From the NCBI GenBank assembly GCA_963737635.1, contig CAVTTL010000001.1:1728001-1792000 (forward strand): DNA of 64,000 nucleotides, given 5' to 3'. This document shows positions 1 through 64,000 of this stretch, piece after piece. The notes below the pieces were generated by a model. That model had not been told where the DNA came from. It ran no database searches and worked only from the letters and a program-made list of their open reading frames with translations. The number at the start of each line of letters is the position of its first letter. Position 1 is the first letter of the stretch. The translations under genes were made by a program, and so were the position numbers. Source of the DNA: an uncultured Methanoregulaceae archaeon. GTDB lineage: Archaea; Halobacteriota; Methanomicrobia; Methanomicrobiales; Methanospirillaceae.

Positions 1-526
1 ATATTCAGGTATTCTGTCTCCTGTCATATCAGATCCGCGAGTGGTTTCTACGGATGAAGAGGAACAGAACCTCTGGAGTTCCGTGTTTCCGTTGATTAGG
101 GTGATCATCTCTTTCCCGGCACGCAATGACGGTTTCGGAGGTGCCCGGTAGAATGCCAATCCCTTTCAGACTCGATCTGCAAAGCACCGGATCTATGCTT
201 TTATTGAGGAGTTAAAGTGCTGGCCATAAGCGATGTGAAAACGATCGTCAGCCGGTGGCCATTTGGATGCGGTGATCCAAATGGAGTTCCAAAAAATAGA
301 AAGTGACCACGAATTTTTAAGCACAGAAACGCATGCCAGGGCTCTCATTGGATTACTTAGCGAAACCTGTGCCCTTCCACCATTTCCTATGGGGCTGGAA
401 GATTTTTTTCCAGTTTGGTGAGGATTTTTTCCCGCATACTTAATCTGATGGGGAGCGGTAAAAGTCATAAGGGTTAAACGAGTGGAAAAATGCAATAACC
501 GCATTTCCATAAGGAGATGATGATTC

Positions 527-838
527 TTGATACTTGTTGATGCTCGGATTCTCCTTGTGCCGGAACGGCACCGGGTGTTTATTATGGAAGCAGAAAAGAT
601 CATGCCACTGGTCCGCAGCGAGGCCGGTTGCACCAGATATGAACTTGTTGCTTGTGTGACCTCTCCTACGGAAGTGCATTTTCTTGAAGAGTGGGAAAGC
701 CAGTGTCATCTCGACAACCATCTTGTACAGCCCCATATGCAAGAATTTTTTGCAAAGACCGCACCATGGCATGCGGCCCCTACAGAATTGAAGATCTACA
801 ACGTTCTGTCATCGCAAATGATCACAATGGATGATTGA
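527..838 (+). CDS. Antibiotic biosynthesis monooxygenase (ABM)/putative quinol monooxygenase family protein
   Basis: 103 aa with VRSEAGCTRYEL...FLEEWES..HL..H..QPH pattern; GGAGA RBS-like sequence just upstream. Confidence 0.85.
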   Translation: MILVDARILLVPERHRVFIMEAEKIMPLVRSEAGCTRYELVACVTSPTEVHFLEEWESQCHLDNHLVQPHMQEFFAKTAPWHAAPTELKIYNVLSSQMITMDD

Positions 839-935
839 CGTGGTGGTTTTGATACGTTAGCGGTTGAAATCGATTTTCCACTTCGGTAAAATTATCCTAC
901 CGATTACCAAAACAATAGTATCTATACCAACACGC

Positions 936-2252
936 TCATTTCTGCTTTTTCCTGAAGTGCAAAATTACATAGACGATACCGATGATCAGGCCGACGAGGA
1001 CGGTGATATCGACGGGATTGGACACGATTCCCTGGATTCCGGCCAGGTTTTTGACATCGATAGAAACTTTCATCGGGTCGGAGACGTAGGTATCGTCGAG
1101 TGCGTCATTGTACCGGATCTCCGTATCCAGGCCGTATTCCTTAATTGTCGCGTCGCTGGCGACACTCATCTGGTAGGAAGCCACTGCGGACTGACCCGGG
1201 GCGAGATCACCGAGATAAGCGATATCGGACGAACTGGTAAAGGGATCGACCACGCTGATACGAGCTTCCGCGCTGTGGACGGTAGAATCCCCGGTATTCA
1301 GGTATTCGACCTGGATCGTCCGTTTACTGCCCGGGCTCATCTCCACCGGGGAGGACAGGACCGAGAATGCGACTTTGCTCCCGACGTCAACACCGACCGT
1401 CTGGGTCTGGGAGGTAACAAAATCGCCTTCATTGTCCTGGTAGACCACGACAACGTCGACCGGATAAGTCTTGTTGATGGCATCCGATGCCACGGCGACC
1501 TTGTACTGGCAGGCCACGGTACTGCCGGCCGGGAAGTCGCCGATATAGACGCTGGTGTCCACCGGGCTGACCGGGCTTGCAGTATCCTGGAGAATCTGGA
1601 CGGTCGCCTTGGACCCGTCCAGCGACCCGATATTCTTGATGGTCAGGTTGACGTAACCCTGGGCACCGGCGACCAGCGAATCGGACGTTGCCGTGACTAC
1701 TGCCGGGATTACTTCAGACTTGATCGACACCGGGACGGTGACCGTTACAGTATACGGCTCGTAATAATACCGGACCGTGTCGAGACCGTACTGATCGATA
1801 TTCGTATACTGGGTATAACTGATATTGAGCGGAATCTGGTAGGTGCCGCCTTGTGCATCGGCATTGACCTTCGCGGAAAACGTCACCGTCGCCTGATCTT
1901 CGCTCGCAATATCACCGACCATCTGGGGATCGCTTTTGATCACCACCGGCGCATCTCCGGACCCCATCGCGACCGTGACGAACTTCGCCGTCGTGGGGAT
2001 ATCGGTACGGTTCACGATGTTGGACGATACCTCATAGTTCGTGCTGATACCGGTGTTCTGGATCACGACCGGGATCGCAATCTCGCTCCCGGCCGTATAC
2101 TGGTTCGTACCCGTTATATACGCCGTCAGGTTCGGGCTCCCGTCAAGGTATTTGGTCCCGGCAAACGCCGGGGTCACAAGACACGCAATAAAAACGAGGA
2201 GGATCAAGACCGTCCTGCCATTTTTTGCATTATGTACCATAGGAATCACCAT
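936..2252 (-). CDS. COG1361 S-layer-domain/CARDB-like cell-surface protein (paralog 1)
   Basis: Signal peptide, repeated Ig-like NTG/YxGDL motifs, C-terminal TM helix plus basic tail. Confidence 0.8.
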   Translation of the reverse strand: MVIPMVHNAKNGRTVLILLVFIACLVTPAFAGTKYLDGSPNLTAYITGTNQYTAGSEIAIPVVIQNTGISTNYEVSSNIVNRTDIPTTAKFVTVAMGSGDAPVVIKSDPQMVGDIASEDQATVTFSAKVNADAQGGTYQIPLNISYTQYTNIDQYGLDTVRYYYEPYTVTVTVPVSIKSEVIPAVVTATSDSLVAGAQGYVNLTIKNIGSLDGSKATVQILQDTASPVSPVDTSVYIGDFPAGSTVACQYKVAVASDAINKTYPVDVVVVYQDNEGDFVTSQTQTVGVDVGSKVAFSVLSSPVEMSPGSKRTIQVEYLNTGDSTVHSAEARISVVDPFTSSSDIAYLGDLAPGQSAVASYQMSVASDATIKEYGLDTEIRYNDALDDTYVSDPMKVSIDVKNLAGIQGIVSNPVDITVLVGLIIGIVYVILHFRKKQK

Positions 2253-2261
2253 GTTCTCTCC

Positions 2262-3556
2262 TCATTTTTTCTTTCTCATCACAAACGTGTAGTACCCTGC
2301 CCCGATCACGACAAGTACGATGAGCGTAAGGGCTATCGGAGCCTGCCCGAATCCACCGGCTGCCGTGGGATCAGCGACAGCGACATCTGCGGTGAAGGTA
2401 TCGGAAACCTGGCTGTTATCGAGGTCGTCACGGTACCTGACCTCGGTATTGAGGGGATAGGTCCCCGGAGCAGCCCCGCTCGCGGCGGAGAGAGCGTAAT
2501 GGGCGGTCACTTTCCCACCGGGCGGGATATCCCCGAGGTAGGCGAGCGTATCCGAGCTTGAGAGCGGCCCATAGGTCGAAAGCCGGGCTTCGGCATTATT
2601 AGCCACGATCGCGCCCGTATTCTGGTATACTACATCAATCACGCTGTCAGATCCCTGCGTGATCACTGCCGGAGGTGATGTAACGATGAAGGAAAGTTTA
2701 CCCGCCACCGGGATGCCGACTGTGTCAATCGCCGAAGTCACCGTATTCCCGTCGGCGTTCGTGTAGGTCACTTCAACATCGATCGGGTAGGTCTGCTGCT
2801 GCGCGGCGCTGGATACGGCGACCTTGTACTGGCAGGTAACAATGCCGTCCCGGGGGAAATCCCCGACATAGACGCTGTCGTCAGTTGGGATGATAGCGCT
2901 GTTCCCCTGCTGCAGGATTTTGACCGTTGCCTGGGTCCCGTCCTCGTATCCGACATTCTTGATAGTCAGGTTGATGTACCCTTCCGTCCCGACCGCAAGG
3001 CCGGATGCATTGGCATCGAGCACGTCAGTCTGGACGACCGGTTTAATCATAACCGTGAGCGGGATCGTCAGGGTCACGGGAGCGTACACGGCCTGGACTT
3101 GGTCGCTCGTAGGCTGGTTGGCGAGACTGTTGGAGAGATAGGTATACTGGACTGTTAGGGGAAGAGTGTATTCACCGAGCGTCGCATCTGACGTGATCTT
3201 AGCCGAGAACCTCGCGGTGGTGATCCCGGGGCTTTGGATATCGCCCAGGTTCTGGGCATCCGTCGTGATGTTGATAGGAGCTCCGCCCGAGGTGAGTGCT
3301 ACCGTGACCAGTTTCGCAGTGGTGGGCAGGTCGGCCTGCGGCAGGGTTCCCTGGTTGGTGTAGGTTACCGCGGTTGTCCCGCTGTTCTGGATGTCGACGG
3401 TGATCGTCGCGGTCTGTCCCGGGTAGAACTCATTGGTGCCGGCAAGGTAGGCCGTTATCTGGGGCGAGCCCCCGACGTATTTTTCCTGGCCCAGCGCGGG
3501 CATGATGCAGAACGGTCCTCCTAGATCAAGAGAGCAAATGGGGTGTAGGATTTCAT
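2262..3556 (-). CDS. COG1361 S-layer-domain cell-surface protein (paralog 2); 1-nt frameshift in signal-peptide region
   Basis: Paralogous to both neighbours; true start is probably ATG 3556 (MKSYTPFALLI...), joining the main frame after restoring one base near 3522. Confidence 0.75.
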
Positions 3557-3568
3557 GGAATGTGCCTC

Positions 3569-4942
3569 TCACCGTGGTTTGAAGCGTTTGACGTAGATCA
3601 CGTAACCGGCGATAGCGAGCACTATGAGGACGATAGCGATAAGGCCCGGGAGTCCGATCAGGGAGACGACGGTTTTAGTCGGTACCACTTCGACGTTAAC
3701 CTTGAGGGGGTCGGAGGTGAACTGGTTATCGAGTGCATCGCGGTAGAGAACCTCGGAGTCCAGGCCGTATTCTTTCACGGTTGCATCCGGGTCGACAGAG
3801 ACGGCAAAGGAAGCGGTGCGGATATCGCCCGGCGCCATCGTGCCCAGGAAGGCGGTATCGTCGTTGCTGGTAAAGGGGTCGACAGCACTGATCCGTGCCT
3901 CGGCGTTATAGGCAGTAATGCCGCCGGTATTCTGGAACTGGACGGTAATGACGGCGTTAGCGCCGGGAGTAACGTTTGCCGCGATGGGGGTAACTGCAAA
4001 GTCGACTTTCTGGCCGACCGGGACCCCGATGGTCTCGATAGGCGAATCCACGTAGTCCCCTTCGTAATTCTTGTAGTAGACCAGTACGTCGAGGGGGTAG
4101 GTCTTCTGCTGGGCGTCGCTAGCTACCTGGGCCCGGAACGTGCAGTTGGCCACCGCCCCGACCGGGAAATCGCCGACATAGAAACTACCGTCGGTGGGGG
4201 TGACCGGGCTCTGGCCGTTCTGCTGGATCCGGATCACGGCGTTCTGGCCGTCGTCAGACCCGACATTCTTGACCGTTAAGAAAATATATCCTTCGATCCC
4301 GGCGTTCAGGCCTTCGGTCTGCACGCTGGGAACCGCGATCTGGACTTCGGGCTTAATCGTGATAGGGATGTCGATGGTCTCGTTGACGTTCTTGTACTGG
4401 TAGTTCAGGGTCTCGGTGCCTTCCTGGTTGGCCTGGTACAGGTACGTGTAATTCAGGACGACCGGGATCTGGTAGGTCCCTGCCGAGGCATACTGGTTGA
4501 CCGTAATATGGAAGGTGGCGGTGGCGCTCGAACTTGCCGGGAGGTCCCCGACTATCTGGGGTGAGGCTTTGACCACCAGCGGGGCGTCCCCGGCGTCCAG
4601 CGTCGCGGTCAGCTGTTTTGCCGTGTTGGAGAGATCGCTCGGGCTGATGATGCCGGACTCGACGATCATAAACTGGTTGAGCCCGGTGTTCCCGATGACG
4701 ACCTGGAGGTTCACATCGTCTCCCGGCGAAAACTCGTTGGTGCCGGCGATGTGCGCGTCCAACTGGGGGCTCCCGGCCATGATCTGCGTCCCGGCCATCA
4801 CCGGCGATACGGCGCAGAGTGCCAGTACGATAGAAATAAGGCACAGGAGCCGCGGCAGGCTGGTCCGATGCCTGAAACAGTACAGTCCTGTCCCGGCGGC
4901 ATTCTCCCTAATAGGAGGTGTATTTCGACTTATCTCATTCAT
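3569..4942 (-). CDS. COG1361 S-layer-domain cell-surface protein (paralog 3)
   Basis: Same architecture (GSPQL..GTNEF, KEYGLDSEVLYRDALD), C-terminal TM. Confidence 0.8.
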   Translation of the reverse strand: MNEISRNTPPIRENAAGTGLYCFRHRTSLPRLLCLISIVLALCAVSPVMAGTQIMAGSPQLDAHIAGTNEFSPGDDVNLQVVIGNTGLNQFMIVESGIISPSDLSNTAKQLTATLDAGDAPLVVKASPQIVGDLPASSSATATFHITVNQYASAGTYQIPVVLNYTYLYQANQEGTETLNYQYKNVNETIDIPITIKPEVQIAVPSVQTEGLNAGIEGYIFLTVKNVGSDDGQNAVIRIQQNGQSPVTPTDGSFYVGDFPVGAVANCTFRAQVASDAQQKTYPLDVLVYYKNYEGDYVDSPIETIGVPVGQKVDFAVTPIAANVTPGANAVITVQFQNTGGITAYNAEARISAVDPFTSNDDTAFLGTMAPGDIRTASFAVSVDPDATVKEYGLDSEVLYRDALDNQFTSDPLKVNVEVVPTKTVVSLIGLPGLIAIVLIVLAIAGYVIYVKRFKPR

Positions 4943-5423
4943 TTAGAATCCTCGAAAAAGTTGTATAAATCTCAATACAGATTGAAATTACTTATACATA
5001 AATATTTGCTATATTGATTATAAACAATAATTATATGCATGTACGTTACATTTAAACCGCGCTTTCAATTGATAAATGAGTTTAGTCGATTTTTTTTATC
5101 ACTGATAGTATACAAGAAATTTCTATATTGTCTCTCTGTAATTTACAAAAATTTGCAAATTACATCCAGTGTTCCGACATCATGAAAATTCGTCCCCGGG
5201 ATCTTTTTAGGGGAGATCGTGATTTCCCATATTCGAAATGGCATCCGGGTAGCAGAGGCCACTCGAACTAATTTTTGATGGATGTGACAAGGGTGAGAGG
5301 GCGGAGTGTACCGCCGTCATCATGTTTCATCCGTTTACATTAATGCTCCGAAATTTTGGTTCCAGATCCCGGGTTTGGCGTCCCATATATCGGGTTCTCT
5401 CCTTTCGTGAGAGATTCTCTCTG

Positions 5424-5814
5424 TTATTCCGATACTGTCCGGTTTGCAGCCCAGTATATTGTCCTGATAAGTTGGTAGATCGGGTTTTTACTCGGTGATA
5501 CCTTGCTGATGAAGTCTGAATGCACCATTCCGGTAAGCCTCTTCTTTTAGTTTGGGAGAATTGTCTGCAGTGAAAAGAATAAACGGGGCTGTTTTACCTT
5601 GTGAGTGCAACTCCCTGAGTAACGTAATCCCATTCATGCCGCCCGGTATGGCATAGTCAGAAACAATTACATCCACGGTTGACATAGACAACCATTCAAG
5701 TGCATATTCCCCTGAATTAAAGGTCTGTACGGTAAATGCACCGATCCTTTCGCAGAATGCAGCAATGATCGTACAGGTATCCGGATTACCATCGATGTAA
5801 AGGAGATGAATCAT
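5424..5814 (-). CDS. Stand-alone response regulator receiver protein (frameshift near 5516)
   Basis: LLYID, VIVSDY.IPG.MNG, PFILFT; removing one base restores GAFDFISK...ending at TAA 5424. Confidence 0.75.
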
Positions 5815-6242
5815 CAGAACGCCTCACGTAAAATGACCTCCCTTGGATTGATCGCAGGTGAATAATCGCAAGCGTCGTATCAGGGAGTGGAAGATGGTTC
5901 GTGAATTATAACAGCAATAGGGTTAGTTTGATGTTCATGCCCCGTTATTTCATTCAGGTCGTTTACTAGCATTCTTCACCTATAGAATGTTTAAAGTTAT
6001 TGTATATAATCATTCTTAGTGTTTATTATACACAAGTATCGGAAATGTGTCCGCTACATAACCCTGGATGAAAAAATGAAAATCAACACTGTCAACATCC
6101 TCTTCATTAATATAGACACAGAAAACCCCATGGGGGCACAGTAAAACGTTTCCTAAAATGTTCCCTCCCAGAGGTACTAATATAATAGTTCAGTCACTGA
6201 AGCTTTTTCTGATGCCTATGCCAGAACAAGAGCAGATTTCTT

Positions 6243-7580
6243 TTATTCGCGTTTTTCGAGTGTGGATATCTGATCTGAAAGTTCCTTTTCACGGAGGGCA
6301 AATGCCGTTACATCGGTCATCGTAATGTAGGTGCTTACAGTCTCTCCATGGCGGACCGAATTGACATGTCCATATATGCATCGCTTTTCGCCATCCTTGC
6401 AGCGTATCCAGCTCTGGAATGTGAGCGGAGGTTCTGTGCATGTCATGGATTTCTTTAAAAGATCCATCATATTCTGAAGGTCTTCGGGGGTTATGAGATT
6501 ATGGGGGTTCATCGCGGACAGTTCTTCCGGGGAATATCCGCTGATTTCTGTGAGACGCCTGTTGGAATAAACCAACTGTTCGTTCTCGATGATCATAAGG
6601 CCATCCTGAACGTTCTCTGCCATCATTCTGAATCGCTGTTCGCTTTCAAAAAGGGCCGCGTCTTTTGACACCAATTCGGTGACATCAGTCATGATGACAA
6701 ACTGGTAAAGGACATTCTCATGCTGAAGACTGTTTACCCGGACATACACATTCCTGTATACACTATCTTTTCTCCGGATTCGGGCCTGAACGTCAAAATG
6801 GCCGGGATGATTACGTTGTTCCATGAAGGACTCCACTACACCCCGGTCTTCCGGTGTGATAATGGTGAGGGGTTCCATCGCCCACAATTCTTCAAAAGAA
6901 TACCCGGTAATCTCCGCAAAACGATTGTTCACAAACGTGTTTTTTCCATTCTCAAGAATGAGTAGGCCGTCCCGGATGTTTTCTGCCATCATCCGGAACC
7001 GCTCTTCCCTTTCCCTAAGTTCCCGTTCCCGCAGGATCTCATCGGTGATATCAGAAAGGATAATGGTGACTCCCCTCGCACCATCGTCAAAGACGGTGGG
7101 AATGGATTTTTGTTTGAAGATGCGCTCGCCGGCTTCTTTTACCTGGAATGAGAGGGTGCTTTCTCTCTCCTCTGAAGGTGTTGTTATGAGCGAATTGACA
7201 AGCTCGTGTACATCAACCTCGGGAGATTTGAGATATGCAAGGTTTTTCCCCATCGCCTCCTTTCGTGCGAGGTGCAGCAGATTGAGGAATTTGTCGTTGA
7301 TATCTACTATGCGGGAATCCTTGTCGAGGACCATAATCAGATCCTTTGAATAACTGAGTACCGCCGAGAGTGGAACTCTTTGCGAGAGGGTAAAGACCTT
7401 TGCCATTCCATATGTCCGCATGTCCACCTGCCCGGAGATCAGGAGGATATCGAGATAGCGGCCGGTCGTGTTCTTGTTCTTGTTGAGTGCCTTTGCTATA
7501 TCGGTGACACTCATGCCTTCCGGATTCTGCCTAAGAAGATCCTTTATCTGGCTGAGTTCCTGGGGGTAGTTCTGCATCAT
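6243..7580 (-). CDS. Winged-HTH + multiple PAS domain one-component regulator
   Basis: N-terminal HTH (MSVTDIAKALNKNKNTTGRYL), three PAS repeats (EERFRMMAENI, N.RF.EITGYS.EEL); no kinase H-box. Confidence 0.85.
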   Translation of the reverse strand: MMQNYPQELSQIKDLLRQNPEGMSVTDIAKALNKNKNTTGRYLDILLISGQVDMRTYGMAKVFTLSQRVPLSAVLSYSKDLIMVLDKDSRIVDINDKFLNLLHLARKEAMGKNLAYLKSPEVDVHELVNSLITTPSEERESTLSFQVKEAGERIFKQKSIPTVFDDGARGVTIILSDITDEILRERELREREERFRMMAENIRDGLLILENGKNTFVNNRFAEITGYSFEELWAMEPLTIITPEDRGVVESFMEQRNHPGHFDVQARIRRKDSVYRNVYVRVNSLQHENVLYQFVIMTDVTELVSKDAALFESEQRFRMMAENVQDGLMIIENEQLVYSNRRLTEISGYSPEELSAMNPHNLITPEDLQNMMDLLKKSMTCTEPPLTFQSWIRCKDGEKRCIYGHVNSVRHGETVSTYITMTDVTAFALREKELSDQISTLEKRE

Positions 7581-7736
7581 GTGAGTTTGTCAGTTTCCTA
7601 TGAATGTGTATAATCAAATTAGCACTTATAATTATTGTTGATTATAAACATGAATGGTAAATAAGAGTAAAAACTATATAGAAAAACGATAAATGTAATT
7701 TTGTAAATTTTTGATCAGTGAAAAGAGGAAAAAAGT

Positions 7737-8423
7737 ATGGTTTCTGTATTTGGTAGTGTATTAGATCAATGGAATAGTACCGTTATAACGTACGTTCCCG
7801 GTATTGTAGGTGCACTTGTCGTTCTCCTTATCGGTTGGATTGTCGGTCGCCTGCTCGGCAGGGGAGTCCGTATCGTTCTTGATAAGATCAGCGAACAGCA
7901 CATCGTGGAAGAAGGTGCCGATGTGGCATCGATCCGCGGGTCATTCAAGAACGCCGGGATTACAGTCGGGTACATCGGGGATATCGCAGTCCGTATCGTG
8001 GTATACCTGATTGCCATCCTTGCGGCGGTGAATATCCTGAATCTGGACTATCTCAGCCAATTAATGATGGCGATTGTCGAATACATCCCGCATGTTGTAG
8101 CATTTGTAATCATTTTCGTCGTGGGGTTCCTTCTCATCGATGCGTTTATTGATTTCCTTAACCGGTATTACTCCCAAAAGAATGTCCAGTTCATCTCACC
8201 GGTCCTGGTTATTCTCCGGATCTTTTTGTATTTTGTAACGGCCGTCCTTGCACTCTCTCAGTTGCAGATCGATCTCACCATCATCTACACGTTCGTGACA
8301 CCAATTGCCTGGGGTATCGGAATTGGTCTTGGTGCTGCGATCGCCATCATCGTCGGGTTTGGGCTCAAAAACCGCAGTGAAGCGATCATGGATCAGGTGC
8401 TTGGAACAATAATGAAAAAGTGA
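7737..8423 (+). CDS. Conserved TM-helix repeat membrane protein (MscS-associated TM helix family)
   Basis: Two YxPxIVxAxxxLxIGW-like repeats, multiple TM segments. Confidence 0.75.
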   Translation: MVSVFGSVLDQWNSTVITYVPGIVGALVVLLIGWIVGRLLGRGVRIVLDKISEQHIVEEGADVASIRGSFKNAGITVGYIGDIAVRIVVYLIAILAAVNILNLDYLSQLMMAIVEYIPHVVAFVIIFVVGFLLIDAFIDFLNRYYSQKNVQFISPVLVILRIFLYFVTAVLALSQLQIDLTIIYTFVTPIAWGIGIGLGAAIAIIVGFGLKNRSEAIMDQVLGTIMKK

Positions 8424-8585
8424 AAACAACATTTTCTACTATTAACCACTGGCAAGGTGGAGGGGGAGCGGGGACGAGTAAATCCGGTGTATTCTATCGG
8501 CCGGATTTCTCTTACGTTCCCCGATCATCGTATTTAACGAATTTCCACCTCGTACCGGAGAAAAAGATATAATGGAGATCCTATC

Positions 8586-9272
8586 GTGAAGAAGACACGT
8601 GTACAGCTTATCCTTCTCGTTATGCTCACCCTGATATTAGTCCCTGTTTCTGCAAGTAATGGGAATACAACCAATTCAACCATTGTCCCTACAGTAACAG
8701 AAACACTTCTGACTACAACGATCACATATCCGGTGAACATCACAACAACGGTGATTTCGGCAAATGCCACATCTGTCCCTTTAACCACGAATACTTCGGG
8801 ATTAAATTTATCATCGGTGACCGTCAATCCCACGGGACCTTCAGGTTCATCAACGGGAAATCTTACGGTTGCCTCATCACCGTTAGGAGCAAGCATCCTG
8901 ATTGACGGCGTTCTCTATGGAAATACGCCGGAAAACGTGACCGGCATCGCTACGGGGAATCATATCATCAGACTGACAATGAGCGGCTATTATGATTATG
9001 AGGGGACGATCTATGTTGTTCCCGGCCAGACGATGGATGCATTCGGTACACTCCAACCAGTAAGTGTTTCGAGCGGATCAGTCCAACAAACGTCATCGAC
9101 TATTGTGATAACAACGAGCCCTGCAGCTGTTGTCACAGTACAACCAACGGTAACCACGTCAGAATCACTGTCCGATAATCCGACCATTATTGCTGCACTT
9201 ATCGGTATTGTTACTGCGTCTATCGGTGCTTTTGCAGCGTTATATCCGCATTTCTCGAAACCAAAAAAATAA
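8586..9272 (+). CDS. PEGA domain, Thr-rich membrane-anchored protein
   Basis: Signal peptide; GNLTVASSPLGASILIDG..GNTP PEGA motif; C-terminal TM. Confidence 0.8.
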   Translation: MKKTRVQLILLVMLTLILVPVSASNGNTTNSTIVPTVTETLLTTTITYPVNITTTVISANATSVPLTTNTSGLNLSSVTVNPTGPSGSSTGNLTVASSPLGASILIDGVLYGNTPENVTGIATGNHIIRLTMSGYYDYEGTIYVVPGQTMDAFGTLQPVSVSSGSVQQTSSTIVITTSPAAVVTVQPTVTTSESLSDNPTIIAALIGIVTASIGAFAALYPHFSKPKK

Positions 9273-9349
9273 TAACATAACGAGCGGCAAAAAATTCTCG
9301 GAGTCCTATGGATCTATGAAGAGAAAACCAAGGAAAAGGGAAGAATACG

Positions 9350-9910
9350 ATGAACGGACGACCAGAGGAATCTCTTAAAATAGAAAACATTGTTGCTTCC
9401 GCAAAGGTGACCGACCATCTCGATCTACGGGTCATTGCCTCTCAGATCAAAGGTGCGAAATATAATCAGGAGCGGTTTCCTGGTGTCGTTCTGCATATGC
9501 AATCTCCAAAGATTGCCGCGCTCGTTTTTAAATCGGGGATGATTGTGATGACCGGTGCAAAGAGCATTGACAATTTTTCAAACGGTCTTGAACTACTCGG
9601 AAACAAGCTCCGCAGTCTCGATATCGATATACCGAAAAATTTACCCTATACGATCCAGAACATCGTCACCTCTGCCGATCTTGGCCTTGCTATAAATTTA
9701 AACAAGATCGCAGTAGGTCTTAATCTCGACAGGATCGAGTATGAACCCGAACAGTTCCCGGGCCTCATCTATCGGCTCGAGAAACCCAAGGTTGTGGTTC
9801 TTCTCTTCAGCTCCGGAAAGATGATCATCACCGGTGGTAAAGATCCCGACGATGCAAAGAACGCTCTCCTCCAAATAATATCTAGTCTTACCAGGGTCGG
9901 CATGATGTGA
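9350..9910 (+). CDS. tbp: TATA-box-binding protein
   Basis: Two TBP repeats: IENIVAS...YNQERFPG...FKSG and IQNIVTS...YEPEQFPGLIYR...FSSGKMIITG. Confidence 0.97.
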   Translation: MNGRPEESLKIENIVASAKVTDHLDLRVIASQIKGAKYNQERFPGVVLHMQSPKIAALVFKSGMIVMTGAKSIDNFSNGLELLGNKLRSLDIDIPKNLPYTIQNIVTSADLGLAINLNKIAVGLNLDRIEYEPEQFPGLIYRLEKPKVVVLLFSSGKMIITGGKDPDDAKNALLQIISSLTRVGMM

Positions 9911-10084
9911 TTGATCTGATGCATCGTGTCCGGGGCAGCGTCTTGTCCGAGAGGGCATTCATGCAGGGAAAACATCAGATCCCGGATATCCGGGATTGGG
10001 ACCACTGGGTCTTTTCCGGCTGCATTTATAGAAAGAATGGCCTATTCGCAGAATTTATCGGTTCAGCGACCGAACAAAATCAGT

Positions 10085-10672
10085 ATGCCTTCAGCGTCAG
10101 AACCTGTGCCAACCATCGAATCGATGTACCGGCGGAAGGATGGCAGAGTCCTGATTGAGATTAAGCTAACGTCAGTAAGCCAGCTCTTCAACTCCTTCGA
10201 TCCCGCTCCCTTCTATGAGAAAGAGCTCGACACTGATGCGGAAGACTATATTGTGGATACGGTACAGGACTTTCCGGCAAAAACAAAATTCATGATCCAT
10301 ATTTATCTCCCTCCCGCTCTTGTGGCAAGCGAGGAGGCAAAAAAGATCATTCCAGCCATCCACAACCATTTCCGGTACCGGATGCTTGTAACGGAACGGA
10401 AATTCCGGCTGAAAATCCGGTTTGGCCGGTTCAGTCTTCTTATCGGGCTCTCATTCTTGGCAATCGCTCTTGTCGCAAGCCAGCTGGTAGCGACTATGAA
10501 TGCGTATCTCATTGCTCAACTCCTCTCCTATTCACTTTTGATCATCGGTTGGGTGGCAATGTGGCAGCCAATCACTGTGTTCCTGTACGATCTCTGGCCG
10601 ATCATCCGGCTTAAGAAAATCTACGAAAAGATTAGTACGATAGAGATCGAGATCCTCCCCCTTTCCGGTTGA
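10085..10672 (+). CDS. Conserved hypothetical membrane protein (start uncertain: 10037 or 10085)
   Basis: LFNSFDPAPFYEKELD motif, two C-terminal TM helices (GWVAMWQP). Confidence 0.7.
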   Translation: MPSASEPVPTIESMYRRKDGRVLIEIKLTSVSQLFNSFDPAPFYEKELDTDAEDYIVDTVQDFPAKTKFMIHIYLPPALVASEEAKKIIPAIHNHFRYRMLVTERKFRLKIRFGRFSLLIGLSFLAIALVASQLVATMNAYLIAQLLSYSLLIIGWVAMWQPITVFLYDLWPIIRLKKIYEKISTIEIEILPLSG

Positions 10673-10807
10673 TTTTTTACCTGAAAACCCGCAGCTGGTT
10701 CCCAAAATTACCGGGATCCATACCAAAGAAAGACATCAGTATACCATGAATCTTTTTTGCCTGGAAGTTAGTTCCTGCTTTGCCGGTGGGAAAACACAAA
10801 AACGTTT

Positions 10808-11360
10808 TCAAATCTGGTCGATCTGCGGCTGGAGCCGCTGCTCGAGCTGCTTATGGCAGGCATCGCAGAAGCCCTTCTTTTTCCCATTGAGTTCGTCCAG
10901 TGTATCCGGGCAGAACATGATGCACTCGTGGTCGGGGCAGTGGCTAAGTCCCAGAAGGTGGCCGACTTCGTGCGCTCCTTCTGTGACGATCCTGTCCACA
11001 AGGTCGTCATCGCACGCATCCAGTCCGTAATATTCATTTGAGAGCCGGGCTGTTGACACAACCGCGACTCCTGATTGTTCCCGGGCAAGGCCGAAAAGGG
11101 CGGAATGGCCGCGATTGAAAAGATCCTGGCTGACAACGAGGAGGATAGGATCGGATATATCGTGGTGGTGCTTGTACGTCGCCAGATAGTCAAGCTGCAC
11201 CTGAGCATCGATCTGTTTGCGCTCATTTACAAAACCCATGATGCGCACTGGGTTGTCGACAATCTCGGCATGAAGCCCGATGACTGCTGATATCATCCGG
11301 CTCGACCGGCAGCTGCAAGCCTTCTGGGGAAAGCTGATCCCAAAAAATATGGAGCCGCAT
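10808..11360 (-). CDS. Archaemetzincin family Zn-dependent metalloprotease (frameshift near 11303)
   Basis: HEVGHLLGLSHC...CIM...FC..C motif; ATG 11360 (MRLHIFWD) joins the frame after removing one base. Confidence 0.85.
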
Positions 11361-11376
11361 TGCTCAATTCTATTGG

Positions 11377-11802
11377 ATGGACGGCTATAAACATATTGAG
11401 CACTGTTGCGGCGTCTATATCGCATCGCACTATAAAAACCCGGTCGAGATCGGGGTGGGGAACAATCCCGATGCGTCGCGGTATATTCATGAGGCCGGAT
11501 ACCGTATACGGGCAACCGATATCCGCGCATGCCTGCTCCCTTCTTGGCTGTGCTTTGCCCGGGACGATATCTTCTCCCCAGATCTGTCATTTTATGAAGG
11601 AGCCGATGTCCTGTACGCTCTTCGCCCGGCAGAAGAGATGATCCCCCCGATGATCGCACTCGCCCGGATACTTGACTGCGACCTCGTGGTTTACCATCTC
11701 GGTTTCGAATCATATGGGGATGGGGGAAGTATCGTTGATTGCGGTATTCTTCTCCATTATTATTACCGGCATGGTCAGAAACCGTCAAAAAGGGTTGACT
11801 GA
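11377..11802 (+). CDS. UPF0146 family protein
   Basis: VEIGVG, ATDI, DDIFSP...Y, YALRP.EE motifs. Confidence 0.8.
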   Translation: MDGYKHIEHCCGVYIASHYKNPVEIGVGNNPDASRYIHEAGYRIRATDIRACLLPSWLCFARDDIFSPDLSFYEGADVLYALRPAEEMIPPMIALARILDCDLVVYHLGFESYGDGGSIVDCGILLHYYYRHGQKPSKRVD

Positions 11803-13223
11803 TTATTGGCAACTGATCTCTTATCGGATGATTCCGGCGCCTGGGGGGGATCGGATGCCTGTTTTTCCGCTGGAGCGGCGGGCTGCTCACGTGGCGGCTT
11901 TGTATCCGTTGGCGGAGCTGGATCGCATTCCCCGACGGAAATTGCCGTCTTTGTCTTCCTGCTTTTTTTCTTCTGCTCCGGTTCTCTCTCACGTTCCGTC
12001 TTGGTGACCGCCTTTACGATCTCCTGTGCCCGGGCACGGTCGTTCAAAAAAAAGGTAAGCCCTTCAGCATCCAGCATCAATTCGAGGGTAAAGGTTTCAG
12101 GGTCGAGCTCAACAAGTAGGGTAATAATGTCCAGGTACTTCTCGCGCAGGGTGGTTTGTGGGATTTGCATGACGGCGGCAAGACGCGAGAGTACTGAGGC
12201 GCGTATTGCCTTCTGTTTTTTTGCTGTTGACATTTTCTGCCAGCGTTCCGGGGGCAGGATACGGGCATGGATACCTTTCCCTCCTGAGGCATCCGCCACG
12301 CCAAGAAGTATCATTGCAGTCCCGTACCGCCAAAGGACATGGTACTGGCGCCGGTAGGTATTGCCGATATACTCATCGGCGCGTGCAAGAGAGCTATAGG
12401 CCCTTCCCATTGCGTCCGGATCGGTAATAGTGTGCACACTACCTTCAACCCACTGCTCGATGTCTTCTGGAGTATCATCGACATCCCGCGATATTCTCAT
12501 AAGCTCCTCGTCCGTTGCCCTGCCGAAAACAGCCATCACCAATGAGAAGATCGAGACTCGTTCGTCTTTCTGGGAGGTGTGAACCTGCTCCCCGCCAAGC
12601 GATGTCCGGCCGATAGCCGAGGCATACAACATGTTTACCGCCGAACGCAGGTCTCCTCCGGCACTCTCGGCTATCTCGTGGACCGCTGCTTCAGAACAGG
12701 CAATCTTTTCGTTCGCGCAGATATATTTGAGACGGGGTGCAATTGAACGCGCAGGAATAGCCTTGAACTGGACTGTTTCACAGCGCAAACGAAGTTCCGG
12801 CGCAAGGCCATAGAGATCGTTTGCGATCAGGATCATGGGCTGCCGGGCGTTTTTTATGCATTCGATGATCGCCTTTGCCCCGCCTCGATCAGCGGTTCCC
12901 TGCAGGTTGTCTGCTTCGTCCATTACGATAAGTTTCCGTAACGAGCCGGTGAGACTTGCCGTAGTACTTCCTGCACCGGCAATGCGCTCTATTACGGCGG
13001 CCGTCCTCTGGTCGCTGGCGTTAAGCTCAATTATATCCCAGTTCATGTCCCGGGCGAGCGCGTAGACGCTTGACGTTTTGCCGATACCTGGCTTACCGTA
13101 CAGGAGAAGAGGTTTTGATCGGGAAGTCCAGGTGCGGGCCCAGTCGGCCATCTGACGGATTACACTTGTGTTACCGACGATATCCGTAAGGTGTTCCGGC
13201 CGGTACTGTTCTGCCCACTCCAT
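11775..13223 (-). CDS. rfcL: Replication factor C large subunit
   Basis: WAEQYRP, Walker A GKPGIGKT, ELNASDQR, DEAD, C-terminal PIP box QSTLFDGF. Confidence 0.95.
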   Translation of the reverse strand: MEWAEQYRPEHLTDIVGNTSVIRQMADWARTWTSRSKPLLLYGKPGIGKTSSVYALARDMNWDIIELNASDQRTAAVIERIAGAGSTTASLTGSLRKLIVMDEADNLQGTADRGGAKAIIECIKNARQPMILIANDLYGLAPELRLRCETVQFKAIPARSIAPRLKYICANEKIACSEAAVHEIAESAGGDLRSAVNMLYASAIGRTSLGGEQVHTSQKDERVSIFSLVMAVFGRATDEELMRISRDVDDTPEDIEQWVEGSVHTITDPDAMGRAYSSLARADEYIGNTYRRQYHVLWRYGTAMILLGVADASGGKGIHARILPPERWQKMSTAKKQKAIRASVLSRLAAVMQIPQTTLREKYLDIITLLVELDPETFTLELMLDAEGLTFFLNDRARAQEIVKAVTKTEREREPEQKKKSRKTKTAISVGECDPAPPTDTKPPREQPAAPAEKQASDPPQAPESSDKRSVANNQSTLFDGF

Positions 13224-13320
13224 ACCACAGGAGTCGACCCCGTATCAAATAAATTATCTCTGATGAGGCCACACATAGCGTACAGCAATTTATCAGAGTT
13301 GTTCATACCCGGGTGACATC

Positions 13321-14337
13321 GTGGTTTCTGACTGTTCCACAACAAAGATCGCGCACGTGGTCAGGGAGTATGAAGGCGTAAAACGGAAACATGCCATCGG
13401 TGAGATGGTCAAGGCTCTCCGGATAGATGCACCTCACGTCGTTGCCTCTTTTGGCGAAGACGCGGCAGTTATCGAGCATAAAGGTGAGGCACTCCTCCTT
13501 GCCGCTGATGGTATCTGGAGCCGGCTCATGGGAGCAGACCCGTACTGGGCCGGCTACTGCTCGGTCCTTGTCAATATCCATGATATTGCCGCGATGGGAG
13601 GAAAACCGATCGCGATGGTGGATGTCTTTTCTATGCCAAAGGACTCCCATATTCACGAACAGGTAGTACGGGGTATGCATGACGCGTCCGCGCAGTTCGG
13701 CGTACCGATTGTGGGGGGACATCTTCACCCGGATGCGCCGTATAGCGTGATCGATGTCGCGATCCTCGGGTCTGCCCGGCTTGATTCCATCATTTATTCA
13801 AATACCGCCCAAGACGGTGACCGAATCATTGCGGCAATCGATCTTGCTGGGCGTGTCCATCCCTCCTGTGCACTCAACTGGGATTCAGTGACCATGAAGT
13901 CGGCTGCTGAGGTGCGTGCACAGATTGCACTCCTGGAGGAAATAGGTAAGGCGCACCTCGTTACTGCAGGAAAGGATATCAGCAATCCCGGTATTATCGG
14001 AACGATTGGCATGCTTCTTGAGGTAAGCGGAAAAGGAGCGGAGCTCGATCTCGGCCGCGTACCAAAACCCGATCTTGCGGCAAACCAGATGACATTCGAG
14101 CAGTGGGTAAAGATGTATCCGGGTATGGGTTTTGTCCTTACTGCACGTGACGAACATGTGAACGAGCTTATCCGGCGCTTCGCTGCCGTCGGGATGACCG
14201 CCCAGACCATCGGTACAGTAGATACTACGCGCCAGCTCAGGATACGGTATGACGGGGAGGAGGCACAAGTCTTTGATTTTATCGAGAACGGGATCACCTG
14301 CCTCCCTCCCGGTGAGGCCCCATGCACACAGAAGTAA
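13321..14337 (+). CDS. Methanogenesis marker protein 2 (AIR synthase/PurM-like)
   Basis: FGEDAAVI, LVN..DIAAMGG.P, GGHLHPD, KDISNPG. Confidence 0.9.
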   Translation: MVSDCSTTKIAHVVREYEGVKRKHAIGEMVKALRIDAPHVVASFGEDAAVIEHKGEALLLAADGIWSRLMGADPYWAGYCSVLVNIHDIAAMGGKPIAMVDVFSMPKDSHIHEQVVRGMHDASAQFGVPIVGGHLHPDAPYSVIDVAILGSARLDSIIYSNTAQDGDRIIAAIDLAGRVHPSCALNWDSVTMKSAAEVRAQIALLEEIGKAHLVTAGKDISNPGIIGTIGMLLEVSGKGAELDLGRVPKPDLAANQMTFEQWVKMYPGMGFVLTARDEHVNELIRRFAAVGMTAQTIGTVDTTRQLRIRYDGEEAQVFDFIENGITCLPPGEAPCTQK

Positions 14338-15086
14338 GGAAGATCGGGATCGGCATCGGTTCCGATGCAGAAAAGGTTATCAATAGTGCGTGCCGGGTCA
14401 GCATTCCGTACGATATTATCTGTTATATGCGCCCGGGTATGGCGAAGATTCCCGCCGGCCATATGAATGTCAGTGCTTTGGAAAGCGAAACCCCGGAAAC
14501 AGCGCTCGTTTCCGATCTTATGAGCGGCACAATCAGCGCGGCCGTCAGAGGAACGCTCCCGGCAAACGCCACTCTTCAGGCACTGAGAAATGCGGCCCGG
14601 GTCAGGTATCTGGAGCGGATCGCGCTCCTTGAAACTGCTGGCGAGAAGAAGTTCCTTTTAGCTCCTGTGGGAATAGACGAGGGATGGACCGTTGCTGAAA
14701 AGCTTTCGCTGATCCAAAAAGGCCGGTCGATTGCCCGCCGGTTCGGCCTTCCCGACAAAGTGGGAATTCTTTCTGGCGGCCGACTGGGGGATGTGGGTCG
14801 TCACGCCCGGGTTGACCGGAGCATGGCTGACGCCGAGCTGGTTGCACGGCTTGGGGATGCCGTTCACTGCGAGATTCTTATCGAGGATGCAGTCGAATCC
14901 TGTGGCCTGATTATCGCACCGGACGGGATCTCCGGCAATCTGATCTTTCGCACGCTTACCTTTCTTGGAGCCGGCTTTGCCCATGGCGCGCCGGTCGTAA
15001 ATATCGATAAAATTTTCGTGGATACCTCGCGCGCGTCACCAGATTACACGAATGCGCTATTACTCGCAGCATCATTGTTGGAATAA
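14322..15086 (+). CDS. mtxX: Methanogenesis marker protein Mmp4/MtxX
   Basis: [40 protein letters not shown]. Confidence 0.9.
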
Positions 15087-15233
15087 TTTTTAATCGCGTA
15101 CAGTGCCTTTTTTTGAAAAATAAACGGTTAAATGCTAATAAAAAATATTCTGCGACATTTTGGGGCGCGTTTTGCCTGAAAGGTTCTGCATGCCTTCCAA
15201 TATCGTTTTTCTAACCAAAATGGGGGATTTTCC

Positions 15234-15252
15234 CAGAAAGTTTTTATATATA
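15234..15252 (+). promoter_or_regulatory. BRE/TATA promoter of histone gene
   Basis: CAGAAAG followed by TTTTTATATATA about 35-45 nt upstream of ATG 15283. Confidence 0.6.
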
Positions 15253-15282
15253 CCAATATACTTTCTTTTTGAGGTAAGACAA

Positions 15283-15489
15283 ATGGCAGATTTACCAATT
15301 GCTGCAGTTGTACGCATTGCAAAGAAGAATGGAGCCGAAAGAGTTGGCAGCGATGCCGCCGAGGCACTCGTTGTGAAGGCCGAGAAATACATCGCCCAGC
15401 TCACCAAGGAAGCAAACAAGCTCGCAGAACACGCGGGAAGAAAGACGATCAAGAAGGAAGACGTTGATCTAGCATCAAAGTCCAACTGA
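15283..15489 (+). CDS. Archaeal histone (HMf family)
   Basis: 68 aa MADLPIAAVVRIAK..GAERV...HAGRKTIK.ED; GAGGT RBS; T-rich tract downstream. Confidence 0.96.
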   Translation: MADLPIAAVVRIAKKNGAERVGSDAAEALVVKAEKYIAQLTKEANKLAEHAGRKTIKKEDVDLASKSN

Positions 15490-15671
15490 TCAACTCTTTT
15501 TTCTTAAGCATTTGAAATCCTTTAGGGCTGTTTTCGATTCGATTTAATGCCAGCATAGCTATCGCATTACCAGGAAAAAATCGTTGGCTTAACCTCACAA
15601 TATATTGCTTTCCTACCTCATTGGCAAGTCTTTTACCCGTCCGGATCAATCTCCTTTGAAGAATACCTGTT

Positions 15672-16229
15672 ATGCGCCAGATCTGCCCCCATTGCGGTAA
15701 AGTATCAGACGAAGCAACCCCGCGATTCTGCAGCGGTTGCGGTGCCCGGATGGATGGAAAGATGCTAGTTGGCTATCCCGGCTATTCGGCACCACCGAGG
15801 GAGCAAAAAAGCCAGCTGATCGCCGGGACCTGTTCCACGTTTCTTCCCGGTCTCGGCCAGGTGTATAACGGGGAAGCCGCAAAAGGGTTTGCCCTTTTTA
15901 TCATGACCGTTGTGGGTCTGATCATCCTTGTGGTTCCGGGTATTATTGTCTGGTTTTACGCATTATACAATGCATATTCCACGGCAGGAAAGATGAATAC
16001 CGGAGAGATCCCGTTTCGCGAGACCCGGATGCTTCACATGATCCTGTTTATCGTGTTTGCGATTGCGGTTGTAGCGATCGCGTTCATCATTATCTATGTG
16101 ATGGTTATCAGTCCCCTTATGTCACAGTTCGGGTCGCTTGATATGGGTAATATAGGTAATTTAGGAAATATAGGCAATACGGGTAATAGCGACGATATCA
16201 ACCGGCTGATTAACAACGCTGGTATCTGA
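15672..16229 (+). CDS. Zinc-ribbon + TM2-like membrane protein
   Basis: CPHCG...FCSGCG, then S.FLPGLGQVYNG...KG and TM helices. Confidence 0.75.
   Translation: MRQICPHCGKVSDEATPRFCSGCGARMDGKMLVGYPGYSAPPREQKSQLIAGTCSTFLPGLGQVYNGEAAKGFALFIMTVVGLIILVVPGIIVWFYALYNAYSTAGKMNTGEIPFRETRMLHMILFIVFAIAVVAIAFIIIYVMVISPLMSQFGSLDMGNIGNLGNIGNTGNSDDINRLINNAGI
16146..16190 (+). repeat. Degenerate 9-nt tandem repeat x5 encoding (GNx)5
   Basis: ggtaatata ggtaattta ggaaatata ggcaatacg ggtaatagc. Confidence 0.7.
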
Positions 16230-16266
16230 TCCTGCATCAGAGACTGCTAAAAAAGGGGTATGGCAG

Positions 16267-16557
16267 TTACTGGATTTCCCGTGCACTGACAAACGACCTG
16301 CTGCCCTCCTCTTTATGGGCATGCTCCTCGAGCAGGCGTTTTACTTCATCATTCACTTTTTCCTTGTCTTTTGGCCCGGTAAAGAGGACTCTTGTGCCAT
16401 CAATATCATCCTTGAGATACACTGCCTCATCATAGATGATGACCATGATCTGGTTGTCCGGACCGAAAAAGTGCTCCTCGTATTCACCTTTCATATACCG
16501 TTCACGCTGTTCCCGCGTCGGTGCTGCATACTTGGTCTCAAACCTGAAAACGCCCAT
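16267..16557 (-). CDS. Hypothetical protein
   Basis: 96-aa ORF with ATG and protein-like composition, downstream of the his operon. Confidence 0.65.
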   Translation of the reverse strand: MGVFRFETKYAAPTREQRERYMKGEYEEHFFGPDNQIMVIIYDEAVYLKDDIDGTRVLFTGPKDKEKVNDEVKRLLEEHAHKEEGSRSFVSAREIQ

Positions 16558-16627
16558 AATGGTTATCCTACTGTATTTTCCTAAAAAAATGGTTTTTCCT
16601 GAAGTTCGGCTATTGACGATGAATAAT

Positions 16628-17209
16628 TCAGAATGTCCCCTTTGTGCTGGGGATCCCTTTTGTCTTTTCGTTCTGTGCTATTGCTTTACCAAGGGCAATC
16701 CCGAATGCCTTGAACACCGCTTCGCACTGGTGGTGATCGTTCCGGCCGGTAAAGCTGATATTGGCGGTAATGCCAGCATGGATGCAGAGTGTGTAGAAAA
16801 AATGCTCGAAGAGATCGGGAGGGATGTTCCCCAGTGTCCTGCTGCCGAAGGTGCCGGAATAGACCAGGTACCCTCGTCCTCCGCAATCAAGCGCTACCTG
16901 GGCAAGGGACTCGTCCATCGGGATGATCGCGTGGGCGAACCGCCGAATACCGCGGCCATCACCTATCGCTTGTTTCACTGCATCCCCGATTACAATACCC
17001 GTATCCTCAATTGTGTGATGGCAGTCAACACCAAGATCCCCGGTGGTTGTGCAGGTAAAGTCAAATCCTCCGTGCTTTGCCATACCGGTCAGCATATGAT
17101 CGAAAAAAGGAATCCCGGTCTCTACCGAAACGTTCCCGGTCCCGTCCGGGTTGAACGTGAGCGCAATCTTTGTCTCTTTTGTTTCCCGTGCAAGTGTTAC
17201 CTTCCTCAT
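16628..17209 (-). CDS. hisB: Imidazoleglycerol-phosphate dehydratase
   Basis: RETKET, FFDHML, Dx[28 protein letters not shown]. Confidence 0.97.
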
Positions 17210-17916
17210 CGAGATTCCTCTAGTGCCTCTGAAAGGTTAATCTTTCCGCTGTAGAGCGCGGATCCGAGCACCGCACCGTACGCCCCGGCGTCCCGCAGGA
17301 GAGCGACGTCCGCACGCCCGGACACCCCGCCTGCTACGACCACCGGTACCTGTACCCTGGCAATAAGATCCCTCACCGGCCCGATCGCAACTCCCTGCTG
17401 GAGCCCCTCGACGTCCACGTTTGTGTAGAGCAGGGAACCGGCACCAAGCCGTTCGAAGGTTTCAGCCCAGGAAAGATAATCCCCGGCAGTCTCCTGCCAG
17501 CCGCAAATCGCAACATTACCTCCCCGTGCATCCACGCCGGCCATTACCCGGTCGCTTCCGAATTCTGCAGCGAGCTGGCTGATACTTTCCGGGTTCTGGA
17601 TCGCAAATGTTGACAGGATAATCCGCGAGACGCCTGTTCCGAGCCATCGCCTTGCATCGTCAACAGAACGGATCCCGCCACCAAGTTCGATCTCAATGCC
17701 GGTATCCTTTACCAGCGCCCGGATTAAGTCCGCGTTCTGTGCAGAATCCCCGAAAGCGCCGTCAAGGTTGATTACATGCAGTGCATCGGCACCGGCTTCA
17801 ATCCACCGGTTGGCGCAGGTGAGTGGATCGCCGTAGGTTGTTGCACTCTCCCGTTTTCCCTGCACGAGCTGGACACATCTGCCCCCGAGTATATCTACGG
17901 CGGGAAAGATTCTCAT
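17206..17916 (-). CDS. hisA: ProFAR isomerase
   Basis: IFPAVDI.GG.CVQLVQG, GGGIRS, YTNVD.EG, AGGV. Confidence 0.96.
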
Positions 17917-17922
17917 ACCAGA

Positions 17923-18861
17923 TCAGCGGATCATCCGCTCTATGGACATAACCAGGATGTCACGTGCGCCCGCTCGTTTCAATGCATTGATCAATGCGTA
18001 AACCCGTTCCTCGTTTACCACCGCATGGACTGCGACCATATCCTCGGTCGACGCGACGTCCATCACCGTAGGGCCGGAGAGCCCGGGAAGCACGCTTTTC
18101 ACTTTCTCCAGGGATGCCCGCTTTACATTCATCATCAGGTAGCACTGCCCGCGTGCACGTATGACGCTTTCGAGAGCAAGATGGATCTCATCGATTTTTT
18201 CCCGTTTTGTAGCAAGCGATGAGCGATTTGCGATAAGAAGGGTGGATGTTGTCAGCACCTCGTCAAGAACACGAAGTCTGTTTGTCTTCAGGGTATTACC
18301 CGAACTTGAAAGGTCAACGATTGCATCTGCTATGCCGAGGTGTGGCGTTGCTTCGCAGGCCCCGCCTACAAGGACGATCGTAACCGGCACCTTCCGTTCT
18401 GCAAAATAGTGTTTGGTGATCACCGGGAATTCGGTTGCGATCTTCGCTCCTTTAAGGTCGCGTACTGATGAGATATGTGCATCTTCACTGACGGCAAGCA
18501 CGAGTTTTGCCTTCCCGATCTGGAGATCGAGAAGTTCCTCGACATCTGCTTCGCGCTCGATAACCATATCATGGCCGGTAATCCCAAGATCAGCTGCCCC
18601 GGTTGCCACATATTCTGGGATATCGATGGGCCGGGCAAACAGGATCTCTACGTGGGGATCGAGCGTACGGGCGATCAGCCGGCGTTCCGCTCCATCTGTT
18701 AGGTGGAGCCCGCTCTTCTCCATCAGATCCATGACGGGCGCCGCGATCCTTCCCTTATTGGGGATCGCGAGCCTGATAGAAAACGAGGGGAGCCCGGTCC
18801 GTTCCAGGCTGGATCCTTTTCTTTCTTTGCTCTTCTTATCAGAAGGTCTTGAGTTCGCCAC
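17923..18861 (-). CDS. hisG: ATP phosphoribosyltransferase (long form)
   Basis: AIPNKGR, RP.DIP.YV..G.ADLGITG.D, GACE.TP..G.AD.IVD..SSG.TL..N.L, C-terminal regulatory domain. Confidence 0.96.
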   Translation of the reverse strand: MANSRPSDKKSKERKGSSLERTGLPSFSIRLAIPNKGRIAAPVMDLMEKSGLHLTDGAERRLIARTLDPHVEILFARPIDIPEYVATGAADLGITGHDMVIEREADVEELLDLQIGKAKLVLAVSEDAHISSVRDLKGAKIATEFPVITKHYFAERKVPVTIVLVGGACEATPHLGIADAIVDLSSSGNTLKTNRLRVLDEVLTTSTLLIANRSSLATKREKIDEIHLALESVIRARGQCYLMMNVKRASLEKVKSVLPGLSGPTVMDVASTEDMVAVHAVVNEERVYALINALKRAGARDILVMSIERMIR

Positions 18862-20041
18862 GGATTACCTTCTCCGTGATGCTGGTCACGTTCGCGAGGT
18901 TGTCGTCAACGATTGCCAGGATCTCCTTGTTAATCTCCGGCAGGGTGACTCCTTTCCTTGGCAGCACCTGAACACTTGCCACCAGGGGCTGGTCGATTGG
19001 TTTTCCGATCTGGGAGAGCAGGCGGACGTACATTTCCTCGATCCCATCGACCTTTTTAATCGATTCCTGGGCGATCTGGGTAGAAAGGAGGTTATAAATC
19101 TTGCCGATATGGTTAATGGGGTTCTTCCCGCTGGTTGCTTCCATGCTCATGGGACGGTTGGGGGTAATAAGGCCGTTGCAGCGGTTGCCTCTCCCGACTG
19201 ATCCATCGTCGCCCATCTCTGCCGATGTACCGGTGACGGTCAGGAAAACACTCTTGTTTTTGATATCGTCCGCGGTGTTGACATTCACGACGACTTTGCG
19301 TTTCGTGCTCTTTTTTGCTACCTTCCCTATCTCCTCGGTCAGGAGGGTCATGTATTCCTGGTATTCCTTTATATCCGCACAGTACTTGTCGACAATTGCG
19401 CAGGCAATAGTAAGGGTGATCGTGTTCCCGTCCCGAAGCCCCATGATCTTGATATCCTGGCCAATAGCCGGATACTTTTTGCGGAGTTTTGTGTCGATAT
19501 AGTCGGATGCATTCCTGATGATGGTCTCTACATCGGAGAATGGGGCATGCCCGACCCCAAACGAGGTATCATTGGAACGCGGGACTTTGCCCTGCCGGGG
19601 CTTGAAGACATCCCGGAGATCGGTCGAACCAGTCCCGAGACGGCTGTCAATGATCACGTCCCGGGTCAGGTTGAGCTCGGGAAGGATCTTGTGGAGGTAG
19701 TCGTGTGCAGCCTCTACAGCGACCGCATCGGTCGCGATAGTGACATCATTAAACTGCTTGGTTGCCCGGCCGTCAATTAACACGTAGATCGGGCGAATCA
19801 TCTTACCCCCGCCGAATTTCGGGCATGACTCCCCTGCAACGACCTCACCCTGGTCGGTGTTGTGATGCAGGACTGCTCCGAACTCTTCAAGATACACCCT
19901 GCAGAGTGCCTGGGAGATCGACTCTGCAATTCCGTCGGCAATGCTGTCGGGGTGACCGAGGCATTTGCGCTCAACGAGTTCAATTCGCTGCCTTTCGAGA
20001 GGGATCTGATTCAATGCTTCAATCTGGATATTTCTTTTCAT
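18839..20041 (-). CDS. mat: Archaeal methionine adenosyltransferase (SAM synthetase)
   Basis: VERKCLGHPDS.ADG, HHNTD, SNDTSFGVG, GTSAEMGDDG.VGRGNR, GKNPINH.GK.YN; start ATG 20041 inferred. Confidence 0.95.
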   Translation of the reverse strand: MKRNIQIEALNQIPLERQRIELVERKCLGHPDSIADGIAESISQALCRVYLEEFGAVLHHNTDQGEVVAGESCPKFGGGKMIRPIYVLIDGRATKQFNDVTIATDAVAVEAAHDYLHKILPELNLTRDVIIDSRLGTGSTDLRDVFKPRQGKVPRSNDTSFGVGHAPFSDVETIIRNASDYIDTKLRKKYPAIGQDIKIMGLRDGNTITLTIACAIVDKYCADIKEYQEYMTLLTEEIGKVAKKSTKRKVVVNVNTADDIKNKSVFLTVTGTSAEMGDDGSVGRGNRCNGLITPNRPMSMEATSGKNPINHIGKIYNLLSTQIAQESIKKVDGIEEMYVRLLSQIGKPIDQPLVASVQVLPRKGVTLPEINKEILAIVDDNLANVTSITEKVIRGELKTF

Positions 20042-20785
20042 TAAACTTCCTCGGTTTCTCCGTAATCGTACTAATACAAGAGACTGGATTTCATATAACC
20101 GTTTCTTCTGAGGGTTCTGGTGCATCTCGAGACTCTTTAAATACCGACCTAGTGTTTACTTCGACGGAGCTATTTTCTTTGAGTCACGATAACGCACCAG
20201 CATCCCTTCTTCTATAAATCACGATAACGGATCAGTATCAAGGATATTTCACCGGATCATTATCCCTTCAAGTCATGAGAAAAACAGTTTTAGAGATTCA
20301 GGAATTTCGCCCCCGGAAGACTGATACCAAAGGAGGGGTACTCCACGATGATCAGGATATCAGGGTAGTCCCCGATTAGGGGGAAAACAGGATGAAGAGG
20401 GCCCGGAGAGGGCATCGGGGTTTTTCACACTCTTTAACCGGCACCCCGGTTTTTCCTAGTATCTCAATCCTGTTCAAGCATTGTCGTCGTACCACATCCT
20501 CGGGCATAACCCGCTTGTTTTCGAGCGTTTGTTACCGGGTCTGGCGTTCTTGAATTTCTCACCCGAGTTTTTTCGTCAGCGATTTTTCATGCACATTCCT
20601 CCCTTCGTCAACCGACAAATACCATCATTTTCGCTGGAACTATTAAGGCCGGGCATGGCATTGGGAATGGTCACAGAGGCGTTGACCGGAAACAGTCCGT
20701 TCTTGATCGTTTTCCCTCGGAACCGGTTTATCCGGGTATGCTTGTGGAAGTTTGGCACTGCATTCGTTATCGCAGGAAAGTAACT

Positions 20786-21053
20786 TTTCCGATCGTTGGC
20801 CCCAATTTTCCGCGCAATCGCCGAAGTTGCACCTGCCCCTATACCCATGCCCACGCCAAGGAGGATCATAAACATGGGACTTATGAATCCAACTGCTGCA
20901 AGAGCATCGGAGCCAAGTCCCGCGACCCAGATCGTGTTTACCACGTTGTAACTGGACATCAGGAGCGTAGCGATGATCAGCGGTCCTGACTGGTTTCGGA
21001 TTGCCGGCTATGATCGCGACTCCATCGGTTGTGTCCGTACGGCATCCGGTCAT
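20786..21053 (-). pseudogene. Truncated MATE efflux transporter remnant (N-terminal ~90 codons)
   Basis: T.GV.II.G.PK...SGPLII.TL.MS.YNVV.TIWVAGLG.DALAAVGF..P...G.G.GA.S.IAR.IGA; internal deletion/frameshift and abrupt loss of homology after GANDRK. Confidence 0.75.
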
Positions 21054-21102
21054 GGCATCTTTTTTCAGCCGGTTGAAAAAAGGGAATGCGCATATACGCC
21101 CC

Positions 21103-22311
21103 TTATTCGTGCCTCAGCGCATCGATCGGGTTAAGGTTCGCCGCCTGCCACGCCGGGTACATACCGCAGGCGATACAGATGACAATCCCGAATCCGACCC
21201 CCTCCACCACCGAACTCATGCTGGCGATGGTGAACAGGTACTTGGTGGTGCCAAGCATCAGCGCACTCACCGCGAAGCCGGCAAAGATACAGAGGGCACC
21301 CCCGATCAGGCTCCCAATCACACCAATGATGGCAGCTTCGAAGATGAACATGCTCATCACCTCCCTTTTCTGGGTCCCGATGCTGCGCATGATCCCAATC
21401 TCTTTTATCCTCTCGTTAACCGACATCATCATGATATTGAAGATCGAGACGCCGGCGACGATCATCGAGATACCTCCTATAGCCTCAACAAAGGTCGTGA
21501 CCGTGCTAAACGTCGCGTAGATAGTGGAGAGTGTTGCCTTGCTGTCCGTTACGGTTACGGTCTTTTCCTTGATGTTCCGGTTGAGCTGGCTCTCGATGAT
21601 CGTTTTTACGGTTGCGGTATCGCCGCTCGTGACCTTCACGACCACTTCGTCGTACTCGTCCTTGTCGTTATACGTGCTCTCGAACCAGTCCTGGGTGGCA
21701 ACGATCGCGCTGTCAGTACTGATATCGAAGCTCATGCCCCGTTCAGGGATGATACCGGTGACCCGGAGTGTACCATACTGGCCGTCCTGCCCAATCGAGA
21801 TCCGCGATCCGACCTGGACGTTATGATCCGTGGCAAAAGTCGACCCTACCAGGCAGCCGGAATTGCCGTTGCTGTAATCACCGGCCTGGAGCGTGGGGAG
21901 CAGATCTTTTACCTTGTCTGTTGGAATGCCGTAAATGGTTGCCACGATATCATCGCTGCCCACCCCCACCTTCATGTGTTCCGATGTGGAGTGGATGGGG
22001 ATCGCGGTGTTGGGGGCGACAGCTCGCTGGATCTGCTCGTAGTTCTGGTAGGTGAGATACATGTTTTGGGAACTCCCGCTACTGCCACCGCCGCCCGGGC
22101 CCATGCCACCGCTGCCGGAGTAGGGTGTGACGATCACGCTGTCGCCTACAGAGGAGAGGCTGGAACTGATCTCCTGGGTCATGCTGTTCCCGAGAATCCC
22201 CATAGCCCCGATAGCGACGACACCGATGATGATCCCGAGCATGGCAAGGGTCGAACGCAGCATGTGGATCCGGATGTTTCGTTTTGAGATCTCCCAGAAT
22301 ATCGTACTCAT
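21103..22311 (-). CDS. ABC transporter permease (MacB/FtsX family)
   Basis: RS.LAMLGIIIGV, extracytoplasmic domain, IGGISMIVAGVSI.NIM..SV.ER.KEIGI.R..G, PA..AA.LNPIDALR. Confidence 0.93.
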   Translation of the reverse strand: MSTIFWEISKRNIRIHMLRSTLAMLGIIIGVVAIGAMGILGNSMTQEISSSLSSVGDSVIVTPYSGSGGMGPGGGGSSGSSQNMYLTYQNYEQIQRAVAPNTAIPIHSTSEHMKVGVGSDDIVATIYGIPTDKVKDLLPTLQAGDYSNGNSGCLVGSTFATDHNVQVGSRISIGQDGQYGTLRVTGIIPERGMSFDISTDSAIVATQDWFESTYNDKDEYDEVVVKVTSGDTATVKTIIESQLNRNIKEKTVTVTDSKATLSTIYATFSTVTTFVEAIGGISMIVAGVSIFNIMMMSVNERIKEIGIMRSIGTQKREVMSMFIFEAAIIGVIGSLIGGALCIFAGFAVSALMLGTTKYLFTIASMSSVVEGVGFGIVICIACGMYPAWQAANLNPIDALRHE

Positions 22312-22997
22312 GCTGCAATTCTCCCGTCAACGATTCTGATAACCCGATCCGTGTATTCGGCAACATGGGGGTCATGCGTGACAATTATGATAGTCGAGCC
22401 CTTCCGGTTGAGCGACGTCATTAGCTCCATAATGCTTGCACCGGTCTTTGAATCGAGATTGCCTGTCGGTTCATCGCAGAGCAGGATATCAGGATCGTTG
22501 ATGAGCGCCCGGGCGATAGCGACCCGCTGCTGCTGTCCCCCGGACAATTCAAGAGGTGTATGGGTGAAGAGGAATTCGTCGAGCTTGACGGCACGCAGGA
22601 CTTCAACCGCTTTTTTTTCGTCAACCTGCTGCTGCGATTTAAGCATCTGGGGAAAGCTCACGTTCTCGACAATATTGAGCAGCGGGAAGAGGTTGAAGTA
22701 CTGGAAGATAAACCCGATATGGTCCCGCCGCAGGTTTGTCAGTTCGGTATCGCTCATATCCCGGACCCCAATGCTGCTCATGAAGATATTCCCTGTTGTC
22801 GGGGTATCGAGGCACCCCATCAGGTTCAGGAGTGTCGATTTGCCGGAGCCCGACGGGCCCATGATCGCGATGAACTCCCCGCGTTCCACTTCAAAAGAGA
22901 TGTGGTCGAGTGCGGTCACATCTCCTGATCTCAGCGGGTAGATCTTGACGACATCAGAAAACTGGATGACCGGTTGCATAGCGTACTGTCCTTTCAC
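22308..22997 (-). CDS. ABC transporter ATP-binding protein (LolD/MacB-like)
   Basis: GPSGSGKST, LSGGQQQR, DEPTGNLD, VTHD. Confidence 0.95.
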   Translation of the reverse strand: MKGQYAMQPVIQFSDVVKIYPLRSGDVTALDHISFEVERGEFIAIMGPSGSGKSTLLNLMGCLDTPTTGNIFMSSIGVRDMSDTELTNLRRDHIGFIFQYFNLFPLLNIVENVSFPQMLKSQQQVDEKKAVEVLRAVKLDEFLFTHTPLELSGGQQQRVAIARALINDPDILLCDEPTGNLDSKTGASIMELMTSLNRKGSTIIIVTHDPHVAEYTDRVIRIVDGRIAA

Positions 22998-24262
22998 TGT
23001 TTTTTCTGTTTCTTCCGGTAGAGGTACCAGCCAGCGCCGCCGATAATGACAAGGACGATAACTATGCCGGGAATCACACTGGGCTGCTGGTTCGGATCTG
23101 AGGTATCAAGGATCCCGACGAGGCTGACCGGCTGTACCGATGCGATCACATTACCGTCTTTATCCTTGTACGATATCTGGAGCGGGACACTGGTTGTGCC
23201 CTGGGGGACGGAGAAGGTGACTTCGTAGGTCCCAAAATCATCCTGCTTAAGGGTGCCGATCACATAGGTGCCATCGGGGTCCTGAGGGGAAGCCGGGGAA
23301 AGGGACGTGACCGTGACACCATTTGCGGTGAGCAGGCCGGCGTTCGTGATATCCCCGGTAACCTGATAGACACCTTTAGTGAGGGTAATAACAACGTTGC
23401 TCATCACCGGGTTTGCCTGCGTTTTATCGACACCGAACTGGACCGGAAGCGTCAGATTCACTGAGTGGTAATTGTCGCCGTTATCGTACCCTACCGCCAA
23501 CGAGAGCGTGGTTTCCTCCGCCGGCATTGCAGTAAAGTTGATCGATGTACTGCTCTGCCCGGGCAAGTCGCCGATATAGATCTTGGATGGCGAAAGGGTG
23601 ACGTTATTCCCGGTGACATCAAGGATGACGTTATGCACATCGTTATCACGGGGATTTGCGATCTGTACGCAGATCGTGTCTTTCTTACCCTGGGTAAAGG
23701 CATCCGGCCGGCTCAGGATGGTCATGACCAGCGGCCGATTGTCGACCTTGACCATTCCCTGGTAATGCATACCCTGCCCGTCCTGGAATGTTATCGAGAA
23801 TGTCGGGTAGTAAATGCCATCGGTTGCATTGGTCGTTATCGAGAAAGTATACTCCTGGGTCTGGAGAGGTCCGATATTGAACGTCGCATCATACATACCA
23901 CTGGTGAGATCCATGTCGTTATCGCTGAACGCCGCGTGGTTGACCACCATGCTCGTGTTCGTATTCCCGTTGGTCACCGAATAGGTGACTGTCCCGCTAT
24001 CGCCGGTGAAAAAAACGGCCGGGTCGTACGTGATATTGGACACATACACGTTCGAATCGGCGGTCATGGAATACGGTGTCGGGTATGCCGATACCGGTAC
24101 TGTCAGGACGCCCATGGTCACGAGAAGGACGAAAAATATCCCGGATACTGAACAATTGCGGGAGAGAAACGTGCTGTTTCCGCCCCGGGAAAGAATCCCT
24201 CCGACACCTGCTGCCGGATACCGGGTTTTTGGATCTGTGGTGGTGAGTTTCAAATCAGACAT
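22994..24262 (-). CDS. COG1361-like cell-surface protein co-transcribed with the ABC exporter
   Basis: Signal-like segment, Ig-like repeats (YIGDLPG), C-terminal TM plus basic tail. Confidence 0.75.
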   Translation of the reverse strand: MSDLKLTTTDPKTRYPAAGVGGILSRGGNSTFLSRNCSVSGIFFVLLVTMGVLTVPVSAYPTPYSMTADSNVYVSNITYDPAVFFTGDSGTVTYSVTNGNTNTSMVVNHAAFSDNDMDLTSGMYDATFNIGPLQTQEYTFSITTNATDGIYYPTFSITFQDGQGMHYQGMVKVDNRPLVMTILSRPDAFTQGKKDTICVQIANPRDNDVHNVILDVTGNNVTLSPSKIYIGDLPGQSSTSINFTAMPAEETTLSLAVGYDNGDNYHSVNLTLPVQFGVDKTQANPVMSNVVITLTKGVYQVTGDITNAGLLTANGVTVTSLSPASPQDPDGTYVIGTLKQDDFGTYEVTFSVPQGTTSVPLQISYKDKDGNVIASVQPVSLVGILDTSDPNQQPSVIPGIVIVLVIIGGAGWYLYRKKQKKQ

Positions 24263-24347
24263 TAAGGTTTCCTCATGTTGAAAGAACGGGTTTTTACTAC
24301 ACCTGTTACTATAGGGTTTGATCCCAAACTAATAAAAGTTCCCGGTC

Positions 24348-24371
24348 GAGTAGTTAAATTTTTAACAACTC
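24348..24371. promoter_or_regulatory. Imperfect palindrome, candidate TrmB operator
   Basis: GAGTAGTTAAA-TT-TTTAACAACTC (10/11 arm match) in the divergent promoter. Confidence 0.5.
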
Positions 24372-24389
24372 AAAATAATTATCATTTAT

Positions 24390-25235
24390 ATGGATAGTAT
24401 TCCAGCGCATCTCGTAAAATCGCTCGCTGACTTGGGATTATCCACCTATGAAGCGAAAGTATACGCCGCGCTGATGCAGTATGATAATGCAGAGGCAAAA
24501 GATCTTACGGAGTACCTGTCAATCTCAAAGCCAAGCGTGTATGAGACCTTGGATCATCTGGCAGAAATGGGACTGACCGTAAAACGAGCCTCAAAACCGG
24601 CGCGGTACAGTGCAGTTTCACCGGAGATGGCTATCGACCTGCTCATGGGGAATCATAAGGTGGCAGCGGACCGGGCGCTGGAGGCATTAAAAAACTAGAA
24701 AAAGAGAAGGTGCGTACCGAACAGGAGGAGGCGCTCTGGACCATTTACGGCGATGCCAATATCGGGTACAAAATCCGGGATCTGTTTGGCAAGGCCAAAA
24801 AACAGATCCAGTGCATGATCGGGGAACGATATCTTCCGTTTATGGAAAATATCCGGATGAAGATATCTCGCTCAACCTGATCGTGATCTCCGGTTCCCGG
24901 ATCTCGAAAAGGAACTGAAGGTGTGGTTCCCGGGAAAGAACGCCGCTATCCATGTAATCTTACCGGATAAATTTGCCGAGCCGCCACCCTTTGCACCGCC
25001 GGAATTCGAGGAAATTCACAAAATGATGAACGTCGAGAACGCTCTCGAACTGATCGTCGATGACGACGAAATGCTCATGGTGCCACCGTTCATATCAGGC
25101 AGCGTTTCGGCCCTTAGCACCAAGAACAAGGGTGCTATCCTCCAGATGAAAATATTCAGCCAGTTCAACTGGAAACGGCTCATCGAGGGGGTCGAATTTC
25201 CTTGCCCTCCGGGACCTGATAGGAAAAAGAAATGA
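24390..25235 (+). CDS. TrmB family transcriptional regulator (three apparent 1-nt deletions)
   Basis: LGLSTYEAKVY.AL...A..L......VY..L..L...GL; continues as LEKEKVRT..WTIYG..NI and LIVDD.E.L after restoring bases at ~24692, ~24860, ~24897. Confidence 0.8.
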
Positions 25236-25495
25236 TGGCGGGATCCCAATGGATCCTACATTTTCTTACGATGTCTCTACAACTCAAACGAAGATTCCCC
25301 TGACCGGACGTTCATTCCATCCTGCCGAATAATCTAGGATAATGTTTTGGCACACGAATGAATCATACGTTCTGACGTTACAAAAGTTGAAAACTAAGAA
25401 CACCTTTTTTAACTGGTTTACGATATTGAGTGACCGGCAGCTTGTTCACGGAAAAACCGTTAATCATTTCAGGCTGCTTCAAATGGAGTGGTAAC

Positions 25496-25684
25496 ATGTG
25501 TAAAATGGTAGGAGCTGTACTATTATTCTTGATTGGGCTTGCCTTGCTGGCTGGCGGAATTACGGCCATGGGAACACTTTACATGACCAGCATTTGCCTT
25601 ATTATTGCCGGTATCCTGACAATTATCCTGGCAATTGCCATGGCAATGATGAAAAAACACGAAATGATGGCCCCGGCTAAATAA
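25496..25684 (+). CDS. Small two-TM membrane protein
   Basis: 62 aa hydrophobic; GGAG RBS. Confidence 0.6.
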   Translation: MCKMVGAVLLFLIGLALLAGGITAMGTLYMTSICLIIAGILTIILAIAMAMMKKHEMMAPAK

Positions 25685-25811
25685 TCCCTCCTTTTTTGGT
25701 CCGCACGCATTTGCCCCTTTCATCTCTCATAGCTAGATGAATTTTTTTCCGTAGGTTCGTTTCAAAACCCGGATCGAAAGCCAACGTATATATCGGACAC
25801 CGGTCGGAGAC

Positions 25812-28237
25812 ATGGGTATGGGCAATGTACACTATATCCGCTGGTTTGCGGAGATCAGGAACGAGGACGTCGCGAGCGTCGGGGGCAAGAACGCCTCGCT
25901 TGGCGAAATGTACCAGGATCTGACAAAGGCCGGCGTAAAGATCCCAAACGGGTTTGCCATAACTGCCGATGCGTACTGGCGGGTGGTAAAGACCGGTGAC
26001 ATTATCGACAGCATCAAGAAAAACCTTGCCGGTCTCGATAAAACTGATATGGCTGATCTCGCAAGCCGGGGAAAGAAAGTCCGGGACCTGATTCTCGGCG
26101 CCGGCATCCCCGACGATATATGGGACGAGATTCGCCTGGCGTACGACAGGTTGTGCGAAGAATACGGATCCGACACCGATGTTGCGGTCAGGAGCTCTGC
26201 GACCGCAGAGGATCTCCCCACCGCCTCTTTTGCTGGTCAACAGGAGACCTATCTCAATATACGCGGGTATAATGCACTCAGGGAGGCCTGCAGCAAATGT
26301 TTTGCGTCCCTTTTTACTGACAGGGCAATATCGTACCGGATCGATCAGAAATTTGATCATTTCAAAGTCGCGCTCTCGATCGGGGTCATGAAGATGATCC
26401 GATCCGACTTAGCATCAAGCGGCGTGATCTTCACGCTTGACACCGAGACTGGGTTCCGTGACGTCGTCTTTATCACCGGCTCGTATGGCCTTGGCGAGAA
26501 CATCGTGCAGGGTGCTGTGAACCCGGACGAGTTTTACGTCTTCAAACCGACGGCACGGACCGGGCACCGGGCCATCATCAGGAAGAATCTTGGCGATAAG
26601 AAGATCAAGATGATCTACGGTCAGGGTACTTCTAAGGTCCTCACCAGAAATGTCGACGTCCCTGAATCAGACAGCCGCCGGTTCTGTATAACCGATGATG
26701 AGATCCTTGCGCTGGCACAGTATGCCATAAAGATCGAGGATCATTACTCCGAAAAGGCACACCAGCTTGTCCCGATGGACATCGAATGGGCAAAAGACGG
26801 GCTGACGGGAGAACTCTTCATCGTCCAAGCACGGCCTGAGACCGTCCACTCGCAGGAAGCAATGGATATTCTTGTAACGTATCATCTGGATCAGCGGGGA
26901 CAAGTGCTTGCACGGGGAAAAGGGGTGGGTGAAAAGATAGCGACCGGTAGGGCACGGGTAATCTCTGACATAAGCCATCTTGGGGAGTTCCATCCCGGCG
27001 AGATTCTTGTCGCCGATACGACAAACCCTGACTGGGAACCAGTCATGAAGACCGCCGCGGCAATTATTACCAACCGCGGAGGGCGGACCTGCCATGCCGC
27101 AATTGTCAGCCGGGAGCTGGGGGTTGCAGCGATTGTGGGAACAAACGATGCGACAGAAAAGATCCGGACGGCCAGGAGATTACGGTGAACTGTTCAGAGG
27201 GAGATGAGGGGATCGTCTATGAAGGGGTCCTTCCCTTCCATGTCGAAAAAATATCCCTTAAGGGCCTTGTGCGCCCCAAGACGTTAATCATGATGAATCT
27301 GGGGGAACCGGACCAAGCTTTTGCCCTCTCGATGATCCCCAACGACGGCATCGGGCTTGCCCGGATGGAGTTTGTCATCAACAACTATATCAAAATCCAC
27401 CCGATGGCACTGGTTCACCCAGAAAAAGTTACCGATGAGACCGTGAAGACACGAATAAGTGACCTTATCTATGGATATGGAAACCCGGAAGAATATTTTG
27501 TTGAGAAGTTGTCCCAAGGCATCGGGACAATTGCGGCCGCGTTTTATCCAAAACCGGTTGTCGTCCGTATGAGCGACTTCAAGACCAACGAGTATGCCGA
27601 TCTCCTCGGGGGAAGATACTTCGAGCCCGGGGAGTCAAACCCAATGCTCGGCTTCCGTGGGGCGTCCCGGTACTACGATGAAAGGTACCGCGAAGGCTTT
27701 GCCCTTGAATGCCGTGCGATGAAACGAGTACTGGAAGAAATGGGGCTGACAAACCTGATCCTTATGATCCCGTTCTGCCGGACGGTCGATGAGGGTGAAA
27801 AAGTGCTGGCCGAGATGGCAAAGAACGGGCTTATGCGAGGTAAGGATGGGCTTGAGGTCTATGTCATGTGCGAGATCCCCAATAACATCCTCCGCATTGA
27901 TGAATTCAACCGGTTGTTCGACGGATTCTCTATCGGTTCAAATGACCTGACCCAGCTGACTCTTGGGGTGGACCGGGACTCTATGGTGGTTGCCCACGAC
28001 TTTGATGAACGGGACCCCGGCGTTATGAAATTCGTATCCATGGCGATACAGGGTGCGCACCGGAACAATCGTCATTCCGGGCTCTGCGGGCAGGCGCCAA
28101 GTGACTATCCTGAGTTTGCCGAGTTCCTGGTAAGGGAACGCATAGAATCAATCTCTCTTAACCCGGACTCGGTGATGAAGATCACCCTGAAAGTACTTGC
28201 AATGGAAGAACAAATGGCCGGAGAGAGAACAAAATAG
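25812..28237 (+). CDS. ppsA: Phosphoenolpyruvate synthase (frameshift at ~27168)
   Basis: VGGKNASLGEM, AVRSSAT.EDLP.ASFAGQQ, QARPETV, phospho-His GGRTCHAAI, SDFKTNEY, SIGSNDLTQL. Confidence 0.93.
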
Positions 28238-28438
28238 AGCGAAGTGATCACATTTTTTCATAATTTTTCGGCGATTATTCCTTGTTTTTCAATAGGATTG
28301 TTCATTATGAGTCACATAGAGTGACAACTGCAAAAAAATTTATAATGAGACGTTATCAATGTCGCACCTGATTCAAACAGGCCGTGAGAGATGGGTTGCG
28401 GTACATTCAATTGGGGGAAACAGAGGAGGGATTTAATT

Positions 28439-28860
28439 ATGAAACGGGGCGTGAATCTTAGCAAACGGGCAGCCAGTATTATAATAGTTCTTTTCTGTCT
28501 CACGATGATCGGCACTGTTTCTGCTGCCGATCCGCAAGGAGCAAATCAAGCGATCTGGGGCAACATGACACCGGCTTCCCCGAGCTATCAGAATACAAAT
28601 AGCAGCACGTGGAACCAGATGCCGATTATGAGCCATGGATATGTGATGATGAGGTCCAGGTACGGTCACCGGATACAGATGGCAAACTGGGGAACGGGAA
28701 ATGGCGCCATGATGGGGGGAAGTTCCGGCATCATGTACGCAGGGTTCATTGTTTTCGGTATGATGCTCGTGTACTCTTAGTTATCGTATGGATCATCGTC
28801 GGTATACTTCTAGTCATCCTGCTCTGGAAAAAAATTCAGAAAGAGAACAAAACACTGTAA
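28439..28860 (+). CDS. Hypothetical Met/Gly-rich membrane-anchored protein (frameshift at ~28772)
   Basis: Signal peptide, MMGG segment; TM continues in second frame (LLVIVWIIVGILLVILLWKK); GAGGAGG RBS. Confidence 0.6.
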
Positions 28861-28908
28861 AATCCAGAAGGGTGTAAGATAAAAAAATCTCTTCATTTTC
28901 CGGTTTCT

Positions 28909-29451
28909 TTAAGTAAAAACCGCTGTGAAAATGCTGTTGATACCTAAGTGAATGATAATACATACTGAGAGGATCATACCTGATACGACAAGCGCCATTG
29001 CGGTATTGCCGTATTTAATTTCACGGAGTACATCTACCGTGGGACTGACGCGGGCGATGATATACATTACCAGATAAATGGATCCAATAGCAAGAAAGAT
29101 ACTCAGCCCGAGCTCAATAATTATGGATACTATCTGAAGGGCTCCTACAATCGTGAACATTCCTCCAGCCACGATGCTATTCAGACCTGTGAGGATTGCT
29201 TGAATACCGGCATATGCCGGAATGGAAATACCGATAAAAATTGAAGCAATAAAGAAACCAACAGCTATGTTTCCCTTTTTAATTTCTCCTGGGGCATCGA
29301 ACCCTCCGGTAAGGTGGTTGAAGGTAAATAACCCGGCATAAAGCGCGATCACAGAAAAAATGATAGCAACGATCATCTGGATTAATCCTGTAAATACATA
29401 AGCCACCAACGCCATTTTTACTGATCCTTGAGTTTTTATTACCCGGTACAA
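28909..29451 (-). CDS. DUF350 domain membrane protein (tandem duplicated domain)
   Basis: Two EIKxGNxA(V/M) motifs each flanked by TM helices. Confidence 0.75.
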   Translation of the reverse strand: MYRVIKTQGSVKMALVAYVFTGLIQMIVAIIFSVIALYAGLFTFNHLTGGFDAPGEIKKGNIAVGFFIASIFIGISIPAYAGIQAILTGLNSIVAGGMFTIVGALQIVSIIIELGLSIFLAIGSIYLVMYIIARVSPTVDVLREIKYGNTAMALVVSGMILSVCIIIHLGINSIFTAVFT

Positions 29452-29735
29452 CTACTTACACAGATTTAATAAACGTATCCTGCACCAGTACCGATCCGTC
29501 ATTAATTCTTCTTCGTATCCCGCTTGACCTTATGATCTCAGGGTAAATCTGCCAGCACGTTATAACAACTGATCAAAGACCGGCAACTGGATCTTTCATC
29601 GTTTGTTTCAAGTTTTGTTTTTGGGAAATAATCCTTTAAGTGTTCTCATCGAAGTCAACTCAGGTCGGAATGCTCTGACGAGCCCTTTCTAGGGTTTTCC
29701 GGGGCAATACTCATTTCAATGGAGGAGGATTTTCT

Positions 29736-29879
29736 ATGGTAAATGTGTCTGCAGAAGGGCAGATCTACCGATGCGAGATCTGCGGGAATGTGGTAATCGT
29801 GCGGGAAGCTGGCGGTGGAGAACTGGTCTGCCACGGTCAGCCCATGAAACTGGAAAGTGAAGGTACGGACAAATCCTGA
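29736..29879 (+). CDS. Desulforedoxin / desulfoferrodoxin N-terminal Fe-binding domain protein (47 aa, not in ORF track)
   Basis: MVNVSAEGQIYRCEICGNVVIVREAGGGELVCHGQPMKL...; GGAGGAGG RBS. Confidence 0.9.
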   Translation: MVNVSAEGQIYRCEICGNVVIVREAGGGELVCHGQPMKLESEGTDKS

Positions 29880-29925
29880 ATAAATAGAGAGAAGAAATTA
29901 AGGTCTTTATTTGATCAACCGGTGA

Positions 29926-30963
29926 TTATAGCGCAGGTTTTGTTTTGAGGGCCGCAACCAGCAGGTTGACACCAGCTTCAATATCCCCGATGTCCAGCAC
30001 TTCAACCGGCGAATGGATGTATCTCGTGGGCGGGCTGATAGTAGTGCTTGGGACTCCACCGCGGGACAGATGAATGGAGGTCGCATCGGTTGTTCCCCCG
30101 GTTCCGACTTCGAACTGCACCGGGATTGCATGGGACTCAGCGGTCTCTTTGAGCCACTGGACAACCTTGCGGTTTGCGATAAGTCCTCTCCCGCTGCTGT
30201 CCACGATCGTAATGACCGGCCCTTTTCCCATCTCGACTGCCGCATCTTTCATATCAATGCCCGGGTGATCTCCGGGAATGGTAACATCTGTCGCAATAGC
30301 CCAATCGGGATCAATAGTATAGGCACTGGTTTTTGCGCCTTTGAGCCCGACTTCTTCCTGAACGGTAAAGACTGCGTAGACTGTAAATGGGGATTTCACC
30401 TTCTGCATGGTTTTGACCAGCATCGCAACACCGGCGCGGTTATCAAATGCCTTCCCGGTAACGTGATTGTTCGCGAGCTCAGTGAACTCCCGGTCGATCG
30501 TTACGGGTGTCCCGATCTCGATGCCGAGTTCCGCGACATCATCCTTGTTTTTTGCGCCGACATCGATGAACATATCATCTGTTTTCACTCCTTTTTTCCG
30601 CTCTTCCTCATCCATCATGTGAGGAGGCTTACCCCCGATGACTCCTATCCGGTCGCCGTTCGACCCGTGGACAATGACGCGCTGGTTATAGAGAGTCGGC
30701 GCATACCATCCACCTAGCGTGATAAACCGAAGAAATCCTTTGTCATCGATATACTTGACCATAAGTCCGATCTCATCCATATGGGCTGCAAGCATTACCT
30801 TTGCCTTATTCCCGTGCTTGACGGCGATAAGGTTACCCATAGTATCCTCGGTGATCTCGTCGACGTGTCCTTTAAGTTCCTTCTTAATAAGGGCAAATAC
30901 GCTGCCTTCACTGCCCGATACCCCGTGGGCATTGGACAGTTTCCGTAAGAGTTCCTTTACCAT
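29926..30963 (-). CDS. M42 family (TET) aminopeptidase
   Basis: AAHMDEIG, GKAFDNR, TVQEEVG, GTTD, RYIHSPVE. Confidence 0.93.
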   Translation of the reverse strand: MVKELLRKLSNAHGVSGSEGSVFALIKKELKGHVDEITEDTMGNLIAVKHGNKAKVMLAAHMDEIGLMVKYIDDKGFLRFITLGGWYAPTLYNQRVIVHGSNGDRIGVIGGKPPHMMDEEERKKGVKTDDMFIDVGAKNKDDVAELGIEIGTPVTIDREFTELANNHVTGKAFDNRAGVAMLVKTMQKVKSPFTVYAVFTVQEEVGLKGAKTSAYTIDPDWAIATDVTIPGDHPGIDMKDAAVEMGKGPVITIVDSSGRGLIANRKVVQWLKETAESHAIPVQFEVGTGGTTDATSIHLSRGGVPSTTISPPTRYIHSPVEVLDIGDIEAGVNLLVAALKTKPAL

Positions 30964-30964
30964 A

Positions 30965-32095
30965 TTACTCTCCTGTTGCCTTTTTGATCCTATCAAGGGC
31001 TCGCATGAGGTTTTCCCGTGAAGCGGCATAACTCAGCCGGGCATAGTCTGGCGCGTTTGCACCAAATGCTGACCCCGGGGTGAGAATAACGCCGTTGTCG
31101 ATAATTTTCTGTACAAGCGCCGGCTTCATCGGTACAAACGCGTAAAACGCGCCTTCGGGGACAGGAAAAGAGAAACCGATGTCAGATAGGCCTTTGCAAA
31201 GCAGGTCGCGGCGCGCACGGTACTCTTCCCTCATCTGGCGGACCGGTATCTGATCCCCAGTGTAGGCTGCGAGCGCCGCATATTGGGAGATTGATGTAGC
31301 ACACGCTTGGCAGTACTGGTGCACCTTGAGGCACTGGCCGACAATTTCGGGAGATGCGGCAAGATATCCCAGCCGCCAGCCGGTCATCGCGTAGGTCTTG
31401 CTTGCCGCATTAATCGTAACGACATTGTCCCCAAACAGTGCTGCACTCCGGTGTTTTTTGCCGTAGATGAAATGCTCGTAAACTTCATCGCTGACAACCG
31501 TAACACCGGCATCATGTGCATACTCGACCAAGGCCTTGATCGACTCCCCACTTTCCACGGCACCCGTCGGATTTGACGGCGAATTTAGGACAAACACGCG
31601 GGCGCCATCCATCAGTGCCTGAGCCCGCTCGAGATCGATATGGAATGTTTCATCCAGCGAGACACCTACAGGCCTACCGCCGGCAAGTGTTGCAAGCGCC
31701 GCATAGGAAACAAAGCCAGGGTCGGCACAGAGTACCACGTCCCCTTCACTCACCAGTGCCTGCATGACGATGTGGAGCGCCTCGCTCGCACCGGCAGTGA
31801 CAAGAACCTGATCCGGCGTATAATGCACTTCGTTTTCTTTTCTGAATTTGGTACTGATCGCATCCCTGAGTTCGGGAATTCCCGTGTTCACCGTGTACCC
31901 GGTCTTTCCTTCACGGATTGCGGCAATGGCAGCATCCTTGATGTGTTGCGGTGTATCAAAATCCGGCTGGCCAAGGCCGAGATTTATCGAGTTCGGTCCC
32001 GCCGCTTCAAAGATCCTCCGTATCCCGGAAATTTCTATACCTTTTACCCGGGGCGAGAAATGTTCTTCCATCTTGTCCTCCACAATGAGTATCAC
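30965..32095 (-). CDS. Class I/II PLP-dependent aminotransferase (AspC-like)
   Basis: G.PDF.TP, NSPSNPTG, DEVY, SKTYAMTGWRLGY. Confidence 0.93.
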   Translation of the reverse strand: MILIVEDKMEEHFSPRVKGIEISGIRRIFEAAGPNSINLGLGQPDFDTPQHIKDAAIAAIREGKTGYTVNTGIPELRDAISTKFRKENEVHYTPDQVLVTAGASEALHIVMQALVSEGDVVLCADPGFVSYAALATLAGGRPVGVSLDETFHIDLERAQALMDGARVFVLNSPSNPTGAVESGESIKALVEYAHDAGVTVVSDEVYEHFIYGKKHRSAALFGDNVVTINAASKTYAMTGWRLGYLAASPEIVGQCLKVHQYCQACATSISQYAALAAYTGDQIPVRQMREEYRARRDLLCKGLSDIGFSFPVPEGAFYAFVPMKPALVQKIIDNGVILTPGSAFGANAPDYARLSYAASRENLMRALDRIKKATGE

Positions 32096-32691
32096 TCAAT
32101 ATTTGCGTGCCGGTTCTTGAGTGCTGATTCATCGGTCTTTGTTATCTCCATAAGTCGGGAGATCGCGGCGTCGGAGAAGATCATCGAGGCCGTCTCAAAG
32201 AGTGTCCCAAGCGGCGCAAACGACTTATGATCGCCCAGCATCTGCCGGATTTCAAACTCTGCCGCATCATCACGCACATCATCGCGCTGGTTTTCGATTA
32301 TCACCCTGCAGTCGGCAATTTTTCCAATCCTCGAATCGGCGTTCGAAGTGATAAGACAGATGTGTGCCCCAATCTCTTTTCCTGTCTCGGCGATATCAGC
32401 AATGGTTTTGGTCCTTCCGGACCCCGAAAAAACCACGATGACATCTCCTTTCTGGAGTGCCGGCGTGATCGTCTCGCCAACGACATACGACTGAAGGCCA
32501 AGGTGCATCAGGCGCATGGCAAAACCCTTCGCCACTAGACCCGATCGGCCTGCGCCCATCACATAAATGCGTCGTGCATTTAATATCTCGGCGAGGAACG
32601 CATCTACGTCCGCGTCGGAAATTGAAGTCGCTATTGCCCGAATCTTTGATGCCATTAGCTGCATCATTTCCTGAACCCTGTGATTTTCCAT
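32092..32691 (-). CDS. hxlB: 6-phospho-3-hexuloisomerase
   Basis: GAGRSGL..K.FAMRLMHLG, VGET.TP, SGSG.T, APLGTLFE, HANIE. Confidence 0.93.
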   Translation of the reverse strand: MENHRVQEMMQLMASKIRAIATSISDADVDAFLAEILNARRIYVMGAGRSGLVAKGFAMRLMHLGLQSYVVGETITPALQKGDVIVVFSGSGRTKTIADIAETGKEIGAHICLITSNADSRIGKIADCRVIIENQRDDVRDDAAEFEIRQMLGDHKSFAPLGTLFETASMIFSDAAISRLMEITKTDESALKNRHANIE

Positions 32692-32810
32692 CCTGCTCGC
32701 AAGAATGGTGTTATCCCATAGTAGATGAGAATTTCGTACCGGCCGTAAAGCTGGTATCGGCTACAGGAACGAGGAAGAGAAACATCCTCACAAAACGCAT
32801 TTGTCGTGTT

Positions 32811-34322
32811 CTAAGCCCCTGTTACCTTGTAATGGGTGATATTACCAATGGGCACGAGCTTCCCGTTCTCTAGCACAGAAACGGCACCATGACCGCCGCA
32901 GATCCGGCAGCGTTTCTGCTGCGTACTAAGACGCTGATCGGTCTCAGCAGCAAGTTCAAGAAGTTCTTTTCGTTCCTTGCGCGCGAGATTGCTGTCCACA
33001 TTAACTGATGTGACCAGAAAATCGGCAAGGGAATTATAGCTTGCCCGTTCCAGCGTAAGGCTGGAAAAATTGATGACAGCATCGGCGGTGAAGAGCAGCC
33101 CTTCAGATCCTGAATACAGATAGATCTGTCCGTTTGTATGGCCTCCCAGTCCTTCGAGCACTTCAAGAATAAGATCGCCGATGGTGACTGTCCCAATGAC
33201 GGGAAAGATACTGCGTGTTGCCGTTCCGGCCCTCGGTAGGCAGGTAATCTCTCTGGGGGGTCTGAACTGTGAGAAGAGATTGATCATCTTAGTGTAAAAT
33301 GCTTCAAGAACCGAATGCTCGTTCCGCGAACCATATGCACGGTTGTTCGTTTTTATAATCTCCCGCGTGCCGGTATGCATGAGTGCACTTCCCGGGAAAA
33401 AACCTCCTCCCCCGCAGTGATCGGCATCTGCATGGGAGATAACTATCTGGGTAAACTGGTCTTCTTCACCGAGACCGAAGTGGGAAAACATCGCCATAAC
33501 ATCGTCGTGGTAAATGCCATACCCGGTATCGATCATCAGGGTTTCTTTGCCAGCAGTAAGGACATAGATACTGCCGCCGCAGGGCAGCTGAAAACAGAAG
33601 AGGTCGACCTGCGGGGTGACTGCAATTTTCTGAATATCCGCATAGAAATTCCTTCCTGATGTAGCACGCAGTGTCCGACCGGTCTGGAGCACACTATCGA
33701 AGACCTGTTGGGGATTATTCCCCCGGTTCATCAGTTCCTGCGCGATATGATTGGTATCTGCAAGAAACGAAAGAAGGAAAGTATTTTCGGATTCACCGAT
33801 AAGGTCCCGGATTTCCTGGGCAAACCGTACATAGAAAATGGTGTTGTCAAGGTTTTTACCAGTAGTATCGTATTCGAGAATCTCGAGACGGTACCGGGAT
33901 TTGAGTTGATCCAGAAGCTGTTCAACTGATGCCGGGTCTTCCAGATTCAGGCTGACGGTCAGCCGGTCAGGATATCGCCCGGTATCATCAAAATCGACAA
34001 AACCGATATTTGCCCCGGATTCTGTCGTATATTTCAGGAACCGGCTGAGAGATCCCAGCGTATGGGGCAGATGCACATAGAATTTAAGGAAACTTGAAGG
34101 TTTTAACGAGGTCTGGAGGTACCCGATTGCAGCAAGATCCCGGGTAATCCTGACATAATCATCTGCAGTCGCAGTCACTTCGTAAAAGACCGTGCAGGGA
34201 TCGATCCTCCGATCATATTGGATACGATTGATATTGCCATCATATTTCGTGATAACACCGGCTGCCCTCCCAAGAGAACCGGGTTCATCAGGCATGTGGG
34301 CAATAAAACCAAATTTTTTCAC
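32811..34322 (-). CDS. ACT-domain-fused metallo-beta-lactamase fold protein
   Basis: Two ACT-like segments (PDEPGSL, PHTLGSL), then IDTG, SHADADH.GG, GGHT.G, FTAD, GGHG. Confidence 0.8.
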   Translation of the reverse strand: MKKFGFIAHMPDEPGSLGRAAGVITKYDGNINRIQYDRRIDPCTVFYEVTATADDYVRITRDLAAIGYLQTSLKPSSFLKFYVHLPHTLGSLSRFLKYTTESGANIGFVDFDDTGRYPDRLTVSLNLEDPASVEQLLDQLKSRYRLEILEYDTTGKNLDNTIFYVRFAQEIRDLIGESENTFLLSFLADTNHIAQELMNRGNNPQQVFDSVLQTGRTLRATSGRNFYADIQKIAVTPQVDLFCFQLPCGGSIYVLTAGKETLMIDTGYGIYHDDVMAMFSHFGLGEEDQFTQIVISHADADHCGGGGFFPGSALMHTGTREIIKTNNRAYGSRNEHSVLEAFYTKMINLFSQFRPPREITCLPRAGTATRSIFPVIGTVTIGDLILEVLEGLGGHTNGQIYLYSGSEGLLFTADAVINFSSLTLERASYNSLADFLVTSVNVDSNLARKERKELLELAAETDQRLSTQQKRCRICGGHGAVSVLENGKLVPIGNITHYKVTGA

Positions 34323-34427
34323 AAGTACGGCTCCATTGCAGGACTAAAATAGGTACACCTTTTCGATATAGATTACGGTAAAAAAGGTACTACCGGTCAT
34401 TGACCGGCATCCGGGCGGTGCCGGATT

Positions 34428-35534
34428 TTAGTCTCTTTTCTTTGTGAGGGTAAAAATCAGGGCTGCTCCTATGCAGCCTCCGATTGCTGCCAGCGGAGAA
34501 AGCGCAAGACCGAACGGTGCCTTCATCATCTCGGGTGAGATCTCCGTCGGTTTGTTTTCTGATACGACAATGTCCATCGATACGGTCAGGTAACCGGGAG
34601 ATTTGATCTCAACCAGATGTGTCCCGGATGCAACGCTGTTCAGCGTTACCGGTGAAGTTCCTACCAGTACTGAATCGAGATAAACGGATGCGCCTGCCGG
34701 GGTTGATGAAACAACGAGTGTTCCCGAATTCGGGGAGGTGGCAGGTGTCACCTGCGGATTGCCTGACGCCCCGGTCATATTTGTCTGAGGAAGTGCGGCG
34801 GACGATGTATTGGTGGTTCCCAGTGGGGTCAGATCTGCATTGGAGGCAACGACCGTTAGTGTTTCTTTCAGGTTATTTGTCAATGAGGGGCTGCTGAAAA
34901 CAATGGTATAGGTACCTGGCTGCATATCAACATGGAACCCGTACTGGAAGTATCCCCCGGCACTCACCGGTGAGTTGAACGTATGCACCTTGTTCCCAGA
35001 AGCATCCAGCACATCGATCTCAATTGCATCTGCTGAAGTTTGCACTGTTCCCACCAGCTGAATATAATCATTGAGCACCGCCGGATTTGGGGATATTGTT
35101 GCATAAAATTCGGGTTGTCTCAGGGATATCGAAGCGGAAGAATTGATAAGCGGGTTACTGAGATCAAATGCCCTGAATGTATACACACCCGTATTCAGGT
35201 TTTCAGTCCCCTGCGCCAGGGAAGAATCCCAGAGAAATGTCCATGTTCCCGATGGATCCGTATACACGGGGTCCCCGGTTCCTGCTGTCCCCGTCAGGGT
35301 GGAGGGGGGAACCCCCGCAGAGGGGAGGCCTGGGCCGGTAACGGTGATTACAGTTGTATTACCTACGGTATTCTTCCCGTCAAATATGACACTGTCACCA
35401 ATGTAATGCTGCATGGCTCCTCGGTAAGAGATAGATACGGTTCCATCCTGGCCATGTACTGGTACGACGCATACCGCAACAAGGATCAAAAGAAGAAGTC
35501 CGTAAAATGATTCCGGAATCTTTTTAGAGCACAT
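34428..35534 (-). CDS. PEGA domain cell-surface protein
   Basis: Signal peptide; GTLVVSSTPAGASVYLD..GTSP; C-terminal TM plus KKR. Confidence 0.8.
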   Translation of the reverse strand: MCSKKIPESFYGLLLLILVAVCVVPVHGQDGTVSISYRGAMQHYIGDSVIFDGKNTVGNTTVITVTGPGLPSAGVPPSTLTGTAGTGDPVYTDPSGTWTFLWDSSLAQGTENLNTGVYTFRAFDLSNPLINSSASISLRQPEFYATISPNPAVLNDYIQLVGTVQTSADAIEIDVLDASGNKVHTFNSPVSAGGYFQYGFHVDMQPGTYTIVFSSPSLTNNLKETLTVVASNADLTPLGTTNTSSAALPQTNMTGASGNPQVTPATSPNSGTLVVSSTPAGASVYLDSVLVGTSPVTLNSVASGTHLVEIKSPGYLTVSMDIVVSENKPTEISPEMMKAPFGLALSPLAAIGGCIGAALIFTLTKKRD

Positions 35535-35706
35535 TTTTTTTCCTCACCTTTAAGAGAATATATTCTTGAGAGAATAAACGTTGTTGTTCTTTTTCTCACT
35601 TTTCACCCTGAATACCTCCCAAAGATCATCCAATTCGGTCAGGAAATGTCCCGATAACGAAACTATATGTATAGTTGCGCAGTAACCCATAACCAGAGGG
35701 ATAATC

Positions 35707-37738
35707 GTGACTGACGTCATCCAGGCAAAGATAACCGGTAATGAGCAGCTTAAAAATAAAATATCCCAAATATCGCGCGAATTTTCCTATGACGAGACCG
35801 CATATCATCTTCCGATCTCGTTTGCACTGACAGGAATTGCGGTACATGACAGGAACGCTGCTGCGGAAGTTTTTGCAAAAACCGGTAACAACCCGCTGGT
35901 TGCGTCTGAGTGCCTGCTTGCGGAAGCCACAGCTGCCGCAGGAAAGGAGCCTTCCCCTTACACGGGATTTATCAGTGACACGGTGATCCGGAAGCTTGGC
36001 TACTCCCTGGTGGATGGGAGCATTCTTGGCCTAGCCCTTATCGTTGGTACACCGAATAGTTCGGGGAGTGCAGCCGCAATCTGCCGTGAGCTTCAGGAAA
36101 AATACATGCTCACGTTCCTTGCCGGGGGCGTTATCCCGACCCTCTCTTCATCCGGCGTAAAACTTGGCCTGGATTACCGGCTCATCCCTCTGGGGTCCCA
36201 ACCTCTCCACAGTGTCTATTTTGTGGATATCATTGCACGGGTCGCAATGATGTTTGGAGGTGTCTCTCCGGGGGATACCGGACGCCTCCTTGCCTATGCA
36301 GCGGAACGTGCAAAAGCAATGGTAGTAGTCTTCCCCGGGCTATCTGATGAAGAAGTGGCCTTTGTGGACGGCATGCGTGTCCTTGGATTTCCGATCCTCA
36401 CGCTTGGCGGATATGAAGGCGGTGACTGGACACCGGCAACACCAGAAAATGTCGTGTGTACCGGGATGGAACTGAAGGGTATCCGGGTCACAGTGACTGC
36501 GATTCCTATTCCGATGGGCTGTTCTCCTGCGTTCGAAGGAAAAAGCATCAGGAAAGAGGAGATGCAGATCGAGTTTGGCGGGGGCCGATCACCCGCCTTT
36601 GAACTTTTAAGGATGAAAAATCCCGGAGAGATCGAGGATGGCAAGGTATCGGTTGTCGGGCCGGAGATCGATTCCATGAAGGAAGGCGGCGCATATCCTC
36701 TTGGTATTATTATCGATGTGGCGGGAAAGTCGATGAAGAAGGATTATGAGCCGGTACTCGAACGACGGATCCACAATTTTATCAATTATGGTGAAGGATC
36801 GTGGCACGTTGCCCAAAGGGATCTTATCTGGGTGCGGATATCCAAGGAAGCATTTGCAAAAGGGGTGAAAATCGAGCACCTGGGAAAACTCCTTGCAGGC
36901 AAGTTCCGGATGGATTTCCCCCAGCTTCTTGACGCGGTAGCCGTCACGCTCATCACAGACGAGGATAAAGTGCTTGCCGGAAAAAAAGAAGCGGAAAAAA
37001 TTTACGCCGAACGTGATGCCCGCATCAAAGGGATGCGTGACAACGAAGTTGGAACCTATTATTCCTGCACACTCTGTCAGACATTTGCCCCCAATCATGT
37101 CTGTATTATTACACCTGAGCGGCCGGCCCTCTGCGGGGCGATCAGACTGGCTTGACGGGAAGATTGCGTATGAAATGTCCCCCGCCGGCGCAAACCAACC
37201 CGTGGAGAAAGGGGCACTAATCAATGCCCAGAATGGCGAGTTCGAAGGGGTTAACCGGTTCGTCAAAAAAGCCAGCCACGGCGAAATCGAAAGGTGTTCG
37301 CTTTACAGCGTAATGGAATTCCCGATGACCTGCTGCGGGTGCTTCGAAGCCATAGCGCTGATGCTTCCTGAAGTCAACGGAATCATGGTGGTTAACCGGG
37401 AATACAAGGGCATGACACCGTCCGGCATGACATTCTCGACCCTTGCCGGAACCATTGGCGGGGGAGCCCAGACCCCGGGCTTTGCTGGCATCTCGAAGAA
37501 TTATATCCTTTCGGACCGGTTCCTCCAGGGCGAAGGGGGCATCGAACGCCTTGTCTGGATGCCTTCGCAATTAAAAGAGGAACTTAAACCCCGGCTCATC
37601 TCCCTTATGGCGGCAAAGGGACATCCCGATCTCTTTGATAAAATTGCGGATGAAACCACGGCTGAAACCATTGAGGATCTTACAGCTTTTCTCGAGCGTG
37701 TTGGTCACCCGGCGCTTACGATGAAACCCCTGATGTGA
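35707..37738 (+). CDS. acsB: Acetyl-CoA synthase, bacterial-type with N-terminal domain (frameshift at ~37146)
   Basis: A-cluster ligands CTLCQTFAPNHVC...LCGA and CGC; N-domain motifs TAY.LP, YTGFI.D, MMFGGV.PG, PAFEG.SIRK; about 676 aa when repaired. Confidence 0.92.
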
Positions 37739-37746
37739 GGTGTGAG

Positions 37747-38694
37747 ATGATACCTGAACCGAATTTTGGCTGGACGGGCACGGTAGGAGAAGTCATCCTT
37801 GGTGCAACCTGTTCTGATGGAGGGACGAGGTCACGCTCATACCGGATTGGCAGGGGAACCACACTCCCGTTCATGGAAAAAGAAAAAACATCGCCCTCGC
37901 CTCTCGTCACTTTCGATATTTGCGACGACTCCCGGTACTGGTCTCCTATAGTCAACGATTTCTGCGGAGATCTTGTCCACGATCCAAGTGCATGGGCGAA
38001 GATGGCAGAAACCTCCTACGAGGCAGATCTTATCCGTCTCTGCCTGACAAGTACCAAGCAGCGGGATTTCTCCAATATCGCCGCACTTGGGAAAACTACG
38101 GAATCTGTTCTGTCATCTACTACCCTGCCACTTATCATTGAAGGAAGCAACGAACCAAAGATTGACAGTGAAGTATTCCAGAAATGTGGCGAGGCTGGTC
38201 AGGGTGAACGCCTGCTTCTCGGGACCGCAGAAGCGGGACGGTACCGCAGTATCGCCGCTGCAGCCTTGGCGTACAACCACGCGATCATTGCCCAATCCCC
38301 CATCGATATCAACCTTGCAAAGCAGCTTAATATTCTTCTCAAGGAGATCGGGGTACCACGCGATCACATCGTTATCGATCCCTACACCGGTGCGCTTGGC
38401 TATGGTTTTGAGTATTCTTATTCTGCAATGGAGCGGATCCGGTTTTCTGCGCTCAAGGGCGACAGTGATCTCGCGATGCCGATGATCTGCGCTCCCTCGG
38501 ATTCTCTCACCATAAAGGAGGTACGTGAAGCAGATGTCGACATGAGGAATGCCATGGCTGTAGAATGGGAATTTGTGACCAGCCTTGCGGCCGCCATCGC
38601 CGGCGCTGAGATTGTCTGTGTCCGTCATCCAAGCACAGTAAAGCGACTCAAAACAGCTTTTGCGGATCTTAGTGCACGGCAGGGAGGCTCATAG
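37747..38694 (+). CDS. acsD: Corrinoid iron-sulfur protein small subunit (AcsD/CdhD)
   Basis: EV.LGAT..DGGTR, SPIDINLAKQLN, DP.TGALGYG.EYSYS.MERIR..AL.GD. Confidence 0.92.
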   Translation: MIPEPNFGWTGTVGEVILGATCSDGGTRSRSYRIGRGTTLPFMEKEKTSPSPLVTFDICDDSRYWSPIVNDFCGDLVHDPSAWAKMAETSYEADLIRLCLTSTKQRDFSNIAALGKTTESVLSSTTLPLIIEGSNEPKIDSEVFQKCGEAGQGERLLLGTAEAGRYRSIAAAALAYNHAIIAQSPIDINLAKQLNILLKEIGVPRDHIVIDPYTGALGYGFEYSYSAMERIRFSALKGDSDLAMPMICAPSDSLTIKEVREADVDMRNAMAVEWEFVTSLAAAIAGAEIVCVRHPSTVKRLKTAFADLSARQGGS

Positions 38695-38696
38695 GA

Positions 38697-40029
38697 ATGC
38701 CCCTCAAAGCCCTTGACATCTATAAACTCCTGCCAAAGAAGAACTGCAAGGAATGCGGTGATCCTACGTGCCTGACCTTTGCCATGAAACTTGCTGCCGG
38801 GAAAGCAGACCTAGATCTCTGCCCCTATCTTGATGAGAATGCAAAGTCGGTTCTTGGGGCTTCAACCCGGCCACCGATAAAACTCGTAAAACTCGGGGTT
38901 GGTGAACGTTCATTTGCCGTCGGTGAGGAGTTCGTGCTCTACCGCCACGACAAGACATTCTATCATCCACCGGGCATCATGTTTGTACTTTCCGATACGC
39001 AAACGGACGAGGAGATAGCGGCAGTGACCGCACGTGTACGTGATGAAACGCTGACACGGGTCGGGGCCGACCTGAAATTCAACGGGACAGCGATTATCAA
39101 TACAAGCGGGACGGTTGAAGCGTATGCAAGGGCGGTCACTGCAGTCGAAAAAACCGCGGGTCTCCCCGAAGTTCTGATCTCAGAGAACCCGGCAGCTCTT
39201 TCTGCTGCCCTCGTGCAGTGCGGGAGTTACCGGCCCCTGATCTGTGCAGCAACACCGGAAAATTACCGGGAGATGTGTGCGCTTGCCAAGCAGTACGGGT
39301 GCAGGCTTGTTGTCCGGGCTCAAACTCTCGATGGGCTCGCGGCGCTCACTAAGGATTGCGCTACCGAGGGGGTTTCCAATGTTGTGCTTGACCTTGCCCC
39401 GCAGACGTTGAGCGACTTTCTTTACCGATCGACGGAAATACGTCAGCTTGCCATTACCCGAGCGGCCCCGGATCTGGGTATCCGGTGTACCTGGATGCGA
39501 CGGCTTTTGTTGATGAAGATGCGGCAATTGCTCTGGGGATTGTCAAATATGCTTCTGTGATTGTAACTTCCCCGCTCTCTCCACCATCAGCAAAGGCTGC
39601 GCTCACCCTCCGCCAGAATATCTATACTGACCCCCAGAAACCCATCCAGATGAATCCCGGGCTCTACCGGGTCGTACTCCGGGAAAAGATGCACCGGTGC
39701 TTATGACGGTAAATTTTTCCCTCACCTACTTTACTCTTCAGGGATATCTGGAATCAACCCGTATTCCCTGCTTCATGTTAATTGTCGACACCGAGGGACT
39801 TTCGGTGCTAACCTCCGTCGCAGCAGGCAAGCTTAATGAGACGCTAGTGAGGGATGCGATAAAAAAATTCGGTGTTGAAAACGAAGTATCACACCGGAAA
39901 CTGATTATCCCCGGATATGCATCCCCCCTCTCGGGAAGAATCGAAGAGGCCACCGGCTGGAAAGTGCTAGTCGGGCCCCGGGATGCCGCCGAAATTGGCG
40001 AATTTCTCGTTCAGGAATGGAAACCCTAA
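38697..40029 (+). CDS. acsC: Corrinoid iron-sulfur protein large subunit (AcsC/CdhE; frameshifts at ~39480 and ~39676)
   Basis: IYKLLPK.NCKECG.PTC..FAM...CP [4Fe-4S] motif, RQNIYTDPQKP, NFSLTYF, GLSVLT..AAGK, VGPRDA. Confidence 0.92.
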
Positions 40030-41952
40030 ATGCGTACTGTTACTTTCTTTCCCAGCTACCGGAAGATCGATGCTCCCCGCGGGACGACTATCCTTGACGC
40101 CGCCCAGCGTGCCGGGATTAACATGAACGTCGTCTGCGGCGGCGTGGGCAAATGTGGAAAATGTATTGTTTATATCCAATCCGGTAAGACAGAATTCGAC
40201 CGGCAAAAGTTCGGGCGGTTCTTTACCGATGATGAACTGAAAAAGGGTGCCTGCCTTGCTTGCGTGACGACGATCCAGGGAGATCTTCAGGTCTTTATTC
40301 CTGAAAGCACGTTAATCCAGGAGCAAAAAATCCTCGTTGAAGGGGCAGATACGGAGATTGAATTCAACCCGTCCGTAAAAAAATACTATGTCGAACTTCA
40401 GCCGCCGACCCTTGCCGATCCATCCCCGGACCTTTCACGCCTGCTCTGGGGCATCCAGAAAAAAGGTGGGCCTGTTGCAGAGAAAATGTATGCACCGCTT
40501 GAGGTGATGCGGGAGATCCCTGCACTGCTCCGGCACAGTGACTGGAAAGTGACTGGAACAATTGCCCTTGTTCCCGGGGGATACCGGCTTATCGATCTCC
40601 AGGAAAATGATACCTCGCAAAGGCTCTACGGGGCAGCAGTTGATCTTGGCTCCACTACGGTCGTTGCGTACCTCTGGAATCTTATCACGGGAAAAGTGAC
40701 TGCGGTTGCTTCTAACTACAACCGGCAGATCAGCTGTGGGGAAGACATACTCGCCCGGGTCAATTATGCCCAGAAAAACGGGATCGCAAAACTCCAGACA
40801 CTTGCTGTAGAGAGCATTAACTCAGCGCTGACCTCGGCGTCCAACTCCGCCGGGATTGACCGGGAAGATATTTACGAAGTCGTGGTTGCAGGAAACACGG
40901 TAATGACCCACATGCTGCTTGGTATCGACCCGGCTTATATCATCAAGGAACCCTATGTCCCGGTGGTGCAACGGGCACTTTCGGTCGCTGCCGCAAGGAT
41001 TGGGATCACTTGTAACGACAATTGCGGGCTCTTTGCTTTCCCGGCAGTCAGTGATTTTATTGGCGGTGATATCATTGCCGACATTCTTGCTTGTGGCATG
41101 GGCGAAAAGGATGAGATCTCCCTCCTTGTCGATATTGGTACTAATTTCGAAGTTGTTCTTGGTAACCGGGAATGGATGTTTTCATGTGCAGGGGCAGCGG
41201 GTCCGGCGCTTGAAGGTGGCGAGGTACTCTTCGGTATGCGTGCAAATCCCGGTGCTATCGAGAAGATAACTATCGACCCAACAACGCTTGAGCCGGTATT
41301 TTCCACCATCAATGGGATCAAACCCCGGGGCATTACCGGTTCTGGGCTGATTGATATTCTTGCCGAACTGCTCTCTACCGGAGTCATTGACCGTACCGGG
41401 CGGATTAACACTGAGTGCAACAATCCCCGGATCCGCGTCGGCGCACATTTCCCGGAGTACGTCATTGCGTGGGCACGCGAGACCGATATCGGCAAGGATA
41501 TTGTGATTACGGAAAATGACATCAAGAACCTCATTATGAGCAAGGCTTCCATCCATGCTGCCTGCGTGACGCTCATGAAAGAGGCAGCAGTTACACGGTT
41601 CGACATTGCCACCATTTACTTCGCCGGGGCATTTGGTAACTACATCAACAAAAAGAACGCGACGATTGTAGGCCTGATCCCAGAGATCGATTTCGAACGG
41701 ATAAAGAACATCGGAAATGGAGCCGTAGTAGGTGCAAATCTTGCGCTCATCAATCGCAGACAGAGAAAACTACTCGATGGCATCGCAGGCAGGATCGCTT
41801 ATATTGAGCTCAACGCAGAACCCTCTTTCATGGATGAGTACACCTCTAGCGCGTTTCTCCCGCATACCGATCTCTCACTTTTCCCCCGGGTCCAGGCCCT
41901 TCTCGATTCCCTGCGCGAGAAAAAAGGAGGGTATCCCGAATGTCAAAGATGA
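40030..41952 (+). CDS. acsV: ASKHA/DUF4445 reductive activator of corrinoid proteins (RACo/AcsV)
   Basis: N-terminal [2Fe-2S] CGG.GKCGKC...LAC; DLGSTT, GNTVM, DIGTN.E, AGPA.EG, GSG, AGAFG. Confidence 0.9.
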   Translation: MRTVTFFPSYRKIDAPRGTTILDAAQRAGINMNVVCGGVGKCGKCIVYIQSGKTEFDRQKFGRFFTDDELKKGACLACVTTIQGDLQVFIPESTLIQEQKILVEGADTEIEFNPSVKKYYVELQPPTLADPSPDLSRLLWGIQKKGGPVAEKMYAPLEVMREIPALLRHSDWKVTGTIALVPGGYRLIDLQENDTSQRLYGAAVDLGSTTVVAYLWNLITGKVTAVASNYNRQISCGEDILARVNYAQKNGIAKLQTLAVESINSALTSASNSAGIDREDIYEVVVAGNTVMTHMLLGIDPAYIIKEPYVPVVQRALSVAAARIGITCNDNCGLFAFPAVSDFIGGDIIADILACGMGEKDEISLLVDIGTNFEVVLGNREWMFSCAGAAGPALEGGEVLFGMRANPGAIEKITIDPTTLEPVFSTINGIKPRGITGSGLIDILAELLSTGVIDRTGRINTECNNPRIRVGAHFPEYVIAWARETDIGKDIVITENDIKNLIMSKASIHAACVTLMKEAAVTRFDIATIYFAGAFGNYINKKNATIVGLIPEIDFERIKNIGNGAVVGANLALINRRQRKLLDGIAGRIAYIELNAEPSFMDEYTSSAFLPHTDLSLFPRVQALLDSLREKKGGYPECQR

Positions 41953-42979
41953 TCCCATCCCCGTATTCACGTGCGACTGGTATAGGCGCCCTTCCCCACA
42001 CCGACCCTGTACTCGCGTGCGACGATGTCCTCGATGTGTTCCCTGAATTCCCTTATGCACCCACGCTCCCCGACCGTGGACTTCTGGAAAGCATCGTTTT
42101 CAACGATTCAGCGCAGCTCCCGGGGCGGCTCATCCGTGATGACAGGTTACTCTACGATAGCACCCGGGATAATACCTCTGCGATGGAACAGGTGTACCTG
42201 GATTTTGTCGAGGAAAATTTTTCACCCTATAACCTTGATAAGGAACACGCATCTGCATTTGCAGAGATGATGACCCGTCATTTTCCTAAAGCAAAGATCC
42301 TCAAGTGCCAGGTCACTGGACCGGTTACCTTCGGTATGCAGGTTGTGGATGCGGACAAGAGGCCCATCTATTACGACTCTCAACTTGCTGATGTCCTTTC
42401 GAAAATGATTGCACTCAAGGCCCGGTGGTGCGAAAACGAGATGCAGATACAGACTGGAATCAAAGAGACCCTTGTAGTTCTCAACGAACCCTATTTTGCT
42501 TCGCTGGGATCCTCAGTCGTGCCCCTTGACCGGGGAGCTGTGAAGGCGGGCTGGCAGGATATTGCATCCCTCGTCCGGGGCGGCCTTGGCGTGCACTGTT
42601 GTTCGAACACGGACTGGGAATTTGTTATCAGTCTCGACCCTTCGGTCATCTCCCTTGACGCCTATGCAACAGCGACAGAATTCCTTCTCTACGCCGATGC
42701 GATTGCGGCTTACCTAGAACGGGGCGGGGTCATAGCTTGGGGAATTGTCCCTGCAGAATACAAGCTCTTTGCAGCAGAGACGGTTGACTCGCTCTACGCA
42801 CGGTACCGTGCGATACGAACCCAGCTGACAAAACGTATCCCGGAAGATCTTTTCGATGCCCAGTCGCTCATTACCCCCAGCTGCGGATCCGGTTTGCCGA
42901 CCGGAACGGCGCTGGTGAGATCCAGAGTGCCGCCGCGGAGATTTCCCGGAGGATCCGGGCAGAGGCAGATATTTCCTGA
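41940..42979 (+). CDS. Folate-independent (core-MetE/MesB-like) methionine synthase (frameshift at ~42887)
   Basis: TGIGALPHTDP..AC, K.QVTGPVTFG, NEP, Zn ligands GVHCC, SLD, ITPSCG; single catalytic barrel; repaired C-terminus ends at TGA 42979. Confidence 0.75.
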
Positions 42980-43002
42980 ACGTGAGAATGTTACTTGTTA
43001 CT

Positions 43003-43769
43003 ATGACACCGCGCCCGTTTACCATTGCCCTTTCCGGAAAAGGAGGGACCGGCAAAACTACCATAAGTTCCCTCCTTGTCCGGGCTTTTATCGATGCAGG
43101 TGAAAGCCCGGTTCTCGCCGTTGATGCTGACCCTAATGCAAACTTCCACGAGGCCCTTGGTGTAGAAGTGAAAGAGACGCTGGGCAGCATGCGTGAAGAG
43201 GCCTTTACCAGAAATATTCCGCCTGGCATGAACCGGCACGATTACGTACGGTACCGTTCCGGCAGGCCCTTGTGGAATCTAATGGCTTTGATCTGGTCGC
43301 GATGGGCCGGCCCGAAGGCACCGGCTGTTACTGTTTTGCAAACGATCTCCTTACAGAATGCATGCAGCAACTCGAGCGTGAATACCGTTTTCTTGTGATC
43401 GATACAGAGGCCGGCATGGAACACATCAGCCGGGGCACAATCGGAAAACCTGATGTGTTATTGATCGTAAGCGATCCCGGTGCGAGGGGACTACGGACGA
43501 TTGCGCGGATACGGGAAATCGCTATCCAGCTCGGGTTTGAGCCGTCACGAATCCATATCGTGTTCAACCGGTATAAATCTGGCGCAGCACCGGTGGATAT
43601 AGGAAACGAACTCCCGATCGCAGTCATCCCGGAAGACCCTGCAGTTGAGGCAGCTGATCTTGCGGCAACTCCGGTATCACAGATCCCGGAGTCCAGCCCG
43701 GCCCGCCGTGAAATCCGTGCCCTCGCAGAAAAAATGATGAAAATGGCGCATGATCGGCTGGAACAATAA
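43003..43769 (+). CDS. cooC: CooC/AcsF-type nickel-insertion ATPase (frameshift at ~43257)
   Basis: GKGGTGKTT, DADPN, MGRPEG.GCYC, DTEAGMEH..RG. Confidence 0.88.
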
Positions 43770-43792
43770 AAAATGTATAAGATTCCGTTGGG

Positions 43793-44335
43793 TCAGAGGA
43801 AAACCGCAACGGCGATGACTGTTGTCCATAACCCGTTCTTGTCGCCCTGTGCTGACTGGCAGACATGTTTTGTCCGGATGATCTTGCCGCTTGCCTTATA
43901 GGTTTGTTCACGTTCCTGCCAGGCAGCATTTGCGTCAAATTCAATACCTAGTGTTGTTGCAAGCATTGTTGCTGCAAGATCCTCGGCATATTCCCCGGTC
44001 CTTTCCTGGGTCTCCCCGTATGCATGATGCTCGGAGAGATACCCATATTCTTCTACGTCTTTTGGAAGCGCGAGCCCGACTGCAGCAGAGACCAGCCGGT
44101 TGGGTTCGTTAGTCTCGTTCCTTGCCATCACGCAGAACGTGATGCCACCTGACTGGAGTTCCCTGAGGCCGGTACGGGACGGGATCTGTTTGCATTTCGG
44201 AGGGAAAATGCTTGACACGTACACAAGGTTGCATTTTTCGATACCGGCTTTACGTAACGCCAGTTCGAACGATGCAAGACGATCTTTATGGATTCCCACC
44301 CCCTTGGTGAAAAAGATCCTCGATGGAACAAACAT
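43793..44335 (-). CDS. pdaD: Pyruvoyl-dependent arginine decarboxylase
   Basis: SFELALR.AGI..CNLV.VSSI.PP (Ser-Ser self-cleavage site), GYLSEHH. Confidence 0.9.
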
Positions 44336-44422
44336 AATTTTTATAGAACCTGCGACTTTTTTAATTTTTGGTCATTTTGGATAAAATTCGCCGATTTTCA
44401 ACGGGTCGAGCCTATTTCCCGG

Positions 44423-45151
44423 TCAGGAGCTGGAAACCGCTATGTTCTCTATGATATCAAGGAGTTCATCCATCCGGTCAATAACAAAATCGGCTCTTGT
44501 ATTGTCCCGGGTTTTCGAGAACCGATCCCCGTACCGTGCATACACGGTGCGGATACCAAGTTTCCCGCAGGGTTCAATGTCCCTCCGGGGGCTGTCGCCG
44601 ATAAAGAGTACCTCATCCGGCTGGGCGCAAACTGCTTTGAGAGCCGCAAGGAAAGGAGCCGGAGCCGGTTTTTTTACCCCGATCCTGTCAAAGGTCACCA
44701 GATTGTCAAAAAAGGAGGAAAGACCACATTTACCAAGACGAAGGGTGGCATCTGCCTGTTCCGCATCAGTTACGACTGCCGTGGCATATCCTTTTTCCCG
44801 GATTGTAGTAAGCGTTTTTCGGACACCGGGGTACGGTGTGATATGACGGAGTTTTTCGCTGGCGTAGATCTGACAGGCATGCTCATACATGCCATTTGTC
44901 GGAATCCTGCGCTCCTCCATATACTGCCTGATATTTTCTGTCGACTCAAAACCATGGGAACCGGTAAGAAAATACAAGAACAGCTCATCGCCGTCATCAT
45001 GACCGAGATGACGCACCACACTGTCGCAAGCGGCAGCCTGTGCACCAACAAGATCGAAAAGAGTGTTGTCCATGTCGAATAAAATTGCAGTGAGTGGCTT
45101 TGGATGAATCGTTCCGGTCATCTTTGCTAAAGTATTCCACCCCATGAACAA
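44423..45151 (-). CDS. HAD superfamily hydrolase
   Basis: FDMDNTL, VVTD, KKP.P, IGDS..RDI. Confidence 0.9.
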   Translation of the reverse strand: MFMGWNTLAKMTGTIHPKPLTAILFDMDNTLFDLVGAQAAACDSVVRHLGHDDGDELFLYFLTGSHGFESTENIRQYMEERRIPTNGMYEHACQIYASEKLRHITPYPGVRKTLTTIREKGYATAVVTDAEQADATLRLGKCGLSSFFDNLVTFDRIGVKKPAPAPFLAALKAVCAQPDEVLFIGDSPRRDIEPCGKLGIRTVYARYGDRFSKTRDNTRADFVIDRMDELLDIIENIAVSSS

Positions 45152-45285
45152 TGAGGTTAACTCTTGGGGTAATCCAAAAAGACAAAGTCTTTTAAAGTAT
45201 CATAATGGGCCTTGATATCACCCTATAAAAATCCGGATTCACAAAAAGGGGGACAGAAGGATCGATATTCATCCTTTTCCCGGTT

Positions 45286-46122
45286 TCACTGCGAATCCTT
45301 CTGCTGAACCTTAGGAGGTTTTTGTTCTGTGGTTAACGTTTTTGCCAGTGCAACCGTACCGGTTGTTGCCCCGAGGTTCATTGATTCAAGGGCAGTAGAA
45401 GGTACGAGGACAATTGTCGCATTCCCTGTCTTGAGCCCTTCATAAAGCATGTTCATCGCTCTCAGGTGGAGCGCTGTTGGGTTGTTCTCGTAGCTTTTTG
45501 CTGCCTGCTCAAATTTCTCGGCAATCTGACGCTCCGAGTCTCCGAGAATGACCCGGGCCTGCCGCTCACGCTCGGCCTGAGCCTGCATGGACATGGCATC
45601 CTGGAGGGGACCAGGTATGACCACATCTCTAATCTCGACGGATAATATCTTGATTCCCCAACCACTTACCCGGCTCCCTATCAGATTCTGGAGTTCGGTA
45701 TCGATTGCTTCCCGCCCGGTGAGCATATCCGAAAGATAAGTTTTACCAATAACGTCCCGGAGGGCCGTTTGCGAAGCAAGCGATATAGAATCCCGGTAAT
45801 CCTTGACTTCAAGTGCGGCCTTCTCGACATCAATGACTCGCCAGAATAATACGGCATCCACGTTGACCGGCACCGTGTCCTTTGTCAGGGTCTGTTCGGC
45901 ATTGAACGATGTGGTAACTACACGGAGATCGATCCAATACGCAACGCGACTGAGCAAAGGAACGATAAGAAAAATTCCCGGGCCTTTGATACCAACAAAT
46001 CTCCCAAGGAACAGGACAACTGCCCTCTCCCACTGGTTGGCAATCTTGATCGCCATTGCAAGTAATATGATCACGATAATCAGGACTATGGCACCAATAA
46101 ATGTCAACGAAGTGTCACTCAT
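45286..46122 (-). CDS. SPFH/slipin (stomatin-like) protein
   Basis: N-terminal TM, WERAVV..LGR, TKD.V.V.VDA, QTALRDVIG, QAQAERERQA. Confidence 0.92.
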   Translation of the reverse strand: MSDTSLTFIGAIVLIIVIILLAMAIKIANQWERAVVLFLGRFVGIKGPGIFLIVPLLSRVAYWIDLRVVTTSFNAEQTLTKDTVPVNVDAVLFWRVIDVEKAALEVKDYRDSISLASQTALRDVIGKTYLSDMLTGREAIDTELQNLIGSRVSGWGIKILSVEIRDVVIPGPLQDAMSMQAQAERERQARVILGDSERQIAEKFEQAAKSYENNPTALHLRAMNMLYEGLKTGNATIVLVPSTALESMNLGATTGTVALAKTLTTEQKPPKVQQKDSQ

Positions 46123-46301
46123 ATTCTTTCCCTTCCAGAACTGGTCGGAGTGATCATATCACCCGGCAGCTAAAAGAGGATACATCCCGGAGGATATATG
46201 CGTGATGATACTACTGCGATACTAGGACCCCCCGGAAATGCCAGCCGGGCTGAAAACAGTGGTACACCTGTACGGCTGTGTGTGAAACCGTCGCCGTACC
46301 T

Positions 46302-49300
46302 TTACTGTGCCTTTTCGTAACAGATCGTCGCTTCCTCGTGCTTGCCGAGTTTATCCAGCGTTGCGCCGATGTCGTTCCAGACTTCCCTTCGGGAGGGATC
46401 TATCTCGATTGCACGTTTGAAGGAACTAAGAGCTTCCTGGTATTTCTCCAGTTCCTGCAGGGCCCGACCTTGATGAATCCACGCGTCGACAAAATCCGGC
46501 TGGATGGAGATCATTGCGCGGAAGGATTCCGCTGCTTCCTCGTATTGCCCGAGTGCCTCGAAGGCACTTCCCCGGGTAAAGTATGCGATCGAGAATGAGG
46601 GATCAATAGCGAGAGCCCGATCATAAGATTCGATTGCGGTTTTGTGATCCTGCATGCCCGGCAAAGGTCATACCCCGGCGGGTCCAACCGACAGCGTTCT
46701 CCGGGTCCCGCCTGAGTCCTTCGTCATACGCATCGCGTGCCTCGGAGTATTTCCCGAGATCATAGAGGACGTTTCCCTTGCCAAACCAGGCGGCCGCAAG
46801 GCCCGGGTCCTTTTCAAGAGCTTTCTCGAATGCCTCGAGCGCATCACGGTACATACCAAGCTCGGCGAGGGAAGTCCCCTTGTGGGAAAACGCATCGGCG
46901 CCATAGGTATCCAGCTCCAGCGCGCGATCATAGGACTTAATCGCCTCGCGATATTGTTCGATTGCGGCGTAGGCAAGACCACGATCCCGGTAGAGTTCAG
47001 CAGAATCCGGTTTTATAGCAATGGCGCGGTCGTACTCGGTGATGGCCGCATCGAAACTGCCTTCGTCATACAGCGTCCTCGCCTTCCAGTAATGTGCCTG
47101 ATAGCACGATGGGTTTACCTCAAGAGCACGATCGAACGCGCGGATCGCCCCGTCAGGGTTCTGAAGCGCGATATAGGTCCGCCCTTTCTGGAAGATTGCA
47201 TCTGCATATCCGGGGCTCGCCGACAATGTCTGGTCATAGACTGCAAGGGCTTCCCGGTACTTCCCCAAGGAGAAAAGCGCTCTTCCTTTCTCGTAAAGAG
47301 CTTCGGGATAATCGCTTTTTATCCTGAGGGCGGCATCAAACGATGCCACCGCCTCTTCATATTGTCCACGGTGTGCAAGTGCAATCCCTTTGTAATGGTG
47401 CGCTTCCGTGAACTGCCGGTTAATGGCGAGCGCGCGGTTGAACGCGTCGACAGCTTCATCGTCCTGACTTCGTTTCAGGTGGGCACGGCCTTTGTAATAG
47501 AACGCTTCTGCTGCTTCCGGCTGGAGAGTAAGCACCTTTTCAAATGCGGCAAGCGCTTCCCCTGTCCGTTCCAAATGGATAAGTGCACGTCCCTGATTGA
47601 GGAACGCGGGTGCATAGGCTGGATTAAGGGCAAGGGCCCGGTTGTAACAATCCAGAGCCTCTTCGTACCGGTCCAGATTGGCCTCAGCAATCCCGCGGTA
47701 GAGCCAGGCTTCAGGATAATCTGCCTGTTCAGTGAGTGCACGATCGAATGCAGTGATCGCCTCGTGGTACATCGCAACTCCGCACAACGCCCGTCCTTTT
47801 GCATAGAATGCCCGGGCACACGTCGGCTGCTGGATAAGCGCTGTATCAAAGTTCTTGATCGCTTCCTGGTAACGGCCCAGTGCAGAAAGCGAGAGCCCAT
47901 ACTGATAATATGCACGTCCATCCTTCTTATCGAGGGCGATAGCCTTAGTGTAACACGAAATGGCGTCTTTGTGGCGCTCAAGTGCTGCAAGGGCCATGCC
48001 TTTACCGGTCCAAATATACGCGTAGTTCGGATGGAGCCGGAGAGCCTGGTCAAAAGCGGTAGATGCATCTTCGGGTCGCTGAAGTCGCAAGAGGGCCACA
48101 CCCTTATGGTACAGCGCTTCATCATGTTTGGGACACGAAGCGAGGGTTTGGTCATATGCAGTGACCGCCTCACTGTACATCGCCAGTTCAAAGAGCGTTC
48201 TTCCCTTGTAGTAGTACGCCTCGGAAAACTCAGGGTTTATTTCGAATGCCCGATCAAAAGCTGAGACCGCTTCATCAAAGGTGTTGAGCGCAAGAAGAGC
48301 CCGGCCCATAAGGTACCATGCATCTGCGTTTTTCGCATCGATCCTCAGTATCTTTTTATATGATTCGATAGCGACATCGTACCTGCCGAGGTCGAAGAGC
48401 ACCATCCCCCGATGGAGCCACCCCGGGATCGACCCGGGATCGGTATCGATGACACGATCGAACGCCTCAATCGCAGCATCGAGTTTGCCGGTGGCTGCAA
48501 GAGAGATTCCCTTGCGGTAGAATGCTTCAGTGTTACCGGCATCGAGATCAAGATCCTTGTCAAAGGAGACGACCGCCTCGTCATGCCTTCCTAGTTCTGC
48601 AAGGGCAATACCTTTATAGAAATAAACTCCGGCGTAATTTTTATCGATGAGAAGGGTCTTGTCAAAGGTTTTGACCGCCTCGCGGAACATCCCGAGTGCA
48701 GTGAGCGCCTTGCCTTTCTCGAAGAGCGCGTCGGAAAAGACTGGATCGATCTCCAGAGCTGCATCAAATGCTTTCACGGCATCTTCAGCACGTCCGCTTT
48801 GTATGAGTGCTACGCCCTGATAATAATGGGCATGTGCGTCCGATGGTCGCAGGGCAAGGGCAGCGGAATAACAGACAATTGCTTCACTGTACTGTCCAAG
48901 CTTGTCAAGCGAGCGGGCTTTCTGGAACTGTGCATCGAAATGTTCCGGTACAAGGTTGAGTACCTGATCGAATGCTACAATTGCGTCTTCGAAGTGCTTG
49001 AGCCGGGCAAGAACGCAGCCCTGTTCGTACCATGCATCAGCATTTTCCGGAGTGTACACTAAAAGACGCTCAAATGATTCCGCTGCCTCAGCGTACCGTT
49101 CCAAGGCAGCAAGAGATGCGGCACGGAAGTACAGGGCGCCGGCATTTTTCGGATCACCTGCGAGGGCAACATCTAGCGCCGCACACGCATCCTCATATTT
49201 CGCCGCGTAGAAGAGTGCTCTTCCGCGCTCGAAGCTTGCTACCGGGTCAGATGGTGCAAGTTCAAGCACCCTATCGAAGGAATTGATGGCTTCCTCGTTT

Positions 49301-52300
49301 TTATTAAGTGCAGCCAACGCCCGTCCACGTTCAAGATACGAATCGGGCTCATCAGGCCGGAGTGCAATCACGCGATCGAATGCGGCGACAGCATCATCAT
49401 AATGGCCAAAATGTATCAGTGCATCACCTTTTTTGAACCAGATCTCAGGATTATCCGGATTGAGGGCCAAAGCCGCATCGAAGGCCATATCCGCATCATC
49501 GTACCGTTCAAGCGCAAGAAGAGATAACCCGCGAAGGTAGGCTGGTTCGTAATTATCGGTAATCTGGGTAAATGCTAACCGGAAGATTTCCTGTGCTTCG
49601 TCATGGCGCCCGAGCGATGCCAGAGCCTTTGCCTTCTCGAACAGAACCTCGCCGTTGCCTGGTTCCCTGCCAAGCGCGATATCGAAAAGGTGAATGGCCT
49701 CCTCATACTGCCCGAGACGGGCCCATGCCTTTCCATCGACAAACAGCAGGTTGATGTCATGTGGATCGATCTGGCGGGCCTTCTCAAACGCTTGGACGGC
49801 ATCATCATCCTTGCCTTGGCTTTCGGAAGCAAGGCCACGATGATACCAAGCCCCAAAGTGATCTGGTTTGGATGAAAGCATGTGATCGTATGCTACAATT
49901 GCATCGGCAAACCGGCCGAGACGTTCCTCCGCAAAGCCGAGATAATAGGCAGCATCCCCGAACGTAGCGTCCAGCTCCAATACCCGGCCGAACGAACGAA
50001 CCGCCATCTCGTCACTGCCTAATTCGAGGAGTGCGCGGCCATTTTCGTAATGTGCCTCTGGTTTCTTATCGTCCCTGGTTATTGCCTCAGAGAATGTATT
50101 GACCGCATCCTCGTACCGGCCAAGACGTGCAAGCGCCACACCTTTTTCGTAGAATACAGGATACTGATCGGCGTTAATTCCCACAGCATGATCAAAAGCG
50201 TCTACAGCATTGTCATACTGCCGGAGCCGGGAATGCGCACACCCTTTGGCAAACCACGCATCATAGTTCGCCGGATCAAGCCTGATGGCGGCATCGAACG
50301 TAGTAATTGCATCCCCATATTTTTTCAGATTTGCAAGAGCAAGCCCCTTATTGAGAAACGCAAAAACGCTGGATGCATTAATAGCAATCGCTGCATCGAA
50401 CGCCGCAATAGCCTCCTTGTTTTTGGAAAGCCGAGCCAATGCCAGGCCTTTTTCGAAATATGCCATAGAAAAATTCGGGTCAATGGAAGAGGCCATTTCG
50501 AATGCCTCGATTGCCTGCCGGTCCCGGCCAAGACGGGCAAGTGCGCTTCCTTTGTCGTAATACGCGCTCGCATATTTCGGGTTGATGGAAAGCGCCCGGT
50601 CATAGGAAGGGATCGCCTCTTCAAATCTCCCCAAGCCTGCAAGTGCAACGGCCCGATCATACCAGCCGTTCGCGTTGTCAGGCCGGAGTTCGAGAGCTTT
50701 TGTAAGAGATTCGATGGCCGAACGCAAATCCCCGTCTGAGAGCAGGGCACTCCCTTTCCTGAACCAGGCTGCCGAGCAGCCGGGATCTGCGGTAATGACC
50801 CGGTCGAAACACCGGATCGCCTCCGGATACTTTCGTAATCCCGCAAAAGCCTTTCCTTTCCGGTACCAGGCCATACTGTTATCCGGCGTCAGCGAAAGCG
50901 CGCGATCAAATGATTCAAGCGCCTCCTCTAGTCGTTCCTGCTCCAAGAAGATGGTTCCCTTGAGGAGCCAGACGTCAGGTATATTGTTCTCAAGGGAAAG
51001 TGACTCCTCAAGCACAGTAAGAGCTTCATCGGGCCGGGCAAGTTTTGTTAGCATCCTTCCCTTATGGTACAGAACTTCCGCATTCCGCGATTCAAGTTCA
51101 AGCAATTTGTTAAATGCAGCCAATGCCTGCGTATACCGGCTTAGCCCTGCATAAGCAAGACCCGAATGGAACAGGGCATCCTTTAATGAAGGATCGTGCT
51201 CGAGCGCATGTTTGAAGGATCGGATCGCATTTTCATATTTTCCAATGGCAAAAAGGGCCAGTCCCTTCTGATAATGTGCATAGGCATACTCAGGGACGTA
51301 CTGGATAGCCTGATCATAAGCCTCTATCGCGCCGGCGTAATTCTTCAGTCTGGCCAGCGTCAGACCTTTTTTATACGCGGCATCAGGATAAGAAGGATCA
51401 AATCCGAGAACAAGGTCGTACGTTCGGAGAGCTTCTTCGTCATTTCCTATAAGGGCAAGTGCCTCCGCTTTATAGAACACAGCATCTACCGATTTCGGGT
51501 CAAGCAAAAGGGCCTGGTCAAAAGCCGAAACGGCTCCTGTTCCGTCTTTTTCGAAGAGCAAAACCTCACCTTTTGCAAGCCAGATGAACGAGTTTTCAGG
51601 ATCGAGGCCCAGCGCCCGGTTAAGCGCTTCTAGCGCTTTTTTATAATCCTTGGTCTCAGTTAGGGATCGCCCCCGGTAATATTGGATAACTGAGGTTTCC
51701 GGACCAAGGGTAAGGGCTAGATCGAAGATCCCTACCGCATCCTGGTACCGCTCCAACATGAAGAGAGTAAGCGCCTTTCTGAACGCGTAATCCTGCATTG
51801 CAGGAGCGATCTCCAATGCACGCTCAAATGCCGGGAGCGACGTTCCAAACTCTTCCTGTTCGAAAAGGACCAATCCCTTCTGGTACCATGCTGACGCACA
51901 ATCGCTGTCAAGAGCGATAGCCTGTTCAAACGAATCTTGTGCTTCATTATGTAGCGTAAGGTGGGAATAGGCGATTCCCTTGTAATACCAGGCAGCAGCA
52001 GTTTTCTCTTCAACGGCGAGAAGTTTATCAAATATCGCAATGCCCTCTTCCCACCGTTCGTTATGAAGGAGGGATTTGCCCCGGTACAGCAGGGTAAAGG
52101 GGTCCTTAGGCTGGCGCTTCTGTGCCTTTGCAAATGATTCAGCCGATTCCTTGAAACGGCTGAGCCGGTAAAGGGCATATCCTTTACAGGCATGCGTCCG
52201 GGCATCCCCCCCATCATATTCAAGGGCGCGGTCAAGCGCGATTACGGCATCCTCATAACGGGAAAGATGGACGAGATCCGTGCCCATGATAAAATGGGCA

Positions 52301-55300
52301 ATTACATTCTCAGGATCGAGAGCTATGACGCGATCAAAGAGTTCCACGGCTTCTGTATAGCGCCGGAGTTCCGAAAGCGATTGTCCTTTTTTGACCATGG
52401 CACCGATGTGGTTGTTGTCCAGTTCGATAGTGCGGTTAAAGGAAGTGATCGCCTCTTCAAACTTTTTGAGGGCGAAGTACGCGCATCCTTTCTCGTACAG
52501 GATGCCGGCGTCTTCTTGTCCCAAACGGAGGTACCGGTCAAAAATTTCGATTGCCTCCTCAAACTTTTCCAAGCGGGTGAGAACCATCCCTGCTTGTTCC
52601 AGCGCATCGGCATTCTCGGGGCTGAGCTTAAGGGTCTTTGCAAATGCTACAATCGCTTTTTCATCGCGATGAAGTCCGACGTATGTAAGGCCGAGGTGAT
52701 AGTAATTATCAGTATTTTCTGGGTCTGCAGTGCACGCGTCTTCATAGGCAGCTGCTGCTTCCCGGAACCGCTTGAGTGCTTCAAGAGCGTGGCCTTTCGC
52801 GGAGAGCAAGGCGGCATCCGAGGGTGTGATCACAAGGGCATTATCGAATGCAGAAACTGCCTCCTCGTTTTTACCTGCTGCGGCAAGAGCGAGCCCTTTG
52901 TGGAAGTAAGCAGGCGGATAATTTGTTACCAGACCCAGAACATGGTCAAATGCTCCAACTGCTTCGTCATTGCGATGGAGCTCGATCAAGTCAAGACCCA
53001 TATCGAACCATGCATGAGCATTTGTACTGTCAAGTTCAAGCGAACGGGAAAGGACCGGCACTGCGTCAGCATACCGCCGCAAAGCAGAGAGAGCTACACC
53101 TTTGTAGTACCAAGCCTCGGCAAAATCCGGCTGGATACCGATTGCCATATCTGAAGATTGGACAGATTCCTCATCCTGCCCGAGACTGTGCAATGATATA
53201 GCCTTATTGAGCGCTGATTCAGCACTCTCCGGATCATATTCAAGTGCGCGGTCGTACGCATCGATCGAGTCGTGGTACAGGCCTTGGGCGGCAAGCGCTA
53301 CACCCTTGAGATGGTACGCCGGCGCATATCTGGGGAGAAGAAGGAGTGTCTGGTCAAAGGTCTGGACAGACTTCATGGTAGCGTTCCAGTTTTAAGAGTG
53401 AGGCTCCACGGTGGAAGAGGGCATGGTCAAGGTGTGGATCACTTTCAAGTGCCTGGTCAAATGAAAGAATCGCTTCCTCATACCTCCCCACTCGTAGAGA
53501 GCAAGGCCCTTGTGGTAGTGGGCATCTGGGTAGCTGGACTCCACTTCCAGTGCTTTATCATAGGCATCGATGGCATCGGTGTAATTGCCGGTGTCAAAAA
53601 GTGCACGGCCCTTTTGGTACCAGGCATGGAAGTTATGGGGGTTCTCTGCGATAGTCCGGTCAAAGTCCTTGATAGCTTCATCGAATCTGCCCAAGTTATA
53701 GAGCGAGATGCCCTTACGCATCCGGGCCTCAGAATACCGCGGTTTGAGTGCGAGCGTTTTTTCAAAAGCGGTGACTGCCTCTTGGTGCCGTCCAAGACCA
53801 TCAAACGCCCGACCTTTCTGGAAAGAGACCAGAGCATTCTCCGGGTCATAGATCAATGCCCGGTCGAATGCATCGAGCGCCTCTTGGTATTTACCAAGCT
53901 TGGAGAGCGCAACACCTTTGAAATAGTATCCTGGGGAATTGCTTGTATCCTTTTCCAGATTCTTTCCAAATTCATCGATGGCTTCTTGGAATCGCCCGAG
54001 CTTGGAGAGCGCAACACCCTTCGAATAAAAAACCTCGGTATACGCTGGTTCTTTCTCAAGTGCCCGGTCGAACGCGGTAATCGCATCCTGGTACTTTCCC
54101 AAGTCAAGAAGCATCTTCCCCTTATTGTACCATCCCGGGGCAAACGATTCTTTGATGTTGAGTGAGGCTTCAAAGGCAGCAAGTGCTTCTTTTGGCCGAC
54201 CGGAGTTCGCAAGTGCAAGACCCATATGGTAATAGGCATCGCTGTTGTTTGCATCTATCTCGATAAGAACCTCGAAGACCTGAAGGGCTTCTTCCATCTG
54301 GTTGATCTTCTCGAGGGCAAGACCTTTGTACAGGAATGCAACCGTGCTCCGCTGGTTTAAGGAAATTGCGTTATTAAATGCATCGATGGCATCTTGGTAT
54401 CGTCCCAAATCGAAGAGGGCCCGGCCATCCTTGATCCAGCCTTCTTCCTGATCGGGGTCCAGCCGGAGAGCCTCCGCATATGCTTCTACGGCATCCTCAG
54501 TCCGGCCCAGCACATTAAGGGCTTCGCCTTTTCGCATCCAGATCTCGCCAAGCCCTGCATCGATATCGAGAGCCTTGTTGAATGCCGTAACAGCATCCGG
54601 GATCCTTCCAAGATCTGAAAGCAGGATACCTTTTTTTGCCCACGCATCAGCATTGTCCGGGTCGATTTCAAGGACCCGGGTATATGCCGCCAGAGCATCC
54701 TGTTTTTTTACCAGATGGTCGAGAGCGGTGCCCTTCTGTATCCAGACATCCACAAGGTTCGGGTTTAACGAGAGGATACGATCGAAGGTTTCCACTGCTT
54801 CAACGTATCGCTGGAGTACCATGAGGGATTCGCCGCGGCAGAGGAGTGCCTCCATCTGCGATGGATTTGCTGCGAGACTGCGGTTCAGTGCCGCGACTGC
54901 CTCATCGTGGCGCCCGAGCCGGGCAAGGGCAATTCCCTGATACACGAAAGCATCTGTTAACGAAGGATTCATCGAGATCGATGTATTAAGTGTGGCCAGA
55001 GCCTCCTCGTACCGGTGGGACTGCAGGTAGGCAATACCTTGGTAATAGTATGCGGAAGCGTTTGCGGTGTCAAGGGCAAGGGCATCCGAAAATGCCCGGA
55101 TGGCGTCGTCATACCGGTCGCACTCAATAAGTGAGATTCCCATATAATGATGGGCAAGAGCATTTGAGGGGTTGTATTCAAGAGATCGCTCGAAAGCCAC
55201 AATCGCTTCATCAAACCGTTTCCTTCCCGCGTAGGCAATACCAAGATAATAGAGAGCCTGCGGATTATCTGGTTCGAGAGTGAGCAATCGCTCAAATGTT

Positions 55301-57726
55301 TTTATCGCATCTTCATACCGTTCCTTCTGGGCAAGTGCGATTCCCTTCCGGTACAGGATCTTTGGATCGTCGGGCTCAATCTCGAGCGCCTGATCGTACG
55401 AAATGATCGCTTCCAGCTGCTTGCCAAGACTGGCAAGGGCATTGCCTTTCTCAAAGAATGCCCGGGCACACCGCCGGTTGATTTCCAGTACCCGCTCAAA
55501 TGCCCGCACAGCTTCATCGAAACGGGAGAGCTCCGCAAAGGAAACACCTTTATAATACCATGCCCGTTCATCCCGGGGAGCGATTTCAAGGGCGCGATTG
55601 AGGGTCGTAATAGCGTCTTCGTATCTGCCAAGGGCAACCAAGGCCGTTCCTTTGCCGACCAGGGCCTGCGTATTCTTCGGATTAAGACCGATGACCCGGT
55701 CGAAGGCCTCGATTGCTTTGATGGTTTCTCCGAGCTGCGCATAACAGATCCCCGCGGAAAGCCAGGAGTCGGCAAGGCCGGGATCCTGCTCGACTGCGGC
55801 CTCAAAGGCTGTAACTGCATCCTTCCACCGATTCAGTTGCATGAGTGCAAGCCCTTTCTCATTAAGGGCAGACGTGTTCTGGGGGGAAAGTGCAAGAACT
55901 GCATCATAGGCTGCAGCTGCATCGGTGTACCTCCCTTGGTTAAAAAGCATTACTCCCCGGTGGTACAGCGCAAGCGTATGAGTTGGGTCTATCGCCACTG
56001 CATGGTCAAATGCCAGGAGCGCTTCATCAAGTAGGTCAAGCTTTGCAAGGGCAATGCCCTTGTTGTAATAGGCATTGACATAGTTGGGATAGATCCCGAT
56101 TGCCTGATCGAAAGCTTCGATCGCAATCTGGACCTGCTCCGCTTTTAACAGGGCAGTGCCCTTGTCATAGTAGGCCTGCGCATTGTCAGGTCGAAGAGCT
56201 ATACTTTTATTGAACGCGTCCAATGCATCGTCAAGCCTGCCCATTCTGACGAGAAGCTGACCTTTCTGGTGGTAAGCCTGGGAATTGCCGGGGTTTTCGT
56301 TTAAGGACCGATCGAATTCCTGAAGCGCCTCCTCGCTGTTTCCGAGCTTCGCTAAGGCAAACCCCTTGTGATAAATAACATCCGAATAATCGGGCCTGAT
56401 CTTAAGTGCGCGATCGTAGGCAGCGACAGCATCGCCAAATTTCCCAAGGCTTGCAGAGGCAAGGCCGATTTGATAGGCGGCCGAAGCGCATCCAGGATCA
56501 ATTGTCAGGGTATGTTCAAAGGCTCCAATTGCATCATCCTGCCGGCCAAGGCGGGAAAGAACGATCCCCCGGAAGTAAGACGCACCTACATGGTCGCTCT
56601 GCTGGGAAAGGATCTGGTCAAACGCACTGAGTGCTTCATCGTATCTGCTCAGGTGGATGCAGGAGACTCCCCGGTTGTATAAGGCATCAGCATTTTCCGG
56701 TTCAGCGGCTAGTGCCCGGTCAAAATCTACTACTGCCTCACGGAAACGCCCGAGATGCTGGTTGGCTTTGCCCCGGAAAAAATAGATCTTGTTGTTTTGC
56801 GGGGTGAGTTCCGCCGCTTTATCCAAGGCATATGCGGCATCCTCGTACTGTTCCATCTCAAAGAGGGAAAATCCCTTGTAGAGCCATGCATCTGCGACGA
56901 GAGGGTTTTGTAAGATGGCCTGGTCAAACGATTCCGCAGCATCGGCGTACTTTTTGGTCCGGTACTGGGCAATTCCACGGATTACCCAGATATCCGCATG
57001 ATCAGGTTCAGATGCGAGGAATGTCCCTGCTGCTTCCGCTGCTTCAGCATACCGTTCCTGTTTTGCAAGAATGAATGAGCGGTAATACCAGACCCAGGCA
57101 TCAGATGGATCGAGAGCATAAGCTTTTTCAAAGGCATCAAGGGCTTCCTCATACCTCCCTGTATCATAAAGGGAGATCCCCATGTTGTAAAATGCCTTTG
57201 CATAACCGGGGATAATCTCGATCGCCTTTCCGTAGGCAACAATGGCTTCGTCATGTCTTCCCAGATCCGCAAGGGCAATGGCCTTGTTATAGTAGACTTT
57301 CGCGTGGCTAGGATCGATTGCAAGTGCATGATCATAGGCCGTTATCGCCTCCTGATACCGACCTAGTTCATAAAGGGCGATTCCCTTAAGGATCCATGCT
57401 TCCGCATTGTCGTACTTGAGAGCGATAAGACGCTCGCAGGCGTCGAGCGCTTCCTTATTCCTGCCGATTTGTGCAAGGGTCGCGGCCTTGTTATACCATG
57501 CATTGATGTCGGAAGAATCAATTGCAAGTGCGTTATCATAGGATTCGATTGCTGCCTCGTACCGGCCGAGATCGTATAAAGCGATGCCTTTGAAATAATG
57601 AGCCTTGGGTAAGCGGGGAAAGAGTGTAAGTGCCCGATCAAACATGACCACGGCTTCCTGATGCCTGCCGAGATCATAGAGTTCGATACCCTGCCGCATC
57701 AGTGCTTCAGCATCACTTCTGCTCAT
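46302..57726 (-). CDS. Giant tetratricopeptide-repeat protein, about 3,800 aa (three apparent indels split it into three ORFs)
   Basis: Continuous 34-aa TPR periodicity (AWY.KG.AL..LGRY.EA..AFD.AL..DP); register continues across breaks at ~53490, ~53371 and ~46660. Confidence 0.85.
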
Positions 57727-57899
57727 GAACTGTCATCGCCTCTTGATAGTTTTTGAAAATTCCTGCACCGCATGACGTATATACGCGTGGGAAAATGCGG
57801 CTTATACTCTTTCCGGTATATATATGTACACCACTATTTATGAATGCTATTTTTATAGCCCCTTCGTTTACGGTTTATACATTTATATCAGGATGATTT

Positions 57900-59129
57900 T
57901 TACCGGCAAAGGGATCGTCCTACCTGGCTCAGCCGTTCAATTCCTTCTGTAATTCTCTCGGAATTGGTATTGGAAAAGTTCAATCTGAGAGTATTCGTGC
58001 CACCCCCATCAACGTAGAACGGGATACCTGGGAGCACGGCGACCTCCTTTTTGAGAGCTCCGGTAAAGACGTCCATTGCCTGACAGCCGGCAGGAAGCGT
58101 GACCCAAACAAACATTCCTCCATCAGGCTTTGTCCACCGGGTGCCGTCCGGCATATAATCCTGCATTGCTACAATCATGGCTTTAGCCTGCTCTCTGTAT
58201 GCGGCTCGTATCCTGCTGACATGGGCATCAAGGTCTACCGTTTCGAGGTAGCGTGAAGCGATCCGCTGTGAAAGGTAATTGGAGTGAAGATCAGATGCCT
58301 GTTTTGCCACAACGAGCTGGTCCATGATCTGCCGCGGGGCACAAACCCAGCCTAGACGCATCCCCGGCGCCATGATCTTCGAGAACGAACCGGTCAGGAT
58401 AGTCTGGTCAGGCAGGTATTTTTTGATTGGTGGGAGTGCTTTTCCCGAGAACTGAAGTTCACCATATGCATCATCCTCGACCAGAATCGTGCTGGTACCC
58501 TCAAGAATATCTGCACATGCTTTTCGGCAGTGCCTCGAGTACGTGATTCCTGATGGATTCTGCGAGTTTGGAATCGCATAATAGATTTTTGTACACGCGC
58601 TCGAAACTGCCGCTTCAAAAGCTGTCTCAGCTGGTCCGTCAGCTCCGAGTTCAACCGGTGCAAAAACCGGTTCGTAGAGCGAGTAGACCTGGATTGCACC
58701 GAGATACCCCGGACGTTCGATAACGATCCGGTCACCAGGATCGATGAGAATCTTTCCTATGAGATCGAGGCATTGTTGCGAACCATTTGTGATGAGTATC
58801 TCATCGGGTAAAAGATCGAGGCCGAGGCGCTTTTTATACCGGTCCGCAATGAACTGGCATAACGGGAAGTACCCCTCAGTTGTCGCATACTGGAGGGCAG
58901 TTCTGCCATCGCTGCTGAAAACATCTGCAGCAGCCTGCGCAAGTCCTCCGACATCGATCAAACCGGGATTTGGCAGGCCACCGGCAAAGGAGATGATTTC
59001 AGGATTTTCCGTGACCTTGAGGATCTCCCGGATAAATGATTTCGGGGTCGTACCCATCCGCCGGGCGAACGCATGAGGCTGGGATGACGATCTCCTTTTT
59101 CCCTGCACGGATTCTTGTTTTTTGTCCAT
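57900..59129 (-). CDS. PLP-dependent aminotransferase (LysN/Aro8-like, class I)
   Basis: S.IREILK, ISFAGGLP, TNGSQQ.LD, QNPSG, EDDAY, SFSK.MAPG.RLGW. Confidence 0.9.
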   Translation of the reverse strand: MDKKQESVQGKRRSSSQPHAFARRMGTTPKSFIREILKVTENPEIISFAGGLPNPGLIDVGGLAQAAADVFSSDGRTALQYATTEGYFPLCQFIADRYKKRLGLDLLPDEILITNGSQQCLDLIGKILIDPGDRIVIERPGYLGAIQVYSLYEPVFAPVELGADGPAETAFEAAVSSACTKIYYAIPNSQNPSGITYSRHCRKACADILEGTSTILVEDDAYGELQFSGKALPPIKKYLPDQTILTGSFSKIMAPGMRLGWVCAPRQIMDQLVVAKQASDLHSNYLSQRIASRYLETVDLDAHVSRIRAAYREQAKAMIVAMQDYMPDGTRWTKPDGGMFVWVTLPAGCQAMDVFTGALKKEVAVLPGIPFYVDGGGTNTLRLNFSNTNSERITEGIERLSQVGRSLCR

Positions 59130-59311
59130 GAAAATATGGATCCCTGCCAGAATTCTTATTTATTATATTGAAAAAGCGAAGTTATAAACATGGAAGGTAT
59201 CAGCACCGGCTTCAATTTCGATCACATACAATAAAACCGGGTTTTTGCCCAAAGACTACTTCAAAAGACTTTTTAGCCTGAAATGCGAACGGTTTCCAGA
59301 AGGTATCTTGT

Positions 59312-59602
59312 ATGACTGTCATCAAGAGTATCGAGATTATTTCATGGGCGAAGATCCATGCATTGTTCGGTATCGTGTTCGGCCTGATTTATGGCATTCT
59401 GCTTGGCATCATGGGTGCTGCAATCGGGGCTAAATACGGCCTGCCCGGTCTGACAACTCTTGGCCTGCTCTCCATCATTGTCTTCCCCATCATCTTCGGG
59501 ATTATGGCATTTATCATGGGGGCGATCCTCGCTTTCCTGTACAACATCTTTGCAGACAAAGTCGGCGGTGTTGAGATCGAGCTCACCGAGAAAAAAGCAT
59601 AA
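59312..59602 (+). CDS. Small two-TM membrane protein (DUF3566-like)
   Basis: IKSI...S.AK, two TM helices, LYN..A..VGGVEIEL. Confidence 0.7.
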   Translation: MTVIKSIEIISWAKIHALFGIVFGLIYGILLGIMGAAIGAKYGLPGLTTLGLLSIIVFPIIFGIMAFIMGAILAFLYNIFADKVGGVEIELTEKKA

Positions 59603-60110
59603 ACCTTTTTTTATCTTCTTGACGCCCTCCCGGCTGTCCGGAACACGAGGAAACCGGTCTTCTGTATTCCTCACAACCACACCAGTATTAACTTCTGCGG
59701 CAAAACAGGCCGATGGAATTATGGAGTTGTTTCACGGAAGGGAATTACAGTGACTGCTGCTCCACCCATCTCCGCAAATTCGGCAACCCGGCGGGAAACC
59801 CGGGGGACCATTGAGGCCGGAGTGAGGATCAGGGAGGATTCGCCAACCAGCGCCACGGTCTGACCGGATAACGAGCAGATCAGAGAATCTCTAATTAAAA
59901 TAAAAATTCAAAATTTACACATTTTTTGCTACAAAAATAAAAATACTTATTAACAGGGCCGTTCTATGTTTCATGCGGAGATGTCCCTTGACTTAATGGA
60001 AATCTCCTCATCCTTCGACAAGATATCGCCATGGGCTGTGCTGTCTGTCAGCCCAAAAAAACCGGGACCATTGGGGAATGATCCCGGAAAACAGCAGACG
60101 GGTGATTGAC

Positions 60111-60452
60111 ATGAAACAAACACTGTATAATGGAAGCCGGAAGACGACCGTTAATACGAAGTATGACGAGTGTCTCTATCTCGCACCACGGCCGGTTTCT
60201 GATCAGCCAGACGTTAAGGTAACAGGAAAGGATCTCTACATTCATGTAACGGCCGATCAGGACAAGAGCATTATGTACTATCTTCATCTCTGGACTACCA
60301 GCAGGACCATCAAAGAAAAGATTCTGCCTCTATCGCCATCTATGGCAGACCGGTTCTTGAAAACCAAGGGTCTTATCTGCAATCTCTTCCCGAAAAACGA
60401 TCCAGTGACAAATCTTTATGCGTGGGGGTACGGGATTGCAGAAGAATTCTGA
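60111..60452 (+). CDS. Hypothetical protein
   Basis: 113-aa ORF with GGTGA RBS upstream of ATG 60111. Confidence 0.6.
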   Translation: MKQTLYNGSRKTTVNTKYDECLYLAPRPVSDQPDVKVTGKDLYIHVTADQDKSIMYYLHLWTTSRTIKEKILPLSPSMADRFLKTKGLICNLFPKNDPVTNLYAWGYGIAEEF

Positions 60453-60884
60453 CATTCAATTTATGCACATCCCCAATCTTTCTCTTTTCAAGAACTTTAT
60501 CATTAAACAAAGGGAACGATTTGCGGTCTGGCAATTCGTTTCAGTGAGAGTTCCGGGAATCATTACGCACCGTACCATTACGAGATTTTGTAGAAGATCG
60601 TAACCGAGAGACAGACCCCGATAATTGCAATATAAAACCAATTCTGGTTCTCGCGAATCCATCCGGTAATCGACCGGATCCGAGCCAAAAAAATCCCGGA
60701 GCGCGTTACTGCTGTCGGTTTTTTCTTTGACATGGCAATCACTACGAACGTATTAATTCCAGATATTTGATCCGATCATACTTCCTGTAAAAAATCCAAC
60801 CACACATACAAGATGTACAACCTAGTTCCGGGTTTAATCAGGGTATGTCGGGTATGCAAAAAAAGGGGATAATCTTTTGCGGAA

Positions 60885-61232
60885 TCAGTCATTCCTCTTG
60901 ATGATGACCTTGCCGATGCCATATGCAATCGCGGAAGCGATGAGAACCCCAAAGATTGCCGAGACGTAATAACCCGGCGTCTGGGTTGGAATGGTTGTAT
61001 GGTCTCCTGGTAAATCATAACCATCTAACGGCGCGCTCCAGAGGCCAGTTAGTTGCTGAAGCCCGGCCGGCACATAGCCTACGGCTTGCTGGAGTTCATC
61101 AGGACCCCATTCCCCAAAGGCGGTTCCGCTTGCGATTAATCCAACGGGCACACATACCATGAGGACAATGAGGGCAAGAACGAGGACTTTAAACGTCTTG
61201 TCCATTTTGTTGAATACACCCATAACATCCAT
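60885..61232 (-). CDS. PDGLE-domain (NikN/CbiN-like) metal ECF transporter accessory subunit
   Basis: TM, GTAFGEW, APLDGY, GY..SA..G TM; directly downstream of the M subunit. Confidence 0.8.
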   Translation of the reverse strand: MDVMGVFNKMDKTFKVLVLALIVLMVCVPVGLIASGTAFGEWGPDELQQAVGYVPAGLQQLTGLWSAPLDGYDLPGDHTTIPTQTPGYYVSAIFGVLIASAIAYGIGKVIIKRND

Positions 61233-61243
61233 GATGGTTTACC

Positions 61244-61975
61244 TCACGCCGGTGCCGCTCCTTGGCCGGTATCTGGTTTTGAGTAATTTTCAATCTCCGA
61301 TTTATAATTAAAGATGATCTCCGGATTGTTTTTCGCAATATATGCAAATGCCAGACCGGTAACGATCAATTCCACCCAACAGAAGAAACCAAAATGATCA
61401 ATCAGCATTGCCGGTACAGTAATGTTGAGCCCGTAAGGCATGTAGAGAGGAACGCCCGATGCCGTGTGTTCGAGAACTGGTTGGATACCCATTTCAAACC
61501 CGGCAACGCCGGCAGCGATGCCTAAAGCAAAATACCCGCCTATCGCTGCGGCAGCGATCCTTCGGTTTGATGCAATCGGCGATTTCCAAGCGATAAGTTT
61601 ATAGATGAAGTATCCCACGAACGGAATGACAGTACCCATGTTGAAACAGTTTGCCCCGAAGGCAGTGATCCCTCCATCCCCAAAGACGAGGCACTGGATG
61701 AGGAGCGCAACAGTAGTTGTCACGACTGCTGCCCAGGGACCTAGGATGATTGCAACGAGCGCGCTGCCGACCGCATGCCCCGAACTGCCGCCGGGAACCG
61801 GTACGTTGAACATCATGATTACAAACGAGAATGCTGCTGCCAGTGCCAGGTACGGCACCTGCCGGGACCGAAGGTTTTTCTGTACCCAGTATCCGGCATA
61901 CAGCCATATCGGGATCATAATCAAGTACATCGTGATAAAAGTCGTCGGACCTAAGTATCCGTCAGGTATATGCAT
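61244..61975 (-). CDS. cbiM: Nickel/cobalt ECF transporter S component (NikM/CbiM)
   Basis: MHIPDGYL N-terminus, AAFSF..MMFN.P.PGG.SGH, Q...FGDGG.TA.GAN..NM. Confidence 0.92.
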   Translation of the reverse strand: MHIPDGYLGPTTFITMYLIMIPIWLYAGYWVQKNLRSRQVPYLALAAAFSFVIMMFNVPVPGGSSGHAVGSALVAIILGPWAAVVTTTVALLIQCLVFGDGGITAFGANCFNMGTVIPFVGYFIYKLIAWKSPIASNRRIAAAAIGGYFALGIAAGVAGFEMGIQPVLEHTASGVPLYMPYGLNITVPAMLIDHFGFFCWVELIVTGLAFAYIAKNNPEIIFNYKSEIENYSKPDTGQGAAPA

Positions 61976-62030
61976 TGTTCATAACACCTAAAGGATATAT
62001 ACGGATACAGAGTTATAAAAACCTGTCTAT

Positions 62031-62051
62031 TTGTAATACTAATTACTACAA
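62031..62051. promoter_or_regulatory. Imperfect palindrome upstream of nikM/cbiM promoter
   Basis: TTGTAATACTAATTACTACAA (16 of 20 non-central positions self-complementary), adjacent to a minus-strand TTTTATAA. Confidence 0.4.
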
Positions 62052-62264
62052 AATATTTCAAAATGGTGATTTGATTTGAAAACGGGAAGAAATTGCATAT
62101 TTCCATCATAAAATTCGACCAGAGAACAAAGAGTTTATGATCGGTGATCTTCCCTCACTATTCAGATATAAAGGTATAAGAAAATTTCAATTTGATATGA
62201 ATTTGTAAAAATTTTTGATGAAATCGTAACAAAAAATATATCAGTTCTTTTTACAAATATTCCT

Positions 62265-62290
62265 CCATATTCCGTTTAAACGGAATATGG
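62265..62290. repeat. Perfect 26-bp palindrome in S-layer gene leader
   Basis: CCATATTCCGTTT/AAACGGAATATGG. Confidence 0.9.
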
Positions 62291-62373
62291 CGCTTACAGA
62301 ATCGTTATTCGGCAAATGTCGAAACGGTTTTTCGGCTTGAAATGTATGATGTAAGAACTTTGGAGGAAAACGA

Positions 62374-64000
62374 ATGACCAAGCGATTAACGATTGCACTT
62401 ATTGCACTCGTCGCGTTGGTACTTGTCGCAGTACTGCCGGTATCGGCAACCTACTACGATATCAACAACACGATCCAAAAGGGTGCAGTAGTGTATATTG
62501 GAGAACAGCAATTGAACATTGCACCTGCCATTAATGCAATGCCAGCTACCGATAACGCTATCGGCTGGTGGGCATCAGCGGCGGCCCTGAGCAGCACGTC
62601 CCCGACGGTATCTATCCCGTTGAGTTCCATCACCTCGAACTCGTTCTATGTCTCCTCGGCCCAATTTAGCGGCTACACAGGAAACTGGTACGGAGTGACG
62701 ACTGCCGGTAGTATAGGAGATACTACGACCGGTGCAATCTTCAACGTACAGGACCCAAGTGTCGCCGTTGATGTCTGGGATATCACGGCCGGCACCACGG
62801 TTACCAGCGGCACTTCAATTCAGGGCGACGCTCTTACGTTCCGTATCAACACGAACCTGCAGAGTGCCCTCGCTGGCTCTCGTTCAATGGATGCGGCTGA
62901 AATCGCAGCAATGGCAGCCGGAAAGAACGCAGGCGGTAACATAGACATCAAGGTTAACAGTGCATCCGGCAACACGTATGTTTCGCTGTTCAATGGCAGC
63001 GGCCTCAACACCTCGAGCATTACCTCGCAGAATGTAACCAGCGCTCTGTGGTTCTGGGGTACATACCAGGGTGCAGTTCCCACCAGCAGCAATATCAACT
63101 ACTCGTGGGCGACCGGTGCAGTCGATTCAAGCGGTCAGCTTGCCTACCCGGCTGGTGTATACACCGTTGTTGCCCAGTCGAGGCTTAACGGTATGTACGA
63201 TAACTACCTGAACGGTGGCGCAACCTATACTGGTAAGACGATCAGCCAGCCCGCAACGGTTACCTTATCGTCCAACACAGTCGCGATCTCGGCCAACGTT
63301 AACTCCGTTGTCCGCAGCAAGACGTTCTCGGTCACGATCACAGGTAAGCCCTATGGCGTTTACCACCTGTGGGTCAAGGGAACCAGCACGATGAATGGCA
63401 ACTACGATTACCAGCCGCCCTTCATTACCGCGAACCAGGCAGGCGTCCAGTTTGATCCGATAGCCACGACCAGCATGCCCGCTGTTAACAGCCCGTACAA
63501 CCCGTTCGCAGATAACGGTGGATACTTAGCCCAGAACGGTGTCTACGTCTGGAACTCTGTTGCACACGGTGATGACATTTCAACCCTAGGCCCTGATTCA
63601 ACGGCACTTGGCAATGGTACCTTTGAATACGCCAATATAACCCTCGACCAGACCGGTTCGAGAACTGTTCAGTGGTCGACGACCAACTGGACTGAGGCTC
63701 AGCAGTATACCCTCCGTGTCGAGCAGGACTTCGGAACCTCCGCTAACCACAACTACAAGTACGATGAGGTTAACGTGCAGGTCCAGCAGGGCGCAGTTAC
63801 TGTCGTAGCCGCCGGCTCCCAGAGCTACTACCTCGGCGAAGAGGTACAGTTCTCCGGTACCAACACTGAATCCCAGACGACCTACCTGTTCATCACAGGA
63901 CCCAACCTGGCTACCAATGGTGCTCAAATCGCGAAGAACGCTCCGGCACAATATCCAGTCACGAATGGCCAAGCGTCTACTTTCCAACAGGTTGACGTTC
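62374..64000 (+). CDS. Major S-layer glycoprotein (Methanomicrobiales DUF3821-type), runs off window end; not in ORF track
   Basis: GGAGG RBS; MTKRLTIALIALVALVLVAVLPVSA signal peptide; G.VVYIGEQ.L.I, IGWW, YLGEEV.FSGTN; many N-x-S/T sequons; strong C-ending codon bias. Confidence 0.85.
   Translation, partial: MTKRLTIALIALVALVLVAVLPVSATYYDINNTIQKGAVVYIGEQQLNIAPAINAMPATDNAIGWWASAAALSSTSPTVSIPLSSITSNSFYVSSAQFSGYTGNWYGVTTAGSIGDTTTGAIFNVQDPSVAVDVWDITAGTTVTSGTSIQGDALTFRINTNLQSALAGSRSMDAAEIAAMAAGKNAGGNIDIKVNSASGNTYVSLFNGSGLNTSSITSQNVTSALWFWGTYQGAVPTSSNINYSWATGAVDSSGQLAYPAGVYTVVAQSRLNGMYDNYLNGGATYTGKTISQPATVTLSSNTVAISANVNSVVRSKTFSVTITGKPYGVYHLWVKGTSTMNGNYDYQPPFITANQAGVQFDPIATTSMPAVNSPYNPFADNGGYLAQNGVYVWNSVAHGDDISTLGPDSTALGNGTFEYANITLDQTGSRTVQWSTTNWTEAQQYTLRVEQDFGTSANHNYKYDEVNVQVQQGAVTVVAAGSQSYYLGEEVQFSGTNTESQTTYLFITGPNLATNGAQIAKNAPAQYPVTNGQASTFQQVDV

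Follow-up and report, generated by a model that had tools for sequence, protein, structure and literature searches.

Organization of the locus

The window (the whole 64 000-nucleotide stretch of DNA that was analysed) contains six co-directional genes between positions 35707 and 43769, in the order acsB-acsD-acsC-RACo-mesB-like-cooC and with intergenic gaps or overlaps of 0–13 bases. These genes and the element upstream of them are as follows.

35656..35669, + strand: conserved upstream element AACGAAACTATATG, 38–51 bases 5' of the acsB start
35707..37738, + strand: acsB, acetyl-CoA synthase (ACS) built like the bacterial enzymes, N-terminal domain included; split by an extra A at 37146
37735..38694, + strand: acsD, small CoFeSP subunit (PF03599, NF003376); intact in the window
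38697..40029, + strand: acsC, large corrinoid and [4Fe-4S] CoFeSP subunit; in three frames, with bases missing after 39475 and 39673
40030..41952, + strand: RACo, ATP-dependent activator that reduces the corrinoid protein; unbroken in the window
41940..42979, + strand: mesB-like core-MetE homologue, putative zinc methylcorrinoid:thiol methyltransferase; frame-shifted, with a base missing after 42884; 346 residues when whole
42982..43769, + strand: cooC/acsF-like P-loop ATPase; start approximate; split, with a base missing after 43255

Judged from the sequence, this six-gene operon of a Methanoregula-type methanogen is a real feature, with a biochemical function that is predicted from its genes. 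Its flanks are unrelated to it: a PEGA-domain protein and a metallo-β-lactamase/ACT protein lie upstream, and a pyruvoyl arginine decarboxylase, a HAD hydrolase and a Band 7 protein lie downstream. The gene order, the coordinates and the unrelated flanks are those described in an earlier note on this DNA, and the gene identities that it proposed are established by the profile matches and PDB relatives given below. The note also described the operon as lacking both a CO dehydrogenase (CODH) and AcsE; domain-profile searches of the cluster and the genome indeed found no Prismane/CODH gene and no pterin-methyltransferase gene inside the cluster, and the mesB-like gene is the sole methyltransferase gene of the operon. 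The upstream element AACGAAACTATATG occurs once in the window, is matched in none of 100 shuffles and has a core that is conserved in a five-genome alignment. No Rfam family matches within 35300–35900, and the element is likely to be a BRE/TATA-type promoter of the operon.

Intactness of the genes

Five single-base indels in the letters of the window split four of the six genes (acsB, acsC, the mesB-like gene and cooC). Contigs assembled from four public DNA runs (four studies, one run possibly being the source sample) have the corrected letters at all five sites, in 16 of 16 run-by-site observations where a site was covered: base 37146 is left out at the acsB site, a G is inserted at both acsC sites in all four runs, and a G is inserted at the cooC site. 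The 387-residue open reading frame from 41940 ends in a junk tail because the mesB-like gene is frame-shifted by its indel; an intact 346-residue MesB-like protein (P0002) is present in the protein collection and is identical over the unbroken part. The corrections and the intact protein on record together mean that the genes are whole in the organism. Genes are split likewise elsewhere in the host genome (22 of 160 sampled), the completeness of which is 90% compared with 96–99% in genus relatives, and three of the five indel sites adjoin GATC. The five indels are assembly (sequencing) errors and not decay. That the cluster is instead a decaying pseudogene relic has practically no chance of being right: five frameshifts in 8.06 kb amount to ∼4.7 times the measured genome-wide rate (24 in 182 kb), but this reading is already contradicted by the public-run contigs, and the identical intact protein, the split genes and low completeness genome-wide and the GATC sites all speak against it.

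AcsB, CoFeSP and the accessory proteins

In the window, acsB matches PF03598, PF19436 and NF040764 in two pieces (568 and 324 bits for NF040764); the intact orthologue from a relative (genome G005) scores 910.6 bits against NF040764 (cut-off 800) over model positions 14–705. This orthologue has a C-x2-C-x8-C-x9-C motif, which can also be read in the window, and a Cys-Gly-Cys motif, both of which we take to belong to the A-cluster. The best PDB relatives of AcsB are bacterial enzymes (668 bits for a match starting at residue 77 and 574 bits for one starting at residue 28), and over the shared C-terminal part bacterial ACS scores 503 bits against 391 bits for the archaeal ACDS β subunit. The full-length profile match and the ranking of the PDB relatives bear out the bacterial type that had been proposed for this protein. 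The closest relative, PDB entry 1ru3, is a monomeric bacterial ACS, presumably with stand-alone activity, and AcsB lacks ∼45 residues at its N-terminus relative to the bacterial enzymes that bind CODH.

Both CoFeSP subunits exceed curated cut-offs, with AcsD scoring 371.9 bits against NF003376 (cut-off 280) and an AcsC orthologue 557 bits against NF003195 (cut-off 306); in the window acsC matches PF04060 (the N-terminal Fe–S domain), PF03599 and NF003195 in pieces. RACo matches PF00111, PF17650, PF17651 and PF14574 above their cut-offs (2Fe–2S ferredoxin, linker, middle and ASKHA ATPase domains) and scores 564.9 bits against the AcsV model NF040756, which is under the cut-off of 800. The N-terminal piece of the cooC-like gene matches PF01656 and the C-terminal piece MinD-type models; no curated CooC or AcsF model scores above its cut-off for this gene or its orthologue. 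The best PDB match of the orthologue is CooC1 (PDB entry 3kje; 65.7 bits, E = 4.9e-17, compared with 43.9 bits for MinD), and it has a P-loop (GKGGTGKTT) and a CxC motif (C-Y-C). The ATPase is probably a nickel-insertion factor.

The MesB-like protein

No Pfam or NCBIfam model matches the MesB-like protein. In a Foldseek search of the PDB, its AF2 model (pLDDT 96.5, pTM 0.93) matches best the MetE structures from T. maritima, Candida and Arabidopsis (E values of 1e-7 to 1e-6), and the model thus predicts the C-terminal barrel fold of MetE without the folate-binding domain. Foldseek also matches the Methanosarcina MtaA-like methyltransferase 4ay7 (E = 5e-6). MtaA and MtbA, methylcobamide:coenzyme M methyltransferases of the UROD fold, resemble the predicted MesB-like enzyme in having a related barrel, in depending on zinc and in passing a corrinoid-bound methyl group to a thiol; however, the MetE structures fit it better, and profile searches did not relate its sequence to the UROD family.

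The zinc site is of the HCDC type. In an alignment of 74 sequences H219, C221 and D240 never vary and C315 is conserved in 73, and all four ligands are present in each of the 39 Methanomicrobiales sequences that are complete at the scored positions. The spacing of the ligands is 2/19/75, compared with 2/19/76 for DET0516, the characterised protein of Dehalococcoides mccartyi (residues 214, 216, 235 and 311 as listed by Price et al., 2021; PMC7857596). The criterion of Price et al. (2021) for MesB similarity is at least 130 bits to DET0516 by phmmer; against a Dehalococcoidia protein annotated at NCBI as methionine synthase, our proxy for DET0516, P0002 scores 228 bits (36% identity over the full length), and it scores 190–209 bits against representatives at 33–39% identity. 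The fold and the zinc site support the MesB character that the earlier note had assigned to the product of the gene at 41940.

Price et al. (2021) name three positions that bind homocysteine, and two of them are changed in the MesB-like protein. It has A17 and N182 at the positions of Ser433 and Asp599 of MetE, the MetE numbering being mapped by motif position (GS-x-P and DEP) and published residue numbers rather than from a ligand-bound structure. Among the 39 complete Methanomicrobiales sequences the Ser/Asp pair is kept in four, at least one position is changed in 35 and both are changed in 32; members of the Methanospirillum type retain Ser and Asp within the same operon. The pair is kept in 36 of 38 bacterial sequences and at the one Methanomassiliicoccales locus. 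These Ser-to-Ala and Asp-to-Asn substitutions count against homocysteine as the acceptor, and their occurrence in a clade that invariably bears MesA as well is a less-noted point.

Distribution and genomic context

In four relatives the whole set of six is unbroken and colinear. Of 41 Methanomicrobiales loci, 33 show the full set in this order; seven of the remainder are short or partial, and in the last (L082) no acsC was found ahead of RACo. The mesB-like gene is present in 57 of 151 sampled Methanomicrobiales genomes. We found no cdhA in 31 of these 57 carriers and neither cdhA nor CooS in eight, with the reservation that absence from a draft is no proof; one of the CODH-free carriers is a closed genome of 99% completeness, and four more are 96–99% complete. 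The module is therefore not dependent on CODH. As there is no CO source in the CODH-free carriers, ACS could only cleave there; the presence of the module in such genomes fits the cleavage direction, and we infer this direction, with release of CO, for the module. CooS is no commoner in carriers (31/57) than in non-carriers (56/94). cdhA is commoner (26/57 compared with 9/94), following family lines.

The earlier note had called the operon CODH-less, which holds for the operon itself and not for the genome. The host has a complete archaeal cdhABCDE operon (G000:C1, about 1996400–2003200), 235 kb from the six genes; its cdhA is the sole Prismane-family gene of the genome, and TIGR01702 (CooS) has no match there. 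With CdhA in the host genome and some CODH (CdhA or CooS) in 49 of 57 carriers, a CO-using synthetic direction is possible in these organisms. A search for acsE agreed with the note: PF00809 has one match above the cut-off in the host genome, at G000:C1:604975, far from the cluster; within acsD it gives no more than a signal below threshold. The host genome also has two acetyl-CoA synthetase genes that exceed their cut-off.

MesA is encoded elsewhere in the host genome, which is thus not dependent on the module for methionine. MesA was found in 147 of 151 genomes of the order and in all 122 of high quality, so that the MesB-like protein is never the sole synthase there. No carrier needs the module for methionine, which counts against a methionine role. 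Methanogens also have abundant methyl-H4MPT.

Comparison with known systems

The linkage of mesB to acsC and acsD in methanogens is already published, with a putative function: section 8 of Price et al. (2021; PMC7857596) reports mesB in operons with acsC and acsD, in the same arrangement and the same methanogen order as here, in keeping with the remark in the earlier note that the concept was partly described. That section and the legend to Fig. 3B make no mention of a bacterial-type AcsB, CODH-free carriers, universal MesA or changed homocysteine ligands.

The closest parallel is D. mccartyi, in which, according to PMC7857596 and PMC7005905 (Deobald, 2020), the C2 of acetate labels the methyl group of methionine (labelling by Zhuang, 2014, as cited there) and MesB uses methylcobalamin. 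Both organisms have a short MetE-like zinc methyltransferase with an HCDC site and no folate domain, together with AcsB, AcsC, AcsD and CooC and without AcsE or a partner CODH; for each, the methyl group is proposed to come from cleavage of acetyl-CoA and to be donated by CoFeSP. The mesB gene of D. mccartyi sits with SAM-cycle genes (as described in PMC7005905), whereas here all of the parts and RACo are in one operon. The host differs further in being a methanogen that also has MesA and a full archaeal CODH/ACS, and in its changed Ser/Asp ligands. Of the bacterial mesB loci that were fetched (mostly Chloroflexota), 36 of 38 have no acs neighbour gene and one has only RACo and cooC.

The acs operons of acetogens (Moorella, Carboxydothermus and Clostridium) have in common with the host operon AcsB (matches of 574–668 bits to solved bacterial enzymes), AcsD, AcsC, RACo and a CooC-type ATPase; the host operon lacks the AcsA CODH and the pterin methyltransferase AcsE and has a putative MesB-type thiol methyltransferase in the place of the latter. 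The A-cluster motifs recur in the host ACDS (CdhABCDE), the corrinoid protein of which belongs to the same family. However, CdhC has no N-terminal domain and shares 45% identity with AcsB in the part common to both, CdhD is longer (408 residues) and the cdh operon, unlike the module, includes CdhA and CdhB.

Proposed function and alternatives

We tentatively (with a probability of about 0.45) read the operon as a self-contained methyl-transfer module running from acetyl-CoA through CoFeSP to a thiol, most probably homocysteine. On the model of Dehalococcoides, acetate would be converted to acetyl-CoA by an AMP-forming acetyl-CoA synthetase, and AcsB would split this into CoA, CO and a methyl group on CoFeSP (AcsC/AcsD), the cobalt of which would be held as Co(I) by ATP-driven RACo; the CooC/AcsF-like ATPase would insert nickel. 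The MesB-like zinc methyltransferase would then move the methyl group directly from CoFeSP to the thiol, most probably homocysteine, giving methionine. In the host genome the module would be an accessory route beside MesA, and the CO could be oxidised by the archaeal CdhA rather than lost.

The same machinery may run in the same direction with the MesB-like enzyme methylating another thiol, for example coenzyme M or a small thiol, so that the methyl group goes elsewhere than to methionine. We consider this unlikely. The two residues replaced by A17 and N182 hold the carboxylate and the amino group of homocysteine in MetE-family synthases, and they are kept in the Methanomassiliicoccales, in which MesB is the sole methionine synthase (as stated in PMC7857596). 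MesA is always present alongside, the MtaA-like 4ay7 is among the fold matches, and Price et al. (2021; PMC7857596) remark that MesB-like proteins beside other synthases might differ in function. On the other side, the best fold matches are MetE structures, an Asn could still bond the amino group and the backbone could still hold the carboxylate, and the Methanospirillum-type enzymes keep Ser and Asp within the same operon. In M. hungatei JF-1, the operon status of which lies outside our comparison, 13C-methyl acetate gave negligible label in methylmercury, whose label matched that of the methane (as reported in PMC11494345).

Somewhat less probable again is a module that runs towards synthesis, in which the MesB-like enzyme would take a methyl group from a methylated thiol (methionine or of the methanethiol type) or another donor to CoFeSP, and AcsB would join it with CO and CoA to give acetyl-CoA. 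ACS chemistry is reversible, the best PDB relative is a monomeric bacterial ACS, the CODHs of the 49 carriers could supply CO and in one relative (G025) cooS-cooC lies 2 kb downstream of the operon on the same strand. Against this, eight carriers have no CODH that we could find, CooS is not enriched in carriers and the operon has no CO tunnel partner. For MetE-type enzymes, moreover, it is energetically unfavourable to move a methyl group from a thioether to Co(I).

It is quite improbable that the bacterial-type AcsB pairs with the host CdhA, or in relatives with CooS, to form a second, true CODH/ACS that would make acetyl-CoA autotrophically, with the mesB-like gene as a side branch. The host does have CdhA, AcsB retains its N-terminal domain and cdhA is enriched in carriers, though along family lines; but CdhA belongs to a distant and complete operon with its own CdhC, cdhA is missing from 31 carriers, the operon has no AcsE-like methyl-H4MPT:CoFeSP methyltransferase and the N-terminus of AcsB is shortened.

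Beyond the preferred transfer to homocysteine, it is a long shot that the MesB-like enzyme of the Methanoregulaceae/Methanoculleus type, in which both homocysteine-holding residues are lost while methionine comes from MesA, has been recruited for another thiol, perhaps coenzyme M, which would make the module a shunt from the methyl group of acetyl-CoA to methyl-CoM, independent of H4MPT and Mtr. If this were true, methanogens that are counted as strictly hydrogenotrophic would have a cryptic acetate-cleaving capacity.

Operon structure and conservation

The ORF listing and family scans of the window give six co-directional genes at 35707–43769, flanked by unrelated genes, so that the gene list, order and borders first read from the sequence were right.

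Genes of the acs cluster (window positions 35707–43769), in order
acsB, + strand: matches PF03598/PF19436 and the bacterial-type model NF040764
acsD, + strand: matches NF003376
acsC, + strand: matches PF04060 and NF003195
RACo, + strand: all four Pfam domains present
mesB-like gene, starting at 41940, + strand: no Pfam or NCBIfam match
cooC-like gene, + strand, after the mesB-like gene: P-loop ATPase of the MinD/CooC class

Upstream lie genes for a PEGA-domain protein and a metallo-beta-lactamase/ACT protein, and downstream those for a pyruvoyl arginine decarboxylase, a HAD hydrolase and a Band 7 protein. Just beyond these downstream neighbours are two long minus-strand ORFs (46621–53376, 2251 aa; 53392–57726, 1444 aa). 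The family scans found neither a CODH gene nor a pterin-binding methyltransferase gene within the cluster. A conserved element, AACGAAACTATATG, 38–51 bases 5' of acsB, is a putative BRE/TATA promoter; Rfam gave no match (E up to 1) to a riboswitch or any other RNA in the region before acsB.

All six genes are intact and colinear in four relatives, with products of 676–683 (AcsB), 317–321 (AcsD), 444–488 (AcsC), 633–642 (RACo), 344–351 (MesB-like) and 228–274 aa (CooC). An alignment of the mesB-like family led to 80 loci. The titles of 41 place them in Methanomicrobiales or Methanobacteriota lineages (Methanoregula, Methanolinea, Methanosphaerula, Methanoculleus, Methanospirillum and Methanofollis), and 38 are bacterial. 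The same order with all six genes is found in 33 of these 41; the remaining eight comprise seven short or partial loci and one (L082) in which acsC was undetected before RACo. The bacterial loci are mostly from Chloroflexota, and 36 of them have no acs gene within 9 kb, with one more having only RACo and cooC nearby. The Methanomassiliicoccales locus does have acs genes near its mesB-like gene. Of 151 Methanomicrobiales genomes, sampled evenly across the order, 57 have the mesB-like gene, and these come from five of the six families. The operon in the source genome (G000) is ordinary for its genus. Some Methanoregula loci have a 1.3–3.4 kb insert between acsC and RACo (L049, L054, also L052 and L086), which is absent from the window. 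Of the inserted genes (L049 5939–6952; L054 3835–4953), one codes for a DsbA/GILT-like protein with a thioredoxin fold and the other, at a different locus, for a protein without a recognised family; neither gave any hint of function.

Integrity of the reading frames

The family matches in the window are fragmentary. Compared with the orthologues in G005, a genome of the same genus, acsB is split over two frames, acsC over three, and the 41940 (mesB-like) gene and cooC over two each. Aligning the DNA of four genomes located five single-base indels, with one A too many at 37146 and one base too few after each of 39475, 39673, 42884 and about 43255. For the background rate, 259 ORFs encoding 200 aa or more were taken from twenty 20-kb samples of G005 and the 160 with a clear orthologue in G000 were kept (99 had none at 60% identity/70% cover or were spurious ORFs). 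Frame changes were found in 22 of the 160, with 24 shifts in 182 kb, a count that misses frameshifts near gene ends; the density in the cluster, five in 8 kb, is above this measured background. The completeness of G000 is 90%, versus 96–99% in its genus relatives. An intact 346-aa form of the MesB-like protein, on record from three other contigs, is identical to the unbroken part of the window gene, and its tail is the translation of the window's shifted frame. Contigs from four public DNA runs (four studies; one run is possibly the source sample) were aligned to the stretch, and every run covering a site carries the correcting indel (two runs at 37146, four each at 39475 and 39673, and three each at 42884 and 43255). 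No RNA run was listed as containing the stretch. The genome-wide rate, the intact copy and the public runs thus identify the five frameshifts as assembly errors, and the six genes are whole in the organism. A pseudogene relic is ruled out, to near certainty, by the genome-wide rate of split frames and the public-run corrections.

Three of the five indels have a GATC site no more than a few bases away. In acsC all four public runs have AG at 39137–39138, where the window has CA, and C at 39481, where it has T; the cause is either more errors in the consensus or differences fixed between strains. In G000 the RACo paralogue adjoining the archaeal cdh operon (contig C1, 1994318–1996116) is broken into three frame pieces, and cdhE (L126, 6442–7686) matches only positions 1–383 of the 450 in its model, probably through the same kind of error. 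Given so many single-base indel errors, other pseudogenes and frameshifts reported from G000 need checking against reads.

AcsB and the MesB-like protein

The operon AcsB is of the bacterial type, as the earlier note proposed: over the shared part it scores 503 bits to solved bacterial enzymes versus 391 to archaeal ACDS beta, and it is 45% identical to the CdhC of G000 itself. Overall it scores 668 bits to the Carboxydothermus enzyme. A 17-row AcsB tree sets the operon AcsBs apart from four Chloroflexota AcsBs and has the G000 CdhC on a very long branch; with this branch and the open deep forks, no donor lineage can be named.

The MesB-like protein has no match in Pfam or NCBIfam, even at E 10, and phmmer against PDB sequences gave nothing below E 0.29. 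Protein Atlas provided leads only, in clusters automatically named methionine synthase; in one of these, 26% of the members carry PF01717. AlphaFold models the protein with high confidence (pLDDT 96.5). Among PDB folds, cobalamin-independent methionine synthases match this predicted structure best (E about 1e-7), with a Methanosarcina MtaA-like methyltransferase and uroporphyrinogen decarboxylases next. In an alignment of 74 sequences His219, Cys221 and Asp240 are invariant and Cys315 is present in 73. Their spacing matches that of the zinc ligands of Dehalococcoides mccartyi MesB (214, 216, 235 and 311, with Asp replacing Glu; Price et al., 2021, PMC7857596). End to end, the protein is 36% identical (228 bits) to a Dehalococcoidia protein named methionine synthase by NCBI, which stands in for the characterised D. 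mccartyi MesB (DET0516), itself not among the 120 matches listed.

The homocysteine-binding site differs. In the window protein, Ala17 and Asn182 occupy the positions of Ser433 and Asp599, which bind homocysteine in MetE. In the 39 Methanomicrobiales sequences that are complete, this pair reads Ala/Asn in 23, Gly/Asn in seven, Ser/Asn in two, Ala/Ser in two, Ser/Ser in one and Ser/Asp in four, the last being Methanospirillum-type members and one other. Ser/Asp is kept in 36 of 38 bacterial sequences and in the Methanomassiliicoccales sequence.

CODH and methionine synthases

The description of this acetyl-CoA synthase as CODH-less holds for the operon but not for G000. The suggested whole-genome search for cdhA/cooS and mesA found cdhA and MesA and did not find a CooS-type CODH. 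The cdhA (TIGR00314, 1124.9 bits) is the only Prismane-family gene of G000. It belongs to a complete archaeal cdhA-B-C-D-E operon ∼235 kb from the module, accompanied by two CooC-like genes and the RACo paralogue. The MesA-type methionine synthase matches PF01717 and NF002119 (393.7 bits; cut-off 258), and there are two AMP-forming acetyl-CoA synthetases.

Across the same 151 genomes, cdhA is present in 26 of the 57 carriers of the mesB-like gene versus nine of the 94 non-carriers, and CooS (E 1e-10 or better) in 31 versus 56; kin are not independent in these counts and drafts can miss genes. A CooS-type CODH (TIGR01702) is over the cut-off in 78 of the 151, including families without any cdhA. 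Eight carriers have neither cdhA nor CooS (completeness: G042, 98%; G030, 98%; G064, 99%, closed; G130, 96%; G153, 99%; G163, 93%; G183, 89%; G146, 56%). Five of these were searched for the Prismane family: three had no match, and two had only a 526–550-aa protein that matches neither CODH model and is taken to be a hybrid-cluster protein. Kinship and draft gaps notwithstanding, the closed CODH-free genome and the absence of any enrichment of CooS speak for a module that works without CODH. MesA is present in 147 of the 151 genomes, among them every one of the 122 of high quality; the mesB-like gene is thus never the sole methionine synthase in the order.

Proposed function

The reading that we favour, with a probability of roughly 45%, is that the module cleaves acetyl-CoA independently of CODH and supplies methionine synthesis. 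The methyl group would be loaded onto CoFeSP without need for a CODH and would pass from CoFeSP to homocysteine via the MesB-like enzyme, which would be accessory to MesA. MesB probably draws methyl groups from CoFeSP (Price et al., 2021), and the model for Dehalococcoides has acetyl-CoA cleavage with release of CO (Deobald et al., 2020, PMC7005905).

As to the acceptor, the earlier identification as a methionine synthase is supported by the MetE-type fold and the zinc-ligand residues and spacing, but fails on one defining feature, the replaced Ser/Asp pair. Transfer to a thiol other than homocysteine is the strongest of the alternatives, if an unlikely one. Somewhat less probable still is that the module runs in the synthetic direction on CO from CdhA or CooS: CdhA is at hand in G000 itself, but an ACS without a CO source, as in the CODH-free carriers, could work only in the direction of cleavage. 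That the module is a second true CODH/ACS is improbable. Against CODH independence, one relative (G025) has cooS-cooC 2 kb downstream of the operon on the same strand, its CooS-type CODH matching PF03063 with 582 bits. After the operon this locus (L128; G025 contig C6, 121000–140999) encodes, at 4923–9187, a 361-aa protein of no known family, the CooS-type CODH and a second CooC-like ATPase; it is the only adjacent CooS seen among carriers with CooS on the operon's contig.

Relation to published work and significance

The module concept and the mesB–acs linkage are already published; the fresher points are that some carriers have no CODH, that MesA universally accompanies the mesB-like gene and that the homocysteine ligands are replaced. 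In the literature, with subscription journals largely outside the scope, we found neither a biochemical test of the module in a methanogen nor a description of this second ACS. The available part of the M. formicica genome note only mentions the ACDS complex. In a 2024 mercury-methylation paper (PMC11494345), M. hungatei transferred negligible 13C from methyl-labelled acetate to methylmercury, the labelling of which matched that of methane, and Methanosphaerula palustris and Methanofollis liminatans are listed without cdhCDE. The acsB-acsD-acsC operon is present in loci titled Methanosphaerula subterraneus and Methanofollis MAG (L066 and L081). Pathway tables may treat the module inconsistently.

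Automatic annotation calls the operon genes subunits of the acetyl-CoA decarbonylase/synthase complex, so that genomes with the module alone could be mis-scored for the carbon-fixing Wood–Ljungdahl branch. The compact operon with its own activator is also a handy set of parts with which to examine the direct CoFeSP-to-MesB hand-over, a proposal of 2020–2021. Among the major producers of methane in peat and wetlands are Methanoregulaceae and their relatives, many of which require acetate. If the module cleaves acetyl-CoA, C2 of acetate would be the source of some of the cell's methyl groups (in methionine, SAM and the many cofactors that SAM methylates) and carriers without CODH would release CO, both of which, if true, would be relevant to isotope-based flux studies.

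What the first reader, a model, noticed from the sequence alone, without database searches (positions are those of the whole stretch)
35707..36480. ACS N-terminal domain appears to have a naturally plugged CO tunnel and trimmed CODH interface
Seen: the segment YFVDIIARVAMMFGG...SDEEVAFVDGMRVLGFP aligns without gaps to my recalled Moorella thermoacetica ACS segment HAANYALRAGMMFGG...DMVKTAAAFGAIFTGFP. This places Ile (36232-36234) at A222 and Phe (36361-36363) at A265. The alcove residue I146 appears to be Tyr (36001-36003), A110 appears to be Ser, and the N-terminal helical region is about 50 aa shorter. Established: engineered A222L, A265M and A110C substitutions block CO channelling in the Moorella enzyme. 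Inference: the tunnel was lost once CODH coupling became unnecessary, which independently supports a monofunctional, acetyl-CoA-cleaving ACS. The reference sequence is from memory and must be verified.
Basis: partly seen in the sequence, partly recalled or inferred. Interest (0 to 1): 0.75.

Follow-up and report, generated by a model that had tools for sequence, protein, structure and literature searches.

The report
Methanogen acetyl-CoA synthase with altered CO path
A methane-making archaeon carries an acetyl-CoA synthase whose built-in carbon monoxide pocket and channel are lined with unusually bulky residues, a trait shared by its whole lineage and not tied to loss of the partner enzyme that makes CO.

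Summary
The residue assignments are correct. Against a Moorella-numbered reference, the window protein has Ser at A110, Tyr at I146, Ile at A222 and Phe at A265. Its N-terminal helical part is shorter.

The host is a Methanoregula-like methanogen, not a CODH-free bacterium. The genome also holds a full archaeal cdhABCDE cluster.

The gene looks frameshifted at 37146. Contigs from four public runs show this is an assembly error, as are four other single-base breaks in the cluster.

Tyr146 and Ile/Leu/Val222 occur in 73 of 73 Methanomicrobiales genomes that carry this AcsB. 63 of those 73 have a CooS-type or CdhA-type CODH. In three genomes cooS follows the cluster.

Ten CODH-less Chloroflexota AcsBs all keep Ala222 and Ile/Val146. 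Positions 110 and 265 vary freely in acsA-adjacent AcsBs. Bulky 222 also occurs beside a CODH gene in two other lineages.

So a narrowed channel and a partly filled CO alcove are plausible but unproven. No tunnel calculation was possible. "Lost because CODH coupling became unnecessary" is not supported.

The cluster (acsB-acsD-acsC-acsV-mesB-like-cooC) fits a stand-alone ACS/corrinoid module. Verdict: a new variant of a known enzyme, of moderate interest.

The parts
35707..36501 (+). N-terminal (A1) domain of acsB, residues 1-265; holds all the sites in question
   Evidence: NF040764 positions 10-508 matched by the first ORF. AF2 model has pLDDT above 90 over most of it, and the isolated-A1 chains of ACS match at TMt 0.74-0.81.
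35905..35907 (+). Ser67 = Moorella A110, the residue before the invariant Glu
   Evidence: Within the lineage this site is variable: C22, A19, S16, V6, T3, W3, G3, L1 of 73.
35989..36018 (+). Gating helix alpha-A: R95 (R142), G98 (G145), Tyr99 (I146), L101 (M148), V102 (V149), G104 (W151)
   Evidence: Predicted helix 91-102 with lower pLDDT of about 75. Tyr is found in 73 of 73 genomes and 120 of 120 metagenome homologs.
36232..36255 (+). Helix alpha-B: Ile176 (A222) to Phe183 (F229)
   Evidence: Predicted helix 166-183. Position 222 is I30/L29/V14 of 73; F229 is kept in 73 of 73.
36361..36363 (+). Phe219 = Moorella A265
   Evidence: In the lineage: F40, L15, V9, C4, A1, S1, I1, M1, one without data, of 73.
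36502..37738 (+). Middle and C-terminal (A-cluster) domains of acsB. Cys454/457/466/476 at 37066-37134, Phe460 (F512) at 37084-37086. Cys-Gly-Cys lies inside the CCGCFE motif that starts at 37331, read in the second frame.
   Evidence: The intact homolog P0003 scores 906.8 bits on NF040764, cut-off 800.
37146..37146 (+). One spurious base that splits acsB into ORFs 35707-37155 and 36974-37738
   Evidence: Absent in L037 and L086 DNA. 'Left out' in contigs of runs X1 and X2, the runs that cover the place.
37735..38694 (+). acsD (small corrinoid Fe-S protein subunit)
   Evidence: NF003376, 371.9 bits, cut-off 280.
38697..40029 (+). acsC (large corrinoid Fe-S protein subunit), read in three frames in the window because two bases are missing near 39475 and 39673-39676
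   Evidence: The intact homolog L162:5216-6550 scores 529.7 bits on NF003195.
40030..41952 (+). acsV / RACo-type reductive activase of the corrinoid protein
   Evidence: Pfam RACo_C_ter, Raco_middle, RACo_linker, Fer2.
41940..43000 (+). mesB-like core methionine synthase candidate. The end is approximate, because one base is missing near 42884-42886.
   Evidence: No Pfam or NCBIfam hit. Atlas neighbour cluster in which 26% of members carry PF01717, score 0.96. Homologs of 32-34% identity and 179-197 bits in 5 of 5 CODH-less Chloroflexota genomes. MesB family as described in PMC7857596.
42919..43769 (+). cooC/MinD-type P-loop ATPase (nickel-insertion type), in two frames because a base is missing at 43255

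Best explanation
The stretch encodes the A1 domain of an intact acetyl-CoA synthase (AcsB type) with a complete set of A-cluster ligands, in a Methanoregula-like methanogen.

It belongs to a lineage found across the Methanomicrobiales. In all six loci inspected it lies in the cluster acsB-acsD-acsC-acsV-mesB-like-cooC.

This lineage has fixed changes along the gas path of A1:
- Tyr replaces the alcove residue Ile146 on the gating helix, directly over the proximal nickel.
- Ile/Leu/Val replaces Ala222 on helix alpha-B, two turns before alcove Phe229.
- Mostly Phe/Leu/Val replaces Ala265.
- 16-23 residues are missing from the N-terminal helical part.

Inferred: the Moorella-type channel through A1 is narrowed or closed and the CO alcove is partly filled. 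The enzyme would then exchange CO with the solvent, or by another route. It would work as a stand-alone ACS/corrinoid-protein module linking acetyl-CoA to the methyl group on the corrinoid protein, from which the MesB-like enzyme may draw methyl groups for methionine.

Shown: the residues, their conservation, the gene order and the intactness of the gene.

Not shown: tunnel closure, the direction of catalysis, and the absence of a CODH partner.

The pattern is a trait of the lineage. It is not a response to CODH loss.
For: - Mapping to Moorella numbering.
- Tyr146, L148, V149, F229 and I/L/V222 in 73 of 73 genomes, and Tyr146 with I/V222 in 120 of 120 metagenome proteins.
- In 79 AcsBs of other taxa with data at 222, the residue is A (69) or S (7), apart from the three Methanomicrobiales loci. 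Position 146 is I/V/L, once F, apart from the same three.
[quoted passage not shown] - PDB titles name A225L and A268M variants of C. hydrogenoformans CODH/ACS. These equal Moorella 222 and 265 by the +3 offset seen for I149/I146 and F515/F512.
- The P63-E111 segment is 32 aa, against 48-56 aa in 72 other loci.
- The lineage is monophyletic on a long stem.
- The gene is intact in reads-derived contigs, and 72 of 72 relatives have no stop in the matched stretch.
- Gene order is conserved in the window, L037, L083, L086, G192 and G033.
- 10 of 73 genomes have no CODH found, among them G033, a single contig at 99% completeness.
Against: - No coordinates were available, so no cavity calculation was made. 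Neighbouring residues could compensate.
- The gas route differs between solved complexes (Moorella, C. autoethanogenum, Methanosarcina). A blocked Moorella route therefore does not exclude another route.
- 63 of 73 genomes have a CODH, and cooS lies about 2 kb behind the cluster in G094, G184 and G192.
- Position 265 is Ser, Ala or Cys in some members, and position 110 is Ala in 19 of 73. Only 146 and 222 are constant.
- C. hydrogenoformans ACS still captures CO well when its tunnel is blocked (passage), so closure need not change function much.
Confidence: 0.5

Rival explanations
1. CODH coupling became unnecessary, the tunnel and the CODH interface then decayed, and the enzyme is a monofunctional ACS that cleaves acetyl-CoA.
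For: - No acsA within 10 kb in the window, L037, L083 or L086.
- A mesB-like gene lies in the cluster.
- In D. mccartyi the methionine methyl group comes from acetate (passage in PMC7857596).
- 10 of 73 genomes have no CODH found.
- Residue 222 mimics the engineered A225L change.
Against: - The window genome has cdhABCDE.
- 63 of 73 carriers have a CODH, and the residues are the same in all four CODH categories.
- cooS follows the cluster in three genomes.
- 10 of 10 CODH-less Chloroflexota AcsBs keep A222, I/V146 and a full-length P63-E111 segment.
- AcsBs from 9 further genomes (6 labelled Omnitrophota, 1 Planctomycetales, 2 unnamed or other) with no CooS-type match keep A222. These are MAGs of unknown completeness.
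Confidence: 0.15
2. The AcsB still docks on a CODH (CooS-type or archaeal CdhA) in another geometry. The substitutions would then reflect a re-routed gas path, as in the C. autoethanogenum complex, not a loss.
For: - Three different channel routes exist in solved CODH/ACS complexes.
- cooS and a second cooC lie behind the cluster in G192.
- The A1-AcsB is found more often with CdhA (32 of 73) than without it (13 of 128). Relatedness of the genomes is not corrected for.
- The A1-AcsB P0150, with Leu222 and Ile265, lies directly upstream of an archaeal-type cdhA in L184 and L185. L188, with Val222, lies beside an acsA-like gene.
Against: - 10 carriers have no CODH found, four of them at 99% completeness or in a single contig.
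- In most carriers the CODH gene is far from the cluster or on another contig.
- The N-terminal helical part of A1, the CODH-binding domain in acetogens, has a deletion unique to this lineage.
Confidence: 0.2
3. The substitutions are structural drift compensated by neighbouring residues, with no net effect on gas access.
For: - Positions 110 and 265 vary widely in acsA-adjacent AcsBs: 265 is A15, T14, N11, Q5, M2, V1, L1, and 110 is E25, A9, D5, F5, C3, T1, V1, of 50.
- V/I/L/M at 222 appear in several other divergent AcsB representatives of unknown context.
Against: - Tyr146 is invariant in 193 sequences of the lineage and absent from the 75 sequences outside the lineage that have data at 146. 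This points to selection on Tyr.
- The residue sits on Nip in the solved structures.
Confidence: 0.13
4. The gene is a pseudogene, because it is frameshifted in the window.
For: Two overlapping ORFs in different frames.
Against: - The extra base is absent from contigs of runs X1 and X2.
- The four other single-base breaks of the cluster are likewise corrected in every contig that covers them, from up to four runs of three studies.
- Identity to P0003 is 91% on both sides of the break, with no other stop.
Confidence: 0.02

Closest known systems
ACS subunit of the class-1 CODH/ACS of Moorella thermoacetica and Carboxydothermus hydrogenoformans (PDB 1OAO, 6X5K, 7ZKJ)
   Same: - Three-domain ACS with all A-cluster cysteines.
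- Alcove residues G145, V149, F229 and F512, plus R142, are kept.
- The AF2 model superposes on closed-state chains at TMq 0.86-0.88.
   Different: - Tyr for I146, Ile for A222, Phe for A265, Leu for the plug residue M148, Gly for W151.
- About 46 aa fewer before residue 130.
- No adjacent acsA.
Engineered tunnel variants: A225L and A268M of C. hydrogenoformans ACS (PDB 8CMW, 8CJB); A110C, A222L and A265M of Moorella ACS (names recalled, Tan et al. 2005)
   Same: A bulkier side chain at the same two alanine positions.
   Different: - The changes here are natural and fixed across a lineage, combined with Tyr146 and a deletion.
- Position 110 is not consistently bulky.
- The Moorella mutant names come from recall. 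Only the paper's reference-list entry was seen, and searches found no held text.
CODH-less AcsB with MesB, as described for Dehalococcoides mccartyi (PMC7857596)
   Same: ACS and corrinoid-protein genes without acsA, plus a MesB-type core methionine synthase.
   Different: - The 10 CODH-less Chloroflexota AcsBs sampled keep A222 and I/V146.
- In the five CODH-less Chloroflexota genomes searched, the mesB-like gene is not in the acs cluster (distance of about 144 kb or more, or on the other strand); here it is.
- The host here is a methanogen with cdhABCDE and a second PF01717 gene.
Archaeal ACDS (CdhA/CdhC) of Methanosarcina (PDB 9C0S, 9C0T)
   Same: Archaeal host. The same genome holds such a complex.
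   Different: CdhC lacks A1, and CdhA's Rossmann fold 2 supplies the channel and alcove. The protein here has its own A1. The PNAS 2024 passages say that A1 is missing in all methanogens, which these genomes contradict.
Class-2 CODH/ACS of Clostridium autoethanogenum (PDB 6YTT)
   Same: An A1-bearing ACS. It gives the best single structural match, 6ytt_D at TMq 0.90.
   Different: It keeps Ala at the 110, 222 and 265 equivalents and Val at 146. It docks on CODH at another site with another channel.

Membership tests
AcsB-type acetyl-CoA synthase (NCBIfam NF040764 / PRK09529) | Full-length match above the curated cut-off | tested here: met
   The window fragments score 568.1 and 324.3 bits, each below the 800 cut-off only because of the assembly break. 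The intact homolog P0003 is 91% identical over the aligned parts of both window frames and scores 906.8 bits.
AcsB-type acetyl-CoA synthase (NCBIfam NF040764 / PRK09529) | A-cluster ligands: four Cys of the [4Fe-4S] cube plus Cys-Gly-Cys for the two nickels | tested here: met
   Cys454/457/466/476 in the first frame and the CCGCFE motif in the second. They align with Moorella C595 and C597 in relatives.
AcsB-type acetyl-CoA synthase (NCBIfam NF040764 / PRK09529) | N-terminal A1 domain with a Rossmann-like fold | tested here: met
   AF2 mean pLDDT 87.1. The isolated A1 chains 6yua_A, 9g03_D and 9fnc_D match at TMt 0.74-0.81 and rmsd 3.1-3.2.
AcsB-type acetyl-CoA synthase (NCBIfam NF040764 / PRK09529) | Five conserved hydrophobic alcove residues (G145, I146, V149, F229, F512; JBC 2024) | tested here: not met
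   Four of the five are kept. I146 is Tyr.
AcsB-type acetyl-CoA synthase (NCBIfam NF040764 / PRK09529) | Corrinoid Fe-S protein genes and their activase alongside | tested here: met
   acsD, acsC and acsV lie directly downstream.
Tunnel-coupled bifunctional CODH/ACS (Moorella/Carboxydothermus class 1) | acsA (CODH) gene beside acsB | tested here: not met
   No acsA or cdhA hit in the flanks of L037, L083 or L086, nor in the window's own 48-kb stretch 28000-48000 by synteny. The only Prismane-family gene in the genome is cdhA, about 237 kb away.
Tunnel-coupled bifunctional CODH/ACS (Moorella/Carboxydothermus class 1) | Small residue (Ala/Ser) at position 222 lining the channel | tested here: not met
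   Ile176 here. A or S in 49 of 49 acsA-adjacent AcsBs with data.
Tunnel-coupled bifunctional CODH/ACS (Moorella/Carboxydothermus class 1) | Continuous hydrophobic channel from the C-cluster to the A-cluster | not testable with these tools
CODH-independent ACS of organisms without any CODH (Dehalococcoides type) | No CODH gene in the genome | tested here: not met
   cdhA scores 1124.9 bits on TIGR00314 in G000. 63 of 73 carriers in the order have a CODH.
MesB core methionine synthase (for the neighbour gene 41940-43000) | At least 173 bits to DET0516 and the zinc ligands HC(E/D)C (Price et al. 2021) | tested here: inconclusive
   179-197 bits to unnamed homologs in 5 CODH-less Chloroflexota genomes, and an Atlas neighbour with PF01717 in 26% of members. 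DET0516 itself was not at hand, the zinc ligands were not checked, and there is no Pfam hit.

The most novel reading that the evidence does not exclude
Methanomicrobiales possess their own class of A1-bearing acetyl-CoA synthase. In it, an invariant tyrosine on the gating helix occupies the CO alcove over the proximal nickel, and the A1 channel is closed.

Such an enzyme would be sealed against channelled CO. It would handle the carbonyl group differently: the tyrosine could press on or hydrogen-bond the Ni-acetyl or Ni-CO species and so favour C-C cleavage. It would serve to shuttle methyl groups between acetyl-CoA and the corrinoid protein for MesB-dependent methionine synthesis, alongside the classical archaeal ACDS.
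Probability: 0.2. Interest if true: 0.7.

Novelty: new variant of a known kind. Interest (0 to 1): 0.5.

Why it matters
The CO alcove and tunnel of ACS are now regarded as part of its active site (JBC 2024, Nat Catal 2025 passages). So far they have been probed only by engineered variants.

A natural, widespread lineage with Tyr at the nickel-facing alcove position and a bulky residue at 222 offers a ready-made test of several questions:
- What the alcove and channel contribute to CO affinity.
- What they contribute to CO inhibition.
- What they contribute to the direction of the reaction.

The lineage also corrects a general statement in recent structural papers that methanogens lack the A1 domain. 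It raises the question of why about a third of the sampled Methanomicrobiales genomes (73 of 201) keep this enzyme. 32 of those 73 have it beside the archaeal ACDS, and 31 have it as the only ACS-type gene found together with a CooS-type CODH.

Tried and rejected
- **PDB chain ids** are not accepted by get_proteins. I used a Neomoorella locus as the numbering proxy instead.
- **The search for related loci** with a 23-sequence alignment had no conserved stretch. A 9-sequence alignment worked.
- **The genome search** with 79 loci was over the limit of 50. I searched the 29 loci without acsA in their flanks. The other 51 were not searched genome-wide.
The FastTree result is used and its deep forks are unresolved.
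- **Pseudogene reading:** rejected after read laying.
- **GATC link of the five errors:** 3 of 5 lie within 6 bases of GATC. GATC is dense here at 8.4 per kb, so this is only suggestive.
- **Complex prediction** was not run. Solved CODH/ACS complexes would let an A1-CODH pair pass by likeness, and a failure would say nothing.
- **Expression:** no RNA holder listed.
- **The search of earlier findings** returned nothing for this genome.
- **Papers not held:** Doukov 2008 and Adam 2018. Lemaire & Wagner 2021 and Tan 2005 were seen only as references.
- **Literature searches:** searches for A222L/A265M/A110C found no ACS paper. Searches for Methanomicrobiales or Methanoregula with AcsB found none on this enzyme.
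- **Names of other bulky-222 AcsB representatives** were mostly not on record. Of 10 looked up, only 2 carried organism names.
Full report
**What is at the coordinates**

Pfam and NCBIfam identify it as the first two thirds of an AcsB-type acetyl-CoA synthase, NF040764 positions 10-508. The overlapping ORF 36974-37738, in another frame, supplies positions 506-705.

Downstream lie these genes:
- acsD
- acsC, which appears broken
- a RACo/AcsV activase
- a 387-aa ORF with no family hit
- a fragment of a CooC/MinD-type ATPase

The best homologs are intact 676-aa proteins that their sources name Methanoregula sp.; the top one, P0003, is 89% identical over residues 1-265. So the host is a hydrogenotrophic-type methanogen of the Methanomicrobiales. 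It is not a Dehalococcoides-like bacterium.

**The frameshift is an assembly error**

Compared with P0003 and with the DNA of two Methanoregula MAG loci, the window has five single-base breaks:
- one extra base at 37146 in acsB
- one missing base near 39475 in acsC
- one missing base near 39673-39676 in acsC
- one missing base near 42884-42886 in the unnamed gene
- one missing base at 43255 in cooC

I laid contigs of four public soil-metagenome runs on 35600-43900. X1 may be the source sample. X2 and X3 come from a second study and X4 from a third.

At each of the five places, every contig that covers it lacks the extra base or carries the missing G. The covering runs are X1 and X2 for 37146; X1, X2 and X4 for 39475; X1-X4 for 39673 and 42884; and X1-X3 for 43255.

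The genes are therefore intact in the organism. Intact relatives served as stand-ins.

**Checking the observation**

PDB sequences could not be pulled by id. I therefore used the AcsB of Neomoorella stamsii (L026:9992-12178). It aligns 1-729 to Moorella chain 1oao_C 1-729 without a gap, so it shares its numbering.

HMMER against the PDB, a MAFFT alignment of 83 AcsBs and a codon check agree:

| Window residue | Coordinates | Moorella residue |
|---|---|---|
| Ser67 | 35905-35907 | A110 |
| Gly98-Tyr99 | 35998-36003 | G145-I146 |
| Leu101 | 36007-36009 | M148 |
| Val102 | 36010-36012 | V149 |
| Gly104 | 36016-36018 | W151 |
| Ile176 | 36232-36234 | A222 |
| Phe183 | 36253-36255 | F229 |
| Phe219 | 36361-36363 | A265 |

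The N-terminus is about 46 residues shorter than in Moorella. Measured between conserved anchors, the stretch P63-E111 is 32 residues in the window, P0003, L037, L083 and L086. It is 48-56 residues in 72 other loci, of which 48 are acsA-adjacent and 24 are not.

An AF2 model of the 479 in-frame residues has mean pLDDT 87.1. It shows helix 91-102 (the gating helix with Tyr99, pLDDT about 75), helix 166-183 (with Ile176 and Phe183) and helix 214-226 (with Phe219).

The model matches closed-state ACS chains at TMq 0.86-0.90. Isolated A1 chains match at TMt 0.74-0.81.

**What these positions mean, from papers**

I read passages, not whole papers.
- JBC 2024 (PMC11321310) lists the alcove residues as F229, I146, F512, V149 and G145. 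It calls them highly conserved in bacteria that use the pathway.
- The Biochemistry 2022 review (PMC9782325) says Ile146 packs against the proximal nickel and enforces its tetrahedral CO-bound geometry.
- Nat Catal 2025 (PMC12289521) uses C. hydrogenoformans numbering, which is Moorella +3. [quoted passage not shown] It says the gating helix opens and closes the tunnel. It also says ACS outcompetes haemoglobin for CO even when the tunnel is blocked.
- PDB titles name A225L and A268M variants of the C. hydrogenoformans complex. These are the equivalents of Moorella A222 and A265. The chains show Leu and Met at the aligned places.
- The Moorella mutant names A110C, A222L and A265M are recalled. 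I saw only the reference to Tan et al. 2005, and found no held text with these names.

**How unusual are the residues?**

I collected 80 named loci from species-representative genomes, the best 80 matches to a Carboxydothermus-like query. Of these, 50 AcsBs have an acsA within the flank. Among those 50:

| Position | Residues found |
|---|---|
| 222 | A 43, S 6, one without data |
| 146 | I 38, V 10, F 1, one without data |
| 265 | A 15, T 14, N 11, Q 5, M 2, V 1, L 1, one without data |
| 110 | E 25, A 9, D 5, F 5, C 3, T 1, V 1, one without data |

So 110 and 265 are not informative. Positions 146 and 222 are.

In this sample the only loci with Tyr146 and bulky 222 are the three Methanomicrobiales ones: L037 Ile, L083 Leu and L086 Val.

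C. autoethanogenum ACS keeps Ala at the 110, 222 and 265 equivalents and Val at 146.

A wider alignment of cluster representatives shows V/I/L/M at 222 in eleven other divergent AcsBs of mostly unknown origin. Tyr at 146 occurs in two of them.

**Survey of the order**

I searched 201 Methanomicrobiales genomes, G000 included.
- The A1 domain is found in 73 of 201. That is 60 of 144 high-quality genomes and 22 of 40 genera.
- In the window's own genus it is in all 15 relatives plus G000.
- All matches are without stops.

The 73 carriers split by CODH content as follows:

| CODH content | Genomes |
|---|---|
| CooS-type and CdhA | 9 |
| CooS-type only | 31 |
| CdhA only | 23 |
| neither | 10 |

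The ten with neither include G033 (one contig, 99% complete) and G139 and G183 (99%). G132 is only 56% complete.

Of the 128 genomes without the A1 domain, 63 have a CooS-type CODH and 13 have CdhA.

I fetched all 72 other A1 stretches. Six were first read in the wrong frame and then corrected. The outcome for the 73:
- 73 of 73 have Tyr146, Leu148, Val149, Gly151, Phe229 and Arg142.
- Position 222 is Ile 30, Leu 29, Val 14.
- Position 265 is F 40, L 15, V 9, C 4, A 1, S 1, I 1, M 1, with one without data.
- Position 110 is C 22, A 19, S 16, V 6, T 3, W 3, G 3, L 1.

The pattern is the same in all four CODH categories.

The 120 listed metagenome homologs all have Tyr146. Position 222 is I 85 and V 35. 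Position 265 is L 60, F 54, I 5 and M 1.

In G094, G184 and G192 a cooS lies about 2 kb behind the cluster on the same strand. In G192 the order is acsB, acsD, acsC, acsV, mesB-like, cooC, a 368-aa ORF, cooS and a second cooC.

In G033, where no CODH was found, the cluster ends after cooC.

**An independent test of "CODH loss gives a plugged tunnel"**

I sampled 251 Chloroflexota genomes. About 34 have a full-length AcsB. Ten of these show no TIGR01702 match. They are 1.4-1.9 Mb in size, and for seven of them the match lies on a contig of 1.36-1.85 Mb, about the whole genome.

Their A1 domains have Ala222 in 10 of 10, Ile or Val at 146 in 10 of 10, and Phe229 in 10 of 10. Position 265 is N, L, V, T or A. 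The P63-E111 segment is 54-55 residues, and 48 in one. This is just like ten CODH-positive relatives.

Among the 29 loci of the first sample without acsA in the flank, 9 genomes outside the Methanomicrobiales show no CooS-type match, yet their AcsBs keep Ala222. Six of these are labelled Omnitrophota. They are MAGs of unknown completeness.

The converse also holds. The A1-AcsB P0150 has Leu146, Leu222 and Ile265, and it lies directly upstream of an archaeal-type cdhA (62% identical to that of G000) in metagenome loci L184 and L185. L188, with Val222, lies beside an acsA-like gene.

Bulky 222 is therefore rare next to a CODH gene, but it exists. CODH loss does not produce it.

**The genome context**

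The window genome holds no CooS-type gene. It does hold a complete archaeal cdhA-cdhB-cdhC-cdhD-cdhE cluster about 237 kb away.

The unnamed gene behind acsV has no Pfam or NCBIfam hit. Three lines point to MesB:
- Its nearest Atlas clusters are unnamed proteins of about 346 aa. One neighbour cluster has PF01717 in 26% of its members, at score 0.96.
- It has homologs of 32-34% identity (179-197 bits) in 5 of 5 CODH-less Chloroflexota genomes.
- Price et al. 2021 (passages) describe MesB as a core methionine synthase proposed to take methyl groups from the corrinoid Fe-S protein. [quoted passage not shown]

G000 also has a separate PF01717 gene.

The gene order acsB-acsD-acsC-acsV-mesB-like-cooC is kept in all six loci inspected: the window, L037, L083, L086, G192 and G033.

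**Phylogeny**

A FastTree of 98 AcsBs puts the Methanomicrobiales proteins in one group with local support 100, on a long stem of 0.74 changes per site. Their neighbours are unresolved. They are the P0150/P0166 group with archaeal CdhC, and the Clostridia-type group. No donor or direction of transfer can be named.

**Reading**

- **Shown:** the residues, their fixation across a lineage, the deletion, the intact gene and the gene order.
- **Inferred:** a bulky aliphatic residue on helix alpha-B two turns before F229, together with a tyrosine on the gating helix over the nickel, narrows or closes the Moorella-type channel and partly fills the alcove.
- **Not shown:** closure itself, the direction of catalysis, and whether a CODH docks.

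The passages of PNAS 2024 that say A1 is missing in all methanogens do not hold for these genomes. They also do not hold for the Thermoplasmata and Methanomassiliicoccales loci found here.

In the held library I found no paper on this enzyme in Methanomicrobiales. Adam et al. 2018, which may treat it, is not held.

Noticed in passing
window 37146, 39475, 39673-39676, 42884-42886, 43255: Five single-base consensus errors within 6.1 kb (37146-43255): one extra base and four missing G. They break acsB, acsC (twice), the mesB-like gene and cooC. All five are corrected in public contigs.
   Followed up: yes
G000:C1:1992001-2010000 (L007): A complete archaeal cdhA-cdhB-cdhC-cdhD-cdhE cluster. It is followed by an AcsV-like gene that appears split (404 aa and 162 aa) and a cdhE that matches only positions 1-383 of 450. 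These may be the same kind of assembly error.
   Followed up: no
window 41940-43000: A gene without any Pfam or NCBIfam hit that looks like a MesB-type core methionine synthase. It is conserved directly behind acsV in all six loci inspected.
   Followed up: partly
L184 and L185, 10001-14495: An A1-bearing ACS (P0150, 700 aa) lies directly upstream of an archaeal-type cdhA, with a corrinoid-protein gene further on. This arrangement mixes 'bacterial' and 'archaeal' parts.
   Followed up: partly
L021, L031, L034, L066 (Thermoplasmata), L032, L042: Stop-to-stop frames of 1379-1412 aa cover both the acsA and acsB matches. This suggests CODH-ACS fusion proteins.
   Followed up: no
L030, L033, L048, L071, L080, L087 (mostly Omnitrophota): An AcsB group with Tyr instead of alcove Phe229 and Leu at 146. 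No acsA lies in the flanks, and no CooS-type match was found in these genomes.
   Followed up: partly
L160 (G192:C1:577001-593000) 10694-14830: Behind the acs cluster lie a 368-aa ORF without a clear family, then cooS, then a second cooC-type ATPase. cooS sits at the same distance and on the same strand in G094 and G184.
   Followed up: partly
window 46621-57726, minus strand: Two very long ORFs of 2251 aa and 1444 aa, intact in this assembly. They were not examined.
   Followed up: no
whole window: GATC occurs 540 times in 64 kb, or 8.4 per kb. That is about twice the roughly 3.9 per kb expected for a 4-base word.
   Followed up: no
alignment A1: P0225, P0248: Two divergent AcsB-like representatives lack the Cys-Gly-Cys nickel site. 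They have Phe or Tyr at 146 and Leu at 222, and may be non-catalytic paralogs.
   Followed up: no
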